Shown here: positions 1-64,000 of the stretch, one piece after another
Position numbering within the stretch: the first letter of the stretch is position 1
How the letters are laid out: every line of letters begins with the position of its first letter
From: Cenococcum geophilum
Taxonomy: Eukaryota
DNA length: 64,000 nt
Assembly: GCA_050273025.1 (NCBI GenBank)
Contig: CP158635.1
Location: 17,546,001-17,610,000 of the forward strand
Reading direction: 5' to 3'
Made by a program: the position numbers and the translations under genes
The notes under the pieces: model-generated
What the model was told of the DNA's origin: nothing
What the model saw: only the letters and a program-made list of their open reading frames with translations
Database searches by the model: none

Positions 1-413
1 ATTAGTTAAAGGTACATCTTCCCTATTTATTACTTCTACTTCTACTTACCTTTCTAGGCCTCTAAATATAATTTAAATAAGTGGAGAGCTCTTATAGAGT
101 TAGGTTTTACTACTAAGAATCGTTCTATAAGGCGCTAGCAAACTACTTTACCTACAAATGATACTAAGAATGCCTTCCTACCTTGCGGCCAGAACAGCTA
201 AGATACCCCTAAAATAGCTTAACGGTAGAAGACAATTAGGGCAATATAACGGGAGTACCACATTCTTAATTAGCGGGGTAAAGCTTACTCGCCTACTCCT
301 CCGCTATATACCATAGATAAAGCTCCGGATAGTAGAAGAGGCACTCTAAATAGCCTAAATACGTCTTTACCGGAACTAGCTTCTATACCTACTCTACCGC
401 TAATACCACCTTT

Positions 414-533
414 CTTACGGTAAGCTCCCTCGCGGTAAGCTCCCTTACGGTAAGCCCCTTTACGGCAAGTTCCCTTACGGCAAGCTCCTTTACGGTAAGC
501 TCCCTTACGGCAAGCTCCCTCGCGGTAAGCCCT
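414..533 (+). repeat. 15-bp tandem repeat, ~8 copies (consensus TT/TC-ACGG-TAAGCTCCC), probably a 5-aa repeat in the Helitron N-terminus
   Basis: Successive units ttacggtaagctccc / tcgcggtaagctccc / ttacggtaagcccct / ttacggcaagttccc ... Confidence 0.85.
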
Positions 534-3500
534 AACTAGGCTACACTATTACCCGTTTCGGCTGTTAATTAGGAGCGAATTAAGAAGTTTAGGAGTATAC
601 TATAGGCTAAATATATAGAGACGTGCAGTCGTTGTAAGGAGTAGTGGTTTTAAATGGCCTAGCTATGGAGGAAAACAATATAGGTGTATATAAAGCCTGC
701 GTTAAGGACGCTAATAGCCTTAAGAATCTAACCTTTTTTCCCCTATTTAGTAAAAGTAATAGGCTTAATCTAGGGCCTATTCCTAGCTTTCTACCTATAC
801 TTACCGCGGTAGAGGAGCTTCTAATCGCGTGCGTATACATTTATCTACAAGTCGTGCGTATACGCGGCTAGCAACACTACTATACTGGCTACGTTTACTG
901 CTTTAGCTAGAATATACTAAAGACTTAGAGGTAGCTACTACGGCTACCTATTAAACTTAATATACTGGTCGTAAAGCCTATAGTAGTAGAGGGTAGCAAA
1001 TACCTAAGTTGGCGGTTTACCAAGTGGTATACTATAAGGCGCTCTACTATAGTATAGTAGCTTTACTTTCTAAAGGTCAATTATCCTAATTATTGCGACG
1101 TTAAAATATATAGCACCTAGCTTACTAGCTTACCTAAAAATAGCTCTATATTAGATTAGCTACCTTATATTAATAAGTTAGAGTCTAATTCTAGTAGCCT
1201 AATAGCTTACCCTACTACTTTTATATAATATCCTTCTACTATTAATCCTCTACCTACTAAGCTTAGTAGTAATATACTAGACAGCAAATTTAATAATAAT
1301 GTACTAGATATTTTAGTTCCTAATCTAGTGCCTAACCTTAATAAATTAGAGCTTTTAGGTCGCGAGGTTTAATACTAATAAGACCTATAAGCGGGCCTAG
1401 AGGTTTCTACTGTGCAATAAATACCTCTCTCTAAGCGATTAGCTAGTTTTATTATACGCGGCGCCTTTTCTACCCTATTTCCTTATAGTAAAGCAGATTT
1501 TAATATACTATAAAGCCGTACGGTTACCCTAGCTGCGTACGCTAAGTATATGCTTAAGTATTAGGACAGTCGGTTTAGCCACTACCCCTTATTTCGCTAC
1601 TATATGTTTAATCGGATTATAAAAGAGCAAGCCCTTAACGCTACCCACTTCCTTTATAGCTAATTAGATAAAAATAGCCTATTTTTAAATAAGCCTAGTA
1701 ATCTTATAAATGGTAGTAGGGGTAACTAGGTTCTAAATAAGATTATACGGTATATATAGAAGCTTAAGGGTACTAGGCCTTACTAGAAGTAGAAAAGAAA
1801 TAAGCTTATAGCTTATACTAAGAATATTAAGAGCGGGTCTCTATTCTTTACACTTAGCGCTACTAATCTATATTGGTATAATCTACACTCTTATATGCCT
1901 TGATTTAACGAATATAAGGCTACTAATAAGGCTTAGCGCTACCGGATTGCTTCTTAGAATCTTAATAATAACCCATATATTACTGCTTACTAGCTATATC
2001 GCCGCTTTAATCTATTTAGGAAGCACGTGCTTATAGGTCTATTTAATGGCACTAACTTTTAGTCCTAATATAAGTGGTAGATATAAGGTAGTGGCTATAT
2101 ATATATAGCTTCTTATGGAGTTTAACAGCCCTAGAGCCAGATCCGTTAGCTAGTGTATTAAGGGCGGCTTTTACTAAGTACTGGGCTACTTTTATATCTA
2201 TAGTAAATCCTAATTAATCTAGGCCTCCTAATCTTTGATATCCTTCTACTTTTAGCTATAAAGAACAGCTTAATACTAGTAAGCTTTTTACTGCCTACCC
2301 TAATTGATTTTAATAGCACTGCAATTACACCGAATCTTACTGCTTAAGATTAAAGAAAGGCTCTACTAGAGTAAAGTAGTGCCGCTTTTACTTTCCACGC
2401 TCTCTCCGTAATAAGGCCGCTGTATTAAAGGATTAAAATCCATATTACTAGACGTTCTATCTATAGTGTAATAATAAGCTTCTTAATAGTTATAATACAG
2501 CTATAATATTAGTGTGGATGGCGAATATTAATATATTACCCACTATAAGCATATTAGTAATAGTTAACTATATAAGCAAATATTGCAGCAAGAAAGAGAA
2601 GAAGTTAACTTCCTACTAGGAGCTACTCTAATTAGTATAGCCGTATACTAACAGCCTTTATACCTTTAGTTTAGTAGTAGCTAGGTTTATAAATAAGCTT
2701 ATTACTAAACGTAATTAGTTGGCACAGAAGGTATGCTATTTACTTTTTAATATTCCCCTTTACAAAGGCTCTAGGAATATAGTAACTTTAAATTACCCCT
2801 AGGAGGATAATTAAAGCGCTATATATAAGCTTAAGGATAGCTAATTAGGAGGGTATAGACTATCTAACTATAAGAAATATAAGCGCCGCCTAGATGGGGT
2901 AGAAGACGTTACTTTCTTTAATTTCCTACTCTATTTTAATTACTCTACTTATAAGCGTCGGCTAAGAGCAAAGCCTTAAGTTATATTATACTTTCCGCGA
3001 TATAAAGGCAATTCTTCCTATTTATAGTATTCTAAGTTCTACTATATAAAGCTTATTCTTTATTATCTATAAAGGGAGTATAAGAAAATAACTACTTATA
3101 CTAATGGATTTGGGGCCCCTAATTATATAGCTTCCTATTAGGCTTGCGTTAACTCTTATTAATACCCGCTTAACTACTATAACCAAAAACTAGATAAAGC
3201 TTATAAAACTACTAATAATATTAATAAGTTTAAGGGCGATTTTGTAGACGACTTAAAGCTATATTAGTCCTTTAAGGCCCTATATACCCGCGTTTAAAAT
3301 ACCAATAAAGTTAAAATTAAGGATCCTAATAGGCTTGGTAATAGGGAGCTTAATTATAACTACGACTAGAGCACGCATTAGGGTACATACCCGTAGCTTA
3401 ATAAGAGAACTTATTAGTAGAAAGTATGGCTACAGCCTCTACTATAGAGCCGCCTATCCTAAATAGCAACTCCATCCTCTTTATAACCAGGTTAGCGTTA

Positions 3501-4239
3501 TATCTATAATATTATAGTTAATTACTACAGGCAGATCTAAGTGGGCCTTAGCCCCCCTACTATAGATTAACGTTAATAGAGAGGCAGGAACCAGTAAATT
3601 ATATCTTATTGCTGTTTTGTCTACTACGCTCTATAATATAGCTATATCTAATAATAAGCCGTCGCTATTAGTTTAAGCTGCCCCTACTAAAGTAGCTGCC
3701 TTTAATATTAACGGTAAAACTACGTACAAATTATTAAGGTTACCAGTGAATCGCCCCTTTAAGGAATTACCTACTGCCAGTCTTACGCCTCTATAATAAG
3801 CTTTTAAGGATATTTACTATCTTATCCTTAATAAGAAATCTATAATCGGGCAAGTATATCTAGCCTAGATTAATCGCTACCTCTATTAGATCTACCCTAC
3901 GCGTAACAACAACTACTTTAGAGGCTTAAACACCTTGCTAGTAGGCGATTTCTATTAGCTTCCCCCTATAGGTCAGGCGGCCTTATATAGTAATCTATCT
4001 ACTAGGCCGTTAGAGCTCGCTAGCTATAGAAAGGGAGCCTATAAGGCGATTAACCGAACTACTATCCTAGATTAATTTATATAGTAGGGCGGTAATAACG
4101 CTAAGAGCTCTATATTTAGGACCGCCCTCGTAGAGCTACGTAGTAATTCTATAAGTAATTTAACCTAGAAGCTTTTTTTAACTAGGTATAAGCAGGGCCT
4201 ATCTACTAATAAGGTTGTAGGCTTTAATAACGCAATTCG

Positions 4240-4497
4240 TGTAAGGCAGTATTGCTAGGGTGTACGGTAGGGAGCAGGCAAGCCGAGCATGAGTCACATA
4301 GGGAGTCGATGGAAGAGGACGATATGGTAATGAGGGTAGGCAATAGCCTCGTACTGAGACGAACCGATGAGGAGGGAAGGGCTGCAAGCCCGAGGTGCTT
4401 ATAAGGAGGTGCCAAGGGCTAGCCGAAGGCTAGCCTTGGCGACCCCTAAGAGCCCCTAGGCGATGCAGCCGAGTAAGGGACCAAAAGTACCCTTACA
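4240..4497. mobile_element. Solo LTR (258 bp) inserted in the Helitron helicase
   Basis: TGTAAGG...CCTTACA termini; 5-bp TSD ATTCG (4235-4239, 4498-4502); near-identical copy at 54214-54474. Confidence 0.95.
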
Positions 4498-6300
4498 ATT
4501 CGGCTATATAGCACACGCGCTGCTATAGGTAAGTATAATACTATTCGGCTTCGCGATCTTTTACAGCCAGTGGTAGCTATTAAGTTAGTTAACACTAGTG
4601 TAGGTATGCGGAAAGTTACTCCTAATTAGTGCAATACTATAGAGAATCTAGCCCTATATATTAGCGCGAAAGTAATACTAATATAGAATATCTAGGTTAA
4701 ATTAGGCTTAGTAAATGGTACTACTAATATAGTTAAAGATATTATATAGAAGGGACACGCGGATATTAAAGAGGATCAGCCTTAGTTACTACTAGTTACG
4801 GTAGATAGGTATAATGGACTTACCCTATTTACTTGGCAGGATAGTAAGAAGGTCGTCCCTATATTTTCTATACTTTATAAGTAGGAGGGTATAAAAGGCT
4901 CTTGCTTATAGCGTTAATTTCTAATTACTTTAGCTTTTACTCTTACTATATATAAAAGCTAGGGCCTAATACTTAACTAGATAGTTCTAGATGTTAAGGA
5001 AAAGAATAAGACAGCTAGGCTAACCTATATAGCAATCTTACGAGTTAAGAAGCTTTTAGGGCTTATATTTAAACGTAGGTTTAATATAAAATAATTTTAA
5101 TTATCTATAAGTAAGACTAAAGAGGTATAATAAGAAGATTTTACATGGAGGCAGCAGTAACTACTTATAAACGACTTTTCCTAATTAGGAAATTATATAC
5201 TAGCTTAGAGGTAAGCAGAGAATACGGCATTCGTCTTAATTTCCTAACTTTTAAATAGCTTAACTACAAAATCTAATTTTCTAAATTTTAACCCCCCTAT
5301 CCATCCTACCTTCTTACCGCTTTTAAAGCTATTAGATATACATATAATAGTATATAAGGAGAATTAGCAGTACTACCGGATTAATATTACTACTATCTAT
5401 AGCGTTAATTAATTTTTAGAATTTTTATATTTTTTTTAAAGGGCGGAAATATCGCTTATATAAGAAGTTATATAACCTTTAAGAATACTTAGGACCGCAT
5501 ATTAGCAGCCACGACTTCTCTATACTACGGTTAAGATTTTATATATACTGTACCTAGAGCTACTTATAATAACTATTACTTATAGATCTACCAATTTACA
5601 AATAAAAATTAGACGTGGTTAGAGCTATTAGTAGGGGTTATTAATCGCGCTCCCTATAACAAAATTTTGGATTTTAGTAATCTAAACTAACAAATTAAAT
5701 TAAAAGTTTAGAACGTCTAAATAAGGTTCTACTAAGACGCTAAATAGACCCTAACCTAGACCCTTCCTAACCTGTTAAATTCTAAAAATAACAACCTCTA
5801 TTAAATTAAAAATTAACCTTATCCTTAATAAGCCATCCAATTAGATTTAATAGTTCTTTATTATTTAAGACACAGCTAAAATTAATAAGGTATAGTAGTA
5901 TATTAACCCATTTAGGGGGAAAGACGATCTTCTAAAGCTAGAACTACTAAGTCGGCCTACACTAAAGGATATACTACCTACGGCTATATTAATAGCAAGG
6001 CTGGACCTAAACCAGCTTACTACCTATAAATAGCTCTACGCCAAATATAAGGACGATTTACGCGTACACTAGAAGCAAAAATAGGCTATAAACGATATTA
6101 ATAACTATATCATTTACACTACATTGGTAGCCTACCTTTTACTTATTAACAGCCTTAGTGGTTAGTTACATTAAATATTTAAGGCGTCTCTACTACTATA
6201 GTAGCCACTGCAGTAATAGAGACACCCTATATTTTAGTAAGTAATTAAGCCCATCTTATACGAGAATCTCGTGCTATTAGTACTTACCAAATCACGTACT

Positions 6301-6766
6301 TATAGGGCCTCCTCCCGTCTATAAATACTCTCTCCTTTACACCTTCCTTTCTTCTTTTCTTCTTCCCTATAAGAGCTAGAGGCGCTCTAATACCCCTTCC
6401 TAGTCTCTATTAAGGGATCTATTAGTTAATATAGCGATATAGATAGCATTAGACGAGGAGACGGGTAAGAGAGAAGATAGGAAAAACGGAGGGGCATCTA
6501 GTAGGTGTTAGTTAAGCAATATTAATGTCTATATTATAGCTGCCTAATCTCCCGTTTATAGGCCTCCTCCTATTTATAAATACTTCCTCCTCTATACCTT
6601 CCTCTCTTCTTTTTCTTCTTCCTTATAAGAGCTAGAGGCGCTTTAATACTCCTCTCTAGTCTCTATTAAGGGATTTATTAGTTAATATAGCGATATAAAT
6701 AGCATTAAATAAGGAGATAGGTAAAAGAGGAACCTCTAGTAGGTGTTAGTTAAGCAACATTAATAG
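6301..6766. repeat. Degenerate direct duplication of ~210-225 bp (6301-6527 and 6557-6766)
   Basis: Both units run ggcctcctcc...ataagagctagaggcgct...attagttaatatagcgatat...ctagtaggtgttagttaagcaa. Confidence 0.8.
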
Positions 6767-7079
6767 TAGTTTTTATTACCTAAAAATTGCGTTATATAAT
6801 AATATTTGAGAACGCAAATATATACCCCCGTCCTATACTTATACTACTACTAAATATTTTAAATTTCGTACTTAAAGCTACTTATAATAGGCATTCCTAG
6901 AAAATCTACCAGTTTAAAGCTCTATAATTAAACGTTGTTAATGTTTTATATAGGGGTCGTTAATTAAGCTCCCGGGATACGATTTTTAAAGTTTAACACC
7001 ACACTAATATTACGACCTTCTTGCAGTGGCCGAGCCACCCCTAATCTTCTCCCCCTCCTCCCCCCTCCCATTACTCGGC

Positions 7080-7157
7080 GCCGAGCTATTACATCATTGC
7101 CGAGCTATTGCGTCGTCGCCGAGCTATTGCGTCATCGCCAAGCCATCGCGTTATCGT
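7080..7157. repeat. 19-bp tandem repeat, 4 copies (GCCGAGCTATTGCGTCATC)
   Basis: gccgagctattacatcatt gccgagctattgcgtcgtc gccgagctattgcgtcatc gccaagccatcgcgttatc. Confidence 0.85.
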
Positions 7158-7621
7158 ACGTCCGAACTGGGTAAGCAATGACGTAGTTACTTAATTATAT
7201 TAGACGTCTCTATATACAGTTATATCTCTTCCTACACGCGTATTTAATCGAGTTGGGGTAGTAGACTTACTTTAATTCCAGCTATACGGCGATTTAGTTA
7301 TTAGGTATTAAAAATATCTAATATATAAAGCTTTAAATTGGAATTATAATCTACTATATTAGATCCTACGTAGAGGGCTCTATATTAAAGCTCTGCAGTC
7401 CAAATATATACTAAATTTATAACTAATATAATCTTACTACTACTTCTAAATTAAGCAAAAGCTCTATATAGGGGGGTCCTAGGGGGTCTCTCCCTGGAAA
7501 ACCTTATCTCTATATATATTAATTAAAGTCTATATAATAAAGCTCTAAAATTGATTGGCTTATTACTTATAAACTCGGGTTAAAATTTACGTTGGGGGAT
7601 TAACGTTCCGCATGTTTTTTA

Positions 7622-8180
7622 GTTGGATTAGCTAGCGCAGAGCCTTAATTCAAGTTTTACAGCTACCCCCTATAGCCCCAACAATACAGCTCTATATTTA
7701 ATAAATAAAGGACTATTTTATAGCCCTAGAATAGAGCTATAAAATAGGCCTCTATTTATAAAATATAGAGCTATATTGGTAGGGCTATAGGGGGTACACT
7801 GCTGTTTTGGAAATATTAAAAAAAATCGCCAAACCGCAGAAGTATATCACCCTATATAATTCCACCAATATTAGTCCAATTTATATATATAGAGTCCCAT
7901 TTTATAGCTCTATTCTAAGGCTATAAAATAGGTCTCTATTTATTAAATATAGAGCTATATTAGTAGGGCCATAAGGTGTGGCTGTAAAACTTAAATTAAG
8001 GCCCCGCGCTGACTAATCCGACCCCTCTATTCTTAGAAATAAGCACCCCCTATAACTTTACCAAAACAGCTCTAAATTATATAAATAAGGGCTTATTTTA
8101 TGGCGCTAGAATAGAGCTATAAAATTGACCTTTATTTATAAAATATAGAGCTATATTGGTAAGACTATAAGGGGCTGTAT
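7622..8180. repeat. Foldback structure: ~143-bp inverted arms (7622-7765 / 7880-8022) plus a further copy of an internal palindromic module (~8043-8177)
   Basis: gttggattagctagcgcagagccttaattcaagttttacagc is mirrored by gctgtaaaacttaaattaaggccccgcgctgactaatccgac; the module ttttatagccctagaatagagctataaaa recurs. Confidence 0.7.
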
Positions 8181-9079
8181 TGTTTTAATAGAGGGGGCGA
8201 TGCGCGTCGTGCGGCTTAGCGATTTTTACCGATATTTTAAGAATAGCTGTAGCCTAGAGGCCCTTATTATAGGGAAGGCTTAGGTTAAAAGTATACTTAT
8301 TTATAAACCGTCTCTAGTTATTCCTTACTTCTTTTTTTAGGGTATTCTTTAACTAGTTTCTTATATCTTTATATTATCTCTTATCTTTAAGGTTATAGCT
8401 ACTTATATATTTCCTTCTTACTTATTATTAGCTAGTAATAAAAACCGCGCATTATATAGACCATACATATCACGTATAGGGGCCCAGTTTTAAGACTAGG
8501 CGGTACTCTTTTAGCTTATTTTTAATTACTGCCTAGATCCTTTCTAGTCTATAGTTAATTTCTTTAGGGGTAGCCAATAAGCCTCGCTTGTTTAGTATTA
8601 GGTAGATTTCTTCTATATTTTAAAGTTATTATTTAACTATATTAAGGAAACTATTTATCTTAAGCTTCCTTATTATATATCTTTTACTACTTAGTTATGC
8701 CTTAATATCTAAATCTAGCTATATTTAAATAGGGATATAGTCTAAGGCGAGTGCTTATTCTTCTTTAGGGTTATACCTTTTAAGTCTCTAGTATAGGCCT
8801 TTATCTATAAATATAAGGTTAATTATACTTTTAGCAGTGCCTTATTGCCATATAATTGCTCCTAGGGGGGTAGCTAGCTTAAGGCCCCAGATATCTATAG
8901 CTCTTAGTAGGCACTCTACCTATTATTTAGCAGCGATATAGATACCCCCCTACCGTGGGTAGTAGAGGTTTATATCTCCTAATAGGATAAACTCTATACC
9001 TACGGTTTTTAGTAAACTTATTACTAATATAATGTTCTCTATTTATAGGACCCCTTTAATTCTAAGGTTATATATATTA

Positions 9080-10103
9080 GTAGTAACTCTTTAATTAACG
9101 TCTAATACGGATCCTATCTGGCCCACGCAGACTACTCCGTCACAGGGGGAAAACTTATTATAATTTATAGGAAGAAAACCCTGCAGTTGGGTTGGGGGAG
9201 GAAAAACCCTATAAGCCACCTCAGTAGGATAAAAAACCCCAATTTGCCATGTCCGTCCGTAGCGGCGGCCCTATGGGCCTATAACTACATCCTGTCCTCC
9301 TTGGATGTTCGAACTCCTTAGGAACCACTGCTTCCTTCTCTAGCTTATCCCAGCTAGGGTTCACTACGTCCCAGCTAGGCCTTGCCAATTAATTGCTGTG
9401 TTGTTATTGTTTCCCATATCTTGGCCATCCCCTATGTGCTATCTCTTATTTAACTATTGCCATATACACCATGCCTCCCCCCCCTAGGGCCTATTGAAGG
9501 CGTAAGGGGGATCCATCTATTAACTACCGTAATACTAAGGCGAGCGGGATATATTGTATGCTTTGGGTATCTTTTATGCCTAGGCCCCAGCTAGGCCCTT
9601 TCTAAGGGTTACCACTCCGTTAAAAGAAGACAAGGAAAACCATAGGTCGTAATCTAGGCTGCCAGGTAGCACCCAATAGTTAATAGCGAGTGACCGCATG
9701 CTCCGCGGGCGATCGCCCTGGGGGCTAGGAGGGGCCGTATATTTGCTCGTTACTCAGTCGCATTCGCTCGTTCGTTGATATAAGAGGTCGTTAATGCTTT
9801 CTATTGGGGGTCGGGGGATGCTATCGAATGCTGTGCATCCATGTTGGATCGTATAGGTGTCTTCTAATAGGAGAATAGTAGTGCAGTAGCTGCTATCGTA
9901 AGGGGGTACCAACAGTAGTAGTTTTCGAGATCTTACCATCCCATGTGAAAACTTTTCACCACCGCCCATACTACTCGCAACCACCACCACCATGTCGTAT
10001 CGCACGCTGTGCGACGTCTCTGCGTTGGCTCTGGGTCTGAACTTTAAAGACCTAGGTTCGTAGCCGTCACCACGTATAGGTGCAGAGTCCGTTTTCGACG
10101 GCC
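9080..10103 (-). mobile_element. Non-autonomous ~1-kb retroposon (SINE/SIDE-like), copy 1
   Basis: 15-bp TSD AGGTTATATATATTA (9065-9079, 10104-10118); 3' tail ...GACGTTAATTAAAGAGTTACTAC; homologous over its whole length to 58334-59322; no credible ORF. Confidence 0.9.
10018..10103 (-). ncRNA. HDV-like self-cleaving ribozyme (predicted) at retroposon 5' end
   Basis: P1 GGCCGUC/GACGGCU with G1-U wobble; P2 CUCUGC/GCAGAG; P3 ACC/GGU; 7-nt L3 UAUACGU; P4 CUAGGUC/GACCCAG; J4/2 CCAAC. G1 abuts the TSD. Confidence 0.8.
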
Positions 10104-12031
10104 AGGTTATATATATTAATAACTTATACTAGTCCCCTATATATTTAGATTATTATTACTATAATATCTAGGTTAACTACCTACTATAACTATAAAAATA
10201 GGCTAATAGCCTTACTAATCATAAAGTATACACGTATGGCTACTTTTAGTTTATATAGGAGCTGGAATCCTTAGGGGCAGTATATTAATTATATATAGGT
10301 ATTATAATACAGCTCTTATATAGTAAGGATGTAGTATTTCTCTAGGTCTAAACTGTCTAGTAAAAGCCTTATAAGACGGTGGTTTGTATTGCTATAGTTA
10401 TACTATATAATAGATAGGTGGCGGATCCCTAGCGTAGGTCCTTTATCTCTCCTTTATTCCTTACTTTTTTTATTTCTACTTTTTCTAGAATATTTAGAGC
10501 TTTTATCTCTTATATCTATACCCTAGTTACTACTTATTTTATATAGAGCTTTTTATTCCCGTATTTTATATTCCTACTAGCGTTTTTATATCTATATCTA
10601 TTATTATCTCCAGTTTTTCCCCTATTCTTACTAGTCAGCTATATACCCTTTATAGGTTAGCTATAAATATTATATTTGCCGCATTAAGTCTAATTCTTAA
10701 TTATCCTAGTTTTAAGCTTACTATCGCTGTCTATAGGGGTCTTCCTATAGGGCGTCCTCTCCCTTATATCCCTATTTAGTCTAGTAATATTACGCAGCGC
10801 CACTTCTAGCCTATTAAGGCTTAGGATAACTAGCCTAGCCCCTAAGTATTAAAGGTAGGAAACGCTAGGAAGGCACTTACGTCCACTAACTTATTATTTA
10901 TTATTTCTACTAATATATATGTTGCGGTGGGAATGCATCCGTTTTCGGGGGTGTTTGGCCGCCGCTTTTGGCGGCCTTCTTACCTCGCTTAGACCCTCTT
11001 ACCTCGCCGCTTTAAAGAGGCTCTGCTTGCTTAATATACAAGCCACCTTATTATCCTAGAGGGGTCAGAAACAGTCCACTACTGCCTTTAGCAATGCTTA
11101 TTAGCGCTTACGTTAAACCAACTATAGCATAGCCCATAAAGTCGTCTAAGGGCTAGTACCTACTTATAGGAGTAGGCTACTTGCCTACTTTTTACTCCAG
11201 TCCTCTCGCCAACCTTAAACTTACCTATATTCCCTAGTTATACCTCTTCCGCTACAATTTTGTTATTTTATTTAATGCTACTTACTTACCTACCCGTTAG
11301 ACTAGCAGAGCAATATAAAGCTGGCGGTACTATAGTAATCTAAACGTTAGCCCTAGTCCGAAGGATAACAAAAGCGCTAGTTACTAGCGCTATTAATTTA
11401 AAGGCCATATTAAATCGAAACTTGCGCTTACTTCCCTATACAAGCCTAGACCTAGACTTAAATTTAGAATTAAACTCTAATTTAGACTACTTAGATTTAT
11501 ACTTAGACCCTAATACGGAACCTAATATAGATAACAAATTAGATATTAATAAACACCCTAATCTTAAACTGGGTTTAAAAAACCTAAGGTTAGATTCTAA
11601 AGCTAAAGAAATACTAAAGGATATTGCTAAGTTAAGGGATAAAGAGCTAGTGAAACTAAATTATACCTCCTATACTAAGAAACTTTGGAAGAGGAAAGGC
11701 GAGTTCTAAAAGAGGTAAGATTATATTTTCTCCACCTATATATCTTATTACACTCTTTTAATAGTAGGCTTAGGTTTTATTAAAAGATAAAGGCTAATCT
11801 AGAAGACTGTCTTTATAAATATAGCTAGGAGATATATAAAGCATATCTCTATTAGCGTAAAAAACATTTTTAAGTTAAAAAGGAGAGCTTAATACAAAGC
11901 TATTAAAATAAAATATATATATGCTATAGGGATCTTATACACCATAAAATGGACGCCGATATGCTAATAGATGTTAATAATATATATCTTATCCTAATAT
12001 TCCTCTCTCGTAGTTATATACTAATAGCTAC

Positions 12032-15000
12032 TATAAGCTTTGCAGTATGGGTATTGAACAAGCGACTTAATTGTAAATTTATAGAAATTAAGTGATATAA
12101 ATATATAAGGAAGGTGTTAGTAATAAGATAAAAGGGGAGACTACTATATAACTAAAATAGCATGATACGTAAGTAATACGCAGGCGATACGCAGTCGATA
12201 CGCAGGTGATACGTAGGTGTTTTAGCATAGTACCGGTAGTCGGTTACACACCCCCCTAGATTTAACGGTGTAGTTAAAGCTGTAGAAAAATAAAGGTCAA
12301 AACTATACTAAAATAGGAAATTTAGATATAATTTGGGAGTAGTAAAAGAATGGGGTAACTGTAACGGATATTGCTAATATCGCGGATATTGCGAATCAAT
12401 TAATCTGATATCGAATATCCACCAAATTTAACTGCTTTATCTATGCTTCGTGCTTTTAACGAGGTAAGATTTTGGTAAGACCGTCGGTAGGCATTTTGGC
12501 CGTAGGAACTTTTTAAACGTCGATCTTTTATCTTAGACTTCCTATTTTAGCCAGTGCTGATAGACGTTAATATGTCGAAACTTAGTGTCAAGCTTTAGTG
12601 TATTCTGTTTTAGGAGTCGTATAGTCTACATATTATTACAGAGTACGGTAAATTTACGTTCTAAGTTGAAGCCAATTGCCTTAAAGAATCGTTGCCACTA
12701 GATAATCTTAACAGTAGCAGTAGATAGGGAGAGAAGTTCTGCTTTGGTAGTCAAACGAGTTACTAATTATTATAGGGTCGCCTTCTAATTAATTAGCCCT
12801 CTAAATAGTATAAATAGGTATCCCCAAGAGCTCCGTCTAGTCTCTTTATAGTCCGTAAATACTGCGTTAGATACTTCGTAAAAGGTAACGTCTTCTCCTT
12901 TTAGGTTTCTATAATAGATATATACTCTAAATACTTCGCTAAAGTATTTAATAGCTATCGATTTTGTTTTAAGGCAGTAGGCAATAGCTTAGTTTGCCGC
13001 ATTAAAGTGCTTTTAATTTAGATTAGTAAGGAATTCGGCCAGCTTAGAATGCGTCTTAGTAATATTAGGTCTTCTAAATACGGTAAGGTGTATAAGCAAC
13101 CCTACTTATTACTGGTAGGCTAGTGTCCTTTAAGGGTTTATCTACTAGTCGGACGAAATCAGTTCTTTAGTAGGAAGTAGTAACTTAGGAAATCTGCCTG
13201 GTTGAATATTAAATTAATTAGCTATCTTTTTAATATAGGAATCTTGGCAAAGCCAGAGCCTTTAACTTAGTTAATCTCGTTTAATTTAAATTCCTAGGAA
13301 CTACTATAGGTCTCCTAGTATACGGATCTTATATTAGTGTAGTAGTTTAGCTTTAAATTCTTTAAGTCTTTAAAGGTTCTTTTTAGCAAATAGAATAGCA
13401 ATATTGTCTATATAGAAGAAGATAATAAGTTATCCGTTAGTAAATAGGCAGTTAGTGCCTAGTACTAGTTTTAATCTAAATTTAGCTAGGGTACTAGTAA
13501 GCTCTTTATACTAAAGTAGTAGTGAGATTTTTAATTTATATAGCGCTATAAGTAGCTTTAGGATATATCCGTCTTGTTTAAATCCTTCTAGGTAGTAGTA
13601 GTAAACTAGCTTACTAAGCTTGGCGTTTATAAATACATTTACAGCGTTATACTGTTAAATTTCTAAATTAAATGCGGCTGCTATAGCCATGAGTGCACGG
13701 AATATTCGAGCAGCTAGGGTTGCTGTATAGGTCTTTTTTTTAGTAATCTATAGGTCTCCGCGGATATATAGTTAAGCTTTTAGCTTTTAAAGATAACTAT
13801 CGCTGTTAAGCTTATATTTAAAGACCTATTTTAGTAGTAGGATTTGCTCGTTGCTTACTTCTTCTTTTAGTATAATTTTAAATGTCCCTTAGCGTTTTAG
13901 GTTATTGTATTCTTTTTCTATAGCCTTTTAAAAGCTAGTAGTTAAAGAATGCTTTCTTAGTTCTTTAAGGTTTTTTAGTTTAGGAGGAAGATTATTTTAA
14001 TATAGAGATAAGGATCTAGTTTAGTTAATATCCTTTACTAGTCCTGTGGCAAAGCCAGTATAGTAACTAAATAGGGTAGATAGATTGGCTAGTAATACTA
14101 TATACGCTTAACATCGAATTCTTTTTAATCCTTTTGGTAGGATAAGGTCGGCAGAAGGTTTAGCTAAGACTTTATTAGCTTATAGAGCTGTATTTAATGG
14201 TTCTATTAAATTACTTAGCTAGGTAGGACCTATTTTAATTATATCCAAAATATCGTTTTAAAGTCCTCCTAGTATAGTGTTTGTTTCTAGCAGATCTAGA
14301 GATACCATTCTACTAGGAGTTGGTAACTACTTAGTATCCTTTATAGGAGGCTCTACCAAATCATTCGATTTAGGTATAGTTGTTTAATCTACATTTAAGG
14401 TAAGTCTATATAAGATAGATTTATTCTTAGACTTATCCTTAAGAGGCTTTAGTAGACTAATTGTCTATAGAGTGTCCTCTAATGCTTTTCTTAATAGGTA
14501 GTTAATGTTTTAACTCTTAGGGTTATCCCTTGCATTGATAAAATGTGTACTTAGAGCTGTGCTCCGTGCGCACCAATTAGGAAGCTGCATACGCAGGCGG
14601 TCAATCGTTTTGCCAGATAATCTAGGCCTTGAAGGAAGGTAGTGATTCGGGGGCTGGCGGTGGCTTTTTCACGACCTGACTTTTAGAAGTGGGATATTGA
14701 GTAGGCTGTACAAGATCCATGTCACTAGAAATGCAATTACGAACCATTGTGGTGGTGTAATTAATTGATGAAGTACTTGACCTGAGAAAGTTGATGTTCT
14801 TTGATCGCGTGCACGGGCCATATCTCTAAGTACACTATCAATGCAAGGGATAGAACGAGGTCTTATTAAATATAACGTCTCTAGTTTAAATAACCTTGTA
14901 GAGACTTAGAATCTAGATTTAATAGATATTAATTAAATTGTAGCCAACTAGGTGTCTAATTAATATATAAGGAGCTAGCTTATCTCCCTTTTTAACTCAT

Positions 15001-17861
15001 TTATCTAGTATATAGGTCTTGCAACCATATATATATATATAGGTAAGTAATGGCAGCTTACCGTAGGCAATCTCGTACGGAGTTTTTTACCCTAGTTGCT
15101 TATTTGGGGTTTAATTAAGTACGTAGCTAGTAGTAAGGAACGCCTCTAGTTTTAGAGATAGGGGTAAGGAAGCTTCTAGCTGTATAGCCCTAGACCGTTC
15201 TATAAGGGTTTGTTTAGATTATTTAGCTCCGCTATTTTGTTCTTCTATATATAGGGCTTAGTATTTAAAAGTAATGCCTTTATCCACACACTATATTTAT
15301 AGGGTGTCTCCTATCTATCTAAAAGCTCGTTTGTTATCGCTCTAGAAGAAGATAATATCTTAGTAAAATTGTATTTTGGTTAGCCGGTAAGTCTTACAAA
15401 TAGTAGGTAGGATAGTAGCTTTGTCCTTATTCCTGGAGGTGAATATAAAATTGAATTTGGAATACGTGTAATAGAAATGCATAGCGTATCTATCGCCGTT
15501 GTATCTAGGTACTTCGAGGTTAATAATATTAAATACTAGTCGTTTAAATGGTTGAGTAGCTGGATATTTATATTCTTATCTTCAAGAGATCTGCTGCGTG
15601 TGCTTTGCCAATAAGCAAATTTTATATTCAATTTTAAGCGGTGCTCATTTATTGATTAGCTTTTAAGCTCTGCGCTATTAACATACTTAGGAAGCTGCTT
15701 AATAGCGTTAGGTCCTACATGGCTAAGTATTTTTATACCATTTTATAGCTATGGCTCCGACTAGTTTATAGGCTATACGGCTAGGCTAGTACCTCTTAGA
15801 GGTTAAGAATGTTGATTAAGTCAAATCTAGGGAATTTAAAGGCGTAGGCTCTCTGTGCATTAGTGCCTAATAGCCCCCTAGTTGTTTCGCATAGTATACT
15901 ATTTCGCTAGTTGCTAGATAGTATAGCATATTTCGTCCTAAGTTAAAATAGATATCGTTATTAGTAGCTTTTAATAGTGCTACAATATTTACAAACATGG
16001 TGGGTACTAATGCTATATATAATAGCTTTATTTTTAAGCTCCTAGTAGGTGTATTAATAGTAATCGTTACTGTTCCATAAGCTTATATTTTCTTAAAATT
16101 TCCGCTAGCAATTAGGTAGTCGTCTTCTACTACTAGGTATAAGAAGGTAAAGTCTTCTTTATTATTATAGACGTGTGTATCTACGCTAGGGTTAAGTATC
16201 CAGGTATTTTAGAGTTTAAATGGAATTTAACTAGTACTAAACACGGCAGCATAGCTGGTTGGTGCCTTAGACGGTAGGGTTTTAGGATTAAAATTAATTA
16301 TAGATTCTATGTTCTTTTAATTGTTCTCCTTTGCTTCCTATTCTTCTTTTTAAATTCGGTTAACTGCGCGTTTAATTAAGGGTATAGATGAGATCATTTT
16401 ATCTACTTTTTTTTGGATATTTGCCCTTGGTCTCCATCCTTAAGGGCGCTTATGCTCGATAATATAGTAGCAGTCACTAAATCGATGTTTAAGGCCGCAT
16501 ATGCATTCCTTGTGCCTTCTTAAATTTAAATTTAGATTGCTGTTAGAATTAGAATTGCCGTTAGAATCTAAATTGGAATTGTTTTGAAGGGTTGCAAATG
16601 CAGAGCTATTGGCAGTAGAGGTAGAGGATGCTTGCTGCATATGGTAGTGCTCCTTGAATTCCTCGATGAGATTAATAATAGATAGTGCAGCTTCGTCCTT
16701 ATATTCCTTTTAAATAAGGTCTACTTCTAATGCTTCTATAAAACTAGAAGAGATGGATTTAATGGCTTAAATAAAGTTATAGTGTAGCCTAAATCCTTGT
16801 ACATCCGGTAGCTTTAATTGCTCCGCAAGCTTATAGACATTTTGCCAATTGTTTAGCTATTTTTTAATTCTCTGCTTCTTATTGTAGACCTTTAGTGCCG
16901 TGTATTAATTAAGGACGTTATGCTTTCGACCTGATGAGGTAGGGGCTAGTGCAGTCTTTAATGCTTTAAGCCGTTCGTGTACCGTGTTGAGGCCGTTAAT
17001 AAGTAGAAGGTAGGCTACCGATGTGGTGCGGACGATGTAATTGCTGATATCGTTTATAGCCCGTTTTTGCTTCTTGTGTACGCGTAGATTGTCTTTGTAT
17101 TTAGCGTAAAGCTAATTATAGGCAGTGAGCTTGATTTGGTCCAGTTGAGCTATTGATATGGTATTAGGAAGTACGTCCGCTGGTATAGGTCGATGCGGTG
17201 GTTCTAGCTTTGGAAGCTCGTCTTTTGTAGATGGGTCGATGTACTGCTATACCTCGTTAGTTGTGGCTGTGTCTTGGATAATAAAGAACCATTGAATCCA
17301 ATCAGATAGCTGGTTAAGGATAACGTTGATCTTTAATTCGGTAGAGGTCGTCATTTTTAGAATTTGTAGGGTTAGGCAGGGTCCAATTGGTGGCTTAGCG
17401 AAACCCTTATTTTGACGTTCCGAACTCTTAATTTGATTCGTTCGTTTGTTCGTCAGTCGGTACGGTCGTTGACTGGGGTTAATCGTCCGTTCGTTTGATA
17501 GGTGAAGAAGCTTAAGACACTTGCAAAGGTAATAAAAGTAGTGACTTCTTAAATAAGGTAGCAAATTGACTGCTTAACAGATTTTGCAATAGGTAGATTG
17601 ATCTGATTAATTGGTTAGTAGGTAGTGCGATCTGGGCTCATAACTGTAAGCTTTGCAGTGTGGGTATTAAACGAGCGACTTAATTGTAAATCTATGGAAA
17701 TCAAGTAATATAAATATATAAGGAAGGTGTTGGTAATAAGATAAAAGGGGAGACTACTACGTAACTAAAATAGCGTGATACGTAAGTGATACGCAGGCGA
17801 TACGCAGTTGATACGCAGGTGATACGTAGGTGTTTTGGCATAGTACCGGTAGTCGGTTACA
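12032..17861 (-). mobile_element. Full-length Ty1/Copia LTR retrotransposon, RIP-degenerated
   Basis: 217-bp LTRs at 12032-12248 and 17645-17861; TSD GCTAC; PBS-like GTTATGAGCCC (17634-17644); G-rich PPT next to the left LTR; gag zinc knuckle CICGLKHRFSDC (~16500); order gag-PR-IN-RT-RH; RT motif FYIDNI (~13410); RNase H RHINVYQHW and PTDGLTK. Confidence 0.95.
14526..14850. mobile_element. MITE (325 bp) with TA TSD, inserted in the Copia element
   Basis: TIRs TCCCTTGCATTGATA(AAAT)GTGTACTTAGAG / CTCTAAGTACACTATCAATGCAAGGGA; TA at 14524-14525 and 14851-14852; retains CpA/TpG unlike its flanks. Confidence 0.9.
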
Positions 17862-20644
17862 GCTACTATAATAGATTTTAAGTCTTTAGCTTAATAATAT
17901 AGAAAAGGAAAAGCATACCATATACGTTTAGGACCTTTACGTTATCCTCTACGCCCTTTAGGTAGACGATACTAAACCTCTCTACGGCTTTATCTGGGTC
18001 TAAATTTCGCTTCTTTTTCTTCTTAGCGTAGCCATAGCTATAAGACCAGGAGCTTTTATTAAAAGCGTAAGTACTAAAGGCAGTAACAAAGCATTATTAT
18101 TTAAAGATATTAACCTTATAGTAGTGCGCAGTCTTAAACCCCCTAAAAAGACTATAATTATTATAAATATAAACCTTAAATATATTAAGAATAAGGAAAA
18201 GGACGGGAAACCGTAAGTTGGATAATAGACTTATACTATAATGCGTCTTACTAACCACGTCTATTATTATAGGAAGAAATATATATTCCGCCTTAAAGGG
18301 CTTCCTACATTTTACATTATTTCGCGTATTCTATTTATTAGTATTAGTTAAAACGTATTTAAAGATAACTTTAAGAGTGTTAAAGAGATCTTTAACCTTA
18401 TAATACCAGACTATTATAATATACTTTATATTAAATGGAAGAATAATATATTAAGCCAGCTATTCTTCTATAGCGTTAAGAATACTATAGGAGGTATTTA
18501 TGTCCTAAACGATAAGGCCTTCCTATATGCAAAGTATCGGGATATATTTGTGCGGTTAGGGCGTATTGCAGGCTTTAAAATAGCACTAGAGTTATATTAG
18601 CTACGACGAGCTTTAGGTAGGAATATTAATAGTAAGCCTACTCTACTAACACCGCTTATCTACTTATTTCCTATACTAATACTATAAAATCTACTAGGCG
18701 TTTTAACTCTAGAAGAGCGGAACTAAACTATAGGCCATCTTAGTAGTACGTATAAAAAGTACTATACTCCAACGCATATTGCACGTAATTTTTAGTCTAT
18801 TTATTTTAGAAGCCCTTTAAAAGACCTCCTTATTAAATCCGTTATAAAAATAGGCCTATTATAAGATTAACATACGCCTATAAAGCTAAATAATAATTAA
18901 CTAGAAGAGATCCGGAATAACCTTACGCTTATAGCTCTTTATAAGAAATATATAGAATATAAAAACTAACTTTATAGTTAAGGCTTCTACCCTATAAGTA
19001 AGGCTGAAGGGACCAATCTATATAAGTAATATAAGAATTACAAGCGGATAATTAGCAAGATATATTAAAAACTGTATAGAGAACGATTGGATAAGGCTAT
19101 TTATAAATTCTATAATTTGGTTAATATAAACAAGATAGCCAGGCAGCTTAATAAAACGCCTGCAACTAAAGTCCTTATACTACTAACTTTTAAATTTAAG
19201 ATTTAAGAGTAGGCCACCATTGCCGGAATACTCTTTTAGCTATTTAAAAATAATAAAGCGCGTATTAAGTTTATCTACGCTCTAGCTTAACTATATTACC
19301 GATAAGAAACTTATTAGCCTAAAGCCTTAAAATAAAAGAAACCAGATTTCGTTATCTTTAAAAGCAGCAATATATCTTTTATAACTAAATAAAAGAAGTT
19401 CACTAACAGATTTAAGAACATCTTAAAGGACTTAACTCCTAATTATATAGCCTCTAATAAAATCCCCTAAAATAGCTAAGGGGCTAAGGCTGCAAAACAA
19501 GAGTTTAGTATATTAGAAGTTAACTAGGTTAAAATAATCTAATATTTATACTTATATCCAATAGTGCTTCTATATCTAGTATGCCTTATTTATATAGGTA
19601 ATAACAAGTTCTTATATAAAAGACGAATGCGCTTAATTCCTTATAAAGACGTCCTTAAAAAGCATATAGAATTCCACTTTAAACAACCCAAGTATTAGAG
19701 AGAGTTTAAATATTACTATCCTAAATGTTTAATACGACTAAAGGGCATTATATATTTTAAGAGACACGCATACAATGTATATAGGGTATTTTATTAATAT
19801 CTCGGCTTTAGCGGGCAGCGGGGAATTTATTTTAGAAGGAGGATTGCAAGTTTAGGAAAGAAATTAGTTTTAGACACTAATATTTACAGACTAAGGAAGA
19901 GATAATTTTTAGACGGATCTATTTTACCAGGCTTATAAATTATAAAAGGGATAGGAGCCGTTTTAATCCTATTTCCGAATACTAGTATTAAGGATACTTT
20001 TCCACTCCTTAGACAATAAGCTTATAATAATAGTAGAGACCCACGACTAATAGTAATAGTATAAGGAGTAAGAGTATTTATATAAAAAGAGTAATTATAT
20101 AAGGAGAGCAATTGTATAAGGAGCGCTGCTAAGAGAATTAATAGCTTAAAAAATAGAACTAGTCTTGCTGCGTATATATATATATAGTTTTAGAGCAGTT
20201 ATAGTTAAAAGTAAATATAACCTAGAAGAGACAGGTATATTCTAACCTCTTAAGTGGTTTGCCTATTATGGAATTCTAAATAATTATAAGATCTAGTCGT
20301 ATATGTCCAGAAGCCATCTTAGGCCTAGAGCTATTAACGCCAGCCTAGTCTTGTCAGCTTACCACTCCGCAGTTATAATGTGGATTTCCACTATATATTC
20401 CACGATCGTCATCCTACGTTATCTACCCCACCTCCTAATCATATTGGTTCTAGAGATTGTTCTTGCTTAAAGCTAATATAAGTTAGGGGTAAAGTTCTGG
20501 TTCCCTGCCCTAAAGTTGTTTAACTTTTAAAGTAAACGTTTGGCGGGGTGCATAAACGCTAAATTCGCTATATCGCTCGGCGCTATCCAATAGCAAAAAC
20601 AACGCTTTCATCCAATATCGTAGTTACGCTCTCGCTATCTCCAC

Positions 20645-20668
20645 GTATGTATATATATATGTATATTC
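20645..20668 (-). mobile_element. Tail-only (extremely 5'-truncated) copy of the adjacent LINE
   Basis: gtatgtatatatatatgtatattc matches the LINE 3' terminus and lies between two copies of the target CGCYATCTCCA (20633-20644, 20669-20680). Confidence 0.65.
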
Positions 20669-20680
20669 CGCCATCTCCAT

Positions 20681-23600
20681 ATATATATATATATATGTAT
20701 ATATATTCTATTATAGCCATGCACTATTTAGGGTATAGGCCGTTACAGAGCACTAACTAAATACTTCCTACCATTAACATGCTTGCTCTAGTTTAGAAGC
20801 CAACTATAAGAACTATATATCCATTACCTAACACTATACTTAACTAAGGAAATAAAGAAAAGTAATACGTTACCATTAGAATAAAGTTAGAGTTTAGAGG
20901 CAAGCCTAAGTAAGTAGTTTTCGATGCCTTATATCTATAGGGCTATTCTAGCGTTATACGCTTCTTAATTGGCGACGTACTAGTAAAGGCACGTATAGAG
21001 GAGGCTCGTGGTATATTCGGTTAGATAATTAGAGGAGGAATTCTTAAGAGTTTTTACTTATTAACGTTAGCTTCTATACTCTCTATATCTTATACACTTA
21101 GGTATAAACGTCCGGTCTTCTTTACAAATTTAATTATAGCTTTAACTACGCCAATGTCTGGTTTCCAGCGTTTAATTAGGCCGTTAATATTCCTACCTCT
21201 ATCTTATCTGCGTAAGTAGCCTCCTAATGTATATAATAGATCCCTAAATTAATCTCTATACTACTCTCTTAGTTTAATCCTCTGCTATACCCACCTCCTA
21301 TAAAAAAAGAGGAAGTACTATATTAATTCTATAAGCCCGTAGTTACATAATGCCGTCTCTAATGCATTAATTTTATAGAGATATTCCTTTAGAAATAACT
21401 TGCCGGTCTATAGCTGTGTAAAGATAGTAGCTTTAAAGCTAATTATCCACTAGTATAGTCCTACAGCCTTTCTAAGGTAAAGTACTGCGTTAATCTTCCT
21501 TATAAACTTACCTGTATTAGATCTTCCCGCTAAAAGCGGTCCTATTATTATCTTAGCTTTTTTTAAAACTTACGTCACAAGGTACTATAGGAGGCCGTCT
21601 CTCTATAGTGGCTCCTCGCTCTCTAGTCTCATCGCTACTTTAGCAAGCTTATTGGCCTTCTTATTTCCTATAAATCTAGAGTGGCCTAGAATCTAGTATA
21701 GCGTAACATTATTTAGCTAAAGCTTCTTTAGGATCTCTATAACTATTTCCTAGCAGGCTCCAGCCCTCTAGCTCTACACTAATAGCAATACTAATTATAA
21801 GTCGGAGAATATTCTTATACTAGAAGCAGGTATTAGAAAACCTACTTAGTTAACAGCCGTGCACGTAGGTTCCTATAGCCAGTTAGCTACCTTACTAATT
21901 GCTAGAAGCTCTATAAGGTAGGCGTCAGCCTAATTAGAGCTCGCCACCATTTTTAAAAGCGTTGCTTTAGATAGCGTAGTATATACGCCAACTTCTGCTC
22001 TACTATTACGTACTAATGCATTAACGTATATATTAACCTGCCCTAGCTTATAGTCTTTAATAATAGCTTAAGTATATTCTTCGTCCTTATATATTACTAT
22101 ATTAGGCTTAGCCACCTACGGTAGGCATATATACGGCTTAACCTCTAGCACCCTATTTACCTAGACATCCTTATATATCTCTACTATCCTCTAAAGCGGC
22201 GACCGGTGCCGCCTATAGAGCCTCTATCTTTAAATCATCTAATAAGGATATAATTTGCCTAGTTTATAAATTAATACCCAGAATATAATAGCCTAGTTAT
22301 ACAGCCTTTGCTTAAGAGGGAGCAGGCCAGCTTTTACCTCCGCTATTAGTAGAGTAATAGTGCGGAACCCCCTAATAATAGCTTATGCTATAATCCTCTG
22401 CGCCTACTAAAGAAGCTATATTAGCTCTTATATTATAAGCGGGTACTATATTAGTAACACGTAGTCTACTACTAGTAGGACTAAGCTCTTAGCTAGCTGC
22501 TTAACGCTCTTAGGCTATAGTCCCTTTAATCTATATAACGCTAGCGCTACCTTAGTGGCTTTACCCGCCTTATCCGCTAGGTATACCTTAAACCTTAGCT
22601 CCTTATTAAGAATTACCCTAAGGATTTTAACCTCCTATATTAGGGGGATTCCTTTTCCTTTAAATTAGAGTGGCGTAGTAGCATCCTTACCCGCTTCTTT
22701 ATATCTAGTAAGGTAGATAAATAACGTTTTCTTCGCTTTAAATTAAGCTCTACTAGTTCTCTCCTATTTCTTAAGCATCAGTATAATCTCGCCCTAGATA
22801 ATCTATATGTTTTCCTCTATTATAGGGCCTATAACCTATACTAAGTAGTTATTAATAAAGGCCATAGAGCTGCTATTTCTAGGTGCGCTTTATATAAGAT
22901 CCGCATTAAAGAATAAAAAGAGTATTAGGGCTAGTGCTAATCCCTACGGAAGACCCGCCTATAGGAGCGCCTATACCTCTAATATGTATCCATTAACTAG
23001 GATATAGGCTTAACGGTTTATATAGAAGTCCTATACCTATTATATAATTATCTAAGGTATCTATCGCTGCTATAATCTCTTAATTTCTGGCTCTATAGCT
23101 ATATTGTTATACACACCCTTAATATTAAATAATACTAGAGACAGCGTCTTTTTTCTTCTCTATGCTCTAAATACGTCCTTATAGAGATATAATAGCATAT
23201 ATATTGTTGACCTTTACTTCCTAGCTCTAAAGTATATCTTAGGTAGTAGGCTATATTCCTATACTAGGTATACTATCCTCTCTACTACTAGCAATTTAAG
23301 TACTTTTCCTAGCGTTAGGAGGAGGGAGATCGGCCTATAGTTGTTTGCTACTATATAGTCCCCCCACTTCGGCTTCTATAGCGGTATAATCTTTACTACC
23401 TTTTATTCCTATAATACTTTTCCTATTTTAAGTAATTTGGTAAAGAGAGTAGTAATCTTACCGCTTAGTATAGGCCACAGTTCTTGCTATACCTTAGCTA
23501 GTAGGCCATCTCTCCCTAGAGCCTTATCTAGGCTAGCCCTAAATATAACTACCTTAACCTTATATTTAGCGATAGGCTCCTATAGCAATTAGTTATAGCT

Positions 23601-26419
23601 AGCCGTAGTATCCTCCTCTTATTTACACGGCAGCGGGACCAAAAAGAATGCCTAAAGTAGTTCTCTTACAATATTATAGTTCTCCATAATAACCTCTCCC
23701 TATCCTCCAGCCTTCTTAATTAGCGGTATTCTAACAAATACGGATATAGCCTACAGATTAAGGTATTTCGACGCTTTTTATATATTGTTACTATTACCTA
23801 GGAATTCGTCCTAATAGAGCTTCCTATATTGCTAAATAGTCCTATAAAAGAGCTTTTTTGCTCTTACTGCAATATTATATAGCTTAGGGTCATCCCTTCC
23901 TTGCCTCCGTATTACACTATTTCTATTCCTCTAGTATATATATAACTTTCTTAGCGTTATAAGATCTTTGTTCCACTATCTTTTTATATATAATAATAGC
24001 TTGGCCCGCTAGCAGTATACTTTAAGGGCTTTATTAACCCACCTATTAAGGCAGTTAATTATTTTATCCACCTCTTCTATAGGGAATCCTATCTCTTTCT
24101 ATTGCTCTATATCTTCTTAAATCTTATCCTAGTTTGTATTTTTAATAAGCAGCCTCTCCTAGCTCTCCTACGTGTCTATATTAACCTAAAAGCTTATATA
24201 AATAGCTCTATAGTCTAATCCGTACTTATACTCCTAAATAGCACACTTTACTAGTTTACTTACTAGGCCTAGGGTTGCAAGCATAAGGTTAATTATTAAT
24301 ATTTGCCCCGCGTCGCTCTTAAATATAGGTACTTCTACTAAAAGTAGGCTCTAAAGTAACCGGTCCGCTATAAAGTTAATAATTAGCGCGCTTTCTTCCT
24401 ATATTAATATAGTACTAACATAACTTCCTCCCTATAATAGATTATGCCAATTAAAGTTGCCTATAATTACCACCTTAGTATATAGGTCGCGTAATAGTTT
24501 ACCCTAGATTAAACCGTTAATTATCTCTAGCCTACTAAAGAGCTCCTCTAGGTTCTCTTCCTTAGTTCTCCTTAAGCATCTATCTAAGATATATACCAAC
24601 ACAATCATAAGTCTTATTTAGCCGACGTGCGCCACTACCGCCGTAATGTCTACTAAATCTACCTATAGCTATGTAGTTGCTAGCTCTCTAGATGCCTAGA
24701 TACATAACCTAACTAGGGAATGCCGCTACTTCCTACCTATTAGGACAAACCTTATCCACCAGGGGTTTAAGCTAGCTAGCACCACTTCCCCATCTAAGAG
24801 AAAGCAGTACGGTTCCTGGCCTAAAATAAAGTAAAAGTCCGCTAGCGCCTTATCATTATATAGCGCATACTACGCTTCCCTACACTTTCTTATATTCGCC
24901 TAAATAATCTAAAGTTCTCTATTTATAGCGCTATTGTATAAAAATCCTATCCATCTCTTTTCTATATGCTGGGCATTTACGGTATAAAGCTTAGTAAGGA
25001 CCCTAGCAGTTTATATAGTGTAAATTAACCGTCTTATACCGGAGATAGCCTTCCCGCCTATATATTTTGTATATATTAGGTCACGTATAGTCTCTAGCCC
25101 TATATCTAAACCTTCTGCATTTACAGTATGCTATAGGGGTGCGTTACTCCTTAAATAGTGATATAATAACCGCACCTCCCCTAAATAATACGTTGTCTGA
25201 TATAAGCAGCTTCTCTATATCCTCCTTTATTGCCACTTTAATAATTACCAACACGTGCTAGCCGCGTGGCCTTAGTTATCCGAGCTATCTTATTATATAT
25301 ACCTCTACACTATTCTCTATCCTAAAGCGCTCTATAGCTAACTTACTTACTTTTCTACTATTTATATTTATTGCTAGAGGTACTTTAACCTAATCCGCCT
25401 TAACTATATACCACTTAGGTCCAACAAGCCTCGCCCTAGGGATATACAGTTTAAGCTATTAAGCAGTCGTCTGCCTAAACATAGCTTTTTTATCTTTTTC
25501 CACTAAGAATCTAATAATGCTCGCGCTATCGCTTGTTTACTATACGCGGAAGTCCTTAAGTATAGCTCCTATAAGCCTGTTAACATCCTTTATACCTTAT
25601 ATAATGGTTTACTTTACTACTTTAGTAGTAGCTACCTTCTCTATTGCCTCTAAACCCGCTTAGCTAACATCTATTACTAGCTATTAATTGGGTTCCTTAG
25701 AGTTCCTAGCGCTTATTATTTATAGCAAAGTTATCTCTAGCCCTCCTATGCCTCTACTAGCCGCTACTAATGCCTATAATTATATTAGAGCTAAGGGAGT
25801 ATTTAGTTACGCTTATAAGGACTAGATAGCTTTTTAGAGTTTAGTATTTTACTTTTTAAGGCTTTACTATTCTAATTTAATGTCTACTAGTTTATTTCTA
25901 ATACTTTTAATAATACTATTCTAGCTTATAATAATATTGCTCTGCTATATTATAGTTTCTTTAAGGCTTTTAATAAGCTAATAGAATTTATTATAATTAA
26001 TACCTCCTCCTTTATACTTGGGTAAGGTGAAGACTCTTACTATAGGGAATAGAGGTAGTATATACTGCGTAGCTTGTATTCTAGTTTATAGTGCGGCCTA
26101 TTATTTAAACTATGCTAATCTTTAAGCGGTTTGTGTCCTTAGCGACTACTAGGCCTCTTATACCTTTGCGCTTAGTTTCCTTATACGTCTTAGTAAAGCT
26201 GCTAGCAGGTCTAGAGGTAGTATTACTAATACGCGTTTAGGGGTTAAAGCAGCCATTAGGGCTCTGGGGCTTTGTTTAGTAGGCCGCAGGGGCCGCCTTA
26301 TAGCGGGAACTAGCTAAATGAAAGACTAGGATTTGATTAAAAGAATGTCCGAGATAAATATCCTCCTCTTTTAAGAGTTTTTCCTTCTTTTACTCCCCTT
26401 GACAAGGGCGTAGCTGGTC
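20681..26419 (-). mobile_element. Tad-like LINE copy A (ORF1 gag with zinc knuckles; ORF2 APE-RT-RNase H), RIP-degenerated
   Basis: ORF1 knuckle NCxGPY..LYRKCP (~25010-24970); APE GNFNWHN; RT motifs YRPISLLLTLGKVL, AGLPxGLALALILFLFFNAD, AFINNY (FVDD); RNase H YxILGHS..GNKKANKLAK; (TACA/TA)n tail; flanked by 12-bp target copies. Confidence 0.92.
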
Positions 26420-26431
26420 CGCTATCTCCAC

Positions 26432-29400
26432 GTATATATATATGTATGTATATTCTATTATAGCTATATACTATCTAGGGTATAGGCCGTTATAGAGCGC
26501 TAACTAAATACTTCCTACTATTAATATGCTTGCTCTAGTTTAGAAGCCAACTATAAAAACTATATATCTATTACCTAACGTTATACTTAACTAAGGAATA
26601 AATAAAGGAAAGTAATATGTTACTATTGAAGAAAGTTAGAGTTTAGAGGCGAGCCTAAGTAAGTAGTTTTTAATGCCTTGTGTCCGCAGGGCTATTCTAG
26701 CGTTATACGCTTCTTAATTAGCGACGTACTAGTGGAGGTATATATAGAGGAGGCTCGCGGTGTATTTGGTTAGATAATTAAAGGAGGAATTCTTAAGAGT
26801 CTTTGCTTATTAATATTGGCTTTTATACTCTTTATATCTTATATACTTAGGTATAAACGTCCGGTCTCCTTTATAAATTTAATTATAGCTTTAACTACGC
26901 TAATATCTAGCTTCTAGCGCTTAATTAGGCCATTAATATTCCTGCCTCCTTCTTATCTACGTAAGTAGCCTCCTAATATATATAATAGATCCCCAAATTA
27001 ATCTCTATATTACTTTCTTAGTTTAATCCTTTGCTACGCCTACCTCCTATAAGAGAAGAGGAAGTGCTATATTAACTTTATAAGCCTATAGTCGTATAAT
27101 ACCGTCTCTAATGTATTAATTTTATAAAGATATTCCTTTAGAAATAACTTGCCGGTCTGTAGCTATATAAGGATGGCAGCTTCTAAGCTAATTAGCTGCT
27201 AGTATAATCCTATAGCCTTTCTAAGGTGGAGTGCTGTGTTAATCTTCCTTATAAACTTACTTATATTAGATCTTCCTAATAGAAGCGGTCCTATTATTAT
27301 CTTAGCTCTTTTTAACGCTTACGTCATAAGGTACTATAGGAGGCCGTCTCTCTATAGTGGCTCCTTACTCTCTAGTCTTGTTGCTACTTTAGCAAGCTTA
27401 TTAGCCTTCTTATTTCCTATAAATCCTAAATAGCCTAGAATTTAGTATAGCGTGACATTGTTTAGCTAAAGCTTCTTTAAGATCTCTATAACTATTTTCT
27501 AGCAGGCTTTAGCCCTCTAGCTCTATACTAACAGTAACGCTAATTATAAGTTAGAGAATATTCTTATACTAGATACAGGTATTAGAAAACCTACTTAGTT
27601 AATAACTATATACGTAGGGTCCTATGGCTAGTTAGCTGCCTTACTAATTGCTAGAAGCTTTATAAGGTGGGCGTCGGCCTAATTAGAGCTTACTACCGTT
27701 TTTAAAAGCGTTACTTTAGATGGCGTAGTATATACACTAACTCCTGCCCTACTATTGCGTACTAATATATTAACGTATATATTAACCTGCCCTAGCTTAT
27801 AGTCTTTAATAATAGCTTAAGTATAATCTTCGTCCTTATATATTACTATGTTGGGCTTAGCTACCTATGGCGGGTATATATATAGTTTAACCTTTAGCAC
27901 CCTATTTACCTAGACATCCTTATATATCTCTACTATCCTCTAGAGCGGCGATTAGTGCTATCTATAGAGCCTCTGTCTTCAAATTATCTAATAAGGATAT
28001 AATTTACCTAGTTTATAGATTAATACCTAGAACGCGATAGCCTAGTTATATAGCCTTTATTTAAGAGGAAGTAAGCTAGCTTCTACTTCCGCTATTAATA
28101 GGGCAACGGAGCAGAACCCTCTAATAATAGCTTATACCGTAATTCTCTACGCCTACTAGAGGAGCTATATTAACTCTTATATTGTAAGCGGGTACTATAT
28201 TAGCGACGCGTAGTCTACTACTAGTAGGACTAAGCTCTTAGCTAGCTGCTTAACGCTCTTAAACTACAGTCCCTTTAATTTATGCAACGCTAGCGCTACC
28301 TTGGTGGCTTTGCCTACCTTATTTATTAGGTACGCCTTAAACCATAGCTCCTTATTAAGGATTACCCCAAGGATTTTAACTTCCTAAGTTAGGGGGATCC
28401 CTTTTCCTTTAAATTAGAGTGGCGTAGTAGTATCCCTACCTGCTTTTTTATATCTAGTAAGGTAAATAAATAACGTTTTCTTCGCTTTAAATTAGGCTCC
28501 ATTAGTCCTCTCCTATTTCTTAAGTATTGGTATAATCTCGCCCTAGATAATCTATATATTTTCCTCCGCTATAGGGCCTGTAACCTATACCAAGTAGTTA
28601 TTAATAAAGGCTATAGAGCTGCCATTTCTAGGTGCGCTTTATATAAGATCCGCGTTAAAGAATAGAAAGAGTATTAGGGCTAGTGCTGATCCCTATAGGA
28701 GACCCGCCTGCGGGAGCGCCTATACCTTTAATATATATCCGTTAACTAGGATATAGGCTTAATAGTTTATATAAAAGTCCTATACCTATTATATAATTAT
28801 CTAAGGTATCTAACGCTACCGTAATCTCCTAATTTCCGGCTTTATAGCCATATTATTATACGCACCCTTAATATTAAATAATACTAGAAATAGCGTCTTC
28901 TTTCCTCTCTACGCTTTAAATACGTCCTCGCAGAGATACGATAGCGTATATATTGTTAACCTTTACTTTCTAGCTCTAAAGTGCGTCTTAGATAGTAGGC
29001 TGTGTTCCTCTATTAGGTATACTATTCTCTCCGCTACTAGCAATTTAAGTGCTTTTCTTAGTGTTAAAAGGAGGGAGATCGGCCTATAGTTATTTGCTAC
29101 CGTATAGTCCCCCTACTTTAGCTTCTATAGCGGTATAATCTTTGCTACCTTCTATTTCTAGGGTACCTTTCCTATCTTAAGTAATTTGGTAAAAAGAGTG
29201 GTGATCTTACTACTTAGTACGGGCCACAGCTCTTACTATACCCTAGTTAGTAGGCCGTCCCTTCTAAAAGCCTTGTTTAGGCTAGCCCTAAACATAACTA
29301 CCTTAACCTTATATTTGGCGATAGGCTCCTATAGTAATTGGTTGTAGCTAGTTATAGCTTCCTCCTTTTATTTATATAGTAGCGGGACCAGAAAGAATGC

Positions 29401-32146
29401 CTGGAGTAGTTCTCTTATAATATTATAGTTTTCTATAACAACTTCTCCCTGTCCTCTATCCTTTTTAATTAGTGGTATTTTAGTAAACGCGGATATAGCC
29501 TGCGGATTAAGGTATTTTAACGCTTTCTATATATTATTACTATTACTAAGGAATTCGTCCTAATAGAGCTTCCTATATCGCTAAATAGTCCTATAAAAGA
29601 GCTTCTTTACTCTTACTGCGACATTATATAGCTTAGGGTTGTCCCTTCCTTACCTCCGTATCGTGCTATTCTTATTTCTTTAGTATATATATAACTTCCT
29701 TAATATTATAAGGTCTTCGTTCCACTATCTTTTTATATATAGTAATAGTCTAGCCCATTAGCAGTGTGCTTTAAGGGCTTTATTAACCTACCTATTAAGG
29801 CAGTTAACTATTTTATCTATATCTTTTATAGGGAATCCTATCTCTTTCTATTGCTTTACGTCTTCTTATATCTTATCCTAGTTTATATTTTTAATAAGCA
29901 GCCTCTCCTAGCTCTTCTACGTGCCTATATTAACCCAGAAGCTAGTATAAATAGCTCTATAGTCTAATCCGTACTTATACTCCTAGATAGCGCACTTTAC
30001 TAATTTACTTACTAGGCCTAGGGTTGTAAGTATAAGGTCAATTATTGATATTCGCCCCGCGTTACTTTTAAATATAGGTATTCCCACTAGAAGTAGGCTC
30101 TAGAGTAACTAGTCTGCTATAAAGTTAATAATTAGTGCGCTTTCTTTCTACGTTAATATAGTACTAATATAACTTCCTCCCTATAGCAAATTATACCAAT
30201 TAAAGTTACCTATAATTACTACCTTGGTATATAGGTCGCGTAATAGTTCACCCTAAATTAGCCTATTAATTATCTCTAGTCTACTAAAGAGCTCCTCTAA
30301 GTTCTTTTCCTTAGTTCTCCTTAAACATCTGTCTAGAATATATACTAACATAATTATAAGTCTCCTTTAGCTAATATATACTACTACCGCCGTAATATCT
30401 ATTAAATCTACCTATAGCTATATAGCTGCTAGCTTTTTAGATACCTAGATATATAACCTAACTAGGGGATACCGCTACTACCTGCCTATTAGGACGAACC
30501 TTATTTACTAGGGATTTAAGCCAGCTAGTACTACTTTCCTATCTAAGAGAAAGTAGTAAGGCTCCTAGCCTAAAATAAAGTAGAAGTCCGCTAGCGCTTT
30601 ATTATTATATAGCGTATACTACGCCTCCCTACACTTCTTTATATTCGCCTAAAGGATCTAAAGTTCTCTATTTATAGCGCTATTGTATAAGAATCCTATC
30701 TATCTCTTTCCTATATACTAGGCATTTACAGTATAAGGCTTAGTAAGGACCCTAGCAGTTTATATAGTATAGATTCACTATCTTACACTAGAGATAGCCT
30801 TCCCGCCTATATATTTTATATATATTAGGTCGCGTATAGTCTCTAGCCCTATATCTAAACCTTTTATATTTATAGTATACTATAAGGGTACGTCACTCCT
30901 TAAATAGTAATATAATAATCGCGCCTCCCCTAAATAATACGTTATTTAATGTAAGCAGCTTCTCTATATCCTTCTTTATTACCACTTTAATAATTACTAA
31001 CGCATACTAGCCGCGCGGCCTTAGTTATCCCAGCTATCTTATTATATATACCTCTACCCCATTCTCTACCCTAAAGCGCTCTATAGTTAACTTACTTACT
31101 TTTCCGCTGTTAATATCTATTGCTAAAGGTACTTTAACCTAGTCTACCTTAACTATATACTACTTAGGTCCAATAAGCCTTGCCCTAAGGATATACGGTT
31201 TAAGCTATTAAGCAGTTATCTGCCTAAATATAGCTTTTTTATCTTTTTCTACTAAGAATCTAATAATGCTTACGTTGTTGCTTATTCGCTATACGCGGAA
31301 GTCCTTAAGTATAGCTCCCGTAAGCCCCTTAATATCCTTTATACCTTATATAATAGTTTACTTTACTACTTTAGTAGTAGCTACCCTTTCTATTACCTCT
31401 AAACCTACTTGGCTAACGTCTATTACTAGCTGCTAATTAGGTTCCTTAGGGTTCCTAGCGCTTATTATTTATAGCAAGGTTATTTCTAACCCTATTATAC
31501 CTCTACTGGCCGCTACTAATGCCTATAATTATATTAGAGCTAAGGAAGTGTTTAGTTACGCTTATAAGGACTAAATAGCCTTTTAGAGTTTAGCGTTTTA
31601 CTTTTTAAGGCTTTACTATTCTAATTTAATATCTATAAGGTTATTTCTAATACTCTTAATAATGCTATTCTAGTTTATAATAATGTTGCTCTGCTATACT
31701 ATAGTTTCTTTAAGGCTTTTAATAAGTTAATAAAATTTATTATAATTAATACCTCCTTCTTTATATTTAGGTAAGGTAGAGACTCTTACTATAGGGAATA
31801 GAGGCAGTATATACTATATAGCTTATAGTCCGGTTTATAGTATAGTTATTTGCTATTTAAACTATGCTAATATTTAGGCTTATATCCTTAGTGACTGCTA
31901 GGCCTCTTGCACCTTCGCGCTTGGTTTCTTTATATATCTTAGTAGAGCTGCTAGCGGGTCTAGAGGTAGTGTTACTAATATGCGTTTAGGGGTCAAAGCA
32001 GCTATTAGGGCTTTGGGGCTTCGTTTAGTGGGCTGTAGGGGCCGTCTTGTAGCGGGAACTAGCTAAACAAAAGACTAGGATTTAATTAAAAGAATGTCCG
32101 AGATGAATATCCTCCTCTTTTAAAAGTTTCCTCGCCACCTTCGTCC
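26432..32146 (-). mobile_element. Tad-like LINE copy B, head-to-tail with copy A
   Basis: Collinear with 20681-26390 throughout, with independent RIP changes and small indels; flanked by CGCTATCTCCAC (26420-26431) and CGCCATCTCCAC (32147-32158). Confidence 0.92.
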
Positions 32147-32367
32147 CGCCATCTCCACAAGGGTGTGGCCGGAGCGGGTCGGCCGCCCTCCCTGCTAGCG
32201 CACCATGCAGAACATTTAAGTGCTAATTGATTTATTAAAGCATCGGCTAGTGATTAGCCTGATGAAGTAACTACAATGCCGATGCCGGCGCCTTAAGCAT
32301 ATTAACATTCAGACTTTTGCTTCTCATATTGTAGAAAGATAGTCAACCTATTAACGAAGAAACAAAT

Positions 32368-35300
32368 TTATAAAAGCTTCCCAGTACGGCACTCCATTGA
32401 TACATAGCGTGCCTCAACTTTCCCAACTCCCAATCTTTCATATCCATTCCCTAGTGATATTTCTCGGACGATCAATATGAAATAAGTCTTCTTAGGATCC
32501 TCTTTCTCGTCTATGCACATCCCAACGACAACACATTGTCGGCAATCAATATTAACTGTCATACCCTCCGCCATATCGGCTACTACATCCACCCATAAAG
32601 ATCCCACTCTCCCTGAATCAGTGAATATGGCACGTTCTTTCCCTTCTCGTTCTACTTGACAGTTTCGAAACTCCCTAACTTTGACGATTATTGCATGTTG
32701 ATCGGTGTTAAATCGAAGATCTTTAGAGACCGGAACCATGAGCCTCGAGTTCGACAGGAAATCGATTCCTCCAGAATATGCCATCCAAGACCAGGATGGC
32801 ACCTTTCGATCTTCGTAAGCAATCCGATCCGTATTCTCCTCGTCAGACCGCTTCCACAAGAGGAGTCTAGAAAAGAAGCAATTGAAGACTCCGTATCTAC
32901 ATTCCGTCGTCAAGACTCTTTCTATGCGCTTGACCAAGCCAGAGATCGCAGCATTCCTATCGCAATCCTTGCTAAGACCACATTGTGAATACCTCTTGAA
33001 AAGGAATTATATGAAGTTAACCGTGGGATCGTAGCCTGACATCCTAAGGCTTTCAGGGAATTGGGGATCAAGGATAACACCTTCCTTCCCTGGTGGGCTG
33101 GAATACATAATCGTAATGTTAGCATAACAACTTTACCAAGACCTTTAACTTCAGCCTTACCAATGCAGTCTTGTGAAGTTTTCGCAACGTATACCTTCCC
33201 CACACTCCCAATACGTCTGGTTCGCAGAAAAATGTATCGTTCGGCGGGACAGCACTCGCTCTTGAAGTACCCAAGCTCTCTGGTTAAGGGGACCTGCATC
33301 CACATCGTTGCTGAAGTCGTCTATGCCATCGCAGACATAAAGCCGTCTGCCTGAAACATCTTGGACCTGAATATACTGAGAATTTGGGTTCCGCTCAAGG
33401 AAGCCATCTTTGCAACTAGTCGCCGAACTCGCGGCAATGGTGCAGTAGGCGGAGGCAAAGACCTTTTCCATGAGCCCAGCTTCATTTTCCCAATCCTTCG
33501 AGTCTTTTTGAATTATGCAGATAGAATCGATCCAGAGGTATTCCTTCCCGAGTTGCTGAGTCACTTCAATAGCATCCTGAAATGTCTTCGGTAGATCATC
33601 GGAGCTGAATCCTTCCAATCGATGAGGATAGTTATCCTTAGTGGTGCAGAACTGCTTCTCTTCCTCGTCCGTCAGAGTACCCCAGCGGTGCGAGAGCGCA
33701 ATATAGTCCAGTCTATTATTCTGCTCCCGTCCATTAGGTCGCTCCCGAAGTTCCAATGTTTTGGTACCAGGACCTCCAACAAAGATGACCCTCGTCGGAC
33801 AGTATGGCTTTCGCTGATTGCATTTTAGACTCCTGTCGCACTTTCGAAGCCATTCGCGCAGTAATTTGAAGTATGGAGAGCTGCTAGTAGAGGGACGAGC
33901 GATTTTATGTAAAGTAGGAGGTCCAATTTGAATATCGTTATTATTATCTGCCGATGATTCTTTTGCCAACGTGAAATAGTGAGCGATGTTGCTATATTGC
34001 CAAAAGGGGGTAAAGACGAACCTGGATCGGCACAGAGCCGAAGTATGCGTGGCCCACCTCCAGCAACTGCCAGCGCTGAATTATATCTGACTATATGAAC
34101 CGGCTGATGGCTATCACTGTGATAACGGGGTACCACATCAAGAAGCAGTTTGCAGAGAGGACAATTATTTGCCAGAGTCCGTAATTCAAAGGCAATAATA
34201 GAGCGGTTAAAAGAGAGAAGTTGTGTGCAATCTGAACACAATCGAGCGGAGATGGGATTTCTAGAAGGCGTATTCCAGGGCTCTTTGCTGAAAACGTCCG
34301 CAGCGAATCGATTATCGACAAGATACCCCCAAGGCGTCTAATTAAATACCTAAGTCAATATAATATTTAAGGGAGCTTAAATATTCAAAAACAAACACCC
34401 ACTGCCTACACCGACAAACAGACCACGGTCAGCAGCTATCACATCCCATCCATCTTAGAGAGGCCGACTTACCTCCTACACCAACAAACAGACCACGGTC
34501 AGCAGTTATCACATCTCATCCGTCTCAGAGAGGTCAATTTACACGCTACACCAACAAACAGACCACGGTCAGCAGTTATTACATCTCATCCATCTCAGAG
34601 AGGCCAACTTACCTCCTACACCAACAAACAGACCACGGTCAGTAGTTATCATATCTTATCCATCTCAGAGAGGTCGACTTACACGCTACACCAATAAACA
34701 GACTATAGTCAGCAGTTATCACATCTCATCCATCTCAGAGAAGTCAACTTACTGCCTACACCAATGAACAGACCACGGTTAGCAGTTATCACATCTTATC
34801 CATCTCAGAGAGGTCAACTTACCCACTACACCAACAAACAGACCACGGTCAGCAGTTATCACATCTTATCCACCTCAGAGTGGTTAACTTACCCACTACA
34901 CCAATAAACAGACCACGGTCAGCAGTTATCACATCTCATCCATCTCAGAGGGGTTAACTTACCTCCTACACCAACAAATAGACTACGGTCAGTAGTTATC
35001 ACATCTTATCCATCTTAGAGAGGTTAACTTACACGCTACATTAATAAACAGACTATGGTTAGTAGTTATCACATCTTATCCATTTCAGAGAGGTCAATTT
35101 ACACGCTACATTGATAAACAGACTATGGTCAGCAGTTATCACATCTCATCCATTTTAGAGAGGTTGGTTTACCCACTACACCAACAAACAGGCCATAGTT
35201 AGCAGTTATTACATCTTATTCATCTTAGGGGGGTCGGTTTATACGCTACACCAATAAACAACCTACAATTAGTGGTTATTACATCTTATCTATCTTAAAG

Positions 35301-35888
35301 AGGTTAACTTACCCACTACACCAATGAATAGACTATGGTCAGCAGTTATCACATCTTATCCATCTTAGAGAAGTCAATTTACTACCTATACCAATAAATA
35401 GACTATAGTTAGTAGTTATTACATTTTATCTATCTTAAAGAGATTAACTTATACGCTACATTAACAAATAGACTATAGTTAGTAGTTATTACATCTTATC
35501 TATCTTAAAGAGGTTAACTTACCTTCTACACTAATAAACAGACTATGGTTAGCAGTTATTATATCTTATCTATTTTAAAGAGGTCGACTTACCTCCTATA
35601 TTAATAGATAGACTATAGTTAGTAGTTATTACATTTTATTTATTTTAAAGAGGTTAATTTACCTGCTATATTAATAAATAAACTACAATTAGCAGCTATT
35701 GTTTATTTATATAGTATAATATACCTTCTAGATTTATTAGTATAGTTAAAGAATTACACTTATAAGGCTAAACTATATACATCCTATATCTTTATTAGAT
35801 TAAAATGCTAAACTTTTAATTTATAATAATAACCAACTATAAAGTTATTATAAATCCAAGAAAGGATTTATTTACCTAAAAATGCCAT
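32368..35888 (-). pseudogene. HET-domain (heterokaryon incompatibility-like) gene with N-terminal microexon array; one premature stop
   Basis: Large exons 34337-34022, 33959-33161 and 33097-32368 join in frame via GT..AG introns (34021-33960, 33160-33098). HET motifs PTRVI, YIALSHRWG, LPKTFQDAI, YLWIDSICIIQ, DWENEAGLMEKVFASAYCTIAA, LNQRAWVLQERVLSRRTIHF, PSWSW, YERLGVG; N-terminal CSDC and CPLCKLL. In-frame TAA at 33009-33007. The start at 35888 is tentative. Confidence 0.88.
34403..35700 (-). repeat. Tandem array of 70-bp units = 67-nt intron + 3-nt exon (19 microexons, 18 repeat introns)
   Basis: Minus-strand unit GTAAGTTGACCTCTCTGAGATGGATGAGATGTGATAACTGCTGACCGTGGTCTGTTTGTTGGTGTAG + NNN; exact 70-bp periodicity, with triplets at 34403+70n up to 35663. 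Confidence 0.92.
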
Positions 35889-36180
35889 TTTTAAGGTTTT
35901 TATTATACTATAACATTACTATTAGGGAACTGTTTTAATTTATTATATGGGGTAAGGTCTAGCTATTAATAAAGATAGTAATAGCTAAGGGACGCTTGCC
36001 GCGGCACTGTAAAACATAGACGGTCGCTTCGCTGCACTAAGGCCGCCAATTAGGGGTAGGCTTTACGCGAAAGGATTAAGCTGAGAAGCCGTCTTTAGTA
36101 TTATCTTCTATTAAGAATCGAGCTTCTAGTGGCTTAAGGAGGCTAGTTTACTAGCCTCTTTAATTTTGTATTATATATAA

Positions 36181-39100
36181 TGTTACGGACGCTTTAAGTA
36201 CGATATTATAACTACTTAAAGAGGAGTTAGAAGAAGCTAGTTAGTTAATATAAGTACGGTTTAAGATGGAGCTAATAGAGTTATATAACGAGGAATAGTA
36301 GCTAAGGTTATATAACGTGATCTATATAATCTATAGAATCTATATAATCCGCGATAGAGTAAATAGAGTATACGTATATTATATACAAGAAGGATTTTAT
36401 AGGAGTACGGTTATATATTTAAGGACCCTTAGTCCCTACCTAGATAGTTTCTTTCTTATAGTAATTCTTAGAATACAATTAGAGTTAATCTGTTAGGCAA
36501 CCACTCTACTAGTTATTATTACGTTATTAACTTTAATTTGTATTACCTATATACCTAGCCTAATAACAAGCCTACCGTAGTTCTTACTATAAGGTTTTAT
36601 TACACAATTACTACCTAGTTATAGTATTAAATATAAAAAGTCGAATAATATACCACTAAAGCAGCCACTATAACGCTATTAACGGCGGCAACTACTTTAA
36701 GGTTAGGTAACGACACTAGTATAGTAAACACTAACTTATAGCAACCTGTAACGGTTAGACAACTATAAGAGATAATTAACCAGTTAATAATAAATAATGC
36801 AGCGTTAAAAGAAAGGGTTAATGGGTTAGGAGTAGTAAAGATTAAGTTACCATTAATTAAGAGGTACTTAGGAGAAAGATTAAAGCTTAAGGGGTTTCTT
36901 ACTTAAATGCACTTTAAAGTTATATAAGAAGGGGTAAAGCTGCCAATATCTATGAATTAAATAGCGTATGCGGGACTATTTCTATTAGGAAGAGTACTTA
37001 AGTAGTTTAAGCCTTACCTTACGGAGATATAAGCGAATAGAATAATAACTACTAATTAGGAAGTACGATTTATATTTATAAGCTAGAAAGGGTTTATAAA
37101 GTAACTTATATAAATATTTAGAGACCTAAAGGCGGTAACTATAGCGAAAAGAAAACTCTAAGATATTACGTAATAAACCTTGGCAATTAAGTATATAATG
37201 TAGTTCTAGACGTTAGTAATATAAGTAAAGTAGAATAATAAGGCGCTTATAGCACAGTATAAGTAAGGACTTAAGGCTAAAGTCTAGGACGCGATTATCC
37301 TAATAGAAGATGCGGAAACCCTATAGGATTTAATAGATTAAGTAATTAAGATTAATAATTAGATCTACTAAAGGGAACAGGCTAAAAAAGGCTAGGATAG
37401 AGTTTTATAGTTATATAAGGCGCAGAGCACACAACAACTAAAGCTAAGTTAAAAACTATAGTATAGCGTAAAGCTAATAGACCTAAGTAGTACTAAAGAA
37501 GCCTATAAGAGATAGAGTAAAAAACCGTAGAAACTTAGAGGATAAGGATTAAGTAATTAGAGGTCTAAGAAGCAAAGGCTAAACTAAAAATCTTAGCAGC
37601 AGAAGACGTTTAGGCGGACTCTATAGCAAAAAAAATGGTTTAAAAAGGGAGGTTATATAAATTGCGGAAAATAAGGTTACTACGCCAGAGACTATAAAAG
37701 TAGTTAAAGTTACTATGCAGTAAAGGGAATAAGACTAATAGACGACATATATATATAAAGGGATAACAATATACTATAAGGAACAAAAGAATATTTAATT
37801 AAAAGTTTTGCGTTTTGTTATAATAACGTATACTAAATTTATAAGAACGCTAAGTATAGCGCAAGCTATTAGCTATAAGAGCTATATTTAGCGGAATATA
37901 AAGAAACTAATAAACTAGTTTACAGATCGGATATTAAGGATAATAGATTTAATAAAGGCGAAACATTTTATAATAATAAGGCGATAAAAGCGGCTTACTA
38001 GGAGTATATAGACCTTAAAGATGTTATATAAGAGGTAGAGGATAATTCCACTACAGAATAGGGAACATTAGTAGGGATTAAAACCCCACTAGATACAATA
38101 TTTATCGCTTCGCGAGATATAAGAGAAGTAGGATAGTAAACTACTTCGGCACTTAATAAAGGTAAAAGGCCAAAGGCTTAAGATTCTTAAGATAAGATAA
38201 GAGATAACTAAGATTCTTAAGACGAGATAAGGCAAGCTTAAGGACCTATAATAGACGATAACTAATAGAGCAGAGCAGTAGCTTAGTTTAAAACTATATA
38301 AATAAGCTTAGAATAGAGTTTCCTATAGGTATAAGATTCTTAAGACGAGATAAGTAAGATTTAAGACTCTTAAGATAAGATAAGAATACCTAAGCCTAGT
38401 TAGACTAAGGTAGGAGCAAAGCTTAAGACAGAAGCGAGCTTAAGATTAAAAATCCTATAGAACTAAGACTTCGAGACACGAATGAGGACTATTAATAAGA
38501 TTAGAGAATCTGAAATATAAATAGTAACTAGATTAGGAGATAGGTATATAGACCTAGAGGACTTACTAGGGGAATGTAGTGTTTAGCCTAAAGATCAAAA
38601 AATTAATACTAAGATTAAGAAGTAAGAAGACTTTAAGGATCTATTTATAAGACGCAAACTAAAAGAAACCATAGAAGAATTTAGGCAAAAAATTATCGTA
38701 TAGCAAGAATAGAAACTAGAAAAGAGATCTAGTATATTAGAATGTATAAGGGATAGAGCGCTAGTATAAAGGATTACTAATAGGCCTAGGGCAGGCACAC
38801 TAAGAGCTAAGTGGCTTACTAAACTGGAAAATAAAGAGGATCTAGGAATTTCTATTAGGTTTAAAGAACGATATATAAAGGGCTGTTATAATATAGTAAT
38901 AAGAAGATATTTTCTTATAAACAAGCCGTATATACTTAAGGGGCTGTACTAAAAGTGGTATAGACAACGACATAACGATAAGTAGGAAGATTTCTATATA
39001 TGGTTAGATAAAAAAGTTATCTAAAACCACCTAATTATAGAGAAGGCTATAAGTTACATTAAAGGAGCCTTAATTATAACGTTAAAAGATCTAAAGAAGC

Positions 39101-42100
39101 AATTAGAGGACTAGAGAAGCGAGAGGCAAGTTATAGTACCTGTAAATAAAGTCGCAACGCTTAGATTAATACAAGAAAGGTTTAAACTTAAGGACGAAGA
39201 TAAGCTAAAAGTTAACCTAAAATACTAAGTATATTATATATTAGCGTGGATTGCGTGCGTAGATAATGCGTACAATATATATAAAGTACTAAAAGATAAG
39301 AACCGGAAGTACCTAGTAAGGATATATTAGTTATTAAATAAGGCAAAATATTAAAACGCTAAGTATATGTATAGTTAGCACCTAGTAGAAGTACAAAGCC
39401 TAGGGGACTTAATACTTTAACTAGGAAGATTTCTTATAAAAGAGTGCCTAAATAGATAATAGTAGTAGGAGTACCTAGATAGATAATAGTAGTAGGAGTA
39501 CCTAGAGAACATATATTTATAGTATATTAAAGATAAAAAGCGAACTAAGTATTAGCTAAAGGCGGACTAAATATAAATAGAATTAAGTAGCTAATAGTTG
39601 GGAAAAGTAGAGGCCTATAAGACTAGAGGGAACTAGTAGTAAAGCCTTAAACCCTTAACGGAATTTAAGGACAATACCTAAATTTATAAGTTAAATAGTA
39701 AGATTAGTAGTTCGAAGCGCTAATAGATAGTAGAGTAATATAAAACTATATCTTACTAGTAGTGTTACGGACGCTTTAAGTACGATGTTATAACTACTTG
39801 GAGAAGAGACGGAAGAAGCTAGTTGGTTAATTTAGGCACGGTCTAAGATAGAGCCGATAGAACCATATGACGAGGAATGGTAACCAAGGTCATATAATGT
39901 GATCTATATAATCTGTAATAGAGTAGATAGAGCACACGTATATTACGTATAAGAAGGATTTTATAGGAGTACGGTTGTGTATTTAAGGACCCTTAGTCCC
40001 TACCTAGATAGTTCCTTCCTTATAGTAATTCTTAGAATATAATTGGAGTTAATCTATTAGGCAACTACTTTACCAGTTATTATTACTTTGTTGACTTTAA
40101 CTTGCTTTACCTATATACCTAGCCTAATAACAAGCCTATTATAGTTCTTGCTACAAGGTTCCGTTATATAATTACTACCTGGTTACAGTAATAAGTATAG
40201 AAAGTTGAATAACATGCCACTAAAAGCAGTTATTATAACGCTATTGACGGCAGCAACTATATTGAGGTTAGGTAACGATACTAGTATAGTAGATACTAAC
40301 TTATAGCAACCTGTAACGGTTGGACAACTATAAGAGATAGTTAACTAGTTAATAGAAAATAATGTAACGTTAGAAAATAGGATTAATGGAATAGGCGCAG
40401 TAAAGGTTAAGTTACTATTAATTAAAAGGTACTTAGGAGAGAGATTAAAGCTTAAAGGATTTCTTACGTAAATGCACTTTAAGGTCGCGTAAGAGGGAGC
40501 TAAGCTGGTAACACCTATGGATTAAATAGTATATGTAGGATTGTTCTTAATAGGAAGAGTACTTAAATAGTTTAAGCCTTACCTTATAGAAATCTAGGTA
40601 AATGAAATAATAACTATAAACTAAGAGGTACGGTTTATGTTCTTAAGCTAGAATGGATTTATAGAGCGACTTATACAAATGTTTGGAGACCTAGAGGCAG
40701 TAACCACAGTAAAAAGAAAACTCTAAGATATTACGTAATAAACCTTAGCAATTAAGTATATAATATAGTTCCAGATATTAGTAATATAAGTTAAGTAGAA
40801 TAATAGGGCGCTTATGGCATAGTATAAACAGGGACTTAAGGTTAAAGTCTAGGATATAATTATCCTAATAGAAGATGCGGATACCCTAAGGAAACTAATA
40901 GATTAGGCGATTAAGATTAATAATTAGATCTACTAAAGGGAATAGGCTAAGAAAGGTTAGGATAGAGTTTTATAGTTATATAAGGCACAAAGTACGCAAT
41001 AATAGAAGCTAAGTTAAAAACTATGGTATAGCGTAGAGCTAATGGACCTAAGTGGTACTAAAGAAGCCTATAAGAGATAGAGTAAGAACCTATAGAAACC
41101 TAGGGGATAAGGATTAAGTGATTAAAGGTCTAAGGAGCAAAGGCCGAATTAGGGATCTTAGTAGTAGAAGATATTTAGGCGGACTCTATAGTAAGAAAAT
41201 TGGTTTAAAAAAGGAGCTTGCATAAATTGCGGAAAATAGGGTTATTACGTTAAAGACTATAGAAGTGGGTAGAGTTACTATATAGTAAAAGGTACGAGAC
41301 TAGCAGACGATATATATATATAGAGGGACGACAATATACTATAAGGAATAAAAGAATATTTAATTAGAAGTTTTGCATTTTATTATAACAATATATACTA
41401 AATTTATAAAGACGCTAAGTACGGCGTAAGCTATTGGCTATAGGAGCTAGCACCTATAGGATATAGAGGAACTAATAAACTAGTTCGCAGATCGGATATT
41501 AAGGACGATGAATTTAATGTAGGCGAAATATTTTGTAACGATAAGGTAATAAGAGCGGTTTACTAGGAATACGCAGCCATCGGAGATATTATACTAGAGG
41601 TAGAGGATGATTCCACTATAGAATAGGGAATATTAGTAAGGATCGAAACCCTACTAGACACGATGTCTATCGCTTTACGAGATGTAAGAGAAGTAGGATA
41701 GTGAACTACTTTAGCACTTAATAAAGGTAAAAGGCCAAAGGATTAAAATTCTTATAGCGAGATAAGAGACGACTAAGATTCTTAAGACGAGATAAGGCAA
41801 GCTTAAGGACCTACAATGGACGATAACCGATGGAGTAGAGTAGTAGCTTAGTTTAAAGATATACGAATAAGCTCGGGACGGAGATTCCTATAGGCATAAG
41901 ACTTTTAAGATAAGATGAGTAAGATTTAAGACTTTTAAGACGAGATAAGAACACTAAGTAAGCCTAGTTGGACTAAGGCTGGAGCTAAGCTTAAGTTAGA
42001 AGTAAGCTCGGGATTAAAGAATCTAAGGGGTTAAGAATTTGGGGTACGAATTAGGACACCTATAGGTAAGAGGTAAGGAGCTTCTTTATAGATTAGAGAA

Positions 42101-45100
42101 TCTATGGTATAAATAGCAATTAGATTAGGAGATAAATATATAGACTTAGAGGACTTACTAGTTAAATAAAGTGTTTAAACTAAAGATTAAAATGTTAATA
42201 CTAGGATTAAGAAGTAAGATAACTTTAAGGATTAGAGTATAAGGTATAAACTAAAAGAAACTATAGAAGAGTTTAGGTAAAGAATTATTGTATAGTAAGA
42301 ATAGAAACTAGATAAGAGATCTAGTATATTGGGACGTATAAAGGACAGAGCGCAAGTATAAAGAATTACTAATAGGCTTAGGGCAGGCATATTAAGAGCT
42401 AAGTGGCTTACTAAACTAGAAGATAAAGAGGATTTAGGGATCTTTACTAGATTTAAAGAATAATATACTAAGGGCTATTATAATATAGTAATAAGAAGAT
42501 ACTTCCTTACGGACAAGCCGTATACACTCTAGTAGCTGTACTAAAAGTGGTATAGGCAGCGACACAACAATGAGTGGGAAGATTTCTATATATAGTTGGA
42601 TAAAAAAGTTATTTAAGATCACCCAATTATAAAAAAGGCTATGACTTATATTAAAGGAGCCTTAATTATAACGTTAAAGGATCTAAAGGAATAATTAGAG
42701 GATTAGAGAAGCGAGAGACGCATCTTAGTACCTATAAACGAAGTTATAACGTTTAGATTAGCATGATAAAGGTTTAAACTTAAAGATAAAGACGAGTTAA
42801 GAGTTAACCTAAAGCACCTAGTATACTATACGTTATTATGGATTGTGTGCGTGGACGATATATACGAAATGTATAAGAATCTAAAAGAAAAGAATTGGAA
42901 ATACCCTATAAGGATATACTAGATGATAGATAAGCGATAGTATAGAAATACTAAATATATATATAGATGGCATCCAGCAGAGGTCTAAGAGGAAGGAAGT
43001 TTAGTACTTTAACTAGGAAGATTCCTTACGGAAGAATGCTTAGACGGATAATAGTGGTGGGAATGCCTAGAGAATACGTGTTTATGGTATATTAAAGATA
43101 AAAAGTAAACTAGGTATTAGCTAAAGAATAAGCTAAGTATAATAGGATTAAGTAGCTAATAGTTAGGAAAAGTGGAGGCCTATAGGACTAGAGGGAGCCA
43201 GTGGTAGAGCCTTAGACCCTTAAAGGAATTTAAGGACAACACCTAAATTTATAAGTTAAATGGTAAGATTAGCAGTTTAAAAAGCTAATAGATAGTGGAG
43301 CAACGCGAAACTATATCTCACTAGTAGTAGTTAAAAGGATGGGATTACCTTATAGATAAAAGGAGGAATCTTACCTATTAGTAACGATTTTAGGAGATCT
43401 AATAGCCTATAGAGGAGGGATTATTAATCTTAAAATAGGACCTATTTAGATAACTATTAAAGGAAGATAAATTAAGATGTCTTTTAATATCCTACCATTG
43501 GGACGGGATAAGGTAGTATTAGGAATGCCTTAGTTATAGGAATATAATCTAAGAATTAATTAGATTATAGGTTAGGTTGATATTAGGGATACTTAACGCC
43601 GTAAGATATAATAATAAGCTAAGTTAGTATGGTACTAAGTTGGAGTAATATATAAAGAGACTAAGCGAGGCTTAAGTTATATACTAAAGAGATACCATAA
43701 GTATGGTAAGAAACTATAGTTACTAGAAAGTAAAAAGCTATTAGAGTATGTAGTATGGGACTATAAGATAGAGTTAGAACTAGGAATAAGTTTAAAGTTC
43801 TTTCTAATCTATAAGCTTACCGAAGAAGAAGGTAGAGTATTAAAAGAGTTTATCTAAGAAAACTTATAAAAGGGATATATTAGACCATTATAGTTATTAG
43901 CGGGTTATCCAGTACTGTTTATACTAAAGAAAAATGGTAAATTAAGGCTATATATTGACTATAGATAGTTAAACAGCATTACTAGAAAGGATAGGTATCC
44001 TTTACCCTTAATTAGCGAAATCTAAGACAGGATAGGTAACGTATAAATCTTTACAAAGATAGATCTAAGATAGGCGTACTATTAGATTAGAATTAAGGAA
44101 GGCGACGAATAGAAAGTAGCCTTTAGGTTAAAGAAAGGACTGTATAAACTATTAGTTATATAATTCGGGCTTATAAATATATTAGTAACGTTCTAGAAGC
44201 GTATTAACAATGTATTAGGAGAATACTTGGATGAATTTGTTATAGTATATCTTGACGATATTATTATCTACTTAATGACTAAGGAAGAATACGGGGAATA
44301 CGTTAAATGGGTCTTAAAGAGACTATAAGAAAAATAGATGCTAGTAGTAATTAAGAAATATAAATTCTTTATTAGGAAGACTAATTTTATTAGATTTATT
44401 ATTAAACCAGGCTAACTTAATATAGATTTAAAGAAGATTGAGGCTATAGTAAATTAGTAAGAACTAGAGAATGTTACGCAGTTAAGATTATTCCTAGGGT
44501 TTTGTAATTACTATAGAAGGTTTATAGCGTAGTGGTTAAAAGATATTAAGCTATTTACGCGATTAATAAAGAAAGAAGAACTATAGGTATAGGGAGAGGA
44601 GTAAAAGGAACTCTTTAAGAAAGTTAAAGAGTTATTTACCTAGGAGCCAGTTTTTAAGATCTATTAACTAGGACTAGAGATAGTTATAGAAATAGATGTA
44701 TTAGACTATACACTAGGGGCATACTTTATATAAAAACATTAAGATAGATAGCACCTAGTGGTATATTATAGTCGGAAGATAATACTACTAGAGTTAAACT
44801 ATAACATCTATAATAAGGAGTTATTAGGTATAGTTACAGCATTAAAGGAATAGAGAGCATTCTTATAAGGCATAGAGAAACTATTTATAGTTAAGACAGA
44901 TTATAAGAACCTAATAGGATTCCTAACTACGAAGGAACTTAACTAAAGATAGGTTAGATAGGTAGAGATGCTTACAGAATACCATTTTAAGATTTAGTAT
45001 ACTAAGGGTACAGATAATACGCGGGTAGACGCTTTAAGCCGTAAAGCTAAACTATAAAGTAATAAAAAGCCATTAGGGGCTTTACTGCGAAAAGATATAG

Positions 45101-48100
45101 ACGGATTGATTAGGTACAATTATTTAAAAATTATAGTAACTTAGGAAAGTAGTAAACTAGAGAGAGTTTATAAGATACTAGAGAGCTTTTGGGTATAAAG
45201 AATTCTAGAAGTATAACTAGAAGATCTATAAATAGATATATACGAAAATTAAGAGGTAAAGTATATCCTAAGAAGCATAGCAGAGTAATTTATAGAAGAA
45301 TTCTATAAGGGATTGACTTAAGGATATAATGGAGCTATAGGCTTAGTGTTAAGACTCTAAAAGAAGTACATTATTAATAGAATCTAAAGGATAGCTAGAA
45401 GGGTTATAAAAGAATGTCTAAATTGCTAAAGGAATAAACTAATAAGGTATAAGCTATATGGAGGGCTATAACCTGTTAAAATACTAAAGAAACCATAGGA
45501 GGTTATATTATGGGACTTTATTATTAAGTTGCTAAAGTTAAGAGATCCTATTACTGGATAAGATTATAATGTAATCTTAGTAATAGTAGATAAGCTTATA
45601 AAGTGGGGATACTTTATAGCATATACAGAAGAAATATTAGTAGAAGATATTGCTAAAATTTATATTAAAGAAGTGTTCGTAAGATATAGAGCACTAAGTA
45701 AGATTATATTGGATAGAGATTTAAGATTTATAGCAGTATTCTAGGAGGTATTCTTAGCGGAGTAAGGAGTTAGAGTAGTAACTTTTACCGTATATTATTT
45801 ATAGACAGACGGTTAAATGGAAAGATTAAATTAGATACTAGAGCAGTATCTAAGGCATTATATCAATTATGCGCAGAATAATTAGGTATCGCTATTACTA
45901 GTTATATAGTTTATATATAATGCAACACCTTAAAAGGGAATAGGTATATTACTATTTAAGGCAAATTATAAATATAAGCTAAGAATATCGTTATTACTAT
46001 AATAAGTAAAGAAAATAAGTAGTACAGCTAAAGAAAGAATAAAGACGTTAATAAATCTTTATATAGACCTTATAGAATTAGTAAAGGGAGTATAAGAAAG
46101 AATAAAAAAGTACTATAATGCTAGGAGATCTAAGGGACCAGATCTTAAGGAGGGAGATAAAGTATAGCTACTACATAAAAATTTTAAGAGTTAATAACTA
46201 AGTAAGAAGTTAGATTATGTTAGACTAGGACCTTTTAAAATTACGTAGAGGATTTCACCGGTTATATTTAAGTTAAACCTACTAGCTAAAATAAAGATCT
46301 ACCCTATATAGTATATTATAATGCTAGAGCTAGCACATAAAAATATTAAGCTATTAGTCTATAAAGCAGACACGTATAGAGGATAAGAAGAAGATAAATA
46401 GTAAGTTTTAAGGATTATTAACTATAAGGATATTAACGATGAAATATAGTATAAGGTTAAGTGGATAGACTACACTAAGACTACCTAAGAACCACTAGAG
46501 AATTTAAAGAATGCTATAGGAAAGGTATAGGAGTATCGGAAGAAATTAGGTTAGGTAGTATTAATAAAAAAGGATCGCTAAAGAATAAGTTACCTAAGGG
46601 GGACCTAAGAAGAGCAGTTGCTAAAGTACTTAGATCTATTTCCTTTTCTATTAGAAGAGAATCCGTTCTTTTATTGCCAAATTCCTATAAACCTTATTCT
46701 ATAAGTTTCTACTCCTTAAAACGCACCTTCTTACGCACCTTTTTAAGACGGATTAACCGAGTGGACGCCGCAAGATAAGACTTAAGGGCCCGTTGCTAAG
46801 CATTAGCAGCCTCCTATTTAGCGTCCTAAGAATAATGTAATTTAGTAAGAGTAACAAACAGTTTATTATCTAGCCGCGTAGCAGTAGATTAAATATAAAA
46901 CCCTAAGATAAATCAATTAGGGAATTAGATAACTATTAAGAGTAATAGGTTACGTATATTTAGTATTAGAGATAGAGTAAACGTCACAGGACGAACGAAT
47001 ATTCGCTTTAGTACACTTTAAGTAAGAGGACGGTTATTATAAAGATGGGTTCGCCAACGTAACACAGACTAACCCCTCTTTTAAGCAGCAAGAACACGGA
47101 GACGGTATAATCTCACTAAGAGACAATATCGCAGCAATAGTGCGAGCACAATAAGCAGTTAAGGAAGAAGAAATTGCTTTAGGTATAATAAGTAATAATA
47201 TTAACTAAATTAATTAGACGGACATTATACCTCTAATAAACGACTTAGAGATATTTTAAATCTTTAAGGACGAAGATAAAGAGGAGGGAGATGGTGTTAT
47301 GGACGCTTTAAGTACAATATTATAACTACTTGGAGAAGAGACGGAAGAAGCTAGTTGGTTAATTTAGGCACGGTCTAAGATAGAGCCAATAGAACTATGT
47401 GATAAGGAATAGTAACTAAGGTCATATGATATAATCTGTGTAATCTATAATAGAGTAGACAGAGCATACGTATATTACGTATAAGAAGGATTTTATAGGA
47501 GTATGGTTGTGTATTTAAGGACCCTTAGTCCTTACCTAGATAGTTCCTTCCTTATAGTAATTCTTAGAATATAATTAGAGTTAATCTGTTGGGCAACCAC
47601 TCCACCAGTTGTTATTACTTTGTTAACTTTAACTTACTTTACCTATACACCTAGCCCAATAACAAGCCTATCGTAGTTCTTGCTATAAGGTTCCGTTATA
47701 AGTAGCAGTTAAAAAAATAGGGTTACCTTATAGATAGAAGGAGTAACTTTACCTATTAGTTATAATTTTAGGAGATCTAATAGCCTATAGAGGAGGGATT
47801 ATTAACCTTAAAATAGGACCTATTTAAATAACTATTAAAGGGAGATAAATCGAGATGTCTTTTAATATCCTACTATTAGGATAGGATAAGGTAGTATTAG
47901 AAATGCCTTAGTTACAGGAATACAATCTAAAGATTAATTAAATTATAGGTTAGGTTAATATTAGAGATACTTAATACTATAAAATGTAACAGTAAACTAA
48001 GTTAGTATAGTACTAAGTTAGAGCGATATATAAGGAGACTAAGCGAGGCTTAAGTTACGTACTAAAGAAATACCATAAGTATAGTAAGAAACTATAGTTA

Positions 48101-51100
48101 CTAGAAAGTAAAAAGCTATTAAAGTATATAATATAGGACTATAAGATAGAATTAGAACTAGAAATAAGTCTAAAGTTCTTTCTAACCTATAAGCTTACTA
48201 AAGAAGAAGGTAGAGCACTAAAAGAGTTTATCTAGGAAAATCTATAAAAGGAATATATTAGACTATTACAGTTATTAGCGGGTTATCTAGTACTATTTAT
48301 ACTAAAGAAAAATAGAAAATTAAGGTTATGCATTAACTACAGGCAGTTAAATAGTATTACTTAAAAGGATAGGTATCCTTTACCCTTAATTAGCGAAATC
48401 TAAGATAGGATAGGCAACGCGTAAATCTTTATAAAGATAGATCTAAGATAGGCGTACCATTAAATTAGAATTAAGGAAGGCGACGAATAAAAGGCAGCTT
48501 TTAGGTTAAAGGAAGAACTATATAAGCTATTAGTTATACAGTTTAGGCTTATAAATACACTAGCAATATTTCAGAAACGTATTAATAATATACTAGAAGA
48601 GTACTTGGATGAGTTCGTTATAATATACCTTAACGACATTATTATCTACTTAATAACTAAGGAAGAACACAAAGAGTACGTTAAATGGGTCTTAAAGAGA
48701 CTATAAGAAGAATATATGCTAGTAGTAATTAAGAAATACAAGTTCTTTACTAGAAAAACAAATTTCGTTAGATTTATTATTAAATTAGGCTAACTTAATA
48801 TAGATCTAAAGAAGATTAAGGCTATAGTAAATTAGTAAGAACTAGAGAATGTTATATAGTTAAGATTATTTCTAGGGTTTTGCAATTACTGCAGAAGGTT
48901 TATAGCGTAATAGTTAAAGAATATTAAACCATTTACGTAACTAATAAAGAAAGAAGAACTATAGGTATAGGAAGAGGAGTAACGGGAATTATTTAAAAAG
49001 GTTAAAGAGTTGTTTACCTAAAAGCCAGTTCTTAAGATCTATTAACTAAAATTAGAGACGGTTATAGAAATAAATGTATTAGACTTTATACTAGGGGTAT
49101 ACTTTATATAGAAATATTAAAATAGATAGCACCCAGTGGCGTACTATAGTCGAAAGATAACACTACTAGAGTTAAACTATAACATCTATAATAAGAAGTT
49201 GTTAGGTATAGTTATAGCACTAAAGAAATAGAGAGCATTCTTATAAGGCATAAAGAAACTATTTATGGTTAAAATGGACTATAAGAACCTAATAGGATTC
49301 CTAATAATAAAGAAACTTAACTAAAGATAGGTTAGATAGGCAGAGATACTTATAAAATACCATTTTAAGATTTAGTATACTAAAGGTACAGACAATACGC
49401 GAGCAGACGCTCTAAGTTAAAAAAACTAAACTATAAAATGATAAAAAGCTATTAGGGGCTTTATTACAAAAAGATATAGATAGATTAATTAGGTATAACT
49501 ATCCAAAAATTATAGTAACTTAAGAAGAGCTAGATAGAGTTTATAAGTCACCAGAAAGCTTTTAGGCGAAAAGAATTCTAAAAGCATAGCTAGAAGATCT
49601 ATAAACGGATATATACGAAAATTGAGAAGTAAAGTATATTCTAAGAAGTATAGCAGAGCAATTTATAGAAGAATTCTATAAAGGATTAACTTAAGGATAT
49701 AACGGAGCTATAAGCTTAGTGTTAAGACTCTAAGAGGAGTACATTATTAATAAAATCTGGGGCTTAGTACGAAAAGTTATAAAAGAGTATCTAGATTGTT
49801 AAAGAAATAAACTAATAAGGCATAAGCTATATAGAGGGCTATAACCTATTAAAATACCAGAGAGACTATAGGAGGTCATATTATAGGACTTTATTATTAA
49901 GTTACTAAAGTTAAAGGACCCTATTACTAGATAGGATTATAATATAATCCTAGTAATAGTAGACAAGCTTATAAAGTAGGGATACTTTATAGTATATACA
50001 GAAGAAATATTAGCAGAAGATGTCGCTAAAATTTATATTAAAGAAGTATTTATAAGATATAAAGTACTAAGCAAAATTATATTAGACAGAGATCCAAAAT
50101 TTATAATAGCATTTTAGGAGGTATTCTTAGCGGAGTAAGAAGTTAGAGCAGTAATTTCTACCGCATATTATCCACAGATAGACGGTTAAACGGAAAGATT
50201 AAATTAGACACTAGAACAGTACCTAAGGCATTATATTAATTATACATAGAATAATTAGGTATTGCTATTACTAATTATATAGTTTATATATAATATAACA
50301 CCTTAAAAAGAAATAGGTATATTACTATTTAAGGCAAATTATAGATATAAGCTAAGAATATCATTATTACTATAATAAGTAAAGAAAATAAGTAGTATAG
50401 CTAAAAAGAGAATAGAGATATTAATAAATCTTTATATAGACCTTATAGAATTAGTAAAGAAAGTATAAGAGAGAATAAAAAAGTACTATAATGCTAAGAG
50501 ATCTAAGGGACCAGATCTTAAAGAGGGAGATAAAGTATAGCTACTATATAAAAATTTTAAAAGTTAACAACTAAGTAAGAAATTAAACTACGTTAAACTA
50601 AGACCTTTTAAAATTATATAAAGGATTTTACTAGTTACGTTTAAGTTAAACCTACTAGCTAAGATAAGGATTTACCCTATATAGCATATTATAATACTAG
50701 AACTAGTATATAGGAATATTAAGCCACTAGTTTACGAAGTAGATATATATAAAGGGTAGAAAGAAGATAAATAGTAAGTTTTAAAGATTGTTAGTTATAA
50801 GAACATTAACAATAAAATATAGTATAAGGTTAAGTGGATAAGCTATATAAAGACTACCTAAGAACTACTAGAAAAATAAAAAAACGCTATAGAAAAGGTA
50901 TAGAAGTATTAGAAGAGATTAGGTTAGGCAGCATTAATAAAAAAGGATTATAAAAAAATAAGTTACCTAAGGGGGACCTAAGAAGAGCAGTTACTAAACT
51001 ACTTAGATCTATTTCCTTCTTTATTAGAGGAGAATCTATTCTTTTATTATTAAGTTCTTATAGACCCTATTTTATAAGCTTCTACTTTTTAAAACGGACC

Positions 51101-52091
51101 TTCTTATAAACCTTCTTAAGACGGATTAACTAAGTAGACGCCATAAGATAAGACTTAAGAGCCCGTTACTAAGCATCGACAGCCTCCTATTCTATATTAT
51201 AAGAACGGCGCAACTCCGCCAGGGCAATAGATAGTTTATTATCTAGCTACGCAGCAGTAAATTAAATATAAGACCCTAAAATAAATTAATTAAGGAACTA
51301 GACAACTATTAAGAGTAATAGGTCGCGTATATTTAGTATTAAAGATAGAGCGAATATTATAAGATAAATAAATATTTGCTCTAGTGCACTTTAAATAAGA
51401 GGACGGTTATTATAAAGATGGGTTTGCTAATATAATATAAACTAACCCCTCTTTTAAACAGCAAGAATATAGAGATAGTATAATCTTACTAAGAGATAAT
51501 ATTGCAGCGATAGTGCGAATACGACAAGCAGTTAAGGAAGAAGAAATTGCTTTAGGTATAATAAGTAATAATATTAACTAAATTAATTAGACGGATATTA
51601 CACCTCTAATAAACAACTTAAAGATATTTAAAATCTTTAAGGATAAAGATAAAGAGGAGAGAGATAGTGTTATGGACGCTTTAAGTATAATATTACGACT
51701 ACTTAGAGAGGAGTTAGAAGAAGCTAGTTAGTTAATATAAGCATAGTCTAAGATGGAGCCAATAGAGTTATATAATAAGGAATAGTAGCTAAGGTTATAT
51801 AACGTGATCTATATAATCTATAGGATCTATATAATCCGCAATAGAGTAGATAGAGTATACGTATATTATATATAAAAAGGATTTTATAGGAGTACGGTTG
51901 TGTATTTAAAGACCCTTAATCCCTACCTAGATAGTTCCTTCCTTATAGTAATTCTTAGAATACAATTAGAGTTAATCTATTAGGCAACTACTCCACCAGT
52001 TATTATTACGTTATTAACTTTAATTTGCATTACCTATACACCTAGCCTAATAACGAGCCCACTGTAGTTCTTGCTATAAGATTCCGTTACA
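36181..52091 (+). mobile_element. Ty3/Gypsy chromovirus-type LTR retrotransposon A, interrupted by copy B
   Basis: 424-bp LTRs at 36181-36604 and 51668-52091; TSD TATAA; gag knuckle (NCGKxGYYARD); protease ALIDS (~39720); RT YLNDIII; RNase H, integrase and chromodomain (YKVKW); PPT before the 3' LTR. Confidence 0.95.
39763..47700 (+). mobile_element. Ty3/Gypsy element B, same family, nested in the protease region of A
   Basis: 406-bp LTRs at 39763-40168 and 47295-47700; TSD AGTAG; LIDSGATRNYI; RT YLDDIII (~44250); chromodomain YKVKW (~46450); PPT GAGGAGGGAGATGG. Confidence 0.95.
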
Positions 52092-53270
52092 TATAAAGCT
52101 ACTAACCTTTCTTAGATAGATAAATTAAGTCAAGCATTACATTTTAACATCTTTGATCTAAATGCAAGACTCCTAGTATAGCTACCCCTACTAAGTTATA
52201 GAGGTAAGTTAAAGCTATATCGGGCAGCGCATAAGGTTCTTATACATGTTACCGTGCTTTGCAAAAGTATTGCGAAAATCAAGATTAAGCGAGCCTCCCC
52301 CCGCATAGGTGCCTGCGAGTTCTAGGGGTCCGAGCTTATTATAAAGCTTACTAAGTAGGCCTATTACTTAAAAAGTCTATTTCTACTTAATCTTTTCCTT
52401 ATAACTTTACTCCTTTCGCAGGCGATACGGGGACGCAGGTGTATCCCTCAACCCGTTTGGGCGAGCAGAGGAGGGGGCACGTGCGCGAACACCAAAATCA
52501 GAACAACGCGTATATATACATAGAAATCAGCTATTAAATACACCACCACCTGAAAAATACCGTTCTGCAGGAACGATGGCTGTTGGAGGCTTAATATCGA
52601 GTGACTTAACTCTAAAGATCGAGCTCTTATATTGGTAAGTTCTTAACGATAGTTAACCTGCGTGCCCATTTTAACGGGTTAAAGGAGTCTATATACAAGC
52701 GAGGCTATCACGTAATCACAGGAAGCTCCACTCGACCAACAATTTTTGATTTGGTGGCCGTGTTCAGGGGTAGCCGAGTTCTGTGGGTCCGAGCTTACTA
52801 GCAGGGTCCGTTCGTGCTTCCCCCTTGTACTGTGCGTGTGAGATTTCGCGCTGTGGCTTGTTATACTGCACTGCATTTAGACCCAGAGGATCAGCATGCA
52901 TGCGGAGTCATAGATACCAATATTAAACCTTTAGTAGACTCACGGTGTTTGTACCGGAGAAAAACCTCGCCTTCGCTATTGTCAAGCCTCGCGTGCTTAG
53001 GCATACAGTGATGTGCACGACCAGCTTCACCCCCCCCCTTAGCGAGTTGCAGATTCGGTACGCGCATCCAATTTCGCCTGATTGCCACCAACTGTACATA
53101 GTAATTGAAGCGAAGCCAAGTGCCTAGTTGCTGGGGGCAATTAAATTAAAGCTACATATTTGCCTGGCTTACTAAAGTTTCAATATCAATCCAAAATCGT
53201 GTTGTAAAATCGTCAATTTGCCTTTAATATAAATCCTCCTTCAAAACACGTAGCGGCTCGATTAACGGGT

Positions 53271-55198
53271 ATGTCTCCTCGCCCTTAACGAAATTGACGA
53301 AGCCTCCTTCCTCCCTTATTGCGTACGCCTCTGCCTTCATGGAGCTCTTACTGGGGTGCCCTGTAACAGTTGCTAAGACGCGAACATAACGCCGTTCGAC
53401 CAGACTTTATATTGGAGGAGTTTAAGGAAATGGAAAACAATCCGGAAGCTATAGATAAGGACGATGAGGAAGACACGGAGGCTTGGCTTAACTACATGCA
53501 GAGTCAGCAGACTTCTCATACGCAGAGCCAATAGGCTTAATTAAGGCCGTATGAGTCACCGTATTCGACACAGGATCCTACCTACTTATAGTTAAATATA
53601 CCAACACTACGATATTAAGCTACAGCCTCTCGGGCAGCTGCTCGAGCTGCTTAAGCTCCTTTAGCTCCTTAGGCTCCTCCACAAAATATAATTAAAGATA
53701 AAGAAGAAATAACTCCGCTACCTTGCCTGCGTATAGAGAGTGAGATTAATAATATAGGAAGAGCTAGCGGCGGCGTATTTATTACTTATAATTATAATAT
53801 ATTAATTTAATATTTAAAGGAGCCGGCATTTACTAAAACTCTTATTAATATAAGCCTTTAATATTATAATCTTTGGCGACTTAAAGTCTTTCCTATTTGC
53901 GAGAGGGAGCTATGTTATTAAGAGCAAGGTATTTACGTTAAGCTCCGGCCAATTAAGGCAAAGGTTAATACTTAGCATATAGGCGTTCGTGACGTTAGGT
54001 TTAATATAGATTCTAAAGTTATAGATTAGTGGTAGAAGATTAATATGCAACTTATTGCGTAGGCTTAATATACTAATAAACGTGGCGAGATTAAGGCTCT
54101 AACCGTTGACCTCTTAATTATATATACTCCAGATGGAAATTAGCTAGCGGCTTCTTGCCCATTAATAATTAATTAACTCTATAATAAGCTTCTAACGCCC
54201 TTATAGAGCTTAATGTAAGGCAGTATTGCCAGGGTGTACGGTAGGGAGCAGGCAAGCCGAGCATGAGTCACATAGGGAGTCGATGGAAGAGGACGATATG
54301 GTAATGAGGGTAGGCAATAGCCTAAGTACAGAGACGAACCGATGGGGGAGGAAGGAGGCTGTAAGCCTGAGGTGCTTATAAGGAGGTGCCAAGGGCTAGC
54401 CGAAGGTTAGCCTTGGCGACCCCTAAGAGCCCCTAGGCGATGCAGCCGAGTAAGGGACCAAAAGTACCCTTACACTTAAAGCTTAATATAATGCCTTATA
54501 TACTTACCGGTGGTATTATAAATTTAATAGGCTTGCGAATTAAGCTTACTAGGTATTAGCGCTGTAAAAAGCACTATCCTAACGCCAATTAGTGTTATAT
54601 ACTTAGTTAGGTAGATATTAAATTAATAGATAAGGACTTATAGGAGTAGGTAACTGGCATTTAGTAAGGTATTGCAAATATTGAGAATCTACCTTATTAG
54701 CTTGCTACTCGGCTTACTAAGAGAGCAGCAATAAGAGGAAAAAGTAGTAGAGGAGTACGCCAATCTGCCTCAAGCGAGAGCTCTACAGTTAATAGCCCAG
54801 GCGTTATTAATTATTTTCACGTTAGCTCTATAGGCTTAATACTAAATTAGCAAATTACTCCTATACCAGTAAGCCGACTGCCCTTATTATCCTTACCTAT
54901 ATTACTAATATACCGCCTATAGGGTATTAACCGCGTAAAGGATCTTAAGGAGTTCTTTAAGTATTAGAGGTAGAGTATAGCTAGCAATCTTAACTAGGAG
55001 GCTAATTTTAAAGCTGCGCATAAAGTTATCTGTAATTTAAGATGGGACCTAGAGCTTCTACGTAATAAATCTAATGGCGCTAATCCTATTAGGGAGCTTA
55101 TTAAGGCTAGTATCAAATTAGGTATCGCAAGAAGGCTATAGAAGGACTTAAAAAAGTGGGCAAATAAGCGTCGTACTTAGCTTAAGGGAAGTTTTTAA
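53271..55198 (+). pseudogene. Second ORF of the Tc1-like element, function unknown, RIP-degenerated and interrupted by a solo LTR
   Basis: Reads MSPRPxRN...DFILEEFKEMENNPEAIDKDDEEDTEAWLNYMQSQQ; ends ...NFKAAHKVICNLRWDLELL...IKLGIARRLxKDLKKWANKRR. Stops in the parts translated are C->T or G->A explainable. Internal exon structure not resolved. Confidence 0.6.
54214..54474. mobile_element. Solo LTR (261 bp), same family as 4240-4497
   Basis: TGTAAGG...CCTTACA termini; TSD CTTAA (54209-54213, 54475-54479). Confidence 0.95.
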
Positions 55199-55398
55199 GA
55201 TATAGATAATTAGCAAAATATAGGGTGTCTCTATCACTGCTAGCGCCCCTATAGTAGTAGAGACGCCCTATATCTAGGCCCTTTAAGATATAGATAATTG
55301 TAATTAGTAAAATATAAGGTGTCTTTATTATTACTGTAAATATTATATACGGTTAAGAACGCCACTAAAGATTAATTGTAACTCTTACCCTAAAAACC

Positions 55399-56434
55399 TT
55401 AACAATCGTACCTACTATATCGGAAATGGCCTCTTACGCTCTTACTCTTGCTACTAACCTTATCTATACTCTAAAGAAGGAACGCTTTAAAGCTATAGCT
55501 AAAGGCCTCTGGGTGCTCTAGCTAAGAATACCACTCCCACTAAATGAAGGCCTTTAGCTCTCTAAAAAACTCTTTAATTAGATTTAGATTAGGTAAGTAC
55601 GGAGGTAAAAATACTAGCTTAACGCCAAAGGCGTTAAAGAGTGACTGTATCCTTTCTAAATAATAGAAGCTGGCGTTATCTATAACTACTACTAATTGCT
55701 TAGCAGGAAAGCGATTACACTATAGTAGAAGAGTATTTGCTATCCAGAACTTAAAGCCTTTACTATTTATCGAGCCTTTATATACTAAAGCTACTAGAAT
55801 ACCGTCAATTGTATATACAGGCAGTATATTAAGCCTCCTCTTACCCCAATTATATGGCGTCCATAAAACTGGTGCAATACTAGAAGGAGCCTAGCCTAAC
55901 TTCCATATGCCTGTCTTTAAATCCGCACCTAACTTATCTATAAATACTAGTTAATTGGCGGTATACTGTGATATAATTATAAAATATATATCGCGATCGT
56001 AAGCGCTACGTTTAAGGGCTACCTGCTAACACTTCTTCGTGTAAGCTATTCTCTAAGCTCTATACTAGAGGATCTAATTAGCTTACCCGCTTCCTTATCC
56101 AGCCCGCCAAATAGAGCTCTCGAAATATTATATAGCGGCTTACTACGACGTTAAATATGTTATAGATTAGCCACTGCAGCTCGTCGCCAAAGAGAGTTGG
56201 CTTCTCCTCTAGCCGCATTAGTATTACCACAATTATTGGATCGCTTAGTAGGAACTGGCCGCCTTCGCCGTTTAAAGGTGCCCGAGTCGAGCTAAAGACT
56301 CGTAGGTTCCTTCTGATGGAGGCAATTGAGCGAATCGTACAACCAGCGGCGGAGGTATACTCTGCTCGAGTTGCTCCAAGTCGAAGAAGATCCTTAATTA
56401 GAGCGTGCTGATATGGGCCCATTCGCGGAGCCAT
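55399..56434 (-). pseudogene. DD34E transposase (Tc1/IS630 DDE_3 type), RIP-degenerated
   Basis: N-terminal HTH region MAPRMGPYQHALIKDLL...IASIRRNLRVF; LVFIDKLG (DESG motif); VIDNASF; FLPPYLPNLNLIKEFF (PPYSPDLNPIE motif). 34 residues lie between the second D and the E position. Confidence 0.9.
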
Positions 56435-57104
56435 AATACGGTAGAGGATAGGTAGAGGATAGGTAGAGGATGGGTAGAAACCTTGCGATATTCGACAACG
56501 ATCACAATACCACAGAAGAAGGTCGATTGTGGACAGCTTCAGGTTCTTACAGCCAAGCATACGGCTTCGCTTCAATTACTATGTACAGTTGGTGGCAATC
56601 AGGCGAAATTGGATGCGCGTACCGAATCTGCAACTCGCTAAGGGGGGGGGGTGAAGCTGGTCGTGCACATCACTGTAGTTGTTTCTTTTTAATGCAGGAT
56701 TTGTAGGATGCTTTTCTTCAGCTCAGCCGAGGAGTAAGCGCTCCTCGGTGGCGTTTTCTCAGCTGTCAGCTTGGCTGGAGTTTATAGGTGGCTTGGTTTA
56801 ACCCTTGCTCTAATCCTGAACGGCTTTACTGTTCTGCGGGAGTAGCCACTAGTCCCAAAAGGAAGGGGGAATATATTTTTGCGCGGTCCTCCGGGCTCCG
56901 GCTTTTTTCCCCCTTGAGAATTTCAAGTTCAACTCTTACAATTAAGCTTAAAAATTAGAGACTTTACCTTTCTTGAAAGTGCACATACCTTGCTTGCGAG
57001 TGCATAGCCTTTTTTATAAGTGCACTTGACTAATTATTAGCGAAATTTGGGGAGAAGGCGGAGCTCTGACAAGCTTTGGGCCTCTTGTGCAGTCCTCTAA
57101 CGGT

Positions 57105-58330
57105 GGTTACAAGTCGGCTAGACCACGCTAAAAGGTCGGCCTACCATAAGCGCTAATGCACAATCCCTGTACGGGGCAGCCCCAGCTCAAAATACAAAGT
57201 CGTATGGTCAACCGAGCCTAAATCGCTTATTCTACCACACAACTTACCTCCTAATTAAAATTAATTATTATAAGTAACTAGTTATAATATATTTAGAACG
57301 TATTTAGAATATATTTAATATATATTCTAATTTAAATAATTTTTTTAGGCCTATAAAATAGTATCTTAGAGTTAAATATAGCTATAAAATTTAATTAAGT
57401 TTCTAATATATTTTAATCTAATTTTAGGTACTTTTTAATTTAGTTTTAAATATATATAATCTAAAGTTCTTTTATTATATTTTTTAACTAAGAATTATTT
57501 AAGCTCTTTAGGTACTAAATAAAAGTTATATTTATTATATTTATTTAAAAAGTATATATAAATAAGTTTATAATATTTAAATATAATATAAACTAGCTAA
57601 ATATATATTCCTAAGCTAATAATATTAGTTCTTTAAATATAAAGGGTAAAAAATAAAATTTTATAAATATCCTTAAAATTTTTAAATTTTTTTAAAAGAT
57701 ATAAAGTCTAATATAAAGTAAGTAAATAGTATAGTTATAAGTCGGCTAAACTATGTTAAAAGGTTAGCCTATTATAAGCGCTAATATATAATCCCTATAT
57801 AGGGTAGCCTTAACTTAAAATATAAAGTTATATAGTTAACTAAGCCTAAATCGCTTATCCTACTATATAACTTACCTCTTAATTAAAATTAATTATTATA
57901 AATAACTAGCTAGAATATGTTTAGAATATGTTTAGAATATGTTTAGAATATATTTAGAATATATTTAGAACATATTTAGAATATATTTAGAACATATTTA
58001 CTATATATTTACTATATATTCTAATTTAAAATACTTCCTTTTAGTAATAATTAAAATTAAAAAATTTAAGCTATAAAATAGTATATTAGAGTTAAATATA
58101 GCTATAAAAGTAAATTAAGTTCCTAATATATTTTAATCTGATTTAAAATATATTCTAATCTAGTTCTAATCTAATTCTAATCTAGTTCTAATCTAGTTCT
58201 AATTTAGTTTTAAATATATTCTAATCTATTTTTAAATATATATAATTTAAAGTTCCTTTTATTATATTTATAATTAAGAATTATTTAAGCTCTTTAGGTA
58301 CTAAATAAAAGTTATATTTATTATATTAAT
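57105..58330. repeat. Tandem duplication (~630-bp period; 57105-57545 vs 57734-58330) with internal 10-bp (TTTAGAATAT) and 11-bp (TTCTAATCTAG) minisatellites
   Basis: gttacaagtcggctagaccacgctaaaaggtcggcc... vs gttataagtcggctaaactatgttaaaaggttagcc...; shared ttaggtactaaataaaagttatatttattatat. Confidence 0.8.
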
Positions 58331-58333
58331 TTT

Positions 58334-58413
58334 GGCCGTTAAAAACGGACTCTGCACCTATATGTGGTGACGGCTACGAACTTAAGTCTTTTAGACTTAG
58401 AGCCAACGCAGAG
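58334..58413 (+). ncRNA. HDV-like ribozyme (predicted), copy 2
   Basis: P1 GGCCGUU/GACGGCU; P2 CUCUGC/GCAGAG; P3 ACC/GGU; L3 UAUAUGU; shorter P4 UAAGUCU-UUU-AGACUUA; J4/2 CCAAC. Confidence 0.75.
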
Positions 58414-59322
58414 ACGTTATACAGCGTGCGATACGACCTAGTGGTAGTGGTTATGAGTATTATGGGCGGTGGTGAAAAGTTTTTACATAGGATAGTGAGA
58501 TCTCGAAAACCACCACTAAGTGCCCCTTATAATAATAGCAACACTATTCTCCTATTAAGGCACCTGTACGATCCAACATAGATGCATGGCACTCAATAGC
58601 ATCCCCCAACCCCCAGTAGAAAGCATCGACGACCTCCTATTGACGAACGAGCTATTGCGAACGGACGAGCAACAAGCAAATATACGGCCCCTCCTAACCC
58701 CTAGGGCGATCGCCCGCGGAGCATACAGTCACTCGCCATCAACTATCGAATACCAGAAAAGACCTAGCAGCTTAAACGACACCGTACGGTTTTCCTGTCT
58801 CCTCTTAAGGAGTGGTAACCCTTGGCGAGGGCCTAGTAACTAGGGCCTAGGCATAAAAGATACCTAGGTATACACGTCCCGCTCGCCTCATAGTATAGTG
58901 TAGTAGTAGTTTATAGATGAATCCCCCTTACGCCTTCGATAGGCCTTAGGGGGGGGAAGGCATGGCGTATATAGCAATGGTTAAACAAGAGATAGCATAT
59001 AGGGGATGGCTAAGATATGGGAAACAGTAGTATAGCAATCAATCAACTAGTAAGGACTGTATGTCCTAGTAAAGAAAGCAGTGGTTCCTAAGGAGTTCGA
59101 ACATCTAAGGAGGATAGGACGTAGCCGTAGGCCCGCAGGGCCGCCGCTATAGACGGACATGGCAAACCGGGGTTTTCTATCCTACTGAGGTGGCTCATAG
59201 GGTTTTTCCTCCCCCAACTGCAGGGTTTTCTTCCTGTAAATTACAAGTTTTCCCCCTGTGATGGAGTAGTCTGCGTAGGCCTAGATAGGATCTATATTAG
59301 ACGTTAATTAAAGATCTACTAC
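58334..59322 (+). mobile_element. Non-autonomous ~1-kb retroposon, copy 2
   Basis: 14-bp TSD TATTATATTAATTT (58319-58332, 59323-59336) with one extra T at 58333; tail ...GACGTTAATTAAAGATCTACTAC; reverse-complement homolog of 9080-10103. Confidence 0.9.
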
Positions 59323-59350
59323 TATTATATTAATTTAATAAGTATAAATA

Positions 59351-62300
59351 TGTAATAAAGCCTTATAGTAGGAACTATAGTAGACTTATTAATAGGCTAG
59401 GTATATAGGTAAATAAGAAGTTAATAATGTAATAATAACTGGTAGAGTGGTTGCCTAATAGATTAACTCTAATTATATTCTAAGATTTACTATAAAGGAG
59501 AGAACTATCTAGGTAGGGACTGTGGTCCTTTAAATACACAACTATACTCCTAAGAAATCCCCTTAGTATATAAGGTACGTATACTCTATCTACTCTATTA
59601 TAGATTCTATAGATTATATAGATTATATAGATTACGTTATATAACCTTAGTTACCATTCCTCGTTATATAGCTCTATTAGCTTTATTCTAAACCGTACTT
59701 ATATTAACTAACTAGCTTCCTCTAACTCCCTTCTAAGTAGTTATAATATTGTACTTAAAGCGTTTATAACACTATCTCCCTCCTCTTTATCTTTATCTTT
59801 AAAGATCCTAAATATCTCTAAGTCGTTTACTAGAGGTATAATGTCCGTCTAATTAATTTAGTTAATATCTTTACTTATTATACCTAAAGCTTCTTCTTCT
59901 TTATCTATAGCTCGTTGGTCTTATACCGTTGCTATAATATTATCTCTTAGTAAGATTATACCGTCTCTATGTTCTTATTATTTAAAAGAGGGGTTGGTTT
60001 ATATTACGTTAGCAAGTCTATCTTTATAATAACCGTTCTCTTACTTAAAGTGCACTAAAGTGAATATTTATTCGTTCTATAACGTTCGCTTTGTCTTTAA
60101 TGCTAAATATACGCGACCTATTACTCTTAATAGTTATCTAGTTCCTTAGCTTATCTATTTTAAGGTCTTATATTTAATCTACTACTACGCGGCTAGATAA
60201 TAAACTATTTATTACCCTAGCGAAGTTACGCTGTTCTTATAATGCTAAATAAAAGGCTACCGATATTTAATAACGGGCTCTTAAATCTCGTCTTACGGCG
60301 TCCGCTTAGTTAATCCGTCTTAAGAAGGTTTGTAAAAAGATCTATTTTAAGGAATAGAAACTTATAGAATAAGATTTATAGAAACTTGGTAATAAAAGAA
60401 TAGATTCTCTTTTATCTAAGAAGGAAATAAATCTAAGTAGTTTAGTAACTGCTCTTCTTAGGTCCCCCTTAGGTAATTTATTTTTTAGCGATTTTTCTTT
60501 ATTAATACTACCTAACCTAATCTCTTCTAATACTCCTGTACCTTTCCTATAGTATTCTTTAAATTCTCTAATAGCTCCTAGGTAGTCTTATTATAGCCTA
60601 TCCACTTAACCTTATACTATATTTTATCGTTAATATCCTTATAACTAATAATCTTTAAAACTTGCTATTTATCTTCTTTCTATCCTCTATATATGTCTAC
60701 TTTATAAACTAGTAGCTTAATATTCCTATATACTGGCTTTAGCATTATAATGTGCTATATAGGGTAGATCTTTATCTTAGCTAGTAGGTTTAACTTAAAT
60801 ATAACTAGTAAAATCCTTTATATAATTTTAAAAGGTCCTAGTCTAACGTAGTCTAACTTTTTACTTAGTCGTTAACTCTTAAAATTTTTATATAGTAGCT
60901 ACACTTTATCTCCCTCCTTAAGATCTGGTCCCTTAGATCTCTTAGTATTATAATACCTTTTTATTCTCTCTTATACTTTCTTTACTAATTCTATAAGGTC
61001 TATATAAAGATTTATTAATATCTCTATTCTTTCTTTAGCTATACTACTTATTTTCTTTACTTATTATAGTAATAATAATATTCTTAGCTTATATCTATAA
61101 TTTGCCTTAAATAGTAATATGCCTATTCCTTCCTATAGTGTTATATTGTATATAAACTATATAACTAGTAATAGCGATACCTAATTATTCTATGCATAAT
61201 TAATATAATATCTTAGATACTATTCTAGCGTTTAATTTAATCTTTTTATTTAACCGTCTGTCTGTGGATAATATACGGTAAAAGTTACTACTTAAACTCC
61301 TTACTCCGCTAAGAATACCTCCTAAAATACTGCTATAAATCTTAGATCTCTATCCGATATAATCTTACTTAGTGCTCCGTGTCTTATAAATACTTCTTTA
61401 ACATAGATTTTAGTAATATCTTCCGCTAAGATTTCTTCTATACATGCTATAAAGTAGCCCTACTTAGTTAACTTATCCACTATTACTAAGATTATATTAT
61501 AATCTTGTCCGGTAATAGGATCTTTTAACTTTAGTAACTTAATAATAAAGTCCTATAATATAACCTCTTATAGTCTCTCTGGTATTTTAATAGGTTATAG
61601 CCCTCCATATAGCTTATACCTCGTTAGTTTATTTCTTTAGTAATTTAGATACTCTTTTATTACTTTTCTTATAATACTCCAGATTCTATTAATAATGTAT
61701 TCTTTCTAAAGTCTTAACACTAAGCCTATTGCTCTATTATGTCCTTAAGTTATTCCCCTATAGAAACCTTCTATAAAATACTCTACTATACTTCTTAGGA
61801 TATACTTCGCTTCTTAATTCTTATATATATCCATCTATAGATCTTCTAGCTATGCTTTTAGAATTTTCTATACCTAAAAGCTTTCTAGTATCTTATAGAC
61901 TTTTCCTAGTTTATTATCCTCTTAAGTTGCTACTAGTTTAGGGTAATTATATCTAATTAATCTATTCTTATCTTTACGTAGCATTACTCCTAACGGGTTT
62001 TCGTTATTTTATAGTTTAGCCTTTCTACTAAGTGCATCTGCTCTTACATTCTTAGTTCCTTTAGTGTACTAAATCTTAAAATAGTATTCTATAAGCATCT
62101 CTGCCCATCTAACCTATTTTTAATTAAGTTCTTTTATTATTAGAAACCCCGTTAGGTTCTTATAATCCGTCTTAACTATAAATAGTTTCTCTATACCTTA
62201 TAAGAATGCTCTCTATTCCTTAAGTGCTGTAACTATACCTAATAACTCCTTATTGTAAACGTTATAGTTTAACTCTAGTAGTGTTATCTTTCTACTATAG

Positions 62301-64000
62301 TATACTACTAGATGCTATACGTCCTTATACTTCTATAGTAAATATACTCCTAGTACATAGTCTAATACGTCCGTTTTTACAACCGTATCTAGTCCTAGTT
62401 AATAGATTTTAAGGATTAGCTCTTAGGTAAATAACTCCTTAAGTTCCTTAAACAACTTCTTTTACTTATCTCCCTATACCTATAGTTCCTCTTTCTTTAT
62501 AAGCCTAGTAAATGGTTTAATATTCTTTAACTACTATGCTATAAACCTTCTATAGTAGTTACAAAACCCTAAAAATAACCTTAACTATATTACGTTCTTT
62601 AGTTTTTGCTAACTTACTATAGCTTTAATCTTCTTTAGGTCTATACTAATATAACCTAGTTTAATAATAAATCTAACGAAATTAGTCTTCCTTGTGAAGA
62701 ACTTGTATTTCTTAATTACTACTAGCATCTATTCTTCTTATAGTCTCTTTAAGACCCATTTAACGTGTTCCCTATATTCTTCCTTAGTTATTAAGTAGAT
62801 AATAATAATATTAAGGTATACTATAACAAACTTATTAAGGTGTTCTCTTAATACACTATTAATTTGTTTCTAAAACGTTACGGGTGTATTTATTAATCCA
62901 AATTGTATAACTAATAGCTTATATAGTCCTTTTCTTAACCTAAAGGCTGCCTTCTATTTATTACCTTCCTTAATTCTAATTTAATGGTATGCCCATCTTA
63001 GATCTATCTTTGTAAAGATTTACGCATTACCTATCCAATCTTAAATTTCGCTAATTAAGGGTAAAGGATATTTATCCTTTTAAGTAATGCTGTTTAACTA
63101 TTTATAGTTAATGCATAACCTAAGCTTTCTATTTTTCTTTAGTATAAATAGTACTAGATATCCTGCTAATAACTATAATGGCCTAATATATCCCTTTTAT
63201 AAGTTCTCCTAAACAAACTCTTTAAGTACGCTTAACTCCTCTTAAGTAAGCTTATAGGTTAGAAAGAACCTTAGACTTATTCCTAGTTCTAACTCTATTT
63301 TATAGTCCTATGCTATATAATCTACTAGCTTCTTACTTTCTAATAACTATAGCTTTTTGCTATACTTGTGGTATCTCTTTAGTATATAACTTAAGCCTTA
63401 CTTAGTCTCTTTATATATCGCTCTAACTTAGTACTATACTAACTTAGTTTACTATCGCATCTTATAGCGTTAAGTATCCCTAATATTAACCTAACCTGTA
63501 ATCTAATTAATCCTTAGATTGTATTCCTATAACTAAGGCATGCCTAATACTGCCTTATCCTGTCCTAATAGTAGGATATTAAAAAACATCTTAATTTGTC
63601 TTCCTTTAATGGTTATCTAAATAGGTCCTATTTTAAGATTAATAATCCCTCCTCCATAGGCTATTAGATCTCCTAAAATTATAACTAATAGGTAAAGTTG
63701 CTCCTTCTGTCTATAAGGTAATCCTATTTTCTTAACTGCTACTAGTAAGATATGGTTTTGCGTTACTCCACTATCTATTAGCGCTTTAAACTACTAATCT
63801 TACTAATTAACTTATGAATTTAGGTGTTGTCCTTAAATTCCTTTAAGGGTCTAAGGCTCTATTACTAGCTCCCTTTGGTTCTATAGGCCTCTACTTTTCC
63901 TAACTATTGGCTACTTAATCCTATTATACTTAGCTCGCTCTTTAGCTAATGCTTAGTTCGCTTTTTATCTTTAATATACTATAAATACGTATTCTCTAGG
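59351..64000 (-). mobile_element. Ty3/Gypsy element C, same family as A and B; 3' LTR plus pol, truncated by the window end
   Basis: LTR at 59351-59771 is the reverse complement of the A/B LTRs; internal sequence is collinear with B from ~47290 back to ~43070. Confidence 0.93.

Follow-up and report, generated by a model that had tools for sequence, protein, structure and literature searches.

HDV-like ribozymes at the 5' end of an element explain how promoter-less retroposons can obtain a defined RNA from the read-through transcripts of their host, and the non-LTR examples named in the part of PMC6765202 available to us belong to metazoans and trypanosomatids. In the R2 SIDEs and R2/R1 hybrid SIDEs of Drosophila, as the available passages of Eickbush & Eickbush 2012 (PMC3414825) describe them, the ribozyme makes the precise 5' end of the element, and the hybrid SIDEs are flanked by 14-bp target-site duplications (TSDs). 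In trypanosomatids, Pr77 is described in the accessible parts of three papers (PMC3185411, PMC3383444, PMC4035085) as the first ~77 nt of both an autonomous LINE and its non-autonomous derivative, an HDV-like ribozyme that defines the RNA's 5' end. The variant HDV ribozymes of fungi amount, in the portion of Li & Breaker 2017 at hand (PMC5640933), to 230 representatives from 26 species, and their "widely variable gene associations" are noted there; the same source presents HDV-like ribozymes as sharing little sequence and as found mostly with structure descriptors, and the word "retrotransposon" does not occur in its main text.

The locus reported here lies in Cenococcum geophilum, in a stretch of 64,000 nucleotides (contig CP158635.1, positions 17,546,001 to 17,610,000), the whole of which we call the window. 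We think it probable that the locus belongs to a family of transcribed, SINE-like, non-autonomous and non-coding non-LTR retroposons of ~1.0 kb, residing in a RIP-active ascomycete and headed by a predicted HDV-like 5' ribozyme module. Elements headed in this way are known from animals and trypanosomes and have apparently not yet been described for fungi; our search of the open-access literature returned no description of an HDV-like ribozyme heading a fungal retroposon.

Copy 1 of the element is on the minus strand and runs from 10103 to 9080, so that the RNA numbering used below is 10104 minus the coordinate. A first-pass annotation had outlined it at 9065..10118; all the sequence features that it named are present, but it had left the strand unstated. 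The perfect 15-bp TSD, aggttatatatatta on the plus strand, adjoins the 5' end of the element at 10104..10118, and the identical 15-mer adjoins the 3' end at 9065..9079. From the 5' end, and on the minus strand, RNA nt 1-86 make up the HDV-like ribozyme module (10018..10103), in which G1 at 10103 is the nucleotide predicted to follow the cleavage site directly. The module is followed by the retroposon body (nt 87 to ~1016; 9088..10017), non-coding by the ORF, Pfam and frame-conservation checks, and by the short (CTA)n/(TAC)n tail, which reads GTTACTAC from 9087 to 9080 and is followed by a TA that it has in common with the TSD. The element has neither terminal repeats nor terminal inverted repeats. 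Copy 2 is found on the plus strand at 58334..59324 (blastn, 80.06% identity over 1048 columns); it is more RIP-mutated than copy 1, has lost 6 nt of its P4 loop, ends with the tail CTACTACTA, and is flanked by a 13-bp TSD, ATTATATTAATTT, at 58320-58332 and 59324-59336, with an extra T (58333) preceding G1.

A metagenome scan in which copies were selected with a 24-nt pattern at nt 87-110 revealed at least 122 further loci, which together with the window copies bear out the proposal of a multi-copy, non-coding, TSD-flanked and microsatellite-tailed retroposon family. Among the matches listed, 120 of the 127 pattern matches possess the 5' head, and the seven headless ones either end at contig ends (six) or diverge upstream of ~nt 29 (one, L100). 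The 5' end itself is uniform: among the matches listed, the element starts with the same G in all 118 copies with upstream DNA, none extends 5' of this G, and the information content jumps from at most 0.41 bits at -1 to 1.83 bits at +1. In the same way, 21 DNA contigs of run X1 leave the element at exactly 10103 to enter unlike, AT-rich sequence, with a consensus agreement of 0.48. A TSD of at least 12 nt abuts G1 in 43 of the 47 full-length copies among the matches listed, with a mode of 14, when one mismatch is allowed and the overlap with the tail is included; the duplications of these matches span 12-18 bp and vary in sequence. Insertion takes place at a W-rich motif ~14 nt upstream of the 5' end, and the flanks of the 118 copies among the matches listed are diverse, AT-rich and mutually unrelated, with no R2-SIDE-like site-specific insertion in 28S rDNA. 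The tails, among the matches listed, are (TAC)1-4, and (TTA)n in the copies carrying RIP-type mutations.

As the first-pass annotation had claimed, the first 86 nt of copy 1 (10103 to 10018) can form the nested double pseudoknot composed of P1, P2, P3, L3, P4 and J4/2, and the G with which the element begins is the nucleotide predicted to lie at the cleavage site of a well-formed HDV-like fold. The 5' strand of P1 (nt 1-7, GGCCGUC; 10097..10103, minus strand) makes 7 bp with nt 36-42 (10062-10068), including a G1.U42 wobble. Among the matches listed, this helix (helix 1) is 98.3% paired over 92 distinct copies, and its base is G1.U42 in 88 of the 92 and A:U in three. P2 joins nt 17-22 (CUCUGC; 10082..10087, minus strand) to nt 81-86 (10018-10023) by 6 bp and is 98.2% paired among the matches listed (helix 2), with both sides changed in 2 of its 6 pairs. 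P3 pairs nt 23-25 with nt 33-35 (3 bp; 10069..10081, minus strand), is 98.6% paired among the matches listed (helix 3), and encloses the 7-nt L3 (nt 26-32), which reads UAUACGU in copy 1 and UGUACGU in the majority of the family matches listed. P4 is a hairpin of nt 49-56 with nt 66-73 closed by a 9-nt loop (10031..10055, minus strand) that carries an A51.C71 mismatch in copy 1; it is 95.8% paired among the matches listed (helix 5), its columns 53:71 hold 49 AU, 28 GU and 15 GC pairs and no unpaired case in the same set, and a subfamily with an 8-nt deletion of the P4 loop retains a 6-bp stem. In J4/2 (CCAAC, nt 76-80; 10024..10028, minus strand), C76 and C77 keep their identity in at least 90%, and A78 and A79 in all, of 114 copies among the matches listed. 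C76 (10028) stands at the position of the catalytic cytosine; by its likeness to C75, the catalytic cytosine of HDV, we infer that it would play this part.

Over the 26 pairs of the model, 96.5% of the pair cells are paired in the 114 copies among the matches listed, against 28.9-41.3% with slid partners, and the observed paired share, the count of both-side-changed cells and the covariation score were each reached by none of 500 shuffles. According to the covariation check the helices are maintained, and P4 and P2 show some compensatory change. Covariation is thin: both-side change is confined to 5 of the 26 pairs, a measure on which 145 of the 500 shuffles match, and RIP-type transitions, of which the pair changes consist, may imitate compensation. 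The nested MFE fold of a majority-type copy (L063) contains P2 and P4 and reaches -31.4 kcal/mol (z = -2.15), which is weak support since such a fold cannot model the pseudoknot. The ribozyme is also the least diverged part of the element, with 0.1% transversions and 4.4% transitions versus 0.9-7.8% and 5.2-13.9% in the other 11 element windows, with the reservation that the selection of copies by a pattern at nt 87-110 may lower the apparent divergence nearby.

The P1.1 mini-helix between L3 and J1/4 is present, and its pair identities are non-canonical, not two C-G. The J1/4 nucleotides 43-44 (AC; 10060..10061, minus strand) are the partners of L3 nt 28 and 27 (10076 and 10077), and in copy 1 U28:A43 is intact while G27:C44 is lost (A27). 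U28 and A43 had been regarded as RIP products of a canonical C-G pair. They are indeed U and A in TpA contexts, but both are invariant in 114 of 114 copies among the matches listed, which makes U:A the native pair of the family and not a RIP derivative. Among the 92 distinct copies of the matches listed, U28:A43 occurs in all 92, whereas the second P1.1 pair is G27:C44 in 59 and A.C in 29. The base hit by RIP is G27, an A in both window copies, which retain the U:A pair alone. In the RNA of X15, 386849 of 386978 depth units at position 10077 are C (that is, G27), as are 1173 of 1179 reads of X24.

HDV-like ribozymes have little sequence in common and are for the most part recognised with structure descriptors. 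The search with HDV-like models gave a divided result: the curated Rfam models remained below threshold, whereas an HDV-topology descriptor, written after inspection of the sequence, fits at nt 1 in 63 of 114 copies among the matches listed. Rfam returned no gathering-level match in the window and no match of RF00094 or RF00622 at E <= 10 in 8800-10400; RF02682 (HDV-F-prausnitzii) aligns exactly from 10103 to 10018, at 15.1 bits for a gathering threshold of 44 and E = 9.4. The descriptor fitted at nt 1 in none of 20,000 dinucleotide shuffles of the ribozyme; in its strict form it found one start in 408,000 nt of shuffled element, and in its loose form it reported six further starts over 128 kb of the window sequence. 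RIP-type changes keep both window copies from passing the strict form. The covariance model R1, built from the family, scores copy 1 at 115.4 bits and copy 2 at 97.1 bits and, with filters off, recovers these two copies only in the window, the next best hit having 10 bits and E 1.1. A ribozyme core pattern had no match in the viral contigs and none in the genome contigs.

The element, at ~1 kb, has no coding capacity for a reverse transcriptase of its own. The longest stop-to-stop frame in the body of copy 1 measures 124 aa and enters from the flank, the longest consensus ORF measures 94 aa, and no Pfam family was found in the element, whether in ORF translations or in the six of six copies read through with X. 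Rfam detected no tRNA, 5S or 7SL similarity at E <= 10 in 8800-10400, and the canonical pol III SINE head is absent; the family is SINE-like in behaviour, but without a tRNA, 5S or 7SL head. The search for a LINE partner in the window and in ~250 kb of flanks was negative. The Pfam search covered 133 window ORFs, read-through translations of 38.6-51.2, 0.8-6.8 and 13.6-19.6 kb, and 72 of the 152 flank ORFs of at least 90 aa, ORFs inside SINE copies being dropped; it yielded no LINE domains on window and flanks and, instead, remnants of Gypsy, Copia, Helitron and DDE_3 as well as host genes. Two short RVT_1 fragments in the flanks carry no class assignment (L055:2-304 and L075:672-980). A blastn search of the ribozyme and the last 120 nt against the window and the at least 122 loci gave no copy detached from the SINE body, four "orphan" tail matches being located in a palindromic contig behind L022/L023, and of the 11 places outside SINE copies that a regex search for (TAC)3 tails picked out, none is a convincing LINE end.

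The element is transcribed strand-specifically, from the sense strand, and its RNA is confined to the element (X24, X15). The raw reads of X24 have depth 0 in all flank bins, and inside the element the first mate has a depth of 27-2980 on the plus strand versus 4-89 on the minus; in the X15 metatranscriptome the depths sum to 5e4-1.1e6 within the element and to 0-77 in the flanks. The DNA runs have greater depth in the flanks than within the element. The X24 molecules have their ends concentrated at 10093 (223 of depth 1059) and 10094 (308 of 1021), that is at nt 10-11, 9-10 nt inside G1 and not at nt 1, a position compatible with self-cleavage without being specific for it. The extreme 5' end has probably been lost in library making, and soft clipping could also create such ends, since 10397 of the 12310 X24 reads fit only partly. 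No uncleaved precursor was seen in these data, in which no reads span G1 into shared upstream sequence.

The mechanism that we propose combines self-cleavage with target-primed reverse transcription. Transcripts entering the element from upstream, or starting at a promoter of its own, would fold co-transcriptionally, and the cytosine at nt 76 would act as general acid/base as C75 does in HDV. The RNA would cut itself immediately 5' of G1, leaving a 5'-OH G1 and discarding the upstream host sequence. The reverse transcriptase of a LINE would recognise the 3' end with its (UAC)n tail, prime on the nicked TA-rich target and copy the RNA to its very end, as a result of which the new copies would start at G1, flush with the TSD. 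Once inserted, the copies would accumulate C>T and G>A changes of RIP type and so decay, as the two window copies have: G27 is lost from both, and copy 1 carries the A.C mismatch in P4.

The uniform 5' end could also be produced by transcription initiating at G1 from an internal promoter located in the first ~80 nt of a real retroposon, the HDV-like fold then being inactive or serving RNA stability, the structure of the reverse transcription template or translation; in a mixed form, the module would be promoter and ribozyme at once, as reported for Pr77/L1TcRz. A promoter of its own easily explains a very abundant RNA sharply bounded by the element and the lack of reads crossing G1, and the first 77 nt of L1Tc/NARTc are, in the available part of PMC3383444, both an internal promoter and an HDV-like ribozyme. 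A promoter, however, needs no nested double pseudoknot of 26 bp with G1.U and a C-N-A-A in J4/2, which fits at nt 1 in none of the 20,000 shuffles and is kept in 96.5% of the pair cells; P4 pairing survives an 8-nt deletion and changes from G:C to A:U, and tRNA, 5S and 7SL similarity is missing from 8800-10400. We therefore hold initiation at G1 to be unlikely. The same conserved module might appear at the end of an ordinary repeat by chance resemblance, the repeat being possibly MITE-like or segmental and not a retroposon. The absence of a significant Rfam match and the six additional starts of the loose descriptor would agree with this, but the fit falls exactly at nt 1 of the best-conserved part of the element, the strict descriptor tolerates one start per 408 kb of shuffles, and a retroposon is indicated by the variable sequence of the TSDs, the microsatellite tail, the lack of terminal inverted repeats and the strand specificity of the RNA, so that we give chance hardly any credence.

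The coding evidence bears on another reading, that of an internally deleted LINE (SIDE-type) with a functional or recently functional ORF of ~200 codons, starting in or just after the ribozyme and translated in a cap-independent way. Sense frame 3 of the majority consensus has 5 stops in its first 230 codons, where frames 1 and 2 have 15 and 12, a de-RIP-style consensus stays open for 204 codons, and the frame of window copy 1 has just 5 stops in 205 codons. De-RIPing, however, removes stops by construction, and, averaged over the natural copies, frame 3 contains 9.1 stops and the other sense frames 10.8 and 11.2. Nor is the frame conserved, since L044, L015 and L009 use a different frame in the middle part from L036 and window copy 1; the Pfam search of the six copies read through with X was empty, and the only two database proteins of greater length are fusions that read through from the flank into the element. 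Such an ORF is, in our opinion, quite improbable, and a non-coding retroposon headed by a predicted ribozyme remains our preferred reading.

Going further, and as a tentative proposal that we ourselves consider doubtful, this may be the first fungal retroposon family on record to owe its 5' end to an HDV-like ribozyme, with a module selected in the source copies and a P1.1 of G:C plus U:A. The module might double as a promoter or as a translation or stability element, and the ~1-kb RNA would then rank among the most abundant non-coding transcripts that the host makes; by extension, the hundreds of "orphan" HDV-class ribozymes of ascomycetes, known from variable gene neighbourhoods, might be the heads of such retroposons. 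The family would extend the mechanism to a third eukaryotic lineage and give a concrete, testable function to the fungal HDV-class ribozymes, whose role is left open in the available text of PMC5640933. Its assembled copies number more than 100, its expression is strong and strand-specific and its 5' boundary is clean; it would also provide a natural series of RIP-mutated ribozyme variants usable for structure-function work, and it gives a name to an abundant repeat that protein-based classifiers of transposable elements cannot place.

Compared with the known systems, the family resembles the R2 SIDEs and R2/R1 hybrid SIDEs of Drosophila in being short, non-autonomous and provided with a 5' HDV-like ribozyme, predicted in our family, to which the SIDEs add a 3' end used by the LINE TPRT machinery (Eickbush & Eickbush 2012, PMC3414825). 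In the available passages of that paper, the SIDEs are site-specific in rRNA genes, rare and visibly derived from known R2 or R1 parents, whereas the present family is dispersed at TA-rich sites over at least 122 loci, measures ~1 kb and bears a (TAC)n tail. With L1Tc/NARTc it shares an HDV-like ribozyme as 5' head, abundant transcripts and dispersed elements, according to the accessible parts of PMC3185411, PMC3383444 and PMC4035085; in these texts the same 77 nt of the trypanosomatids also hold a proven internal promoter and the elements are released from polycistronic transcripts, and our family differs from them by its fungal host, its tail and its target. Like the fungal variant HDV ribozymes, the module is of predicted HDV class and present in many copies in a filamentous ascomycete (PMC5640933). 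As far as that source is available, the variants usually show a C-G pair where cleavage occurs, an E-loop in place of part of P4 and one extra nucleotide between P2 and P3, and the motifs of our family do not appear in it, which says little. The family module is unlike these variants in having G1.U, a regular 8-bp P4 and no P2-P3 spacer, and thereby follows the general HDV consensus. It shares its overall topology with the CPEB3 and genomic HDV ribozymes: the CPEB3 ribozyme has, like the family, a 7-nt L3 that starts with U and carries C-G at positions 5-6, and the C-N-A-A of J4/2 follows the G closing P4 as it does around C75 of HDV. The P1.1 of G:C plus U:A contrasts with the two C-G pairs of CPEB3 and HDV, and there is no detectable sequence homology (no RF00094 or RF00622 match at E <= 10). 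Finally, the family has in common with canonical SINEs a non-autonomous, non-coding and presumably LINE-dependent nature, TSDs and a simple-repeat tail, and stands apart from them by a length of ~1 kb, above their usual range, by a head without similarity to small RNAs or pol III genes and by the ribozyme-type module that occupies its 5' end.

The reading best supported by our analysis is that of a non-autonomous non-LTR retroposon whose RNA would be trimmed at its 5' end by a putative HDV-like ribozyme. The RNA would arise either by read-through transcription or from a promoter of the element's own; the enzyme of a partner LINE would then copy it after priming at a TA-rich nick, and the copying would run to the very first RNA nucleotide.

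Copy 1, placed by the first-pass annotation at 9065-10118, is bounded by the perfect 15-bp target-site duplication (TSD) claimed there, aggttatatatatta, present as an identical direct repeat at 9065-9079 and 10104-10118. The coordinates stand, and the strand, which had been left unstated, must be minus. The 1,024 nt between the repeats have 46% G+C, and the TA-rich surroundings 33-36%. The element starts with the G at 10103 (GGCCGUCG...), and RNA positions of copy 1 are numbered as nt = 10104 minus the coordinate; the 3' end reads ...GTTACTAC at 9087-9080, the following TA being common to the tail and the repeat. By blastn, copy 1 has one further match in the window, copy 2, on the plus strand from 58334 to 59322 (1,048 columns at 80.06%), with the 13-bp TSD ATTATATTAATTT at 58320-58332 and 59324-59336, the 3' end CTACTACTA and an extra single T before the first G.

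The non-coding nature attributed to copy 1 is borne out, the longest overlapping stop-to-stop frame being of 124 aa and entering from the flank. Sense frame 3 is poor in stops over nt 3-615 (9487-10101, minus strand), with 5 stops in 205 codons of copy 1 and none in 204 codons of a de-RIP-style consensus; this scarcity is probably compositional. A protein-coding gene in the element is unlikely: six copies read through with X contain no Pfam family, the frame varies among copies, and the sole two longer proteins in a large protein collection are fusions entering the element from flanking DNA. In P0002, a 281-aa "hypothetical protein" on a 36.5-kb contig, an unrelated coding region continues without a break into a SINE copy, over roughly its first 100 nt (...WPSKTDSAPVRGDGYEP...), so that an insertion of this family can end up annotated as the 3' end of a gene. 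The element is no canonical SINE of the pol III kind, since Rfam detects no tRNA, 5S or 7SL similarity in 8800-10400.

The first 86 nt of copy 1 had been proposed to fold as an HDV-like ribozyme, and the order and nesting of the helices are indeed those of such a ribozyme. P1 pairs nt 1-7 with 36-42 and includes G1.U42; P2 pairs nt 17-22 with 81-86 and P3 nt 23-25 with 33-35; L3 is UAUACGU; P4 pairs nt 49-56 with 66-73 with the single mismatch A51.C71, and J4/2 reads C76-C77-A-A-C80. At the gathering score, Rfam gives zero matches across the whole window. At permissive thresholds a single ribozyme model is matched, RF02682 for the F. prausnitzii HDV ribozyme, with 15.1 bits where the gathering score is 44 (E = 9.4). 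Its positions 1-74 align to precisely 10103 to 10018 of copy 1; this sub-threshold match is by itself no evidence. A small CCG(N7)CGG hairpin is possible at nt 3-15 (10089-10101, minus strand), where it uses part of the 5' strand of P1, and is present in the nested MFE fold. It could compete with P1, by analogy with the alternative folds of other ribozymes.

Metagenome contigs were scanned for the family with a 24-nt pattern from nt 87-110, outside the ribozyme, which matched at least 122 loci, or at least 127 pattern matches with the window. The 5' head is present in 120 of the 127 matches listed; six of the other seven end at a contig edge, and the last (L100) diverges upstream of ~nt 29. 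The 5' boundary was examined in 118 copies among the matches listed, all with at least 20 nt of upstream DNA, the duplicate locus L023 being left out. In these, the information content rises from 0.05-0.41 bits at -8 to -1 to 1.83 bits at +1 and amounts to 1.5-2.0 bits per position beyond; this jump shows that none of the 118 listed copies has shared sequence 5' of the G, which would have spoken against the ribozyme. The common 5' end is backed independently by the DNA run X1, in which 21 contigs end exactly behind 10103 and continue into dissimilar AT-rich sequence (agreement 0.48).

At -14 to -9 from G1, the same 118 listed copies carry a W-only motif with hardly any G or C, a hexamer of roughly TATWTA (~10112-10117 in copy 1) with T or A in at least 95% of them. 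Most TSDs among the matches listed start with TA, and the motif is the start of the TSD, hence a preferred nick site; the hexamer suggests either that the endonuclease has a preference or that the (TAC)n tail provides microhomology. A TSD of at least 12 nt, flush with G1, is found in 43 of the 47 full-length copies among the matches listed, with one mismatch tolerated and the tail overlap included in the length. Of the remaining four, one has just 6 nt and three have no detected TSD: L071, and L012 and L016, which are mis-called copies with an alignment of merely 50-57%. Tails among the matches listed are (TAC)1-4, with (TTA)n in heavily mutated copies. The family, its ends, its TSDs, its tail and its target motif are in this way observed directly. 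Transitions make up 3,983 of the 5,730 differences from the majority consensus among the matches listed (G>A 1,244, C>T 1,159), a count that includes the misaligned L012 and L016, and this is the pattern of RIP. On one 5.6-kb contig (L022/L023) and at L103, two 5'-part copies in facing orientation form an almost perfect inverted repeat, interrupted here and there by 1-nt indels; these look like fold-back artefacts of older metagenome assemblies rather than biology.

The fold, which begins at nt 1, is conserved across the family, as direct inspection of the ribozyme alignment reveals. This alignment holds 114 segments, namely the 118 listed copies minus four from the palindromic, error-ridden contigs of L022 and L103, and pairing was computed on its 92 distinct rows, among the matches listed. 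Across the 26 pairs of P1, P1.1, P2, P3 and P4, 96.5% of cells are paired, against 28.9-41.3% when the 3' partners are slid by 1-3 columns. In none of 500 column shuffles is the paired share, the number of two-sided changes (37 cells) or the covariation score as high as observed; when pairs or pair types are counted instead, 145 and 159 of the 500 do as well. Family covariation is thus real but thin, as expected of a family that is young and has diverged mostly through RIP after insertion. It is clearest in P4 columns 53:71 (A:U 49, G:U 28, G:C 15, zero unpaired), and the adjoining columns 52:72 carry A.C in 29 rows, resembling random G>A damage. The P4 stem is kept in subfamilies lacking 8 nt or 6 nt of the P4 loop, and the extra A of one subfamily sits in the unpaired J1/2.

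In the case of P1.1, the bases U28 and A43 are as the first-pass annotation had them, but the RIP origin it ascribed to them from a C-G pair does not hold: they are invariant in 114/114 listed copies, and since no listed copy shows the original C or G, expected in some if RIP had acted, U28:A43 is the family's own pair. The RIP-affected position in both window copies is nt 27, for which the family majority is G27; among the matches listed, G27:C44 is paired in 59 of 92 distinct rows and A.C stands in 29. In expressed RNA, position 10077 shows T>C (that is, G27) in 1,173 of 1,179 reads of the raw RNA-seq run X24 and in 386,849 of 386,978 depth units of the metatranscriptome X15. As judged from these sequences, the intact module has a 2-bp P1.1, G27:C44 and U28:A43, at the positions of HDV C21:G39 and C22:G38. 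The majority L3 is UGUACGU, its first nucleotide being U and its fifth and sixth C-G, and the 3' side of P4 is followed in the majority sequence by A-G-C76-C-A-A; these contexts resemble those of HDV U20/G25 and G-G-C75-G-A-A. Over nt 1-86, 45 full-length copies among the matches listed show 4.4% transitions and 0.1% transversions relative to the consensus, against 5.2-13.9% and 0.9-7.8% in the next eleven 86-nt segments of the same copies. This suggests that source copies need an intact 5' module, with the caveat that the copies had been chosen by the pattern at nt 87-110.

The chance expectation was estimated with an HDV-topology descriptor comprising a 7-bp P1 with G1.U, a 3-bp P3, an L3 of 6-9 nt, at least one Watson-Crick P1.1 pair, a P2 of 5-6 bp at 0-1 nt from P3, a P4 of at least 5 bp and a J4/2 C-N-R-A, the strict form adding that L3 starts with U and contains CG. 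This descriptor, composed after the element sequence was known, matches at nt 1 in 63 (strict) and 67 (loose) of the 114 listed copies. Neither window copy passes the strict form, by our reading through the P4 mismatch in copy 1 and C30>U in L3 in copy 2; the loose form finds copy 2 and misses copy 1. Dinucleotide-shuffled full element gave one strict and seven loose starts in 408,000 nt, and 20,000 shuffles of the 86 nt gave no match at nt 1. The loose form has six other starts in 128 kb of the real window, and therefore the strict form alone discriminates. R1, a covariance model made from the family with P2, P3 and P4 as pairs, recovers only copies 1 and 2 in the window (115.4 and 97.1 bits; next best 10 bits).

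A word index of public runs returned 24 runs from 13 studies, comprising DNA runs of two organisms, two soil metagenomes, six small metatranscriptomes and one raw RNA-read run; part of the element occurs in 20 of the 24, and four runs were mapped to 8800-10400. Element-bounded, strand-specific RNA is observed directly. In X24 the depth is 0 in all bins outside 9070-10149, and inside the element the first mate lies on the plus strand at a depth of 27-2,980 per bin, the opposite direction having 4-89. In the usual stranded protocols a first mate on the plus strand denotes minus-strand RNA, and the X24 RNA, assuming such a protocol, represents the sense strand of the element. Summed contig depth in X15 reaches 5e4-1.1e6 across the element against 0-77 on the flanks. 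In the DNA runs X1 and X5 it is the flanks that are deeper, so carried-over DNA does not explain the RNA signal. Molecule ends cluster at RNA nt 11 and 10, with 223 of depth 1,059 at 10093 and 308 of 1,021 at 10094. From the general behaviour of such libraries we infer that the RNA has a defined 5' terminus at G1 or close to it, and that the last ~10 nt were lost in second-strand synthesis; clipping could contribute to the cluster, because 10,397 of 12,310 mapped reads fit only partly. The main rival explanation is an internal promoter initiating at G1, possibly alongside the ribozyme as in L1Tc, for which the text of PMC3383444 available to us describes a promoter and a ribozyme combined.

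As for the partner LINE on which the ribozyme-trimmed retroposon would depend, Pfam finds no autonomous LINE in the window ORFs and read-through translations, and the flanks of the 122 listed loci contain, besides host genes, two RVT_1 pieces, both short. No detached ribozyme or tail without the SINE body is found by blastn in the window and these loci, and the ribozyme core pattern has zero matches in viral and prokaryotic contigs. The window is a patchwork of decayed transposons, and its reverse-transcriptase remnants are of the Gypsy type: two heavily RIP-mutated polyprotein remnants, tandem or nested, at 38591-51192 (plus strand), with protease, RVT_1, RNase H, integrase zinc finger and SH3_Tf2-1; one frame has 249 stops in 2,200 codons. 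At 841-6842 (plus strand) lies what remains of a Helitron, also RIP-mutated (Helitron_like_N, E 2e-12; PIF1 helicase; DUF6570), and at 13602-19603 (minus), 18352-18597 (plus) and 55543-55719 (minus) are Copia-type pol remnants (SH3_retrovirus, Pol_BBD) together with fragments of DUF3435 and of a DDE_3 transposase. The sole clear host gene noticed in the window is a 307-aa open frame with a HET (heterokaryon incompatibility) domain (E 1.6e-30) at 33160-34080 (minus strand), in a GC-richer island at 32-35 kb; a gene of this type indicates a filamentous ascomycete. A (TAC)3 run followed by an identical 25 nt at 7434-7470 (plus strand) and in the unrelated locus L028 (2878-2913, plus strand) is another shared repeat family, and a weak SNORA12-like match in the AT-rich flank at 10220-10323 (plus strand; 16.7 bits against a gathering score of 45, E 1.8) is most likely due to chance.

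HDV-like ribozymes are established at the 5' ends of R2, RTE, baggins, L1Tc and non-autonomous derivatives in the available portions of PMC6765202, PMC3414825, PMC3185411 and PMC4035085, and the hosts named in the corresponding part of the review are metazoans and trypanosomes (PMC6765202). In fungi, 230 variant representatives of HDV-class ribozymes from 26 species, and 11 more conforming to the general consensus, have been described, with cleavage confirmed for two; the word "retrotransposon" does not occur in the portion of that text available to us (PMC5640933). The fungal variants, as presented there, have a cleavage-site C-G pair, a P4 with an E-loop and one additional nucleotide separating P2 from P3, and the module described here differs in all three (PMC5640933). 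We found no report in the open-access papers searched linking an HDV-like ribozyme to a fungal retroposon. In its proposed working the element is like R2 SIDE and NARTc, and it would bring this R2 SIDE/NARTc-like working into a new host lineage, with an unusual yet paired P1.1.

Follow-up and report, generated by a model that had tools for sequence, protein, structure and literature searches.

Tandem 67-nt intron-like units separated by single variable triplets next to a HET-domain gene in Cenococcum geophilum

The window analysed here, a stretch of 64,000 nucleotides from Cenococcum geophilum, carries 18 tandem units of 70 bp, each made up of a 67-nt sequence resembling a short fungal intron and one triplet, and transversion-type variation is essentially limited to that 3-nt spacer. 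The array is best explained as the 5' part of a minus-strand HET-domain (heterokaryon-incompatibility type) gene. We propose, with about even confidence, that it consists of tandemly duplicated introns separated by one-codon exons, which together encode a variable linker of charged and aromatic residues. Such arrays form a real family with at least five loci.

The array and its relatives

Tandem Repeats Finder reported a single array at 34405-35663 with 18.0 copies, 83% matches, 0% indels and no period besides 70. When cut into 18 units from 34403 and read on the minus strand, it shows a uniform design of 67 nt (GTAAGT ... CTGAC/CTAAC ... TAG) plus a 3-nt spacer. The donor is GTAAGT or a transition derivative of it in 18/18 units; 16 begin with GT, and the remaining two begin with AT following a CGT triplet, which is a RIP context. 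A branch-like CTGAC/CTAAC lies about 20 nt before the unit end (positions 40-45 of 67, approximately), as expected of a short fungal U2-type intron, and TAG terminates all 18 units. Since the segment 32000-36500 of the window and loci L001 and L002 (introduced below) gave no Rfam match at E<=1, the units contain no known small RNA; a tRNA scan of 31800-32500 was likewise negative.

An earlier note, made from the sequence alone, had claimed that variation is focused on the triplet and that the intron parts vary almost only by transitions. The column statistics agree with both statements. Among the 67 non-triplet columns, 27 are invariant, 38 vary between C and T only or A and G only, and two contain transversions (one C in plus-strand column 20, one T in column 59); transitions alone thus account for 38 of the 40 variable columns, the pattern of RIP. 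In the three triplet columns purines and pyrimidines are mixed, and entropy reaches 1.46, 1.57 and 1.77 bits. Expressed as purine/pyrimidine entropy, the intron columns of the window average 0.009 as against 0.99, 0.65 and 0.92 for the triplet columns. Our recount also matched the triplets listed earlier (CGT 6, GAG 4, TGG 4, GCA 2, AAG 1, GTA 1, with CAG at the array edge). The single GTA and AAG are located in the high-coordinate half, which is richer in C->T/G->A changes, the load of which increases toward 35662. The order is non-periodic, as had been noted, and cannot be told from a shuffled one: two adjacent pairs are identical, compared with a shuffle mean of 2.95.

Metagenome contigs yielded four further arrays, loci L001-L004, with 19, 32, 42 and 85 units in ascending order of size, and all four matches are arrays at the same gene position. 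The 67+3 design is common to all five. The spacer measures 3 nt at every readable junction of the four further arrays, including 32/32 junctions in L002, although seven L002 introns carry indels (lengths 51-68) and one 51-nt unit is without a branch region; the listed L002 units start with GTAAGT (31/32) or GTAAGC (1/32). Purine/pyrimidine entropy in these four averages 0.000-0.027 for intron columns versus 0.79-1.0 for triplet columns. Across the family the contrast between intron and triplet is far beyond chance, and column entropies in the five arrays bear out the proposal that the intron is homogenised and the triplet is not. The "four-codon alphabet" described earlier holds for the counts in the window but is not fixed, as other arrays use GAT/CCT/TCT/AGA/TGG/TTG, or AGA/GAA/TCC/TTC/TCT, and so on.

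That the array might encode a repetitive protein by read-through of either strand is scarcely credible. The window does have plus-strand ORFs of 93-108 amino acids in the less mutated half of the array, but 70 is not a multiple of 3, the intron strand lacks any ORF of at least 60 amino acids, and no ORF of the arrays exceeds about 70-108 amino acids on either strand. The opposite strand of L001 meets a stop about every 210 nt (nine ORFs of 68-71 amino acids), the longest ORF over the 2.2-kb, indel-bearing L002 array has 78 amino acids, and Pfam returned HET alone in the three ORFs tested.

The unit consensus, once de-RIPed, differs between the window and L002 by one transversion in 67 nt; for the HET exon next to the array the figure is 31 in 327. 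Two copies whose flanks are nearly the same (1 transversion in 348 nt) contain 18 and 85 units and show no colinearity of order, in keeping with the earlier suggestion that units are reshuffled. Colinearity of triplet order was not above shuffles in four pairs of arrays, window versus L004 among them, nor were runs of identical triplets or higher-order periods in any of the five arrays. The earlier note would have been contradicted by an identical array in all isolates and relatives; the array is in fact nearly identical in DNA contigs from two other samples, which goes part of the way against it. The 85-unit copy has an unrelated order. Linkage of codon type with intron variants was not borne out. 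Using mutual information summed over variable columns and 2000 shuffles, we found no association in 9 of 10 tests (p=0.08-0.99). The tenth paired the L004 triplets with the intron that follows them; here p was 0.001, the donor G ranked first among the columns, and the result is attributed to RIP context, since a triplet ending in T makes TpG.

These data also bear on a very improbable alternative, in which the unit is a mobile introner-like element inserting beside its own copies and the triplet is a 3-bp target-site duplication or filler. The near-identical copies with perfect splice signals are what such elements would give, and they are known in fungi according to PMC4457414. A target-site duplication, on the other hand, predicts identical neighbouring triplets, and adjacent identity was not above shuffles in 5/5 arrays; all five lie at one place in one gene family; and nhmmer found no unit copy outside the array in the 64-kb window (next-best match E=0.27). 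The units fold no better than mononucleotide shuffles (mean z +1.23, +0.91 and +0.46), that is, they are less structured than shuffled sequence.

Gene plan and condition of the window copy

The HET gene lies directly 3' of the array in 3/3 loci that have a 3' flank (window, L002 and L004). On the other side, alignment of the five loci revealed a common 5' flank with an ATG context, exon, donor, branch-like CTAAC/CTAAT and an acceptor-GAG-donor arrangement. The resulting plan, conserved on its 5' side in five loci and on its 3' side in the three with a 3' flank, begins with a short ATG-start exon, an intron, a GAG triplet and an intron sharing its 3' half with the unit; it continues with N repeats of a triplet plus a 67-nt canonical short intron, one more triplet, a last unrelated intron and the N-terminal exon of the HET gene. 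Every junction is in phase 0. The earlier view that the array has "no scaffold protein" is therefore wrong, as the array is bordered on one side by a conserved ATG exon and on the other by the N-terminal exon of a HET gene, and the reading of each unit as an intron plus an exon triplet fits this context. In the window the features, in the direction of transcription, are as follows.

35838..35888, minus strand: start-exon remnant, 17 codons here (ATG at 35888-35886), aligning with the start exons of L002, L003 and L004
35728..35837, minus strand: two intron-like segments with a 3-nt remnant between them, both degraded here (from the five-flank alignment and the sequence)
35725..35727, minus strand: AAG triplet where the four other loci have GAG; a conserved 3-nt spacer flanked by two unrelated introns
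35666..35724, minus strand: 59-nt intron-like segment (donor GTATAT...), homologous in its 3' half to the corresponding half of the unit
35663..35665, minus strand: edge triplet CAG (sequence reading)
34403..35662, minus strand: 18-unit array, 70 bp per unit (67 nt of intron-like sequence, then a variable triplet)
34338..34402, minus strand: last intron-like segment, 65 nt (GTGGGT ... TTGAC ... TTAG), unrelated to the unit
34022..34337, minus strand: N-terminal coding exon of the HET gene, without a Met, opening directly at the TTAG acceptor
33960..34021, minus strand: predicted 62-nt intron, phase 1 (GTTCGT ... CTCAC ... AAAAG), from a change of ORF frame and alignment to P0001; joint without RNA coverage
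33161..33959, minus strand: HET-domain exon (Pfam PF06985)
33098..33160, minus strand: predicted 63-nt intron (GTAAGG ... GCTAAC ... CAG), from homologue alignment, sequence and one RNA contig missing 33106-33160
32368..33097, minus strand: C-terminal exon with the normal stop at 32368-32370 and a premature stop at 33007-33009

The segment 35728..35837 comprises the conserved first intron and an extra segment of about 54 nt present only in the window and L004. A partial unit match at 35700-35664 (E=0.003) falls in the following segment, 35666..35724, and because the 3' half of this segment is homologous to that of the unit, the left edge of the array is placed there. The last intron-like segment has homologues starting with GTAAGT in L004 and GTAAGA in L002. 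The L002 start exon is an intact ORF of 18 codons, ending in phase 0 at a GTATGT donor and preceded by an in-frame stop 6 nt upstream of its ATG; it is set apart from the start exon of L001 by an in-frame 3-nt indel.

The HET domain matches Pfam PF06985 over its entire profile (E=1.6e-30, positions 1-146 of 146). Using tblastn, the gene shows 64% identity over 531 aligned residues to P0001 of Endocarpon pusillum; in total 1669 relatives were found, the best with 73% identity. The homologues are about 550-650 amino acids long with HET as their sole annotated domain, and HET was the sole Pfam domain in the three ORFs of the gene, NACHT and WD/ANK/TPR being undetected there. The N-terminal coding exon carries conserved W-x-Y-x-x-D-N-x-F-A and Cys motifs. 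In L002 the HET exon opens right after the acceptor, with the conserved W codon of the family upstream of any ATG, and its frame is open to the limit of the locus.

The window copy is RIP-decayed and pseudogene-like, with its start exon destroyed, one premature stop and some donor Gs mutated. In the start-exon remnant, C->T/G->A changes have created in-frame stops; the premature stop at 33007-33009, where homologues have Q/K, interrupts the reading frame. The L002 copy looks intact. The array lies at the edge of a region of 25-35% GC, and the share of intronic TpG sites carrying mutations is 38% for the window, 45% for L003 and 56% for L004. Where the donor G sits in RIP-prone TpG context, it is mutated in 2/6, 10/11 and 10/15 units of the decayed arrays. 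In L001, by comparison, the donor G in this context is mutated in 0/26 units versus 68/430 (16%) of the other intronic TpG sites (Fisher p=0.021). That it was spared despite this context suggests that the internal donors matter and fits every donor being needed, the observation coming from one array at p=0.02.

Transcripts and the fate of the triplets

The window gene is transcribed. Contigs from an RNA library cover the HET gene and parts of the array, leaving the AT-rich flank uncovered; those on two array bins (34416-34566 and 34869-35019) indicate that array sequence exists in RNA, where pre-mRNA, retained or excised introns and paralogous arrays are indistinguishable. A single RNA contig reaches the last acceptor (34171-34373, depth 2.8); it is colinear with the DNA, hence unspliced, and breaks off 36 nt inside that intron. 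The RNA reported no joints within the array, reads with runs of 3-nt exons lying beyond the alignment method, and spliced units were seen in neither RNA nor protein. The sole RNA joint in the gene, with 33106-33160 missing, reads GT..TG and stops 8 nt short of the expected CAG, so that the frame would shift. Raw RNA run X21 was uninformative: nearly all of its 161 placed reads fell on a short multi-copy motif at 32156-32200, with a depth of 0 on the gene and the array.

The protein-database search for a spliced product, which reached proteins of 209-667 amino acids only, found the predicted N-terminus in none of the closest database proteins (P0169, 98% to L002, and P0121); these start at internal Mets. 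Residue 1 of the L002 start exon pairs with residue 1 of HET protein P0063 in an alignment of the two N-termini (8/16 identical, pairwise E=0.004), a match which came out of a motif scan of 273 proteins. A family search with the N-terminal 60 residues of P0063 returned only P0063 itself, and L002 exon 1 gave no alignment with P0008.

Because all junctions are in phase 0, removal of each 67-nt unit as a fungal intron would leave one codon per unit. The retained codons would form a linker between the N-terminal motif and the HET region, varying in length and sequence and with many acidic, basic and aromatic residues. The triplets encode 56-79% D/E/R/K/W/F/Y as compared with 27% expected from codon counts, a bias for which binomial p-values are invalid as they stand, since the units are duplicates. 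Linkers of the homologues contain 41% charged or aromatic residues versus 36% in the rest of the same proteins; the triplet bias being above this, the resemblance is only loose. Stop triplets are absent (0/19 in the window, 0/41 in L001, 0/32 in L002), an avoidance that is not significant with each of about 20 types counted once (P about 0.4).

On our preferred reading, the long identical introns around each codon would provide homology for unequal exchange or conversion, and single codons could thereby be duplicated, lost or reordered with the reading frame always kept. Such codon-wise exchange would explain the homogenised intron, the small inherited triplet alphabet and the unordered sequence. 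Since every donor could be paired with every later acceptor in phase 0, alternative splicing might yield many linker variants. More tentatively still, a fungal cell-death or recognition gene may here build part of its protein from single-codon exons, with 67-nt introns as recombination handles and alternative splicing supplying linker variants, the whole acting as a generator of single-residue diversity. The triplets differ among themselves by 2-3 bases, possibly because selection is diversifying, because they are relics of codons in an older exon, or because homogenisation extends only over the intron that is excised.

The last two of these possibilities also figure in a rival, rather unlikely arrangement in which the whole array lies within one long 5' intron of the HET gene, removed en bloc or with internal decoy or ratchet sites, and the triplets are absent from the mRNA. 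Triplet diversity would then be unselected and the triplets might be relic codons of an older exon; alternatively, homogenisation may copy only the excised 67-nt intron, for instance by RNA-templated conversion, and the 3 nt would be free to drift. With flanking exons that are conserved and in phase 0, the frame would be kept here too. The random order of the triplets and the failure of a spliced triplet run to turn up in RNA or the protein database are likewise compatible with it, and in all five arrays homogenised sequence gives way to variable sequence exactly at the splice sites, as intron-limited homogenisation predicts. Against it, introns of 1.3-6 kb are unusually long for a fungus, and the other introns of this gene measure 55-65 nt. 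The conserved donor G of L001 (0/26 against 16%) also suggests that internal donors matter, and a further point against is the GAG spacer between two non-homologous introns, kept in 4/5 loci and present as AAG in the window.

It is improbable that the array is just a non-coding minisatellite of the ordinary kind, seeded by an intron-bearing fragment and lying in the promoter or 5' flank of the HET gene. Translation would start in the HET exon and the array would not be spliced. Many homologues begin only 3-25 residues ahead of the W-x-Y motif and L002 has an ATG directly after the W codon, so that translation may start in the HET exon, with the array as non-coding DNA ahead of it. The unspliced RNA contig ends at 34373, just inside the segment adjoining the array, and the near-identity of the array in two other samples would suit a minisatellite as well. 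Nevertheless, the conserved W codon is upstream of that L002 ATG, in frame and directly after the acceptor. All five loci conserve the upstream ATG exon together with its donor, branch and acceptor signals, and in L002 this exon is intact and similar to the N-terminus of a HET protein. The RNA library, moreover, holds array sequence and not the AT-rich flank, and a minisatellite leaves unexplained why variation is limited to the 3 nt between acceptor and donor.

Significance and nearest known systems

If the units are spliced singly, the gene would contain dozens of consecutive 3-nt exons, an architecture for which we found no precedent in the literature (18 to 85 such exons in a row), and would test the spliceosome's lower limits on exon size and intron spacing. 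The introns would serve as homology spacers, making a coding repeat evolvable codon by codon, and HET-type non-self recognition genes would reach hypervariability by another route besides the WD repeats of HNWD, one with a different mechanism. If the array is instead removed en bloc, some process homogenises 67 nt with the splice sites as its exact limits, which would point to RNA-guided or intron-limited conversion.

Recursive splice sites, or ratchet points, have an acceptor almost immediately before a strong donor. This feature is shared by our units, and 3-nt micro-exons, such as that of hth (PMC7392893) and the 3-base exon of MAP4K5 (PMC8632122), are described as evidence that the spliceosome can include exons of this size. 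The examples described there are single and lie in long animal introns, whereas here dozens would occur in a row between 67-nt fungal introns. The SNORD115/116 snoRNA host genes, as generally described, resemble the array in having repeated introns with short exons between them, but carry a snoRNA per intron and non-coding exons; our units match no Rfam family, and 67 nt leaves no room for a snoRNA.

Introner-like elements are dispersed in many unrelated genes and predicted to be structured, while the units here are tandem, unstructured and confined to one gene position (in the 64-kb window and four metagenome loci). Those of the Dothideomycetes are presented as families of near-identical spliceosomal introns (PMC4457414). 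Intron gain by tandem genomic duplication, or by duplication of introns within one gene, is similar in that new introns arise from a duplicated segment with splice signals, as outlined in PMC4974935 and PMC3629103. Each of the cases outlined is a single event, whereas our arrays have 18-85 copies spaced by exactly 3 nt, and these 3 nt vary from copy to copy.

A further likeness is to HNWD (HET-NACHT-WD). The HNWD unit is 126 bp, all coding, with 42 residues of which about four codons are variable, and is C-terminal to NACHT; in our array, intron-like sequence takes up 67 of the 70 bp, and the coding part would be a single codon per unit. Our array precedes HET on the N-terminal side, and neither NACHT nor WD turned up in the three ORFs tested. 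The earlier note's comparison with HNWD WD repeats is nonetheless apt: the Podospora HNWD genes are reported to have hypervariable codons in homogenised WD repeats (PMC1805685, PMC2873952), and, as far as these accounts go, both systems combine a HET-domain fungal gene with a concertedly evolving tandem repeat, few variable codons, unstable number and order, and RIP on the repeats. The conservation of the repeat outside its variable codon is found in all five arrays (purine/pyrimidine entropy 0.000-0.027 versus 0.65-1.0), and the analogy is one of pattern, not of sequence.

Anatomy of the array and its relatives

We propose, with about even confidence, that the array lying beside a HET-domain gene consists of tandemly duplicated short introns with one-codon exons between them, in the 5' coding region of that gene. 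The GC content of the window is mostly 0.25-0.37, with an island of 0.45-0.47 at 32001-35000, at the right edge of which Tandem Repeats Finder located one array (34405-35663; period 70, 18.0 copies, 83% matches, no indels). On the minus strand, each unit comprises a 67-nt stretch that starts with GTAAGT, carries CTGAC or CTAAC about 20 nt from its end and terminates in TAG, followed by three nucleotides. Past the full units, the array continues to 35700 as a partial copy of 37 nt (nhmmer E=0.003). Elsewhere in the window (64 kb) a unit-profile search revealed no further copies, the best remaining match having E=0.27. The triplets are CGT (6), GAG (4), TGG (4), GCA (2), AAG (1) and GTA (1), with CAG at the edge. 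Across the 18 units the triplet columns contain both purines and pyrimidines (entropies of 1.46-1.77 bits), while the remaining 67 columns are invariant (27), restricted to C/T or A/G (38) or carry one transversion each (2); the focused variation and triplet counts described in the earlier note are thus borne out. Both edge copies (34438-34446 and 35692-35700) share a C (AGCAGCTAT) where 17 of 17 internal units have T (AGCAGTTAT), as expected if homogenisation misses edge repeats.

The array recurs elsewhere. Metagenome contigs were scanned with a degenerate unit pattern in which transitions were permitted, and four loci (L001-L004) were recovered, every one a 70-bp array of the same family.

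Arrays of the family: units, extent and triplet alphabet
Window: 18 units; CGT/GAG/TGG/GCA
L001: 42 units, array continuing to the contig end; GAT/CCT/TCT/AGA/TGG/TTG
L002: 32 units, on a contig of 175 kb; AGA/GAA/TCC/TTC/TCT
L003: 19 units, array continuing to the contig end; GAT/TGG/GAA/GTT
L004: 85 units; the window's four types with transition derivatives, GGC and pyrimidine-rich types

All five arrays have 67 conserved and 3 variable nucleotides, and their triplet alphabets are not alike. Among units with exact 70-nt spacing (18, 36, 21, 17 and 77 across the five arrays), mean purine/pyrimidine entropy is 0.000-0.027 in intron columns versus 0.65-1.0 in triplet columns. Self-insertion of the unit as an introner-like element appears a very improbable origin for such arrays. 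By our own reading of the sequences, the triplet types of L001 and L004 could be linked by single-base steps, e.g. GAT-TAT-TCT-CCT and TGG-TTG-TTA. Indels are confined to the intron part: L002 units measure 51-68 nt, with a 3-nt spacer at 32 of 32 junctions. In the decayed L004, one junction is short of a base. That the arrays are coding by read-through is highly unlikely. One intron unit of L001 (ca. 2540-2800) contains a 266-nt AT-rich insertion (336-nt spacing), the neighbouring triplets being intact; the ends of this insertion resemble terminal inverted repeats (MITE-like).

The HET gene and the shared 5' flank

An ORF without Met opens straight behind TTAG at 34337 on the minus strand, 65 nt past the last triplet, and together with two more ORFs constitutes one HET-domain gene (Pfam HET, E=1.6e-30). 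Its best relative is a protein of Endocarpon pusillum (73% identity across the HET ORF; 64% over 531 residues by tblastn). The first ORF possesses a conserved N-terminal motif, W-x-Y-x-x-D-N-x-F-A followed by Cys pairs, which is present in 45 of the 168 relatives examined. In L002 an apparently intact homologous gene (ORF 1553-408 and beyond) lies directly 3' of the array, and in L004 a transition-riddled copy does; the contigs of L001 and L003 stop within their arrays. The interpretation in the earlier note is supported in part: its intron/triplet reading fits the gene context and its reshuffling is supported, but the accompanying claim of "no scaffold protein" was wrong, since a HET-domain gene adjoins the array in the window, L002 and L004.

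Alignment revealed that the 5' flank is common to all five loci.

Elements of the 5' flank
Start context AAAATGGC, five loci
Short start exon; in L002 an open stretch of 18 codons with a phase-0 end at GTATGT
Intron-like segment with CTAAC/CTAAT and acceptor ATATAG/TCTAG
GAG triplet (AAG in the window)
Segment starting with GTATAT, its 3' half being the unit's 3' half

In L002 the ATG is preceded by a stop 6 nt upstream. The start exon of this locus and P0063, an Achaetomium macrosporum HET protein, align from their first residues (8/16 identical, pairwise E=0.004), and a W-I-H-x-N-F motif is equally distant from Met in both; P0063 was picked by a motif scan in which 4 of 273 proteins matched. 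A database search found no other relatives of the P0063 N-terminus. The start exons of L001 and L002 differ by one in-frame codon. This flank and the triplets are compatible in phase; that the array is a non-coding minisatellite upstream of the gene seems unlikely. The window (35728-35837) and L004 contain an extra intron-like segment of ~54 nt, absent from L001-L003, which splits one more 3-nt piece (GAC in L004) off the start-exon end, between two introns. It has two 8-mers in common with the neighbouring intron, in the same order, homology not being established.

Turnover of the array and decay of the window copy

Over 348 nt, the HET exons of the window and L004 are separated by 64 transitions and one transversion. 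Though these exons are nearly the same apart from transitions, the window's array has 18 units and that of L004 has 85, with no colinearity of triplet order (p=0.84, as purine/pyrimidine classes); the postulated reshuffling is thus supported and reordering is fast. Inside arrays, triplet order is indistinguishable from shuffled. Linkage of triplet type to variants of the neighbouring intron, for which the earlier note proposed a test, was not found in 9 of 10 tests. With RIP-type transitions (C->T/G->A) discounted, the unit consensus of the window differs from that of L002 by 1 transversion in 67 nt, versus 31 in 327 nt for the HET exons; L001 and L003 have identical consensus sequences and partly different alphabets. 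Therefore the 67 nt are held alike within and between loci, and the 3 nt are not. The window is matched by DNA contigs from two further samples: X5 has no differences in the array (listed pieces over 32218-36150) and X7 has three in 34827-35437 and four in 35410-36205, with length unchanged. Raised depth within the array is read as collapse of repeated words in contig graphs and not as extra loci.

The window's gene copy is damaged. Two donor Gs of the array are mutated, the last intron begins GTGGGT, and the transition load climbs toward the AT-rich flank.

Further features of the window
35888-35838, minus strand: start-exon remnant with in-frame stops
33007-33009, minus strand: the one premature stop of the HET part; relatives have Q or K there
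1-32000 and 35700-64000: long blocks of low GC (0.25-0.37) whose GC skew switches strand, in keeping with transposon sequence degraded by RIP; the HET locus is a small island bordering them
36077-36500: very high-copy, AT-rich, transition-mutated repeat at the locus border; summed DNA contig depth 30,000-230,000 versus ~6 in adjacent single-copy DNA
32156-32200, just 3' of the HET gene: GC-rich, ~45 nt, multi-copy, probably a short dispersed repeat or a motif conserved in many transcripts; DNA contig depth ~430-2000 versus ~6 in the flanks, RNA depth in thousands, nearly all reads running into unrelated sequence on both sides; no tRNA found by tRNA scan

Transcription, splicing and comparison with known systems

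RNA-library contigs of X8 extend over 32319-33592, 33675-33940 and 34171-34373, with depth in two array bins and zero in the AT-rich flank 35624-36076; since they cover the HET gene and array bins, the locus is transcribed. Raw RNA reads of X21, in the ~12% of the run that was read, gave no coverage of gene or array. The depth over the array may stem from pre-mRNA, excised introns or paralogous arrays. The RNA contigs do not display the proposed unit splicing, and the contig that spans the last acceptor (34171-34373) is colinear with the genomic sequence there. A single RNA joint omits 33106-33160 (55 nt), beginning at the expected GTAAGG donor and stopping 8 nt before the expected CAG (33098-33100); its minus-strand ends are GT..TG and the frame would shift. 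Possible explanations are a non-canonical junction, a difference between strains and an artefact of assembly.

If the units are spliced one by one, each would leave one residue, and splicing would necessarily be sequential because neighbouring sites lie 3 nt apart. With identical introns, unequal exchange would be able to insert, remove and rearrange codons one at a time while leaving the frame intact. Translated, the triplets are predicted to encode mainly D/E, R/K and W/F, plus S, P, A and L, on which selection may act. Relatives with ordinary exons have at the array's place a linker of 18-60 residues, of only loosely similar make-up. Alternatively, the array is removed en bloc and the triplets are untranslated, which we consider possible, if doubtful. 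The only test parting these two readings is the donor G. In L001, of moderate transition load, T precedes this G in 26 units, making it a RIP-prone TpG, and it is mutated in 0/26, versus 68/430 other intronic TpG sites (Fisher p=0.021, one array), which favours unit-wise use of donors. The corresponding figures for this G in T-preceded units of the decayed arrays are 2/6, 10/11 and 10/15.

At stake is an unprecedented gene architecture versus an unusual intronic or upstream satellite. In the portions of the literature accessible to our search, neither tandem introns separated by 3-nt exons nor an array of this type within a HET gene was described. Related phenomena are on record in the parts of the sources available: HNWD genes, whose homogenised WD repeats contain hypervariable codons (PMC1805685, PMC2873952); introns gained through tandem duplication (PMC4974935); introner-like elements (PMC4457414); 3-nt micro-exons occurring singly (PMC7392893, PMC8632122); and the tandemly repeated introns of snoRNA hosts. 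As far as those parts describe them, the array belongs to none of these nearest systems; as one-codon exons between introns it would work most like the HNWD hypervariable codons (PMC1805685, PMC2873952), and it is built like intron gain by tandem duplication (PMC4974935).

Follow-up and report, generated by a model that had tools for sequence, protein, structure and literature searches.

A tandem array of intron-like 70-nt units beside a HET-domain gene of Cenococcum geophilum: a possible relic of an exon-intron minisatellite

Introduction

Can a protein begin in a run of introns that are separated from one another by a single codon? The question is raised by a HET-domain gene on the minus strand of the window, the 64-kb stretch of Cenococcum geophilum DNA analysed here, and by the tandem array that lies directly upstream of it. 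An earlier note, made from the letters alone, had proposed that the N-terminus of the HET protein is built from single-codon microexons contained in this array. The array, the gene, a second copy of the locus and the available RNA were compared with this proposal.

Results

Structure of the array

Tandem Repeats Finder places the array at 34405-35663 (period 70, 18.0 copies, 83% matches, 0% indels, score 1284). Cut in register on the minus strand, it extends in total from 34403 to 35700 and consists of 18 full 70-nt units (34403-35662) plus one half unit (35664-35700, minus strand), which covers model positions 33-69, carries the spacer CAG and was recognized by nhmmer with the unit profile (E=0.003) and in the sequence. 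The upper limit of 35727 given in the earlier note was too generous; the DNA there is degenerate and AT-rich, and the profile does not recognize it as a unit. A search of the whole 64-kb window with the same profile returned nothing beyond the 18 units and the half unit, the next match having E=0.27.

Each of the 18 units comprises a 67-nt element resembling a canonical fungal intron (GTAAGT..CTGAC/CTAAC..TAG) and a hypervariable 3-nt spacer. The 5' ends are GTAAGT in 11 units, GTAAAT in four and GTAAAC, ATAAGT and ATAAAC in one each, so that GT is present in 16/18 and the donor is destroyed in two (ATAAGT, ATAAAC). The branch motif is CTGAC in 10 units, CTAAC in seven and CTAAT in one (CTRAC in 17/18), the branch A lying 23 nt from the element's 3' end; that end is TAG, and the spacer 3 nt long, in 18/18. 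U2-type introns of filamentous fungi are about 50-70 nt long, open with GTRNGT and end in YAG, with a CTRAC branch site some 15-25 nt ahead of that end. By sequence, the units of the array would be classed as introns of this type. The description of 70-bp units with donor, branch site, TAG and 3-nt spacer is thus borne out, and is stronger than first noted when the second copy is added (95 units, see below); the 19 triplets also read exactly as had been written. That they contain no stop codon is true but uninformative, the chance expectation being (61/64)^19 = 0.40.

Directly after the last triplet, GCA (34405-34403), comes a unique intron-like stretch of 65 nt (34338-34402, minus strand; GTGGGT..TTGAC..TTAATTAG), followed at 34337 by an ORF that begins TPWGYLVDNRF, a sequence arrangement as originally described. 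The second copy shares the 65-nt stretch, there with the donor GTAAGT.

On the other side, the 5' flank of the array is AT-rich DNA of the RIP type, and the island that holds the HET gene sits between such blocks, with flanks of 30-33% GC. RIP-like changes increase along the array, from 7 in the unit nearest the gene to 28 in the farthest. Neither a start codon nor an upstream exon was found 5' of the array, and no spacer is ATG. The Rfam 15 covariance models gave 0 matches at E<=1 on either strand of 34300-35800, and the four units tested formed no stable fold (z = +0.09 to +1.45 against shuffled sequence); on these two results the idea of a structured RNA or snoRNA host was rejected. There is no tRNA near the high-depth element.

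The downstream HET gene

The first conserved exon (34022-34337, minus strand; TPWGYLVDNRF..LCSDC..CPLC..RLCADP) aligns to the N-terminal W.Y..DN.FA region of its homologs. A 62-nt intron (33960-34021, minus strand; GTTCGT..CTCAC..AAAAG) is predicted next from the change of frame between homology blocks, and no RNA contig is listed across it. The exon that contains the HET domain (33161-33959, minus strand; PF06985, E=1.2e-30) is placed by Pfam and by homolog alignment; the match, at 33157-33957 on the minus strand, scores 107.2 bits against a cut-off of 22.5 and covers profile positions 1-146 of 146. It is followed on the same strand by a canonical in-frame intron of 63 nt (33098-33160; GTAAGG..GCTAAC..CCAG), which fits a 21-codon gap in the homolog alignments, and by the C-terminal exon (32368-33097), including its stop codon (32368-32370), for which there is homolog alignment and an RNA contig (32319-33105).

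Assignment to the HET family is solid. The gene is 73% identical to a protein of Endocarpon pusillum, and HET is the only Pfam domain in the three exon translations, as PF06985 is in the best homolog (581 aa). The reading frame holds one stop in 614 codons, a TAA (33007-33009, minus strand) at a position where homologs have Q (CAA to TAA, a change of the CpA-to-TpA type); it is seen in the homolog alignment and in the second copy. By comparison, the 65-nt stretch has three in-frame stops in 21 codons and therefore was not coding recently.

The gene in the window lacks a complete ORF with a start codon. The exon at 34337-34022 has no in-frame ATG, the first M lying deep inside the HET domain, and its stop-to-stop ORF opens at 34337, directly after an acceptor-like TAG. 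A complete protein would therefore need upstream exons. Homologs with the W.Y..DN.F motif (n=31) have a median of 13 residues between the N-terminus and the motif, and in every sequence inspected this stretch runs on into the motif without a break; in the window the acceptor-like TAG interrupts it when two codons remain before the W. When the first exon was searched against longer proteins, none of 154 candidates matched at E<=0.001, and among proteins of near length the search gave P0121 only. No database protein therefore joins the predicted microexon peptide to this exon, within searches to which fragments of <57 aa are invisible. Tryptophan-rich N-termini of homologs were considered as support for translation of the array and rejected, W accounting for 2.8% of the 569 residues in these extensions and for 2.3% overall.

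A second copy of the locus and RIP

The entire locus occurs a second time on a metagenome contig, L001, where the array has at least 85 units; the locus search used the two-sequence alignment A2, the ten-sequence alignment A1 being too diverse. In its regular units, GT is present in 65/77, CTRAC in 74/77 and TAG in 77/77; the interval between units is 70 in 78/83 cases and the spacer is 3 nt in 83/84. The array therefore differs about 5-fold in size between the copies (18.5 units in the window and at least 85 in L001), in agreement with the gain and loss of units that had been anticipated.

Over 2252 nt, the window and L001 differ by 272 C>T/G>A changes, 37 reverse changes and 17 transversions. 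The C>T/G>A changes are mostly in CpA/TpG contexts (CA 91, TG 81), and the transversion difference in the unique part is only 0.75%. This pattern of substitution is that of RIP acting on a recent duplicate. The L001 copy has been wrecked by it, and both known arrays adjoin dead genes. The in-frame TAA of the HET gene is also present in L001, and the gene may therefore have been dead before the duplication.

Constancy of the introns and variation of the spacers

Among the 18 window units, 65/67 intron columns are invariant or show transitions only, in contrast to the spacer columns, which have an entropy of 1.5-1.8 bits and include transversions. At the 6365 intron sites of the 95 regular units in the two copies, transitions account for 672 differences and transversions for 5; apart from the five transversions, the differences in the intron part are transitions of the RIP type. 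The three spacer columns of the same units use all four bases in near-uniform proportions. This contrast between spacers and introns is far beyond chance.

The spacers are also constant in length, at 3 nt in 101/102 units of both copies together. They fall into seven purine/pyrimidine classes, and the kinds are few, about 7-10, with one codon per kind, in an order that is near random and without block repeats. The suggestion in the earlier note that the peptide diversifies residue by residue is not favoured by so few kinds with a single codon each, which is unlike an ongoing process.

RNA evidence

RNA contigs show that the HET gene is transcribed. The contigs of X8 and X9 are identical and probably represent one data set. 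The only contig at the junction (34171-34373, 203 nt, depth 2.8) passes over the proposed acceptor (34337/34338) without being spliced and retains at least the 3' 36 nt of the 65-nt stretch (34338-34402). Proximal array sequence is present in RNA contigs in the bins 34352-34645 and 34793-34939, and in RNA the unspliced array-proximal sequence and the unspliced 65-nt stretch are roughly as abundant as the adjacent exon. Retention of the array had been named beforehand as a result that would speak against microexons, and it is seen in the junction contig, although this rests on low-depth contigs, which drop rare forms. The same low-depth assemblies list no joint inside the array, where the aligner cannot place 3-nt exons, and among 24 of the 80 loose ends none lies at 34337. 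A single joint is present downstream, at 33106-33160; it skips 55 nt (GT..TG), and the resulting frame is not the one that removal of the canonical 63-nt intron would give. On the HET gene, raw RNA run X21 shows a depth of zero and is hence uninformative on splicing.

Discussion

Interpretation of the array

The reading that we place first, while giving it somewhat less than an even chance, is that the array began as an exon-intron minisatellite, with spacers that were then single-codon exons, and survives as a relic decayed by RIP. In a recent ancestor the array would have belonged to the 5' part of the HET transcript, with its units excised as introns and each 3-nt spacer kept as a single-codon exon; the N-terminal extension so formed would have continued in phase 0 into TPWGY.... 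Before RIP, the introns would all have been alike, and the spacers would have been of the kinds GAG, CGC/CGT, TGG, GCA, GGC and CCA and a YYY kind. Unequal recombination between identical introns could have changed unit number and order fast. Duplication of array and gene would then have exposed both copies to RIP, the damage from which is visible while the order of events is conjectural; it would have wrecked the second copy and, in the window copy, degraded the distal units and broken two donors. The TAA in the HET frame of both copies may stem from the same episode. It follows from this reading that the locus in the window is today a transcribed, decaying relic and not a working microexon gene.

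Several observations are consistent with such a history. Canonical splice signals and the exact period are kept in both copies, and introns that are nearly constant alternate with spacer columns that use all four bases. Each TAG would be an in-frame stop if its unit were left unspliced, and thus, reasoning from the sequence, a fully spliced chain would be the only route to a complete frame. Exons of this size have precedent in Coprinopsis cinerea, where 27 spliced 3-nt exons in 26 genes, flanked by short introns, are described (PMC12230235). Similarly, HET-linked WD-repeat genes combine conserved units and few hypervariable codons with recombination shuffling and RIP (PMC1805685). Against a relic of spliced exons stand the lack of an ATG in the spacers and of an upstream exon, the RNA contigs that run unspliced over 34337/34338 with no array joint listed, and the TAA shared by both copies, with the possible death of the gene before the duplication. 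No other fetched homolog shows such an array, L001 being the only one whose DNA was inspected. The small number of spacer kinds and their near-random order are predicted neither by simple tandem duplication nor by ongoing codon-by-codon selection, and the reading leaves unexplained how identical introns came to flank different triplets.

A stronger claim, which we consider unlikely, concerns undamaged copies in the ancestor and perhaps in paralogs or strains. In these, tens of single-codon exons with identical introns would be spliced into the HET N-terminus; recombination would add, remove or reorder residues singly, and any skipping would keep the frame, so that a large family of peptides at the N-terminus could come from one gene.

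The main rival, a real possibility but well short of an even chance, is that the array is an intron-derived 70-nt minisatellite that is non-coding, lying in the HET promoter or 5' leader or rearranged beside a 5'-truncated gene, and that its spacers were never microexons. Its splice-like signals would go back to the progenitor unit, and an unspecified junction-forming process would account for the diversity of the spacers. The unspliced array-proximal RNA at the level of the adjacent exon agrees with this, as do the absence of an ATG anywhere in the chain and of an upstream exon, the attachment of both known copies to dead genes, the minisatellite-like 5-fold difference in size and the position of the gene island between RIP-type AT-rich blocks. 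A neutral unit should, however, vary evenly, and what is seen is 5 transversions in all the intron sites of both copies as against three variable columns confined between TAG and GT, with the spacer length all but fixed. The HET frame also opens exactly at the acceptor-like TAG without a start codon, so that a recently functional gene would have needed upstream coding sequence, and we can name no mechanism that yields identical 67-mers with a small 3-mer alphabet in random order. Insertion into pre-existing sequence would give introns that were identical before RIP with differing sequences between them, and a 67-nt mobile intron of the introner-like type might have copied itself, by reverse splicing or otherwise, into one codon boundary after another of a short exon already present, with later growth of the array by recombination. 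This is improbable in our estimation, even though introner-like elements are described as multiplying as near-identical introns in Dothideomycetes (PMC4457414). The window contains no further copy of the element, and an 85-codon exon made from about seven codons is not natural coding sequence. We know of nothing that makes an intron insert every 3 nt, as this origin demands. Introner-like elements are reported to fold stably, and the four units tested fold no better than shuffled sequence. In Zymoseptoria, moreover, tandem duplication within one gene accounts for <1% of the single introns gained recently, as the same report states (PMC4457414).

Two further readings have much less in their favour. 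It is very improbable that the HET gene of the window works and that 19 microexons are joined today into its N-terminus, QEKRVWRWRREWWAREREA. The anatomy is as the earlier note described, and the gene is transcribed and has one downstream RNA joint. In addition, the RERE of the chain has a counterpart in homolog P0008, equally far from the conserved W; this match, in 1/31 homologs with the motif, was chosen post hoc, and family members commonly have charged residues ahead of the W. The proposal fails on other points: there is no start codon or upstream exon, the donors of 2/18 units read ATAAGT or ATAAAC, the junction contig is unspliced, and the sole RNA joint (55 nt, GT..TG) shifts the frame. 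With the broken donors, the in-frame TAA at 33009-33007 brings it close to refutation. Least credible of all is a repeat protein with a 210-nt (70-aa) period, encoded in all three frames by the plus strand of the array. In each of these frames an ORF does pass through the proximal units (93, 108 and 102 aa), and the un-RIPped unit has no stop on the plus strand. A stop-free 70-nt unit would, however, arise by chance in an estimated 3-8% of cases, no Pfam match exceeds its cut-off (the best, with E=0.0075, reaches 16.4 bits where 25 are required), the ORFs are interrupted at every RIP-damaged place, and the intron signals of the minus strand are far more specific.

Significance

If the spacers were ever exons, the array would be the most extreme exon-intron fragmentation known to us, with one codon per exon and tens of exons in a row. 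It would also show a novel route by which an allorecognition or cell-death gene can vary, and offer a natural setting in which to study how the fungal spliceosome deals with consecutive 3-nt exons. Should the unlikely case of an intact spliced chain hold, the chain would form a module for recognition or regulation without known counterpart in any organism. Even if the spacers were never exons, the combination of identical 67-mers, a small 3-mer alphabet in near-random order and exact GT/AG boundaries calls for a mechanism that present accounts of how satellites evolve and introns are gained do not offer. With a transversion difference of only 0.75% between the unique parts of the two copies, the array is also a dated example of tandem intron multiplication.

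Comparison with known systems

The 3-nt microexons of C. cinerea are isolated and lie in ordinary genes (PMC12230235), in contrast to the 19 to 85 consecutive spacers with identical introns in the window and L001. No chain of 19 to 85 consecutive microexons with identical introns, and no description of tandem introns separated by 3-nt exons, was found in the literature searched outside subscription journals. Removal of the array would have to be stepwise, in the manner of a ratchet. It would resemble recursive splicing at Drosophila ratchet points, where an acceptor adjoins a donor and removal of the upstream part rebuilds the 5' splice site (bioRxiv 10.1101/006163, PMC5126111); these are described as zero-length exons in long introns that leave nothing in the mRNA. 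Unlike ratchet points, the steps of the window array are 70 nt apart and each would leave 3 nt, and no splicing is seen here.

Splice sites supplied by a repeat occur in the human interferon-induced 6-16 gene, which has a minisatellite of repeated splice donor sites with a 12-nt unit at an exon/intron border. As in that gene, the repeat in the window would supply splice sites in frame and alter the protein by whole codons; the 6-16 minisatellite repeats the donor only, whereas whole introns are repeated here. Intron gain by tandem genomic duplication is also similar, in that tandem duplication at the DNA level adds introns within one gene, but the model yields one new intron of duplicated exon sequence with identical flanks (PMC4974935), and the flanks of the window introns, the spacers, differ. 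With introner-like elements the array shares many near-identical canonical introns, implying recent intron multiplication (PMC4457414, PMC8469720). Such elements are dispersed in unrelated genes; the window copies, by contrast, stand head to tail at 3-nt spacing in one locus and have no stable fold. In the four units folded, the stable secondary structure reported for introner-like elements is absent.

A close parallel is with the WD-repeat arrays of het-d and het-e (HNWD), the allorecognition genes of Podospora anserina (PMC1805685, PMC2873952, PMC4986451). The likenesses to our locus are a link to a HET cell-death domain, near-identical tandem units, few hypervariable codon positions, variable unit number, reshuffling, RIP and pseudogene copies. 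The HNWD unit is a 42-codon stretch of uninterrupted exon in a protein that has a nucleotide-binding domain and carries the repeats C-terminally; the window unit differs in being an intron with a single putative codon, N-terminal, in a gene for which Pfam finds only HET. By its sequence, the window gene would not belong to the NLR/HNWD class, defined by a nucleotide-binding domain and C-terminal WD, ANK or TPR repeats. At the DNA level, the hypervariable spacers and the variable number of units nevertheless fit a repeat of the HNWD type.

Structure of the array

A single tandem array occupies positions 34405–35663 on the minus strand (Tandem Repeats Finder: period 70, 18.0 copies, 83% matches, 0 indels) and, cut in register, gives 18 units, each a 67-nt intron-like element followed by a 3-nt spacer. 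A 5' GT is present in 16 of the 18 (GTAAGT in 11, GTAAAT in four, GTAAAC in one), the other two units beginning ATAAGT and ATAAAC. CTGAC or CTAAC occurs in 17/18, with the branch A 23 nt from the end of the intron-like element, and TAG is the 3' end of all 18, with a spacer of exactly 3 nt each time. A unit profile search recovered the 18 full units together with a half unit at 35700–35664, and no further 70-nt units elsewhere in the 64-kb window. Following the last triplet is a unique intron-like stretch of 65 nt (34402–34338, minus strand; GTGGGT..TTGAC..TTAATTAG), and the reading frame TPWGYLVDNRF... starts at 34337, immediately past its terminal TAG. This anatomy had been described in the earlier note and is confirmed by the repeat finder, register cut and unit profile, as are its 19 triplets and their translation. 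Because 19 triplets would be free of stops by chance with a probability of about 0.40, their lack of any stop is uninformative and proves nothing.

Upstream of the half unit, in 35701–35800 on the minus strand, are two more AT-rich GTATAT..CTAAT..TAG stretches, one of 53 nt preceding AAG and one of 59 nt preceding CAG. They are not recognised by the unit profile, and may be older units eroded by repeat-induced point mutation (RIP) or chance occurrences in AT-rich DNA. A 15-bp tandem repeat at 414–530 (CTTACGGTAAGCTCC, 7.8 copies) includes the palindrome CTTAC/GTAAG and showed no relationship to the 70-nt array.

A second copy of the locus and damage by RIP

When metagenome contigs were searched with the first exon, one locus, L001, was recovered. 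Here the 70-nt unit is present in at least 84.6 copies (positions 19–5929), followed by the same 65-nt unique stretch as in the window and a copy of the HET gene whose strand retains no open frame as long as 60 aa. Adjacent units lie 70 nt apart in 78 of 83 intervals, and 83/84 units have a 3-nt spacer. Over 2252 nt, comparison of the window with L001 reveals 272 C>T/G>A changes, chiefly at CpA/TpG, 37 changes in the reverse direction and 17 transversions (0.75%). The pattern indicates recent duplicates with RIP in both, heavy in L001 and light in the window.

Within the window array, the unit beside the gene has 7 RIP-like changes and the count climbs with distance to 28 in the farthest unit; both broken donors are preceded by a CGT spacer, which creates the TpG context preferred by RIP. 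In the alignment, an in-frame TAA lies at 33009–33007 where three homologues have Q (CAA to TAA), and is common to the window and L001. The gene island (~45% GC) is flanked by blocks of 30–33% GC. The window locus today is a transcribed pseudogene relic.

Variation in introns and spacers

Amongst the window units, 65 of the 67 intron columns are invariant or vary by transitions only, and the three spacer columns have an entropy of 1.5–1.8 bits, with transversions present. This contrast, unstated in the earlier note, is a stronger feature than those it describes. When 77 regular L001 units were pooled with the 18 from the window, 5 transversion and 672 transition differences were found in 6365 intron sites; in the pooled spacer columns, A, C, G and T are in near-even use. 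The spacers form seven purine/pyrimidine classes (GCA 21, GAG 13, CGC/CGT 12, a YYY kind 10, GGC 9, CCA 9 and TGG 9), four of which are found in the window. Each class resembles a single G/C-rich founder together with C>T/G>A derivatives of it. A few more founders may be masked by heavy RIP in L001, and the source of ATA (14/21 of its class) may be ACA, not GCA. Class order is near random: in L001, same-class neighbours number 11 versus 12.5 expected, there are no repeated five-unit words, and lag 4 alone is in excess (20 versus 12.2, P=0.014 uncorrected).

The HET gene and its homologues

Pfam gives no match for the first exon (34337–34022, minus strand); the exon that follows encodes a HET domain (E=1.2e-30), with an Endocarpon pusillum protein as closest relative (73% identity over the HET exon). 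A profile-free search with the first exon gave 37 proteins at E<=0.001, mostly short ORF calls from fungal DNA. In the 31 homologues with the motif W.Y..DN.F, the motif is preceded by a median of 13 residues (range 4–150), and this N-terminal stretch is continuous with it in every sequence inspected. The window frame is truncated two codons ahead of the W, and contains no in-frame ATG until deep within the HET domain. The 65-nt stretch was not coding in the recent past, because it has 3 in-frame stops in 21 codons versus 1 in 614 codons of the gene. The acceptor TAG of every unit is in frame; a complete frame therefore needs the 65 nt and all units to be spliced out. No upstream start for such a spliced chain was found.

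In P0008, the Halenospora varia homologue, residues 12–15 are RERE, a tetrapeptide that stops three residues short of the conserved W. The offset is equal in the last spacers of the window (34612–34403; AREREATPW versus YRERESQNW), a likeness that is one case among 31 homologues and was noticed after the fact.

Transcription

Thirteen RNA or probable-RNA runs contain 0.33–0.46 of sampled words of 32300–35800, about the level of 0.55 predicted from exons alone. The runs examined along the locus were X8, X9 and X21 (RNA) and X5 (DNA). Contigs of X8 and X9 are identical in length, depth and position despite different organism labels and studies; these are probably one data set filed twice, and are therefore counted as one observation. 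Raw RNA run X21 has zero depth on the gene.

The HET gene is transcribed and processed, since a 1219-nt RNA contig (depth 13.5) joins 32319–33105 to 33161–33592. The 55-nt skip between them (33106–33160), the sole RNA joint seen, has ends GT..TG and is 8 nt short of the canonical in-frame intron indicated by homology (63 nt, 33098–33160, GTAAGG..CCAG), and the frame is thus shifted. The joined form is absent from X5. Either an aberrant 3' splice site is used in a decaying gene, or the skipped part holds an unseen variant.

The earlier note had proposed splicing at 34337/34338. Across this point a 203-nt RNA contig (depth 2.8) is unbroken from 34171 to 34373 and so runs 36 nt beyond the proposed acceptor. 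RNA depth is 12.1 and 8.5 in 34352–34498, 5.1 and 3.6 in 34499–34645, and 8.7 and 10.1 in 34793–34939; it is zero in 34646–34792 and in every bin of 34940–36115. In X5, whose contigs match the window at 32218–34496, 34711–35427 and 35608–36150 with one difference, the same array bins are 2.5- to 11.5-fold above the single-copy depth of 6.4, and thus the array RNA values are at about the neighbouring exon level. No joints within the array are listed among the X8/X9 RNA contigs, and no loose end at 34337 among the loose ends listed (24 of 80). In the RNA, transcription extends into the proximal array and no splicing is seen at the proposed acceptor, at a resolution that a minor spliced form could escape (rare variants are lost from contigs, depth is low and exons of 3 nt are unalignable).

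Just downstream of the HET gene, a GC-rich element of ~45 nt (32157–32200) has very high RNA contig depth (bin mean ~1700), is also very high in DNA contigs, and is flanked by loose ends in each of the four runs. It represents either a dispersed repeat or a piece of some abundant transcript. The window and L001 cease to be homologous within it, at 32159.

Origin of the array

The intron signals, exact 3-nt spacing and sharp variation boundary at AG/GT are far too specific for chance and identify the units as copies of a real intron. The introns were nearly identical before RIP and the spacers differ at all three positions, so ordinary divergence after copying does not account for the spacers. 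Either selection kept their variety amid recombination that homogenised the rest, or the spacers already differed when the units arose, through a process we cannot name. Our tentative preference, which falls short of probable, is that the spacers were once single-codon exons of an N-terminal extension, that unequal recombination then reshaped the array, and that RIP afterwards ruined it. A non-coding satellite derived from an intron is a possible but less favoured origin, and serial gain of a mobile intron is unlikely. That the HET gene works today with a microexon N-terminus, as the earlier note had it, is very improbable: the architecture is real, but the gene is damaged (the TAA and two broken donors), lacks a detectable start and is represented by a contig unspliced at the acceptor. 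A repeat protein on the plus strand is scarcely credible; ORFs of 69–108 aa do cross the proximal array (34364–34957) in all three plus-strand frames, because a unit unaffected by RIP contains no plus-strand stop, but they have no Pfam match. A small share of the probability is assigned to none of these readings. None accounts well for the limited spacer alphabet, in which each kind has one codon, for the almost random order or for the absence of a start codon. The interpretation in the earlier note thus has partial support. The architecture, real and present at two loci, is unusual enough to merit bench work.

Comparison with known systems

Like introner-like elements, the array is a multiplied intron; those elements are dispersed, whereas the array units are not dispersed within the 64-kb window and, in contrast to introner-like elements, have no stable fold that we could find. 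As in recursive splicing, the array would need stepwise removal, though with 3 nt left behind at every step. Exons of 3 nt, occurring singly, are known from a fungus (PMC12230235); full-text searches of the literature, subscription journals excepted, gave no account of introns arranged in tandem with 3-nt exons between them. In the way it works, the array most resembles the hypervariable repeat arrays found in fungal HET/NLR genes. The window gene is outside that family, because Pfam finds neither a nucleotide-binding domain nor a protein repeat. In the WD repeats of HET-linked allorecognition genes, as described, selection keeps variety and recombination homogenises the rest (PMC1805685).
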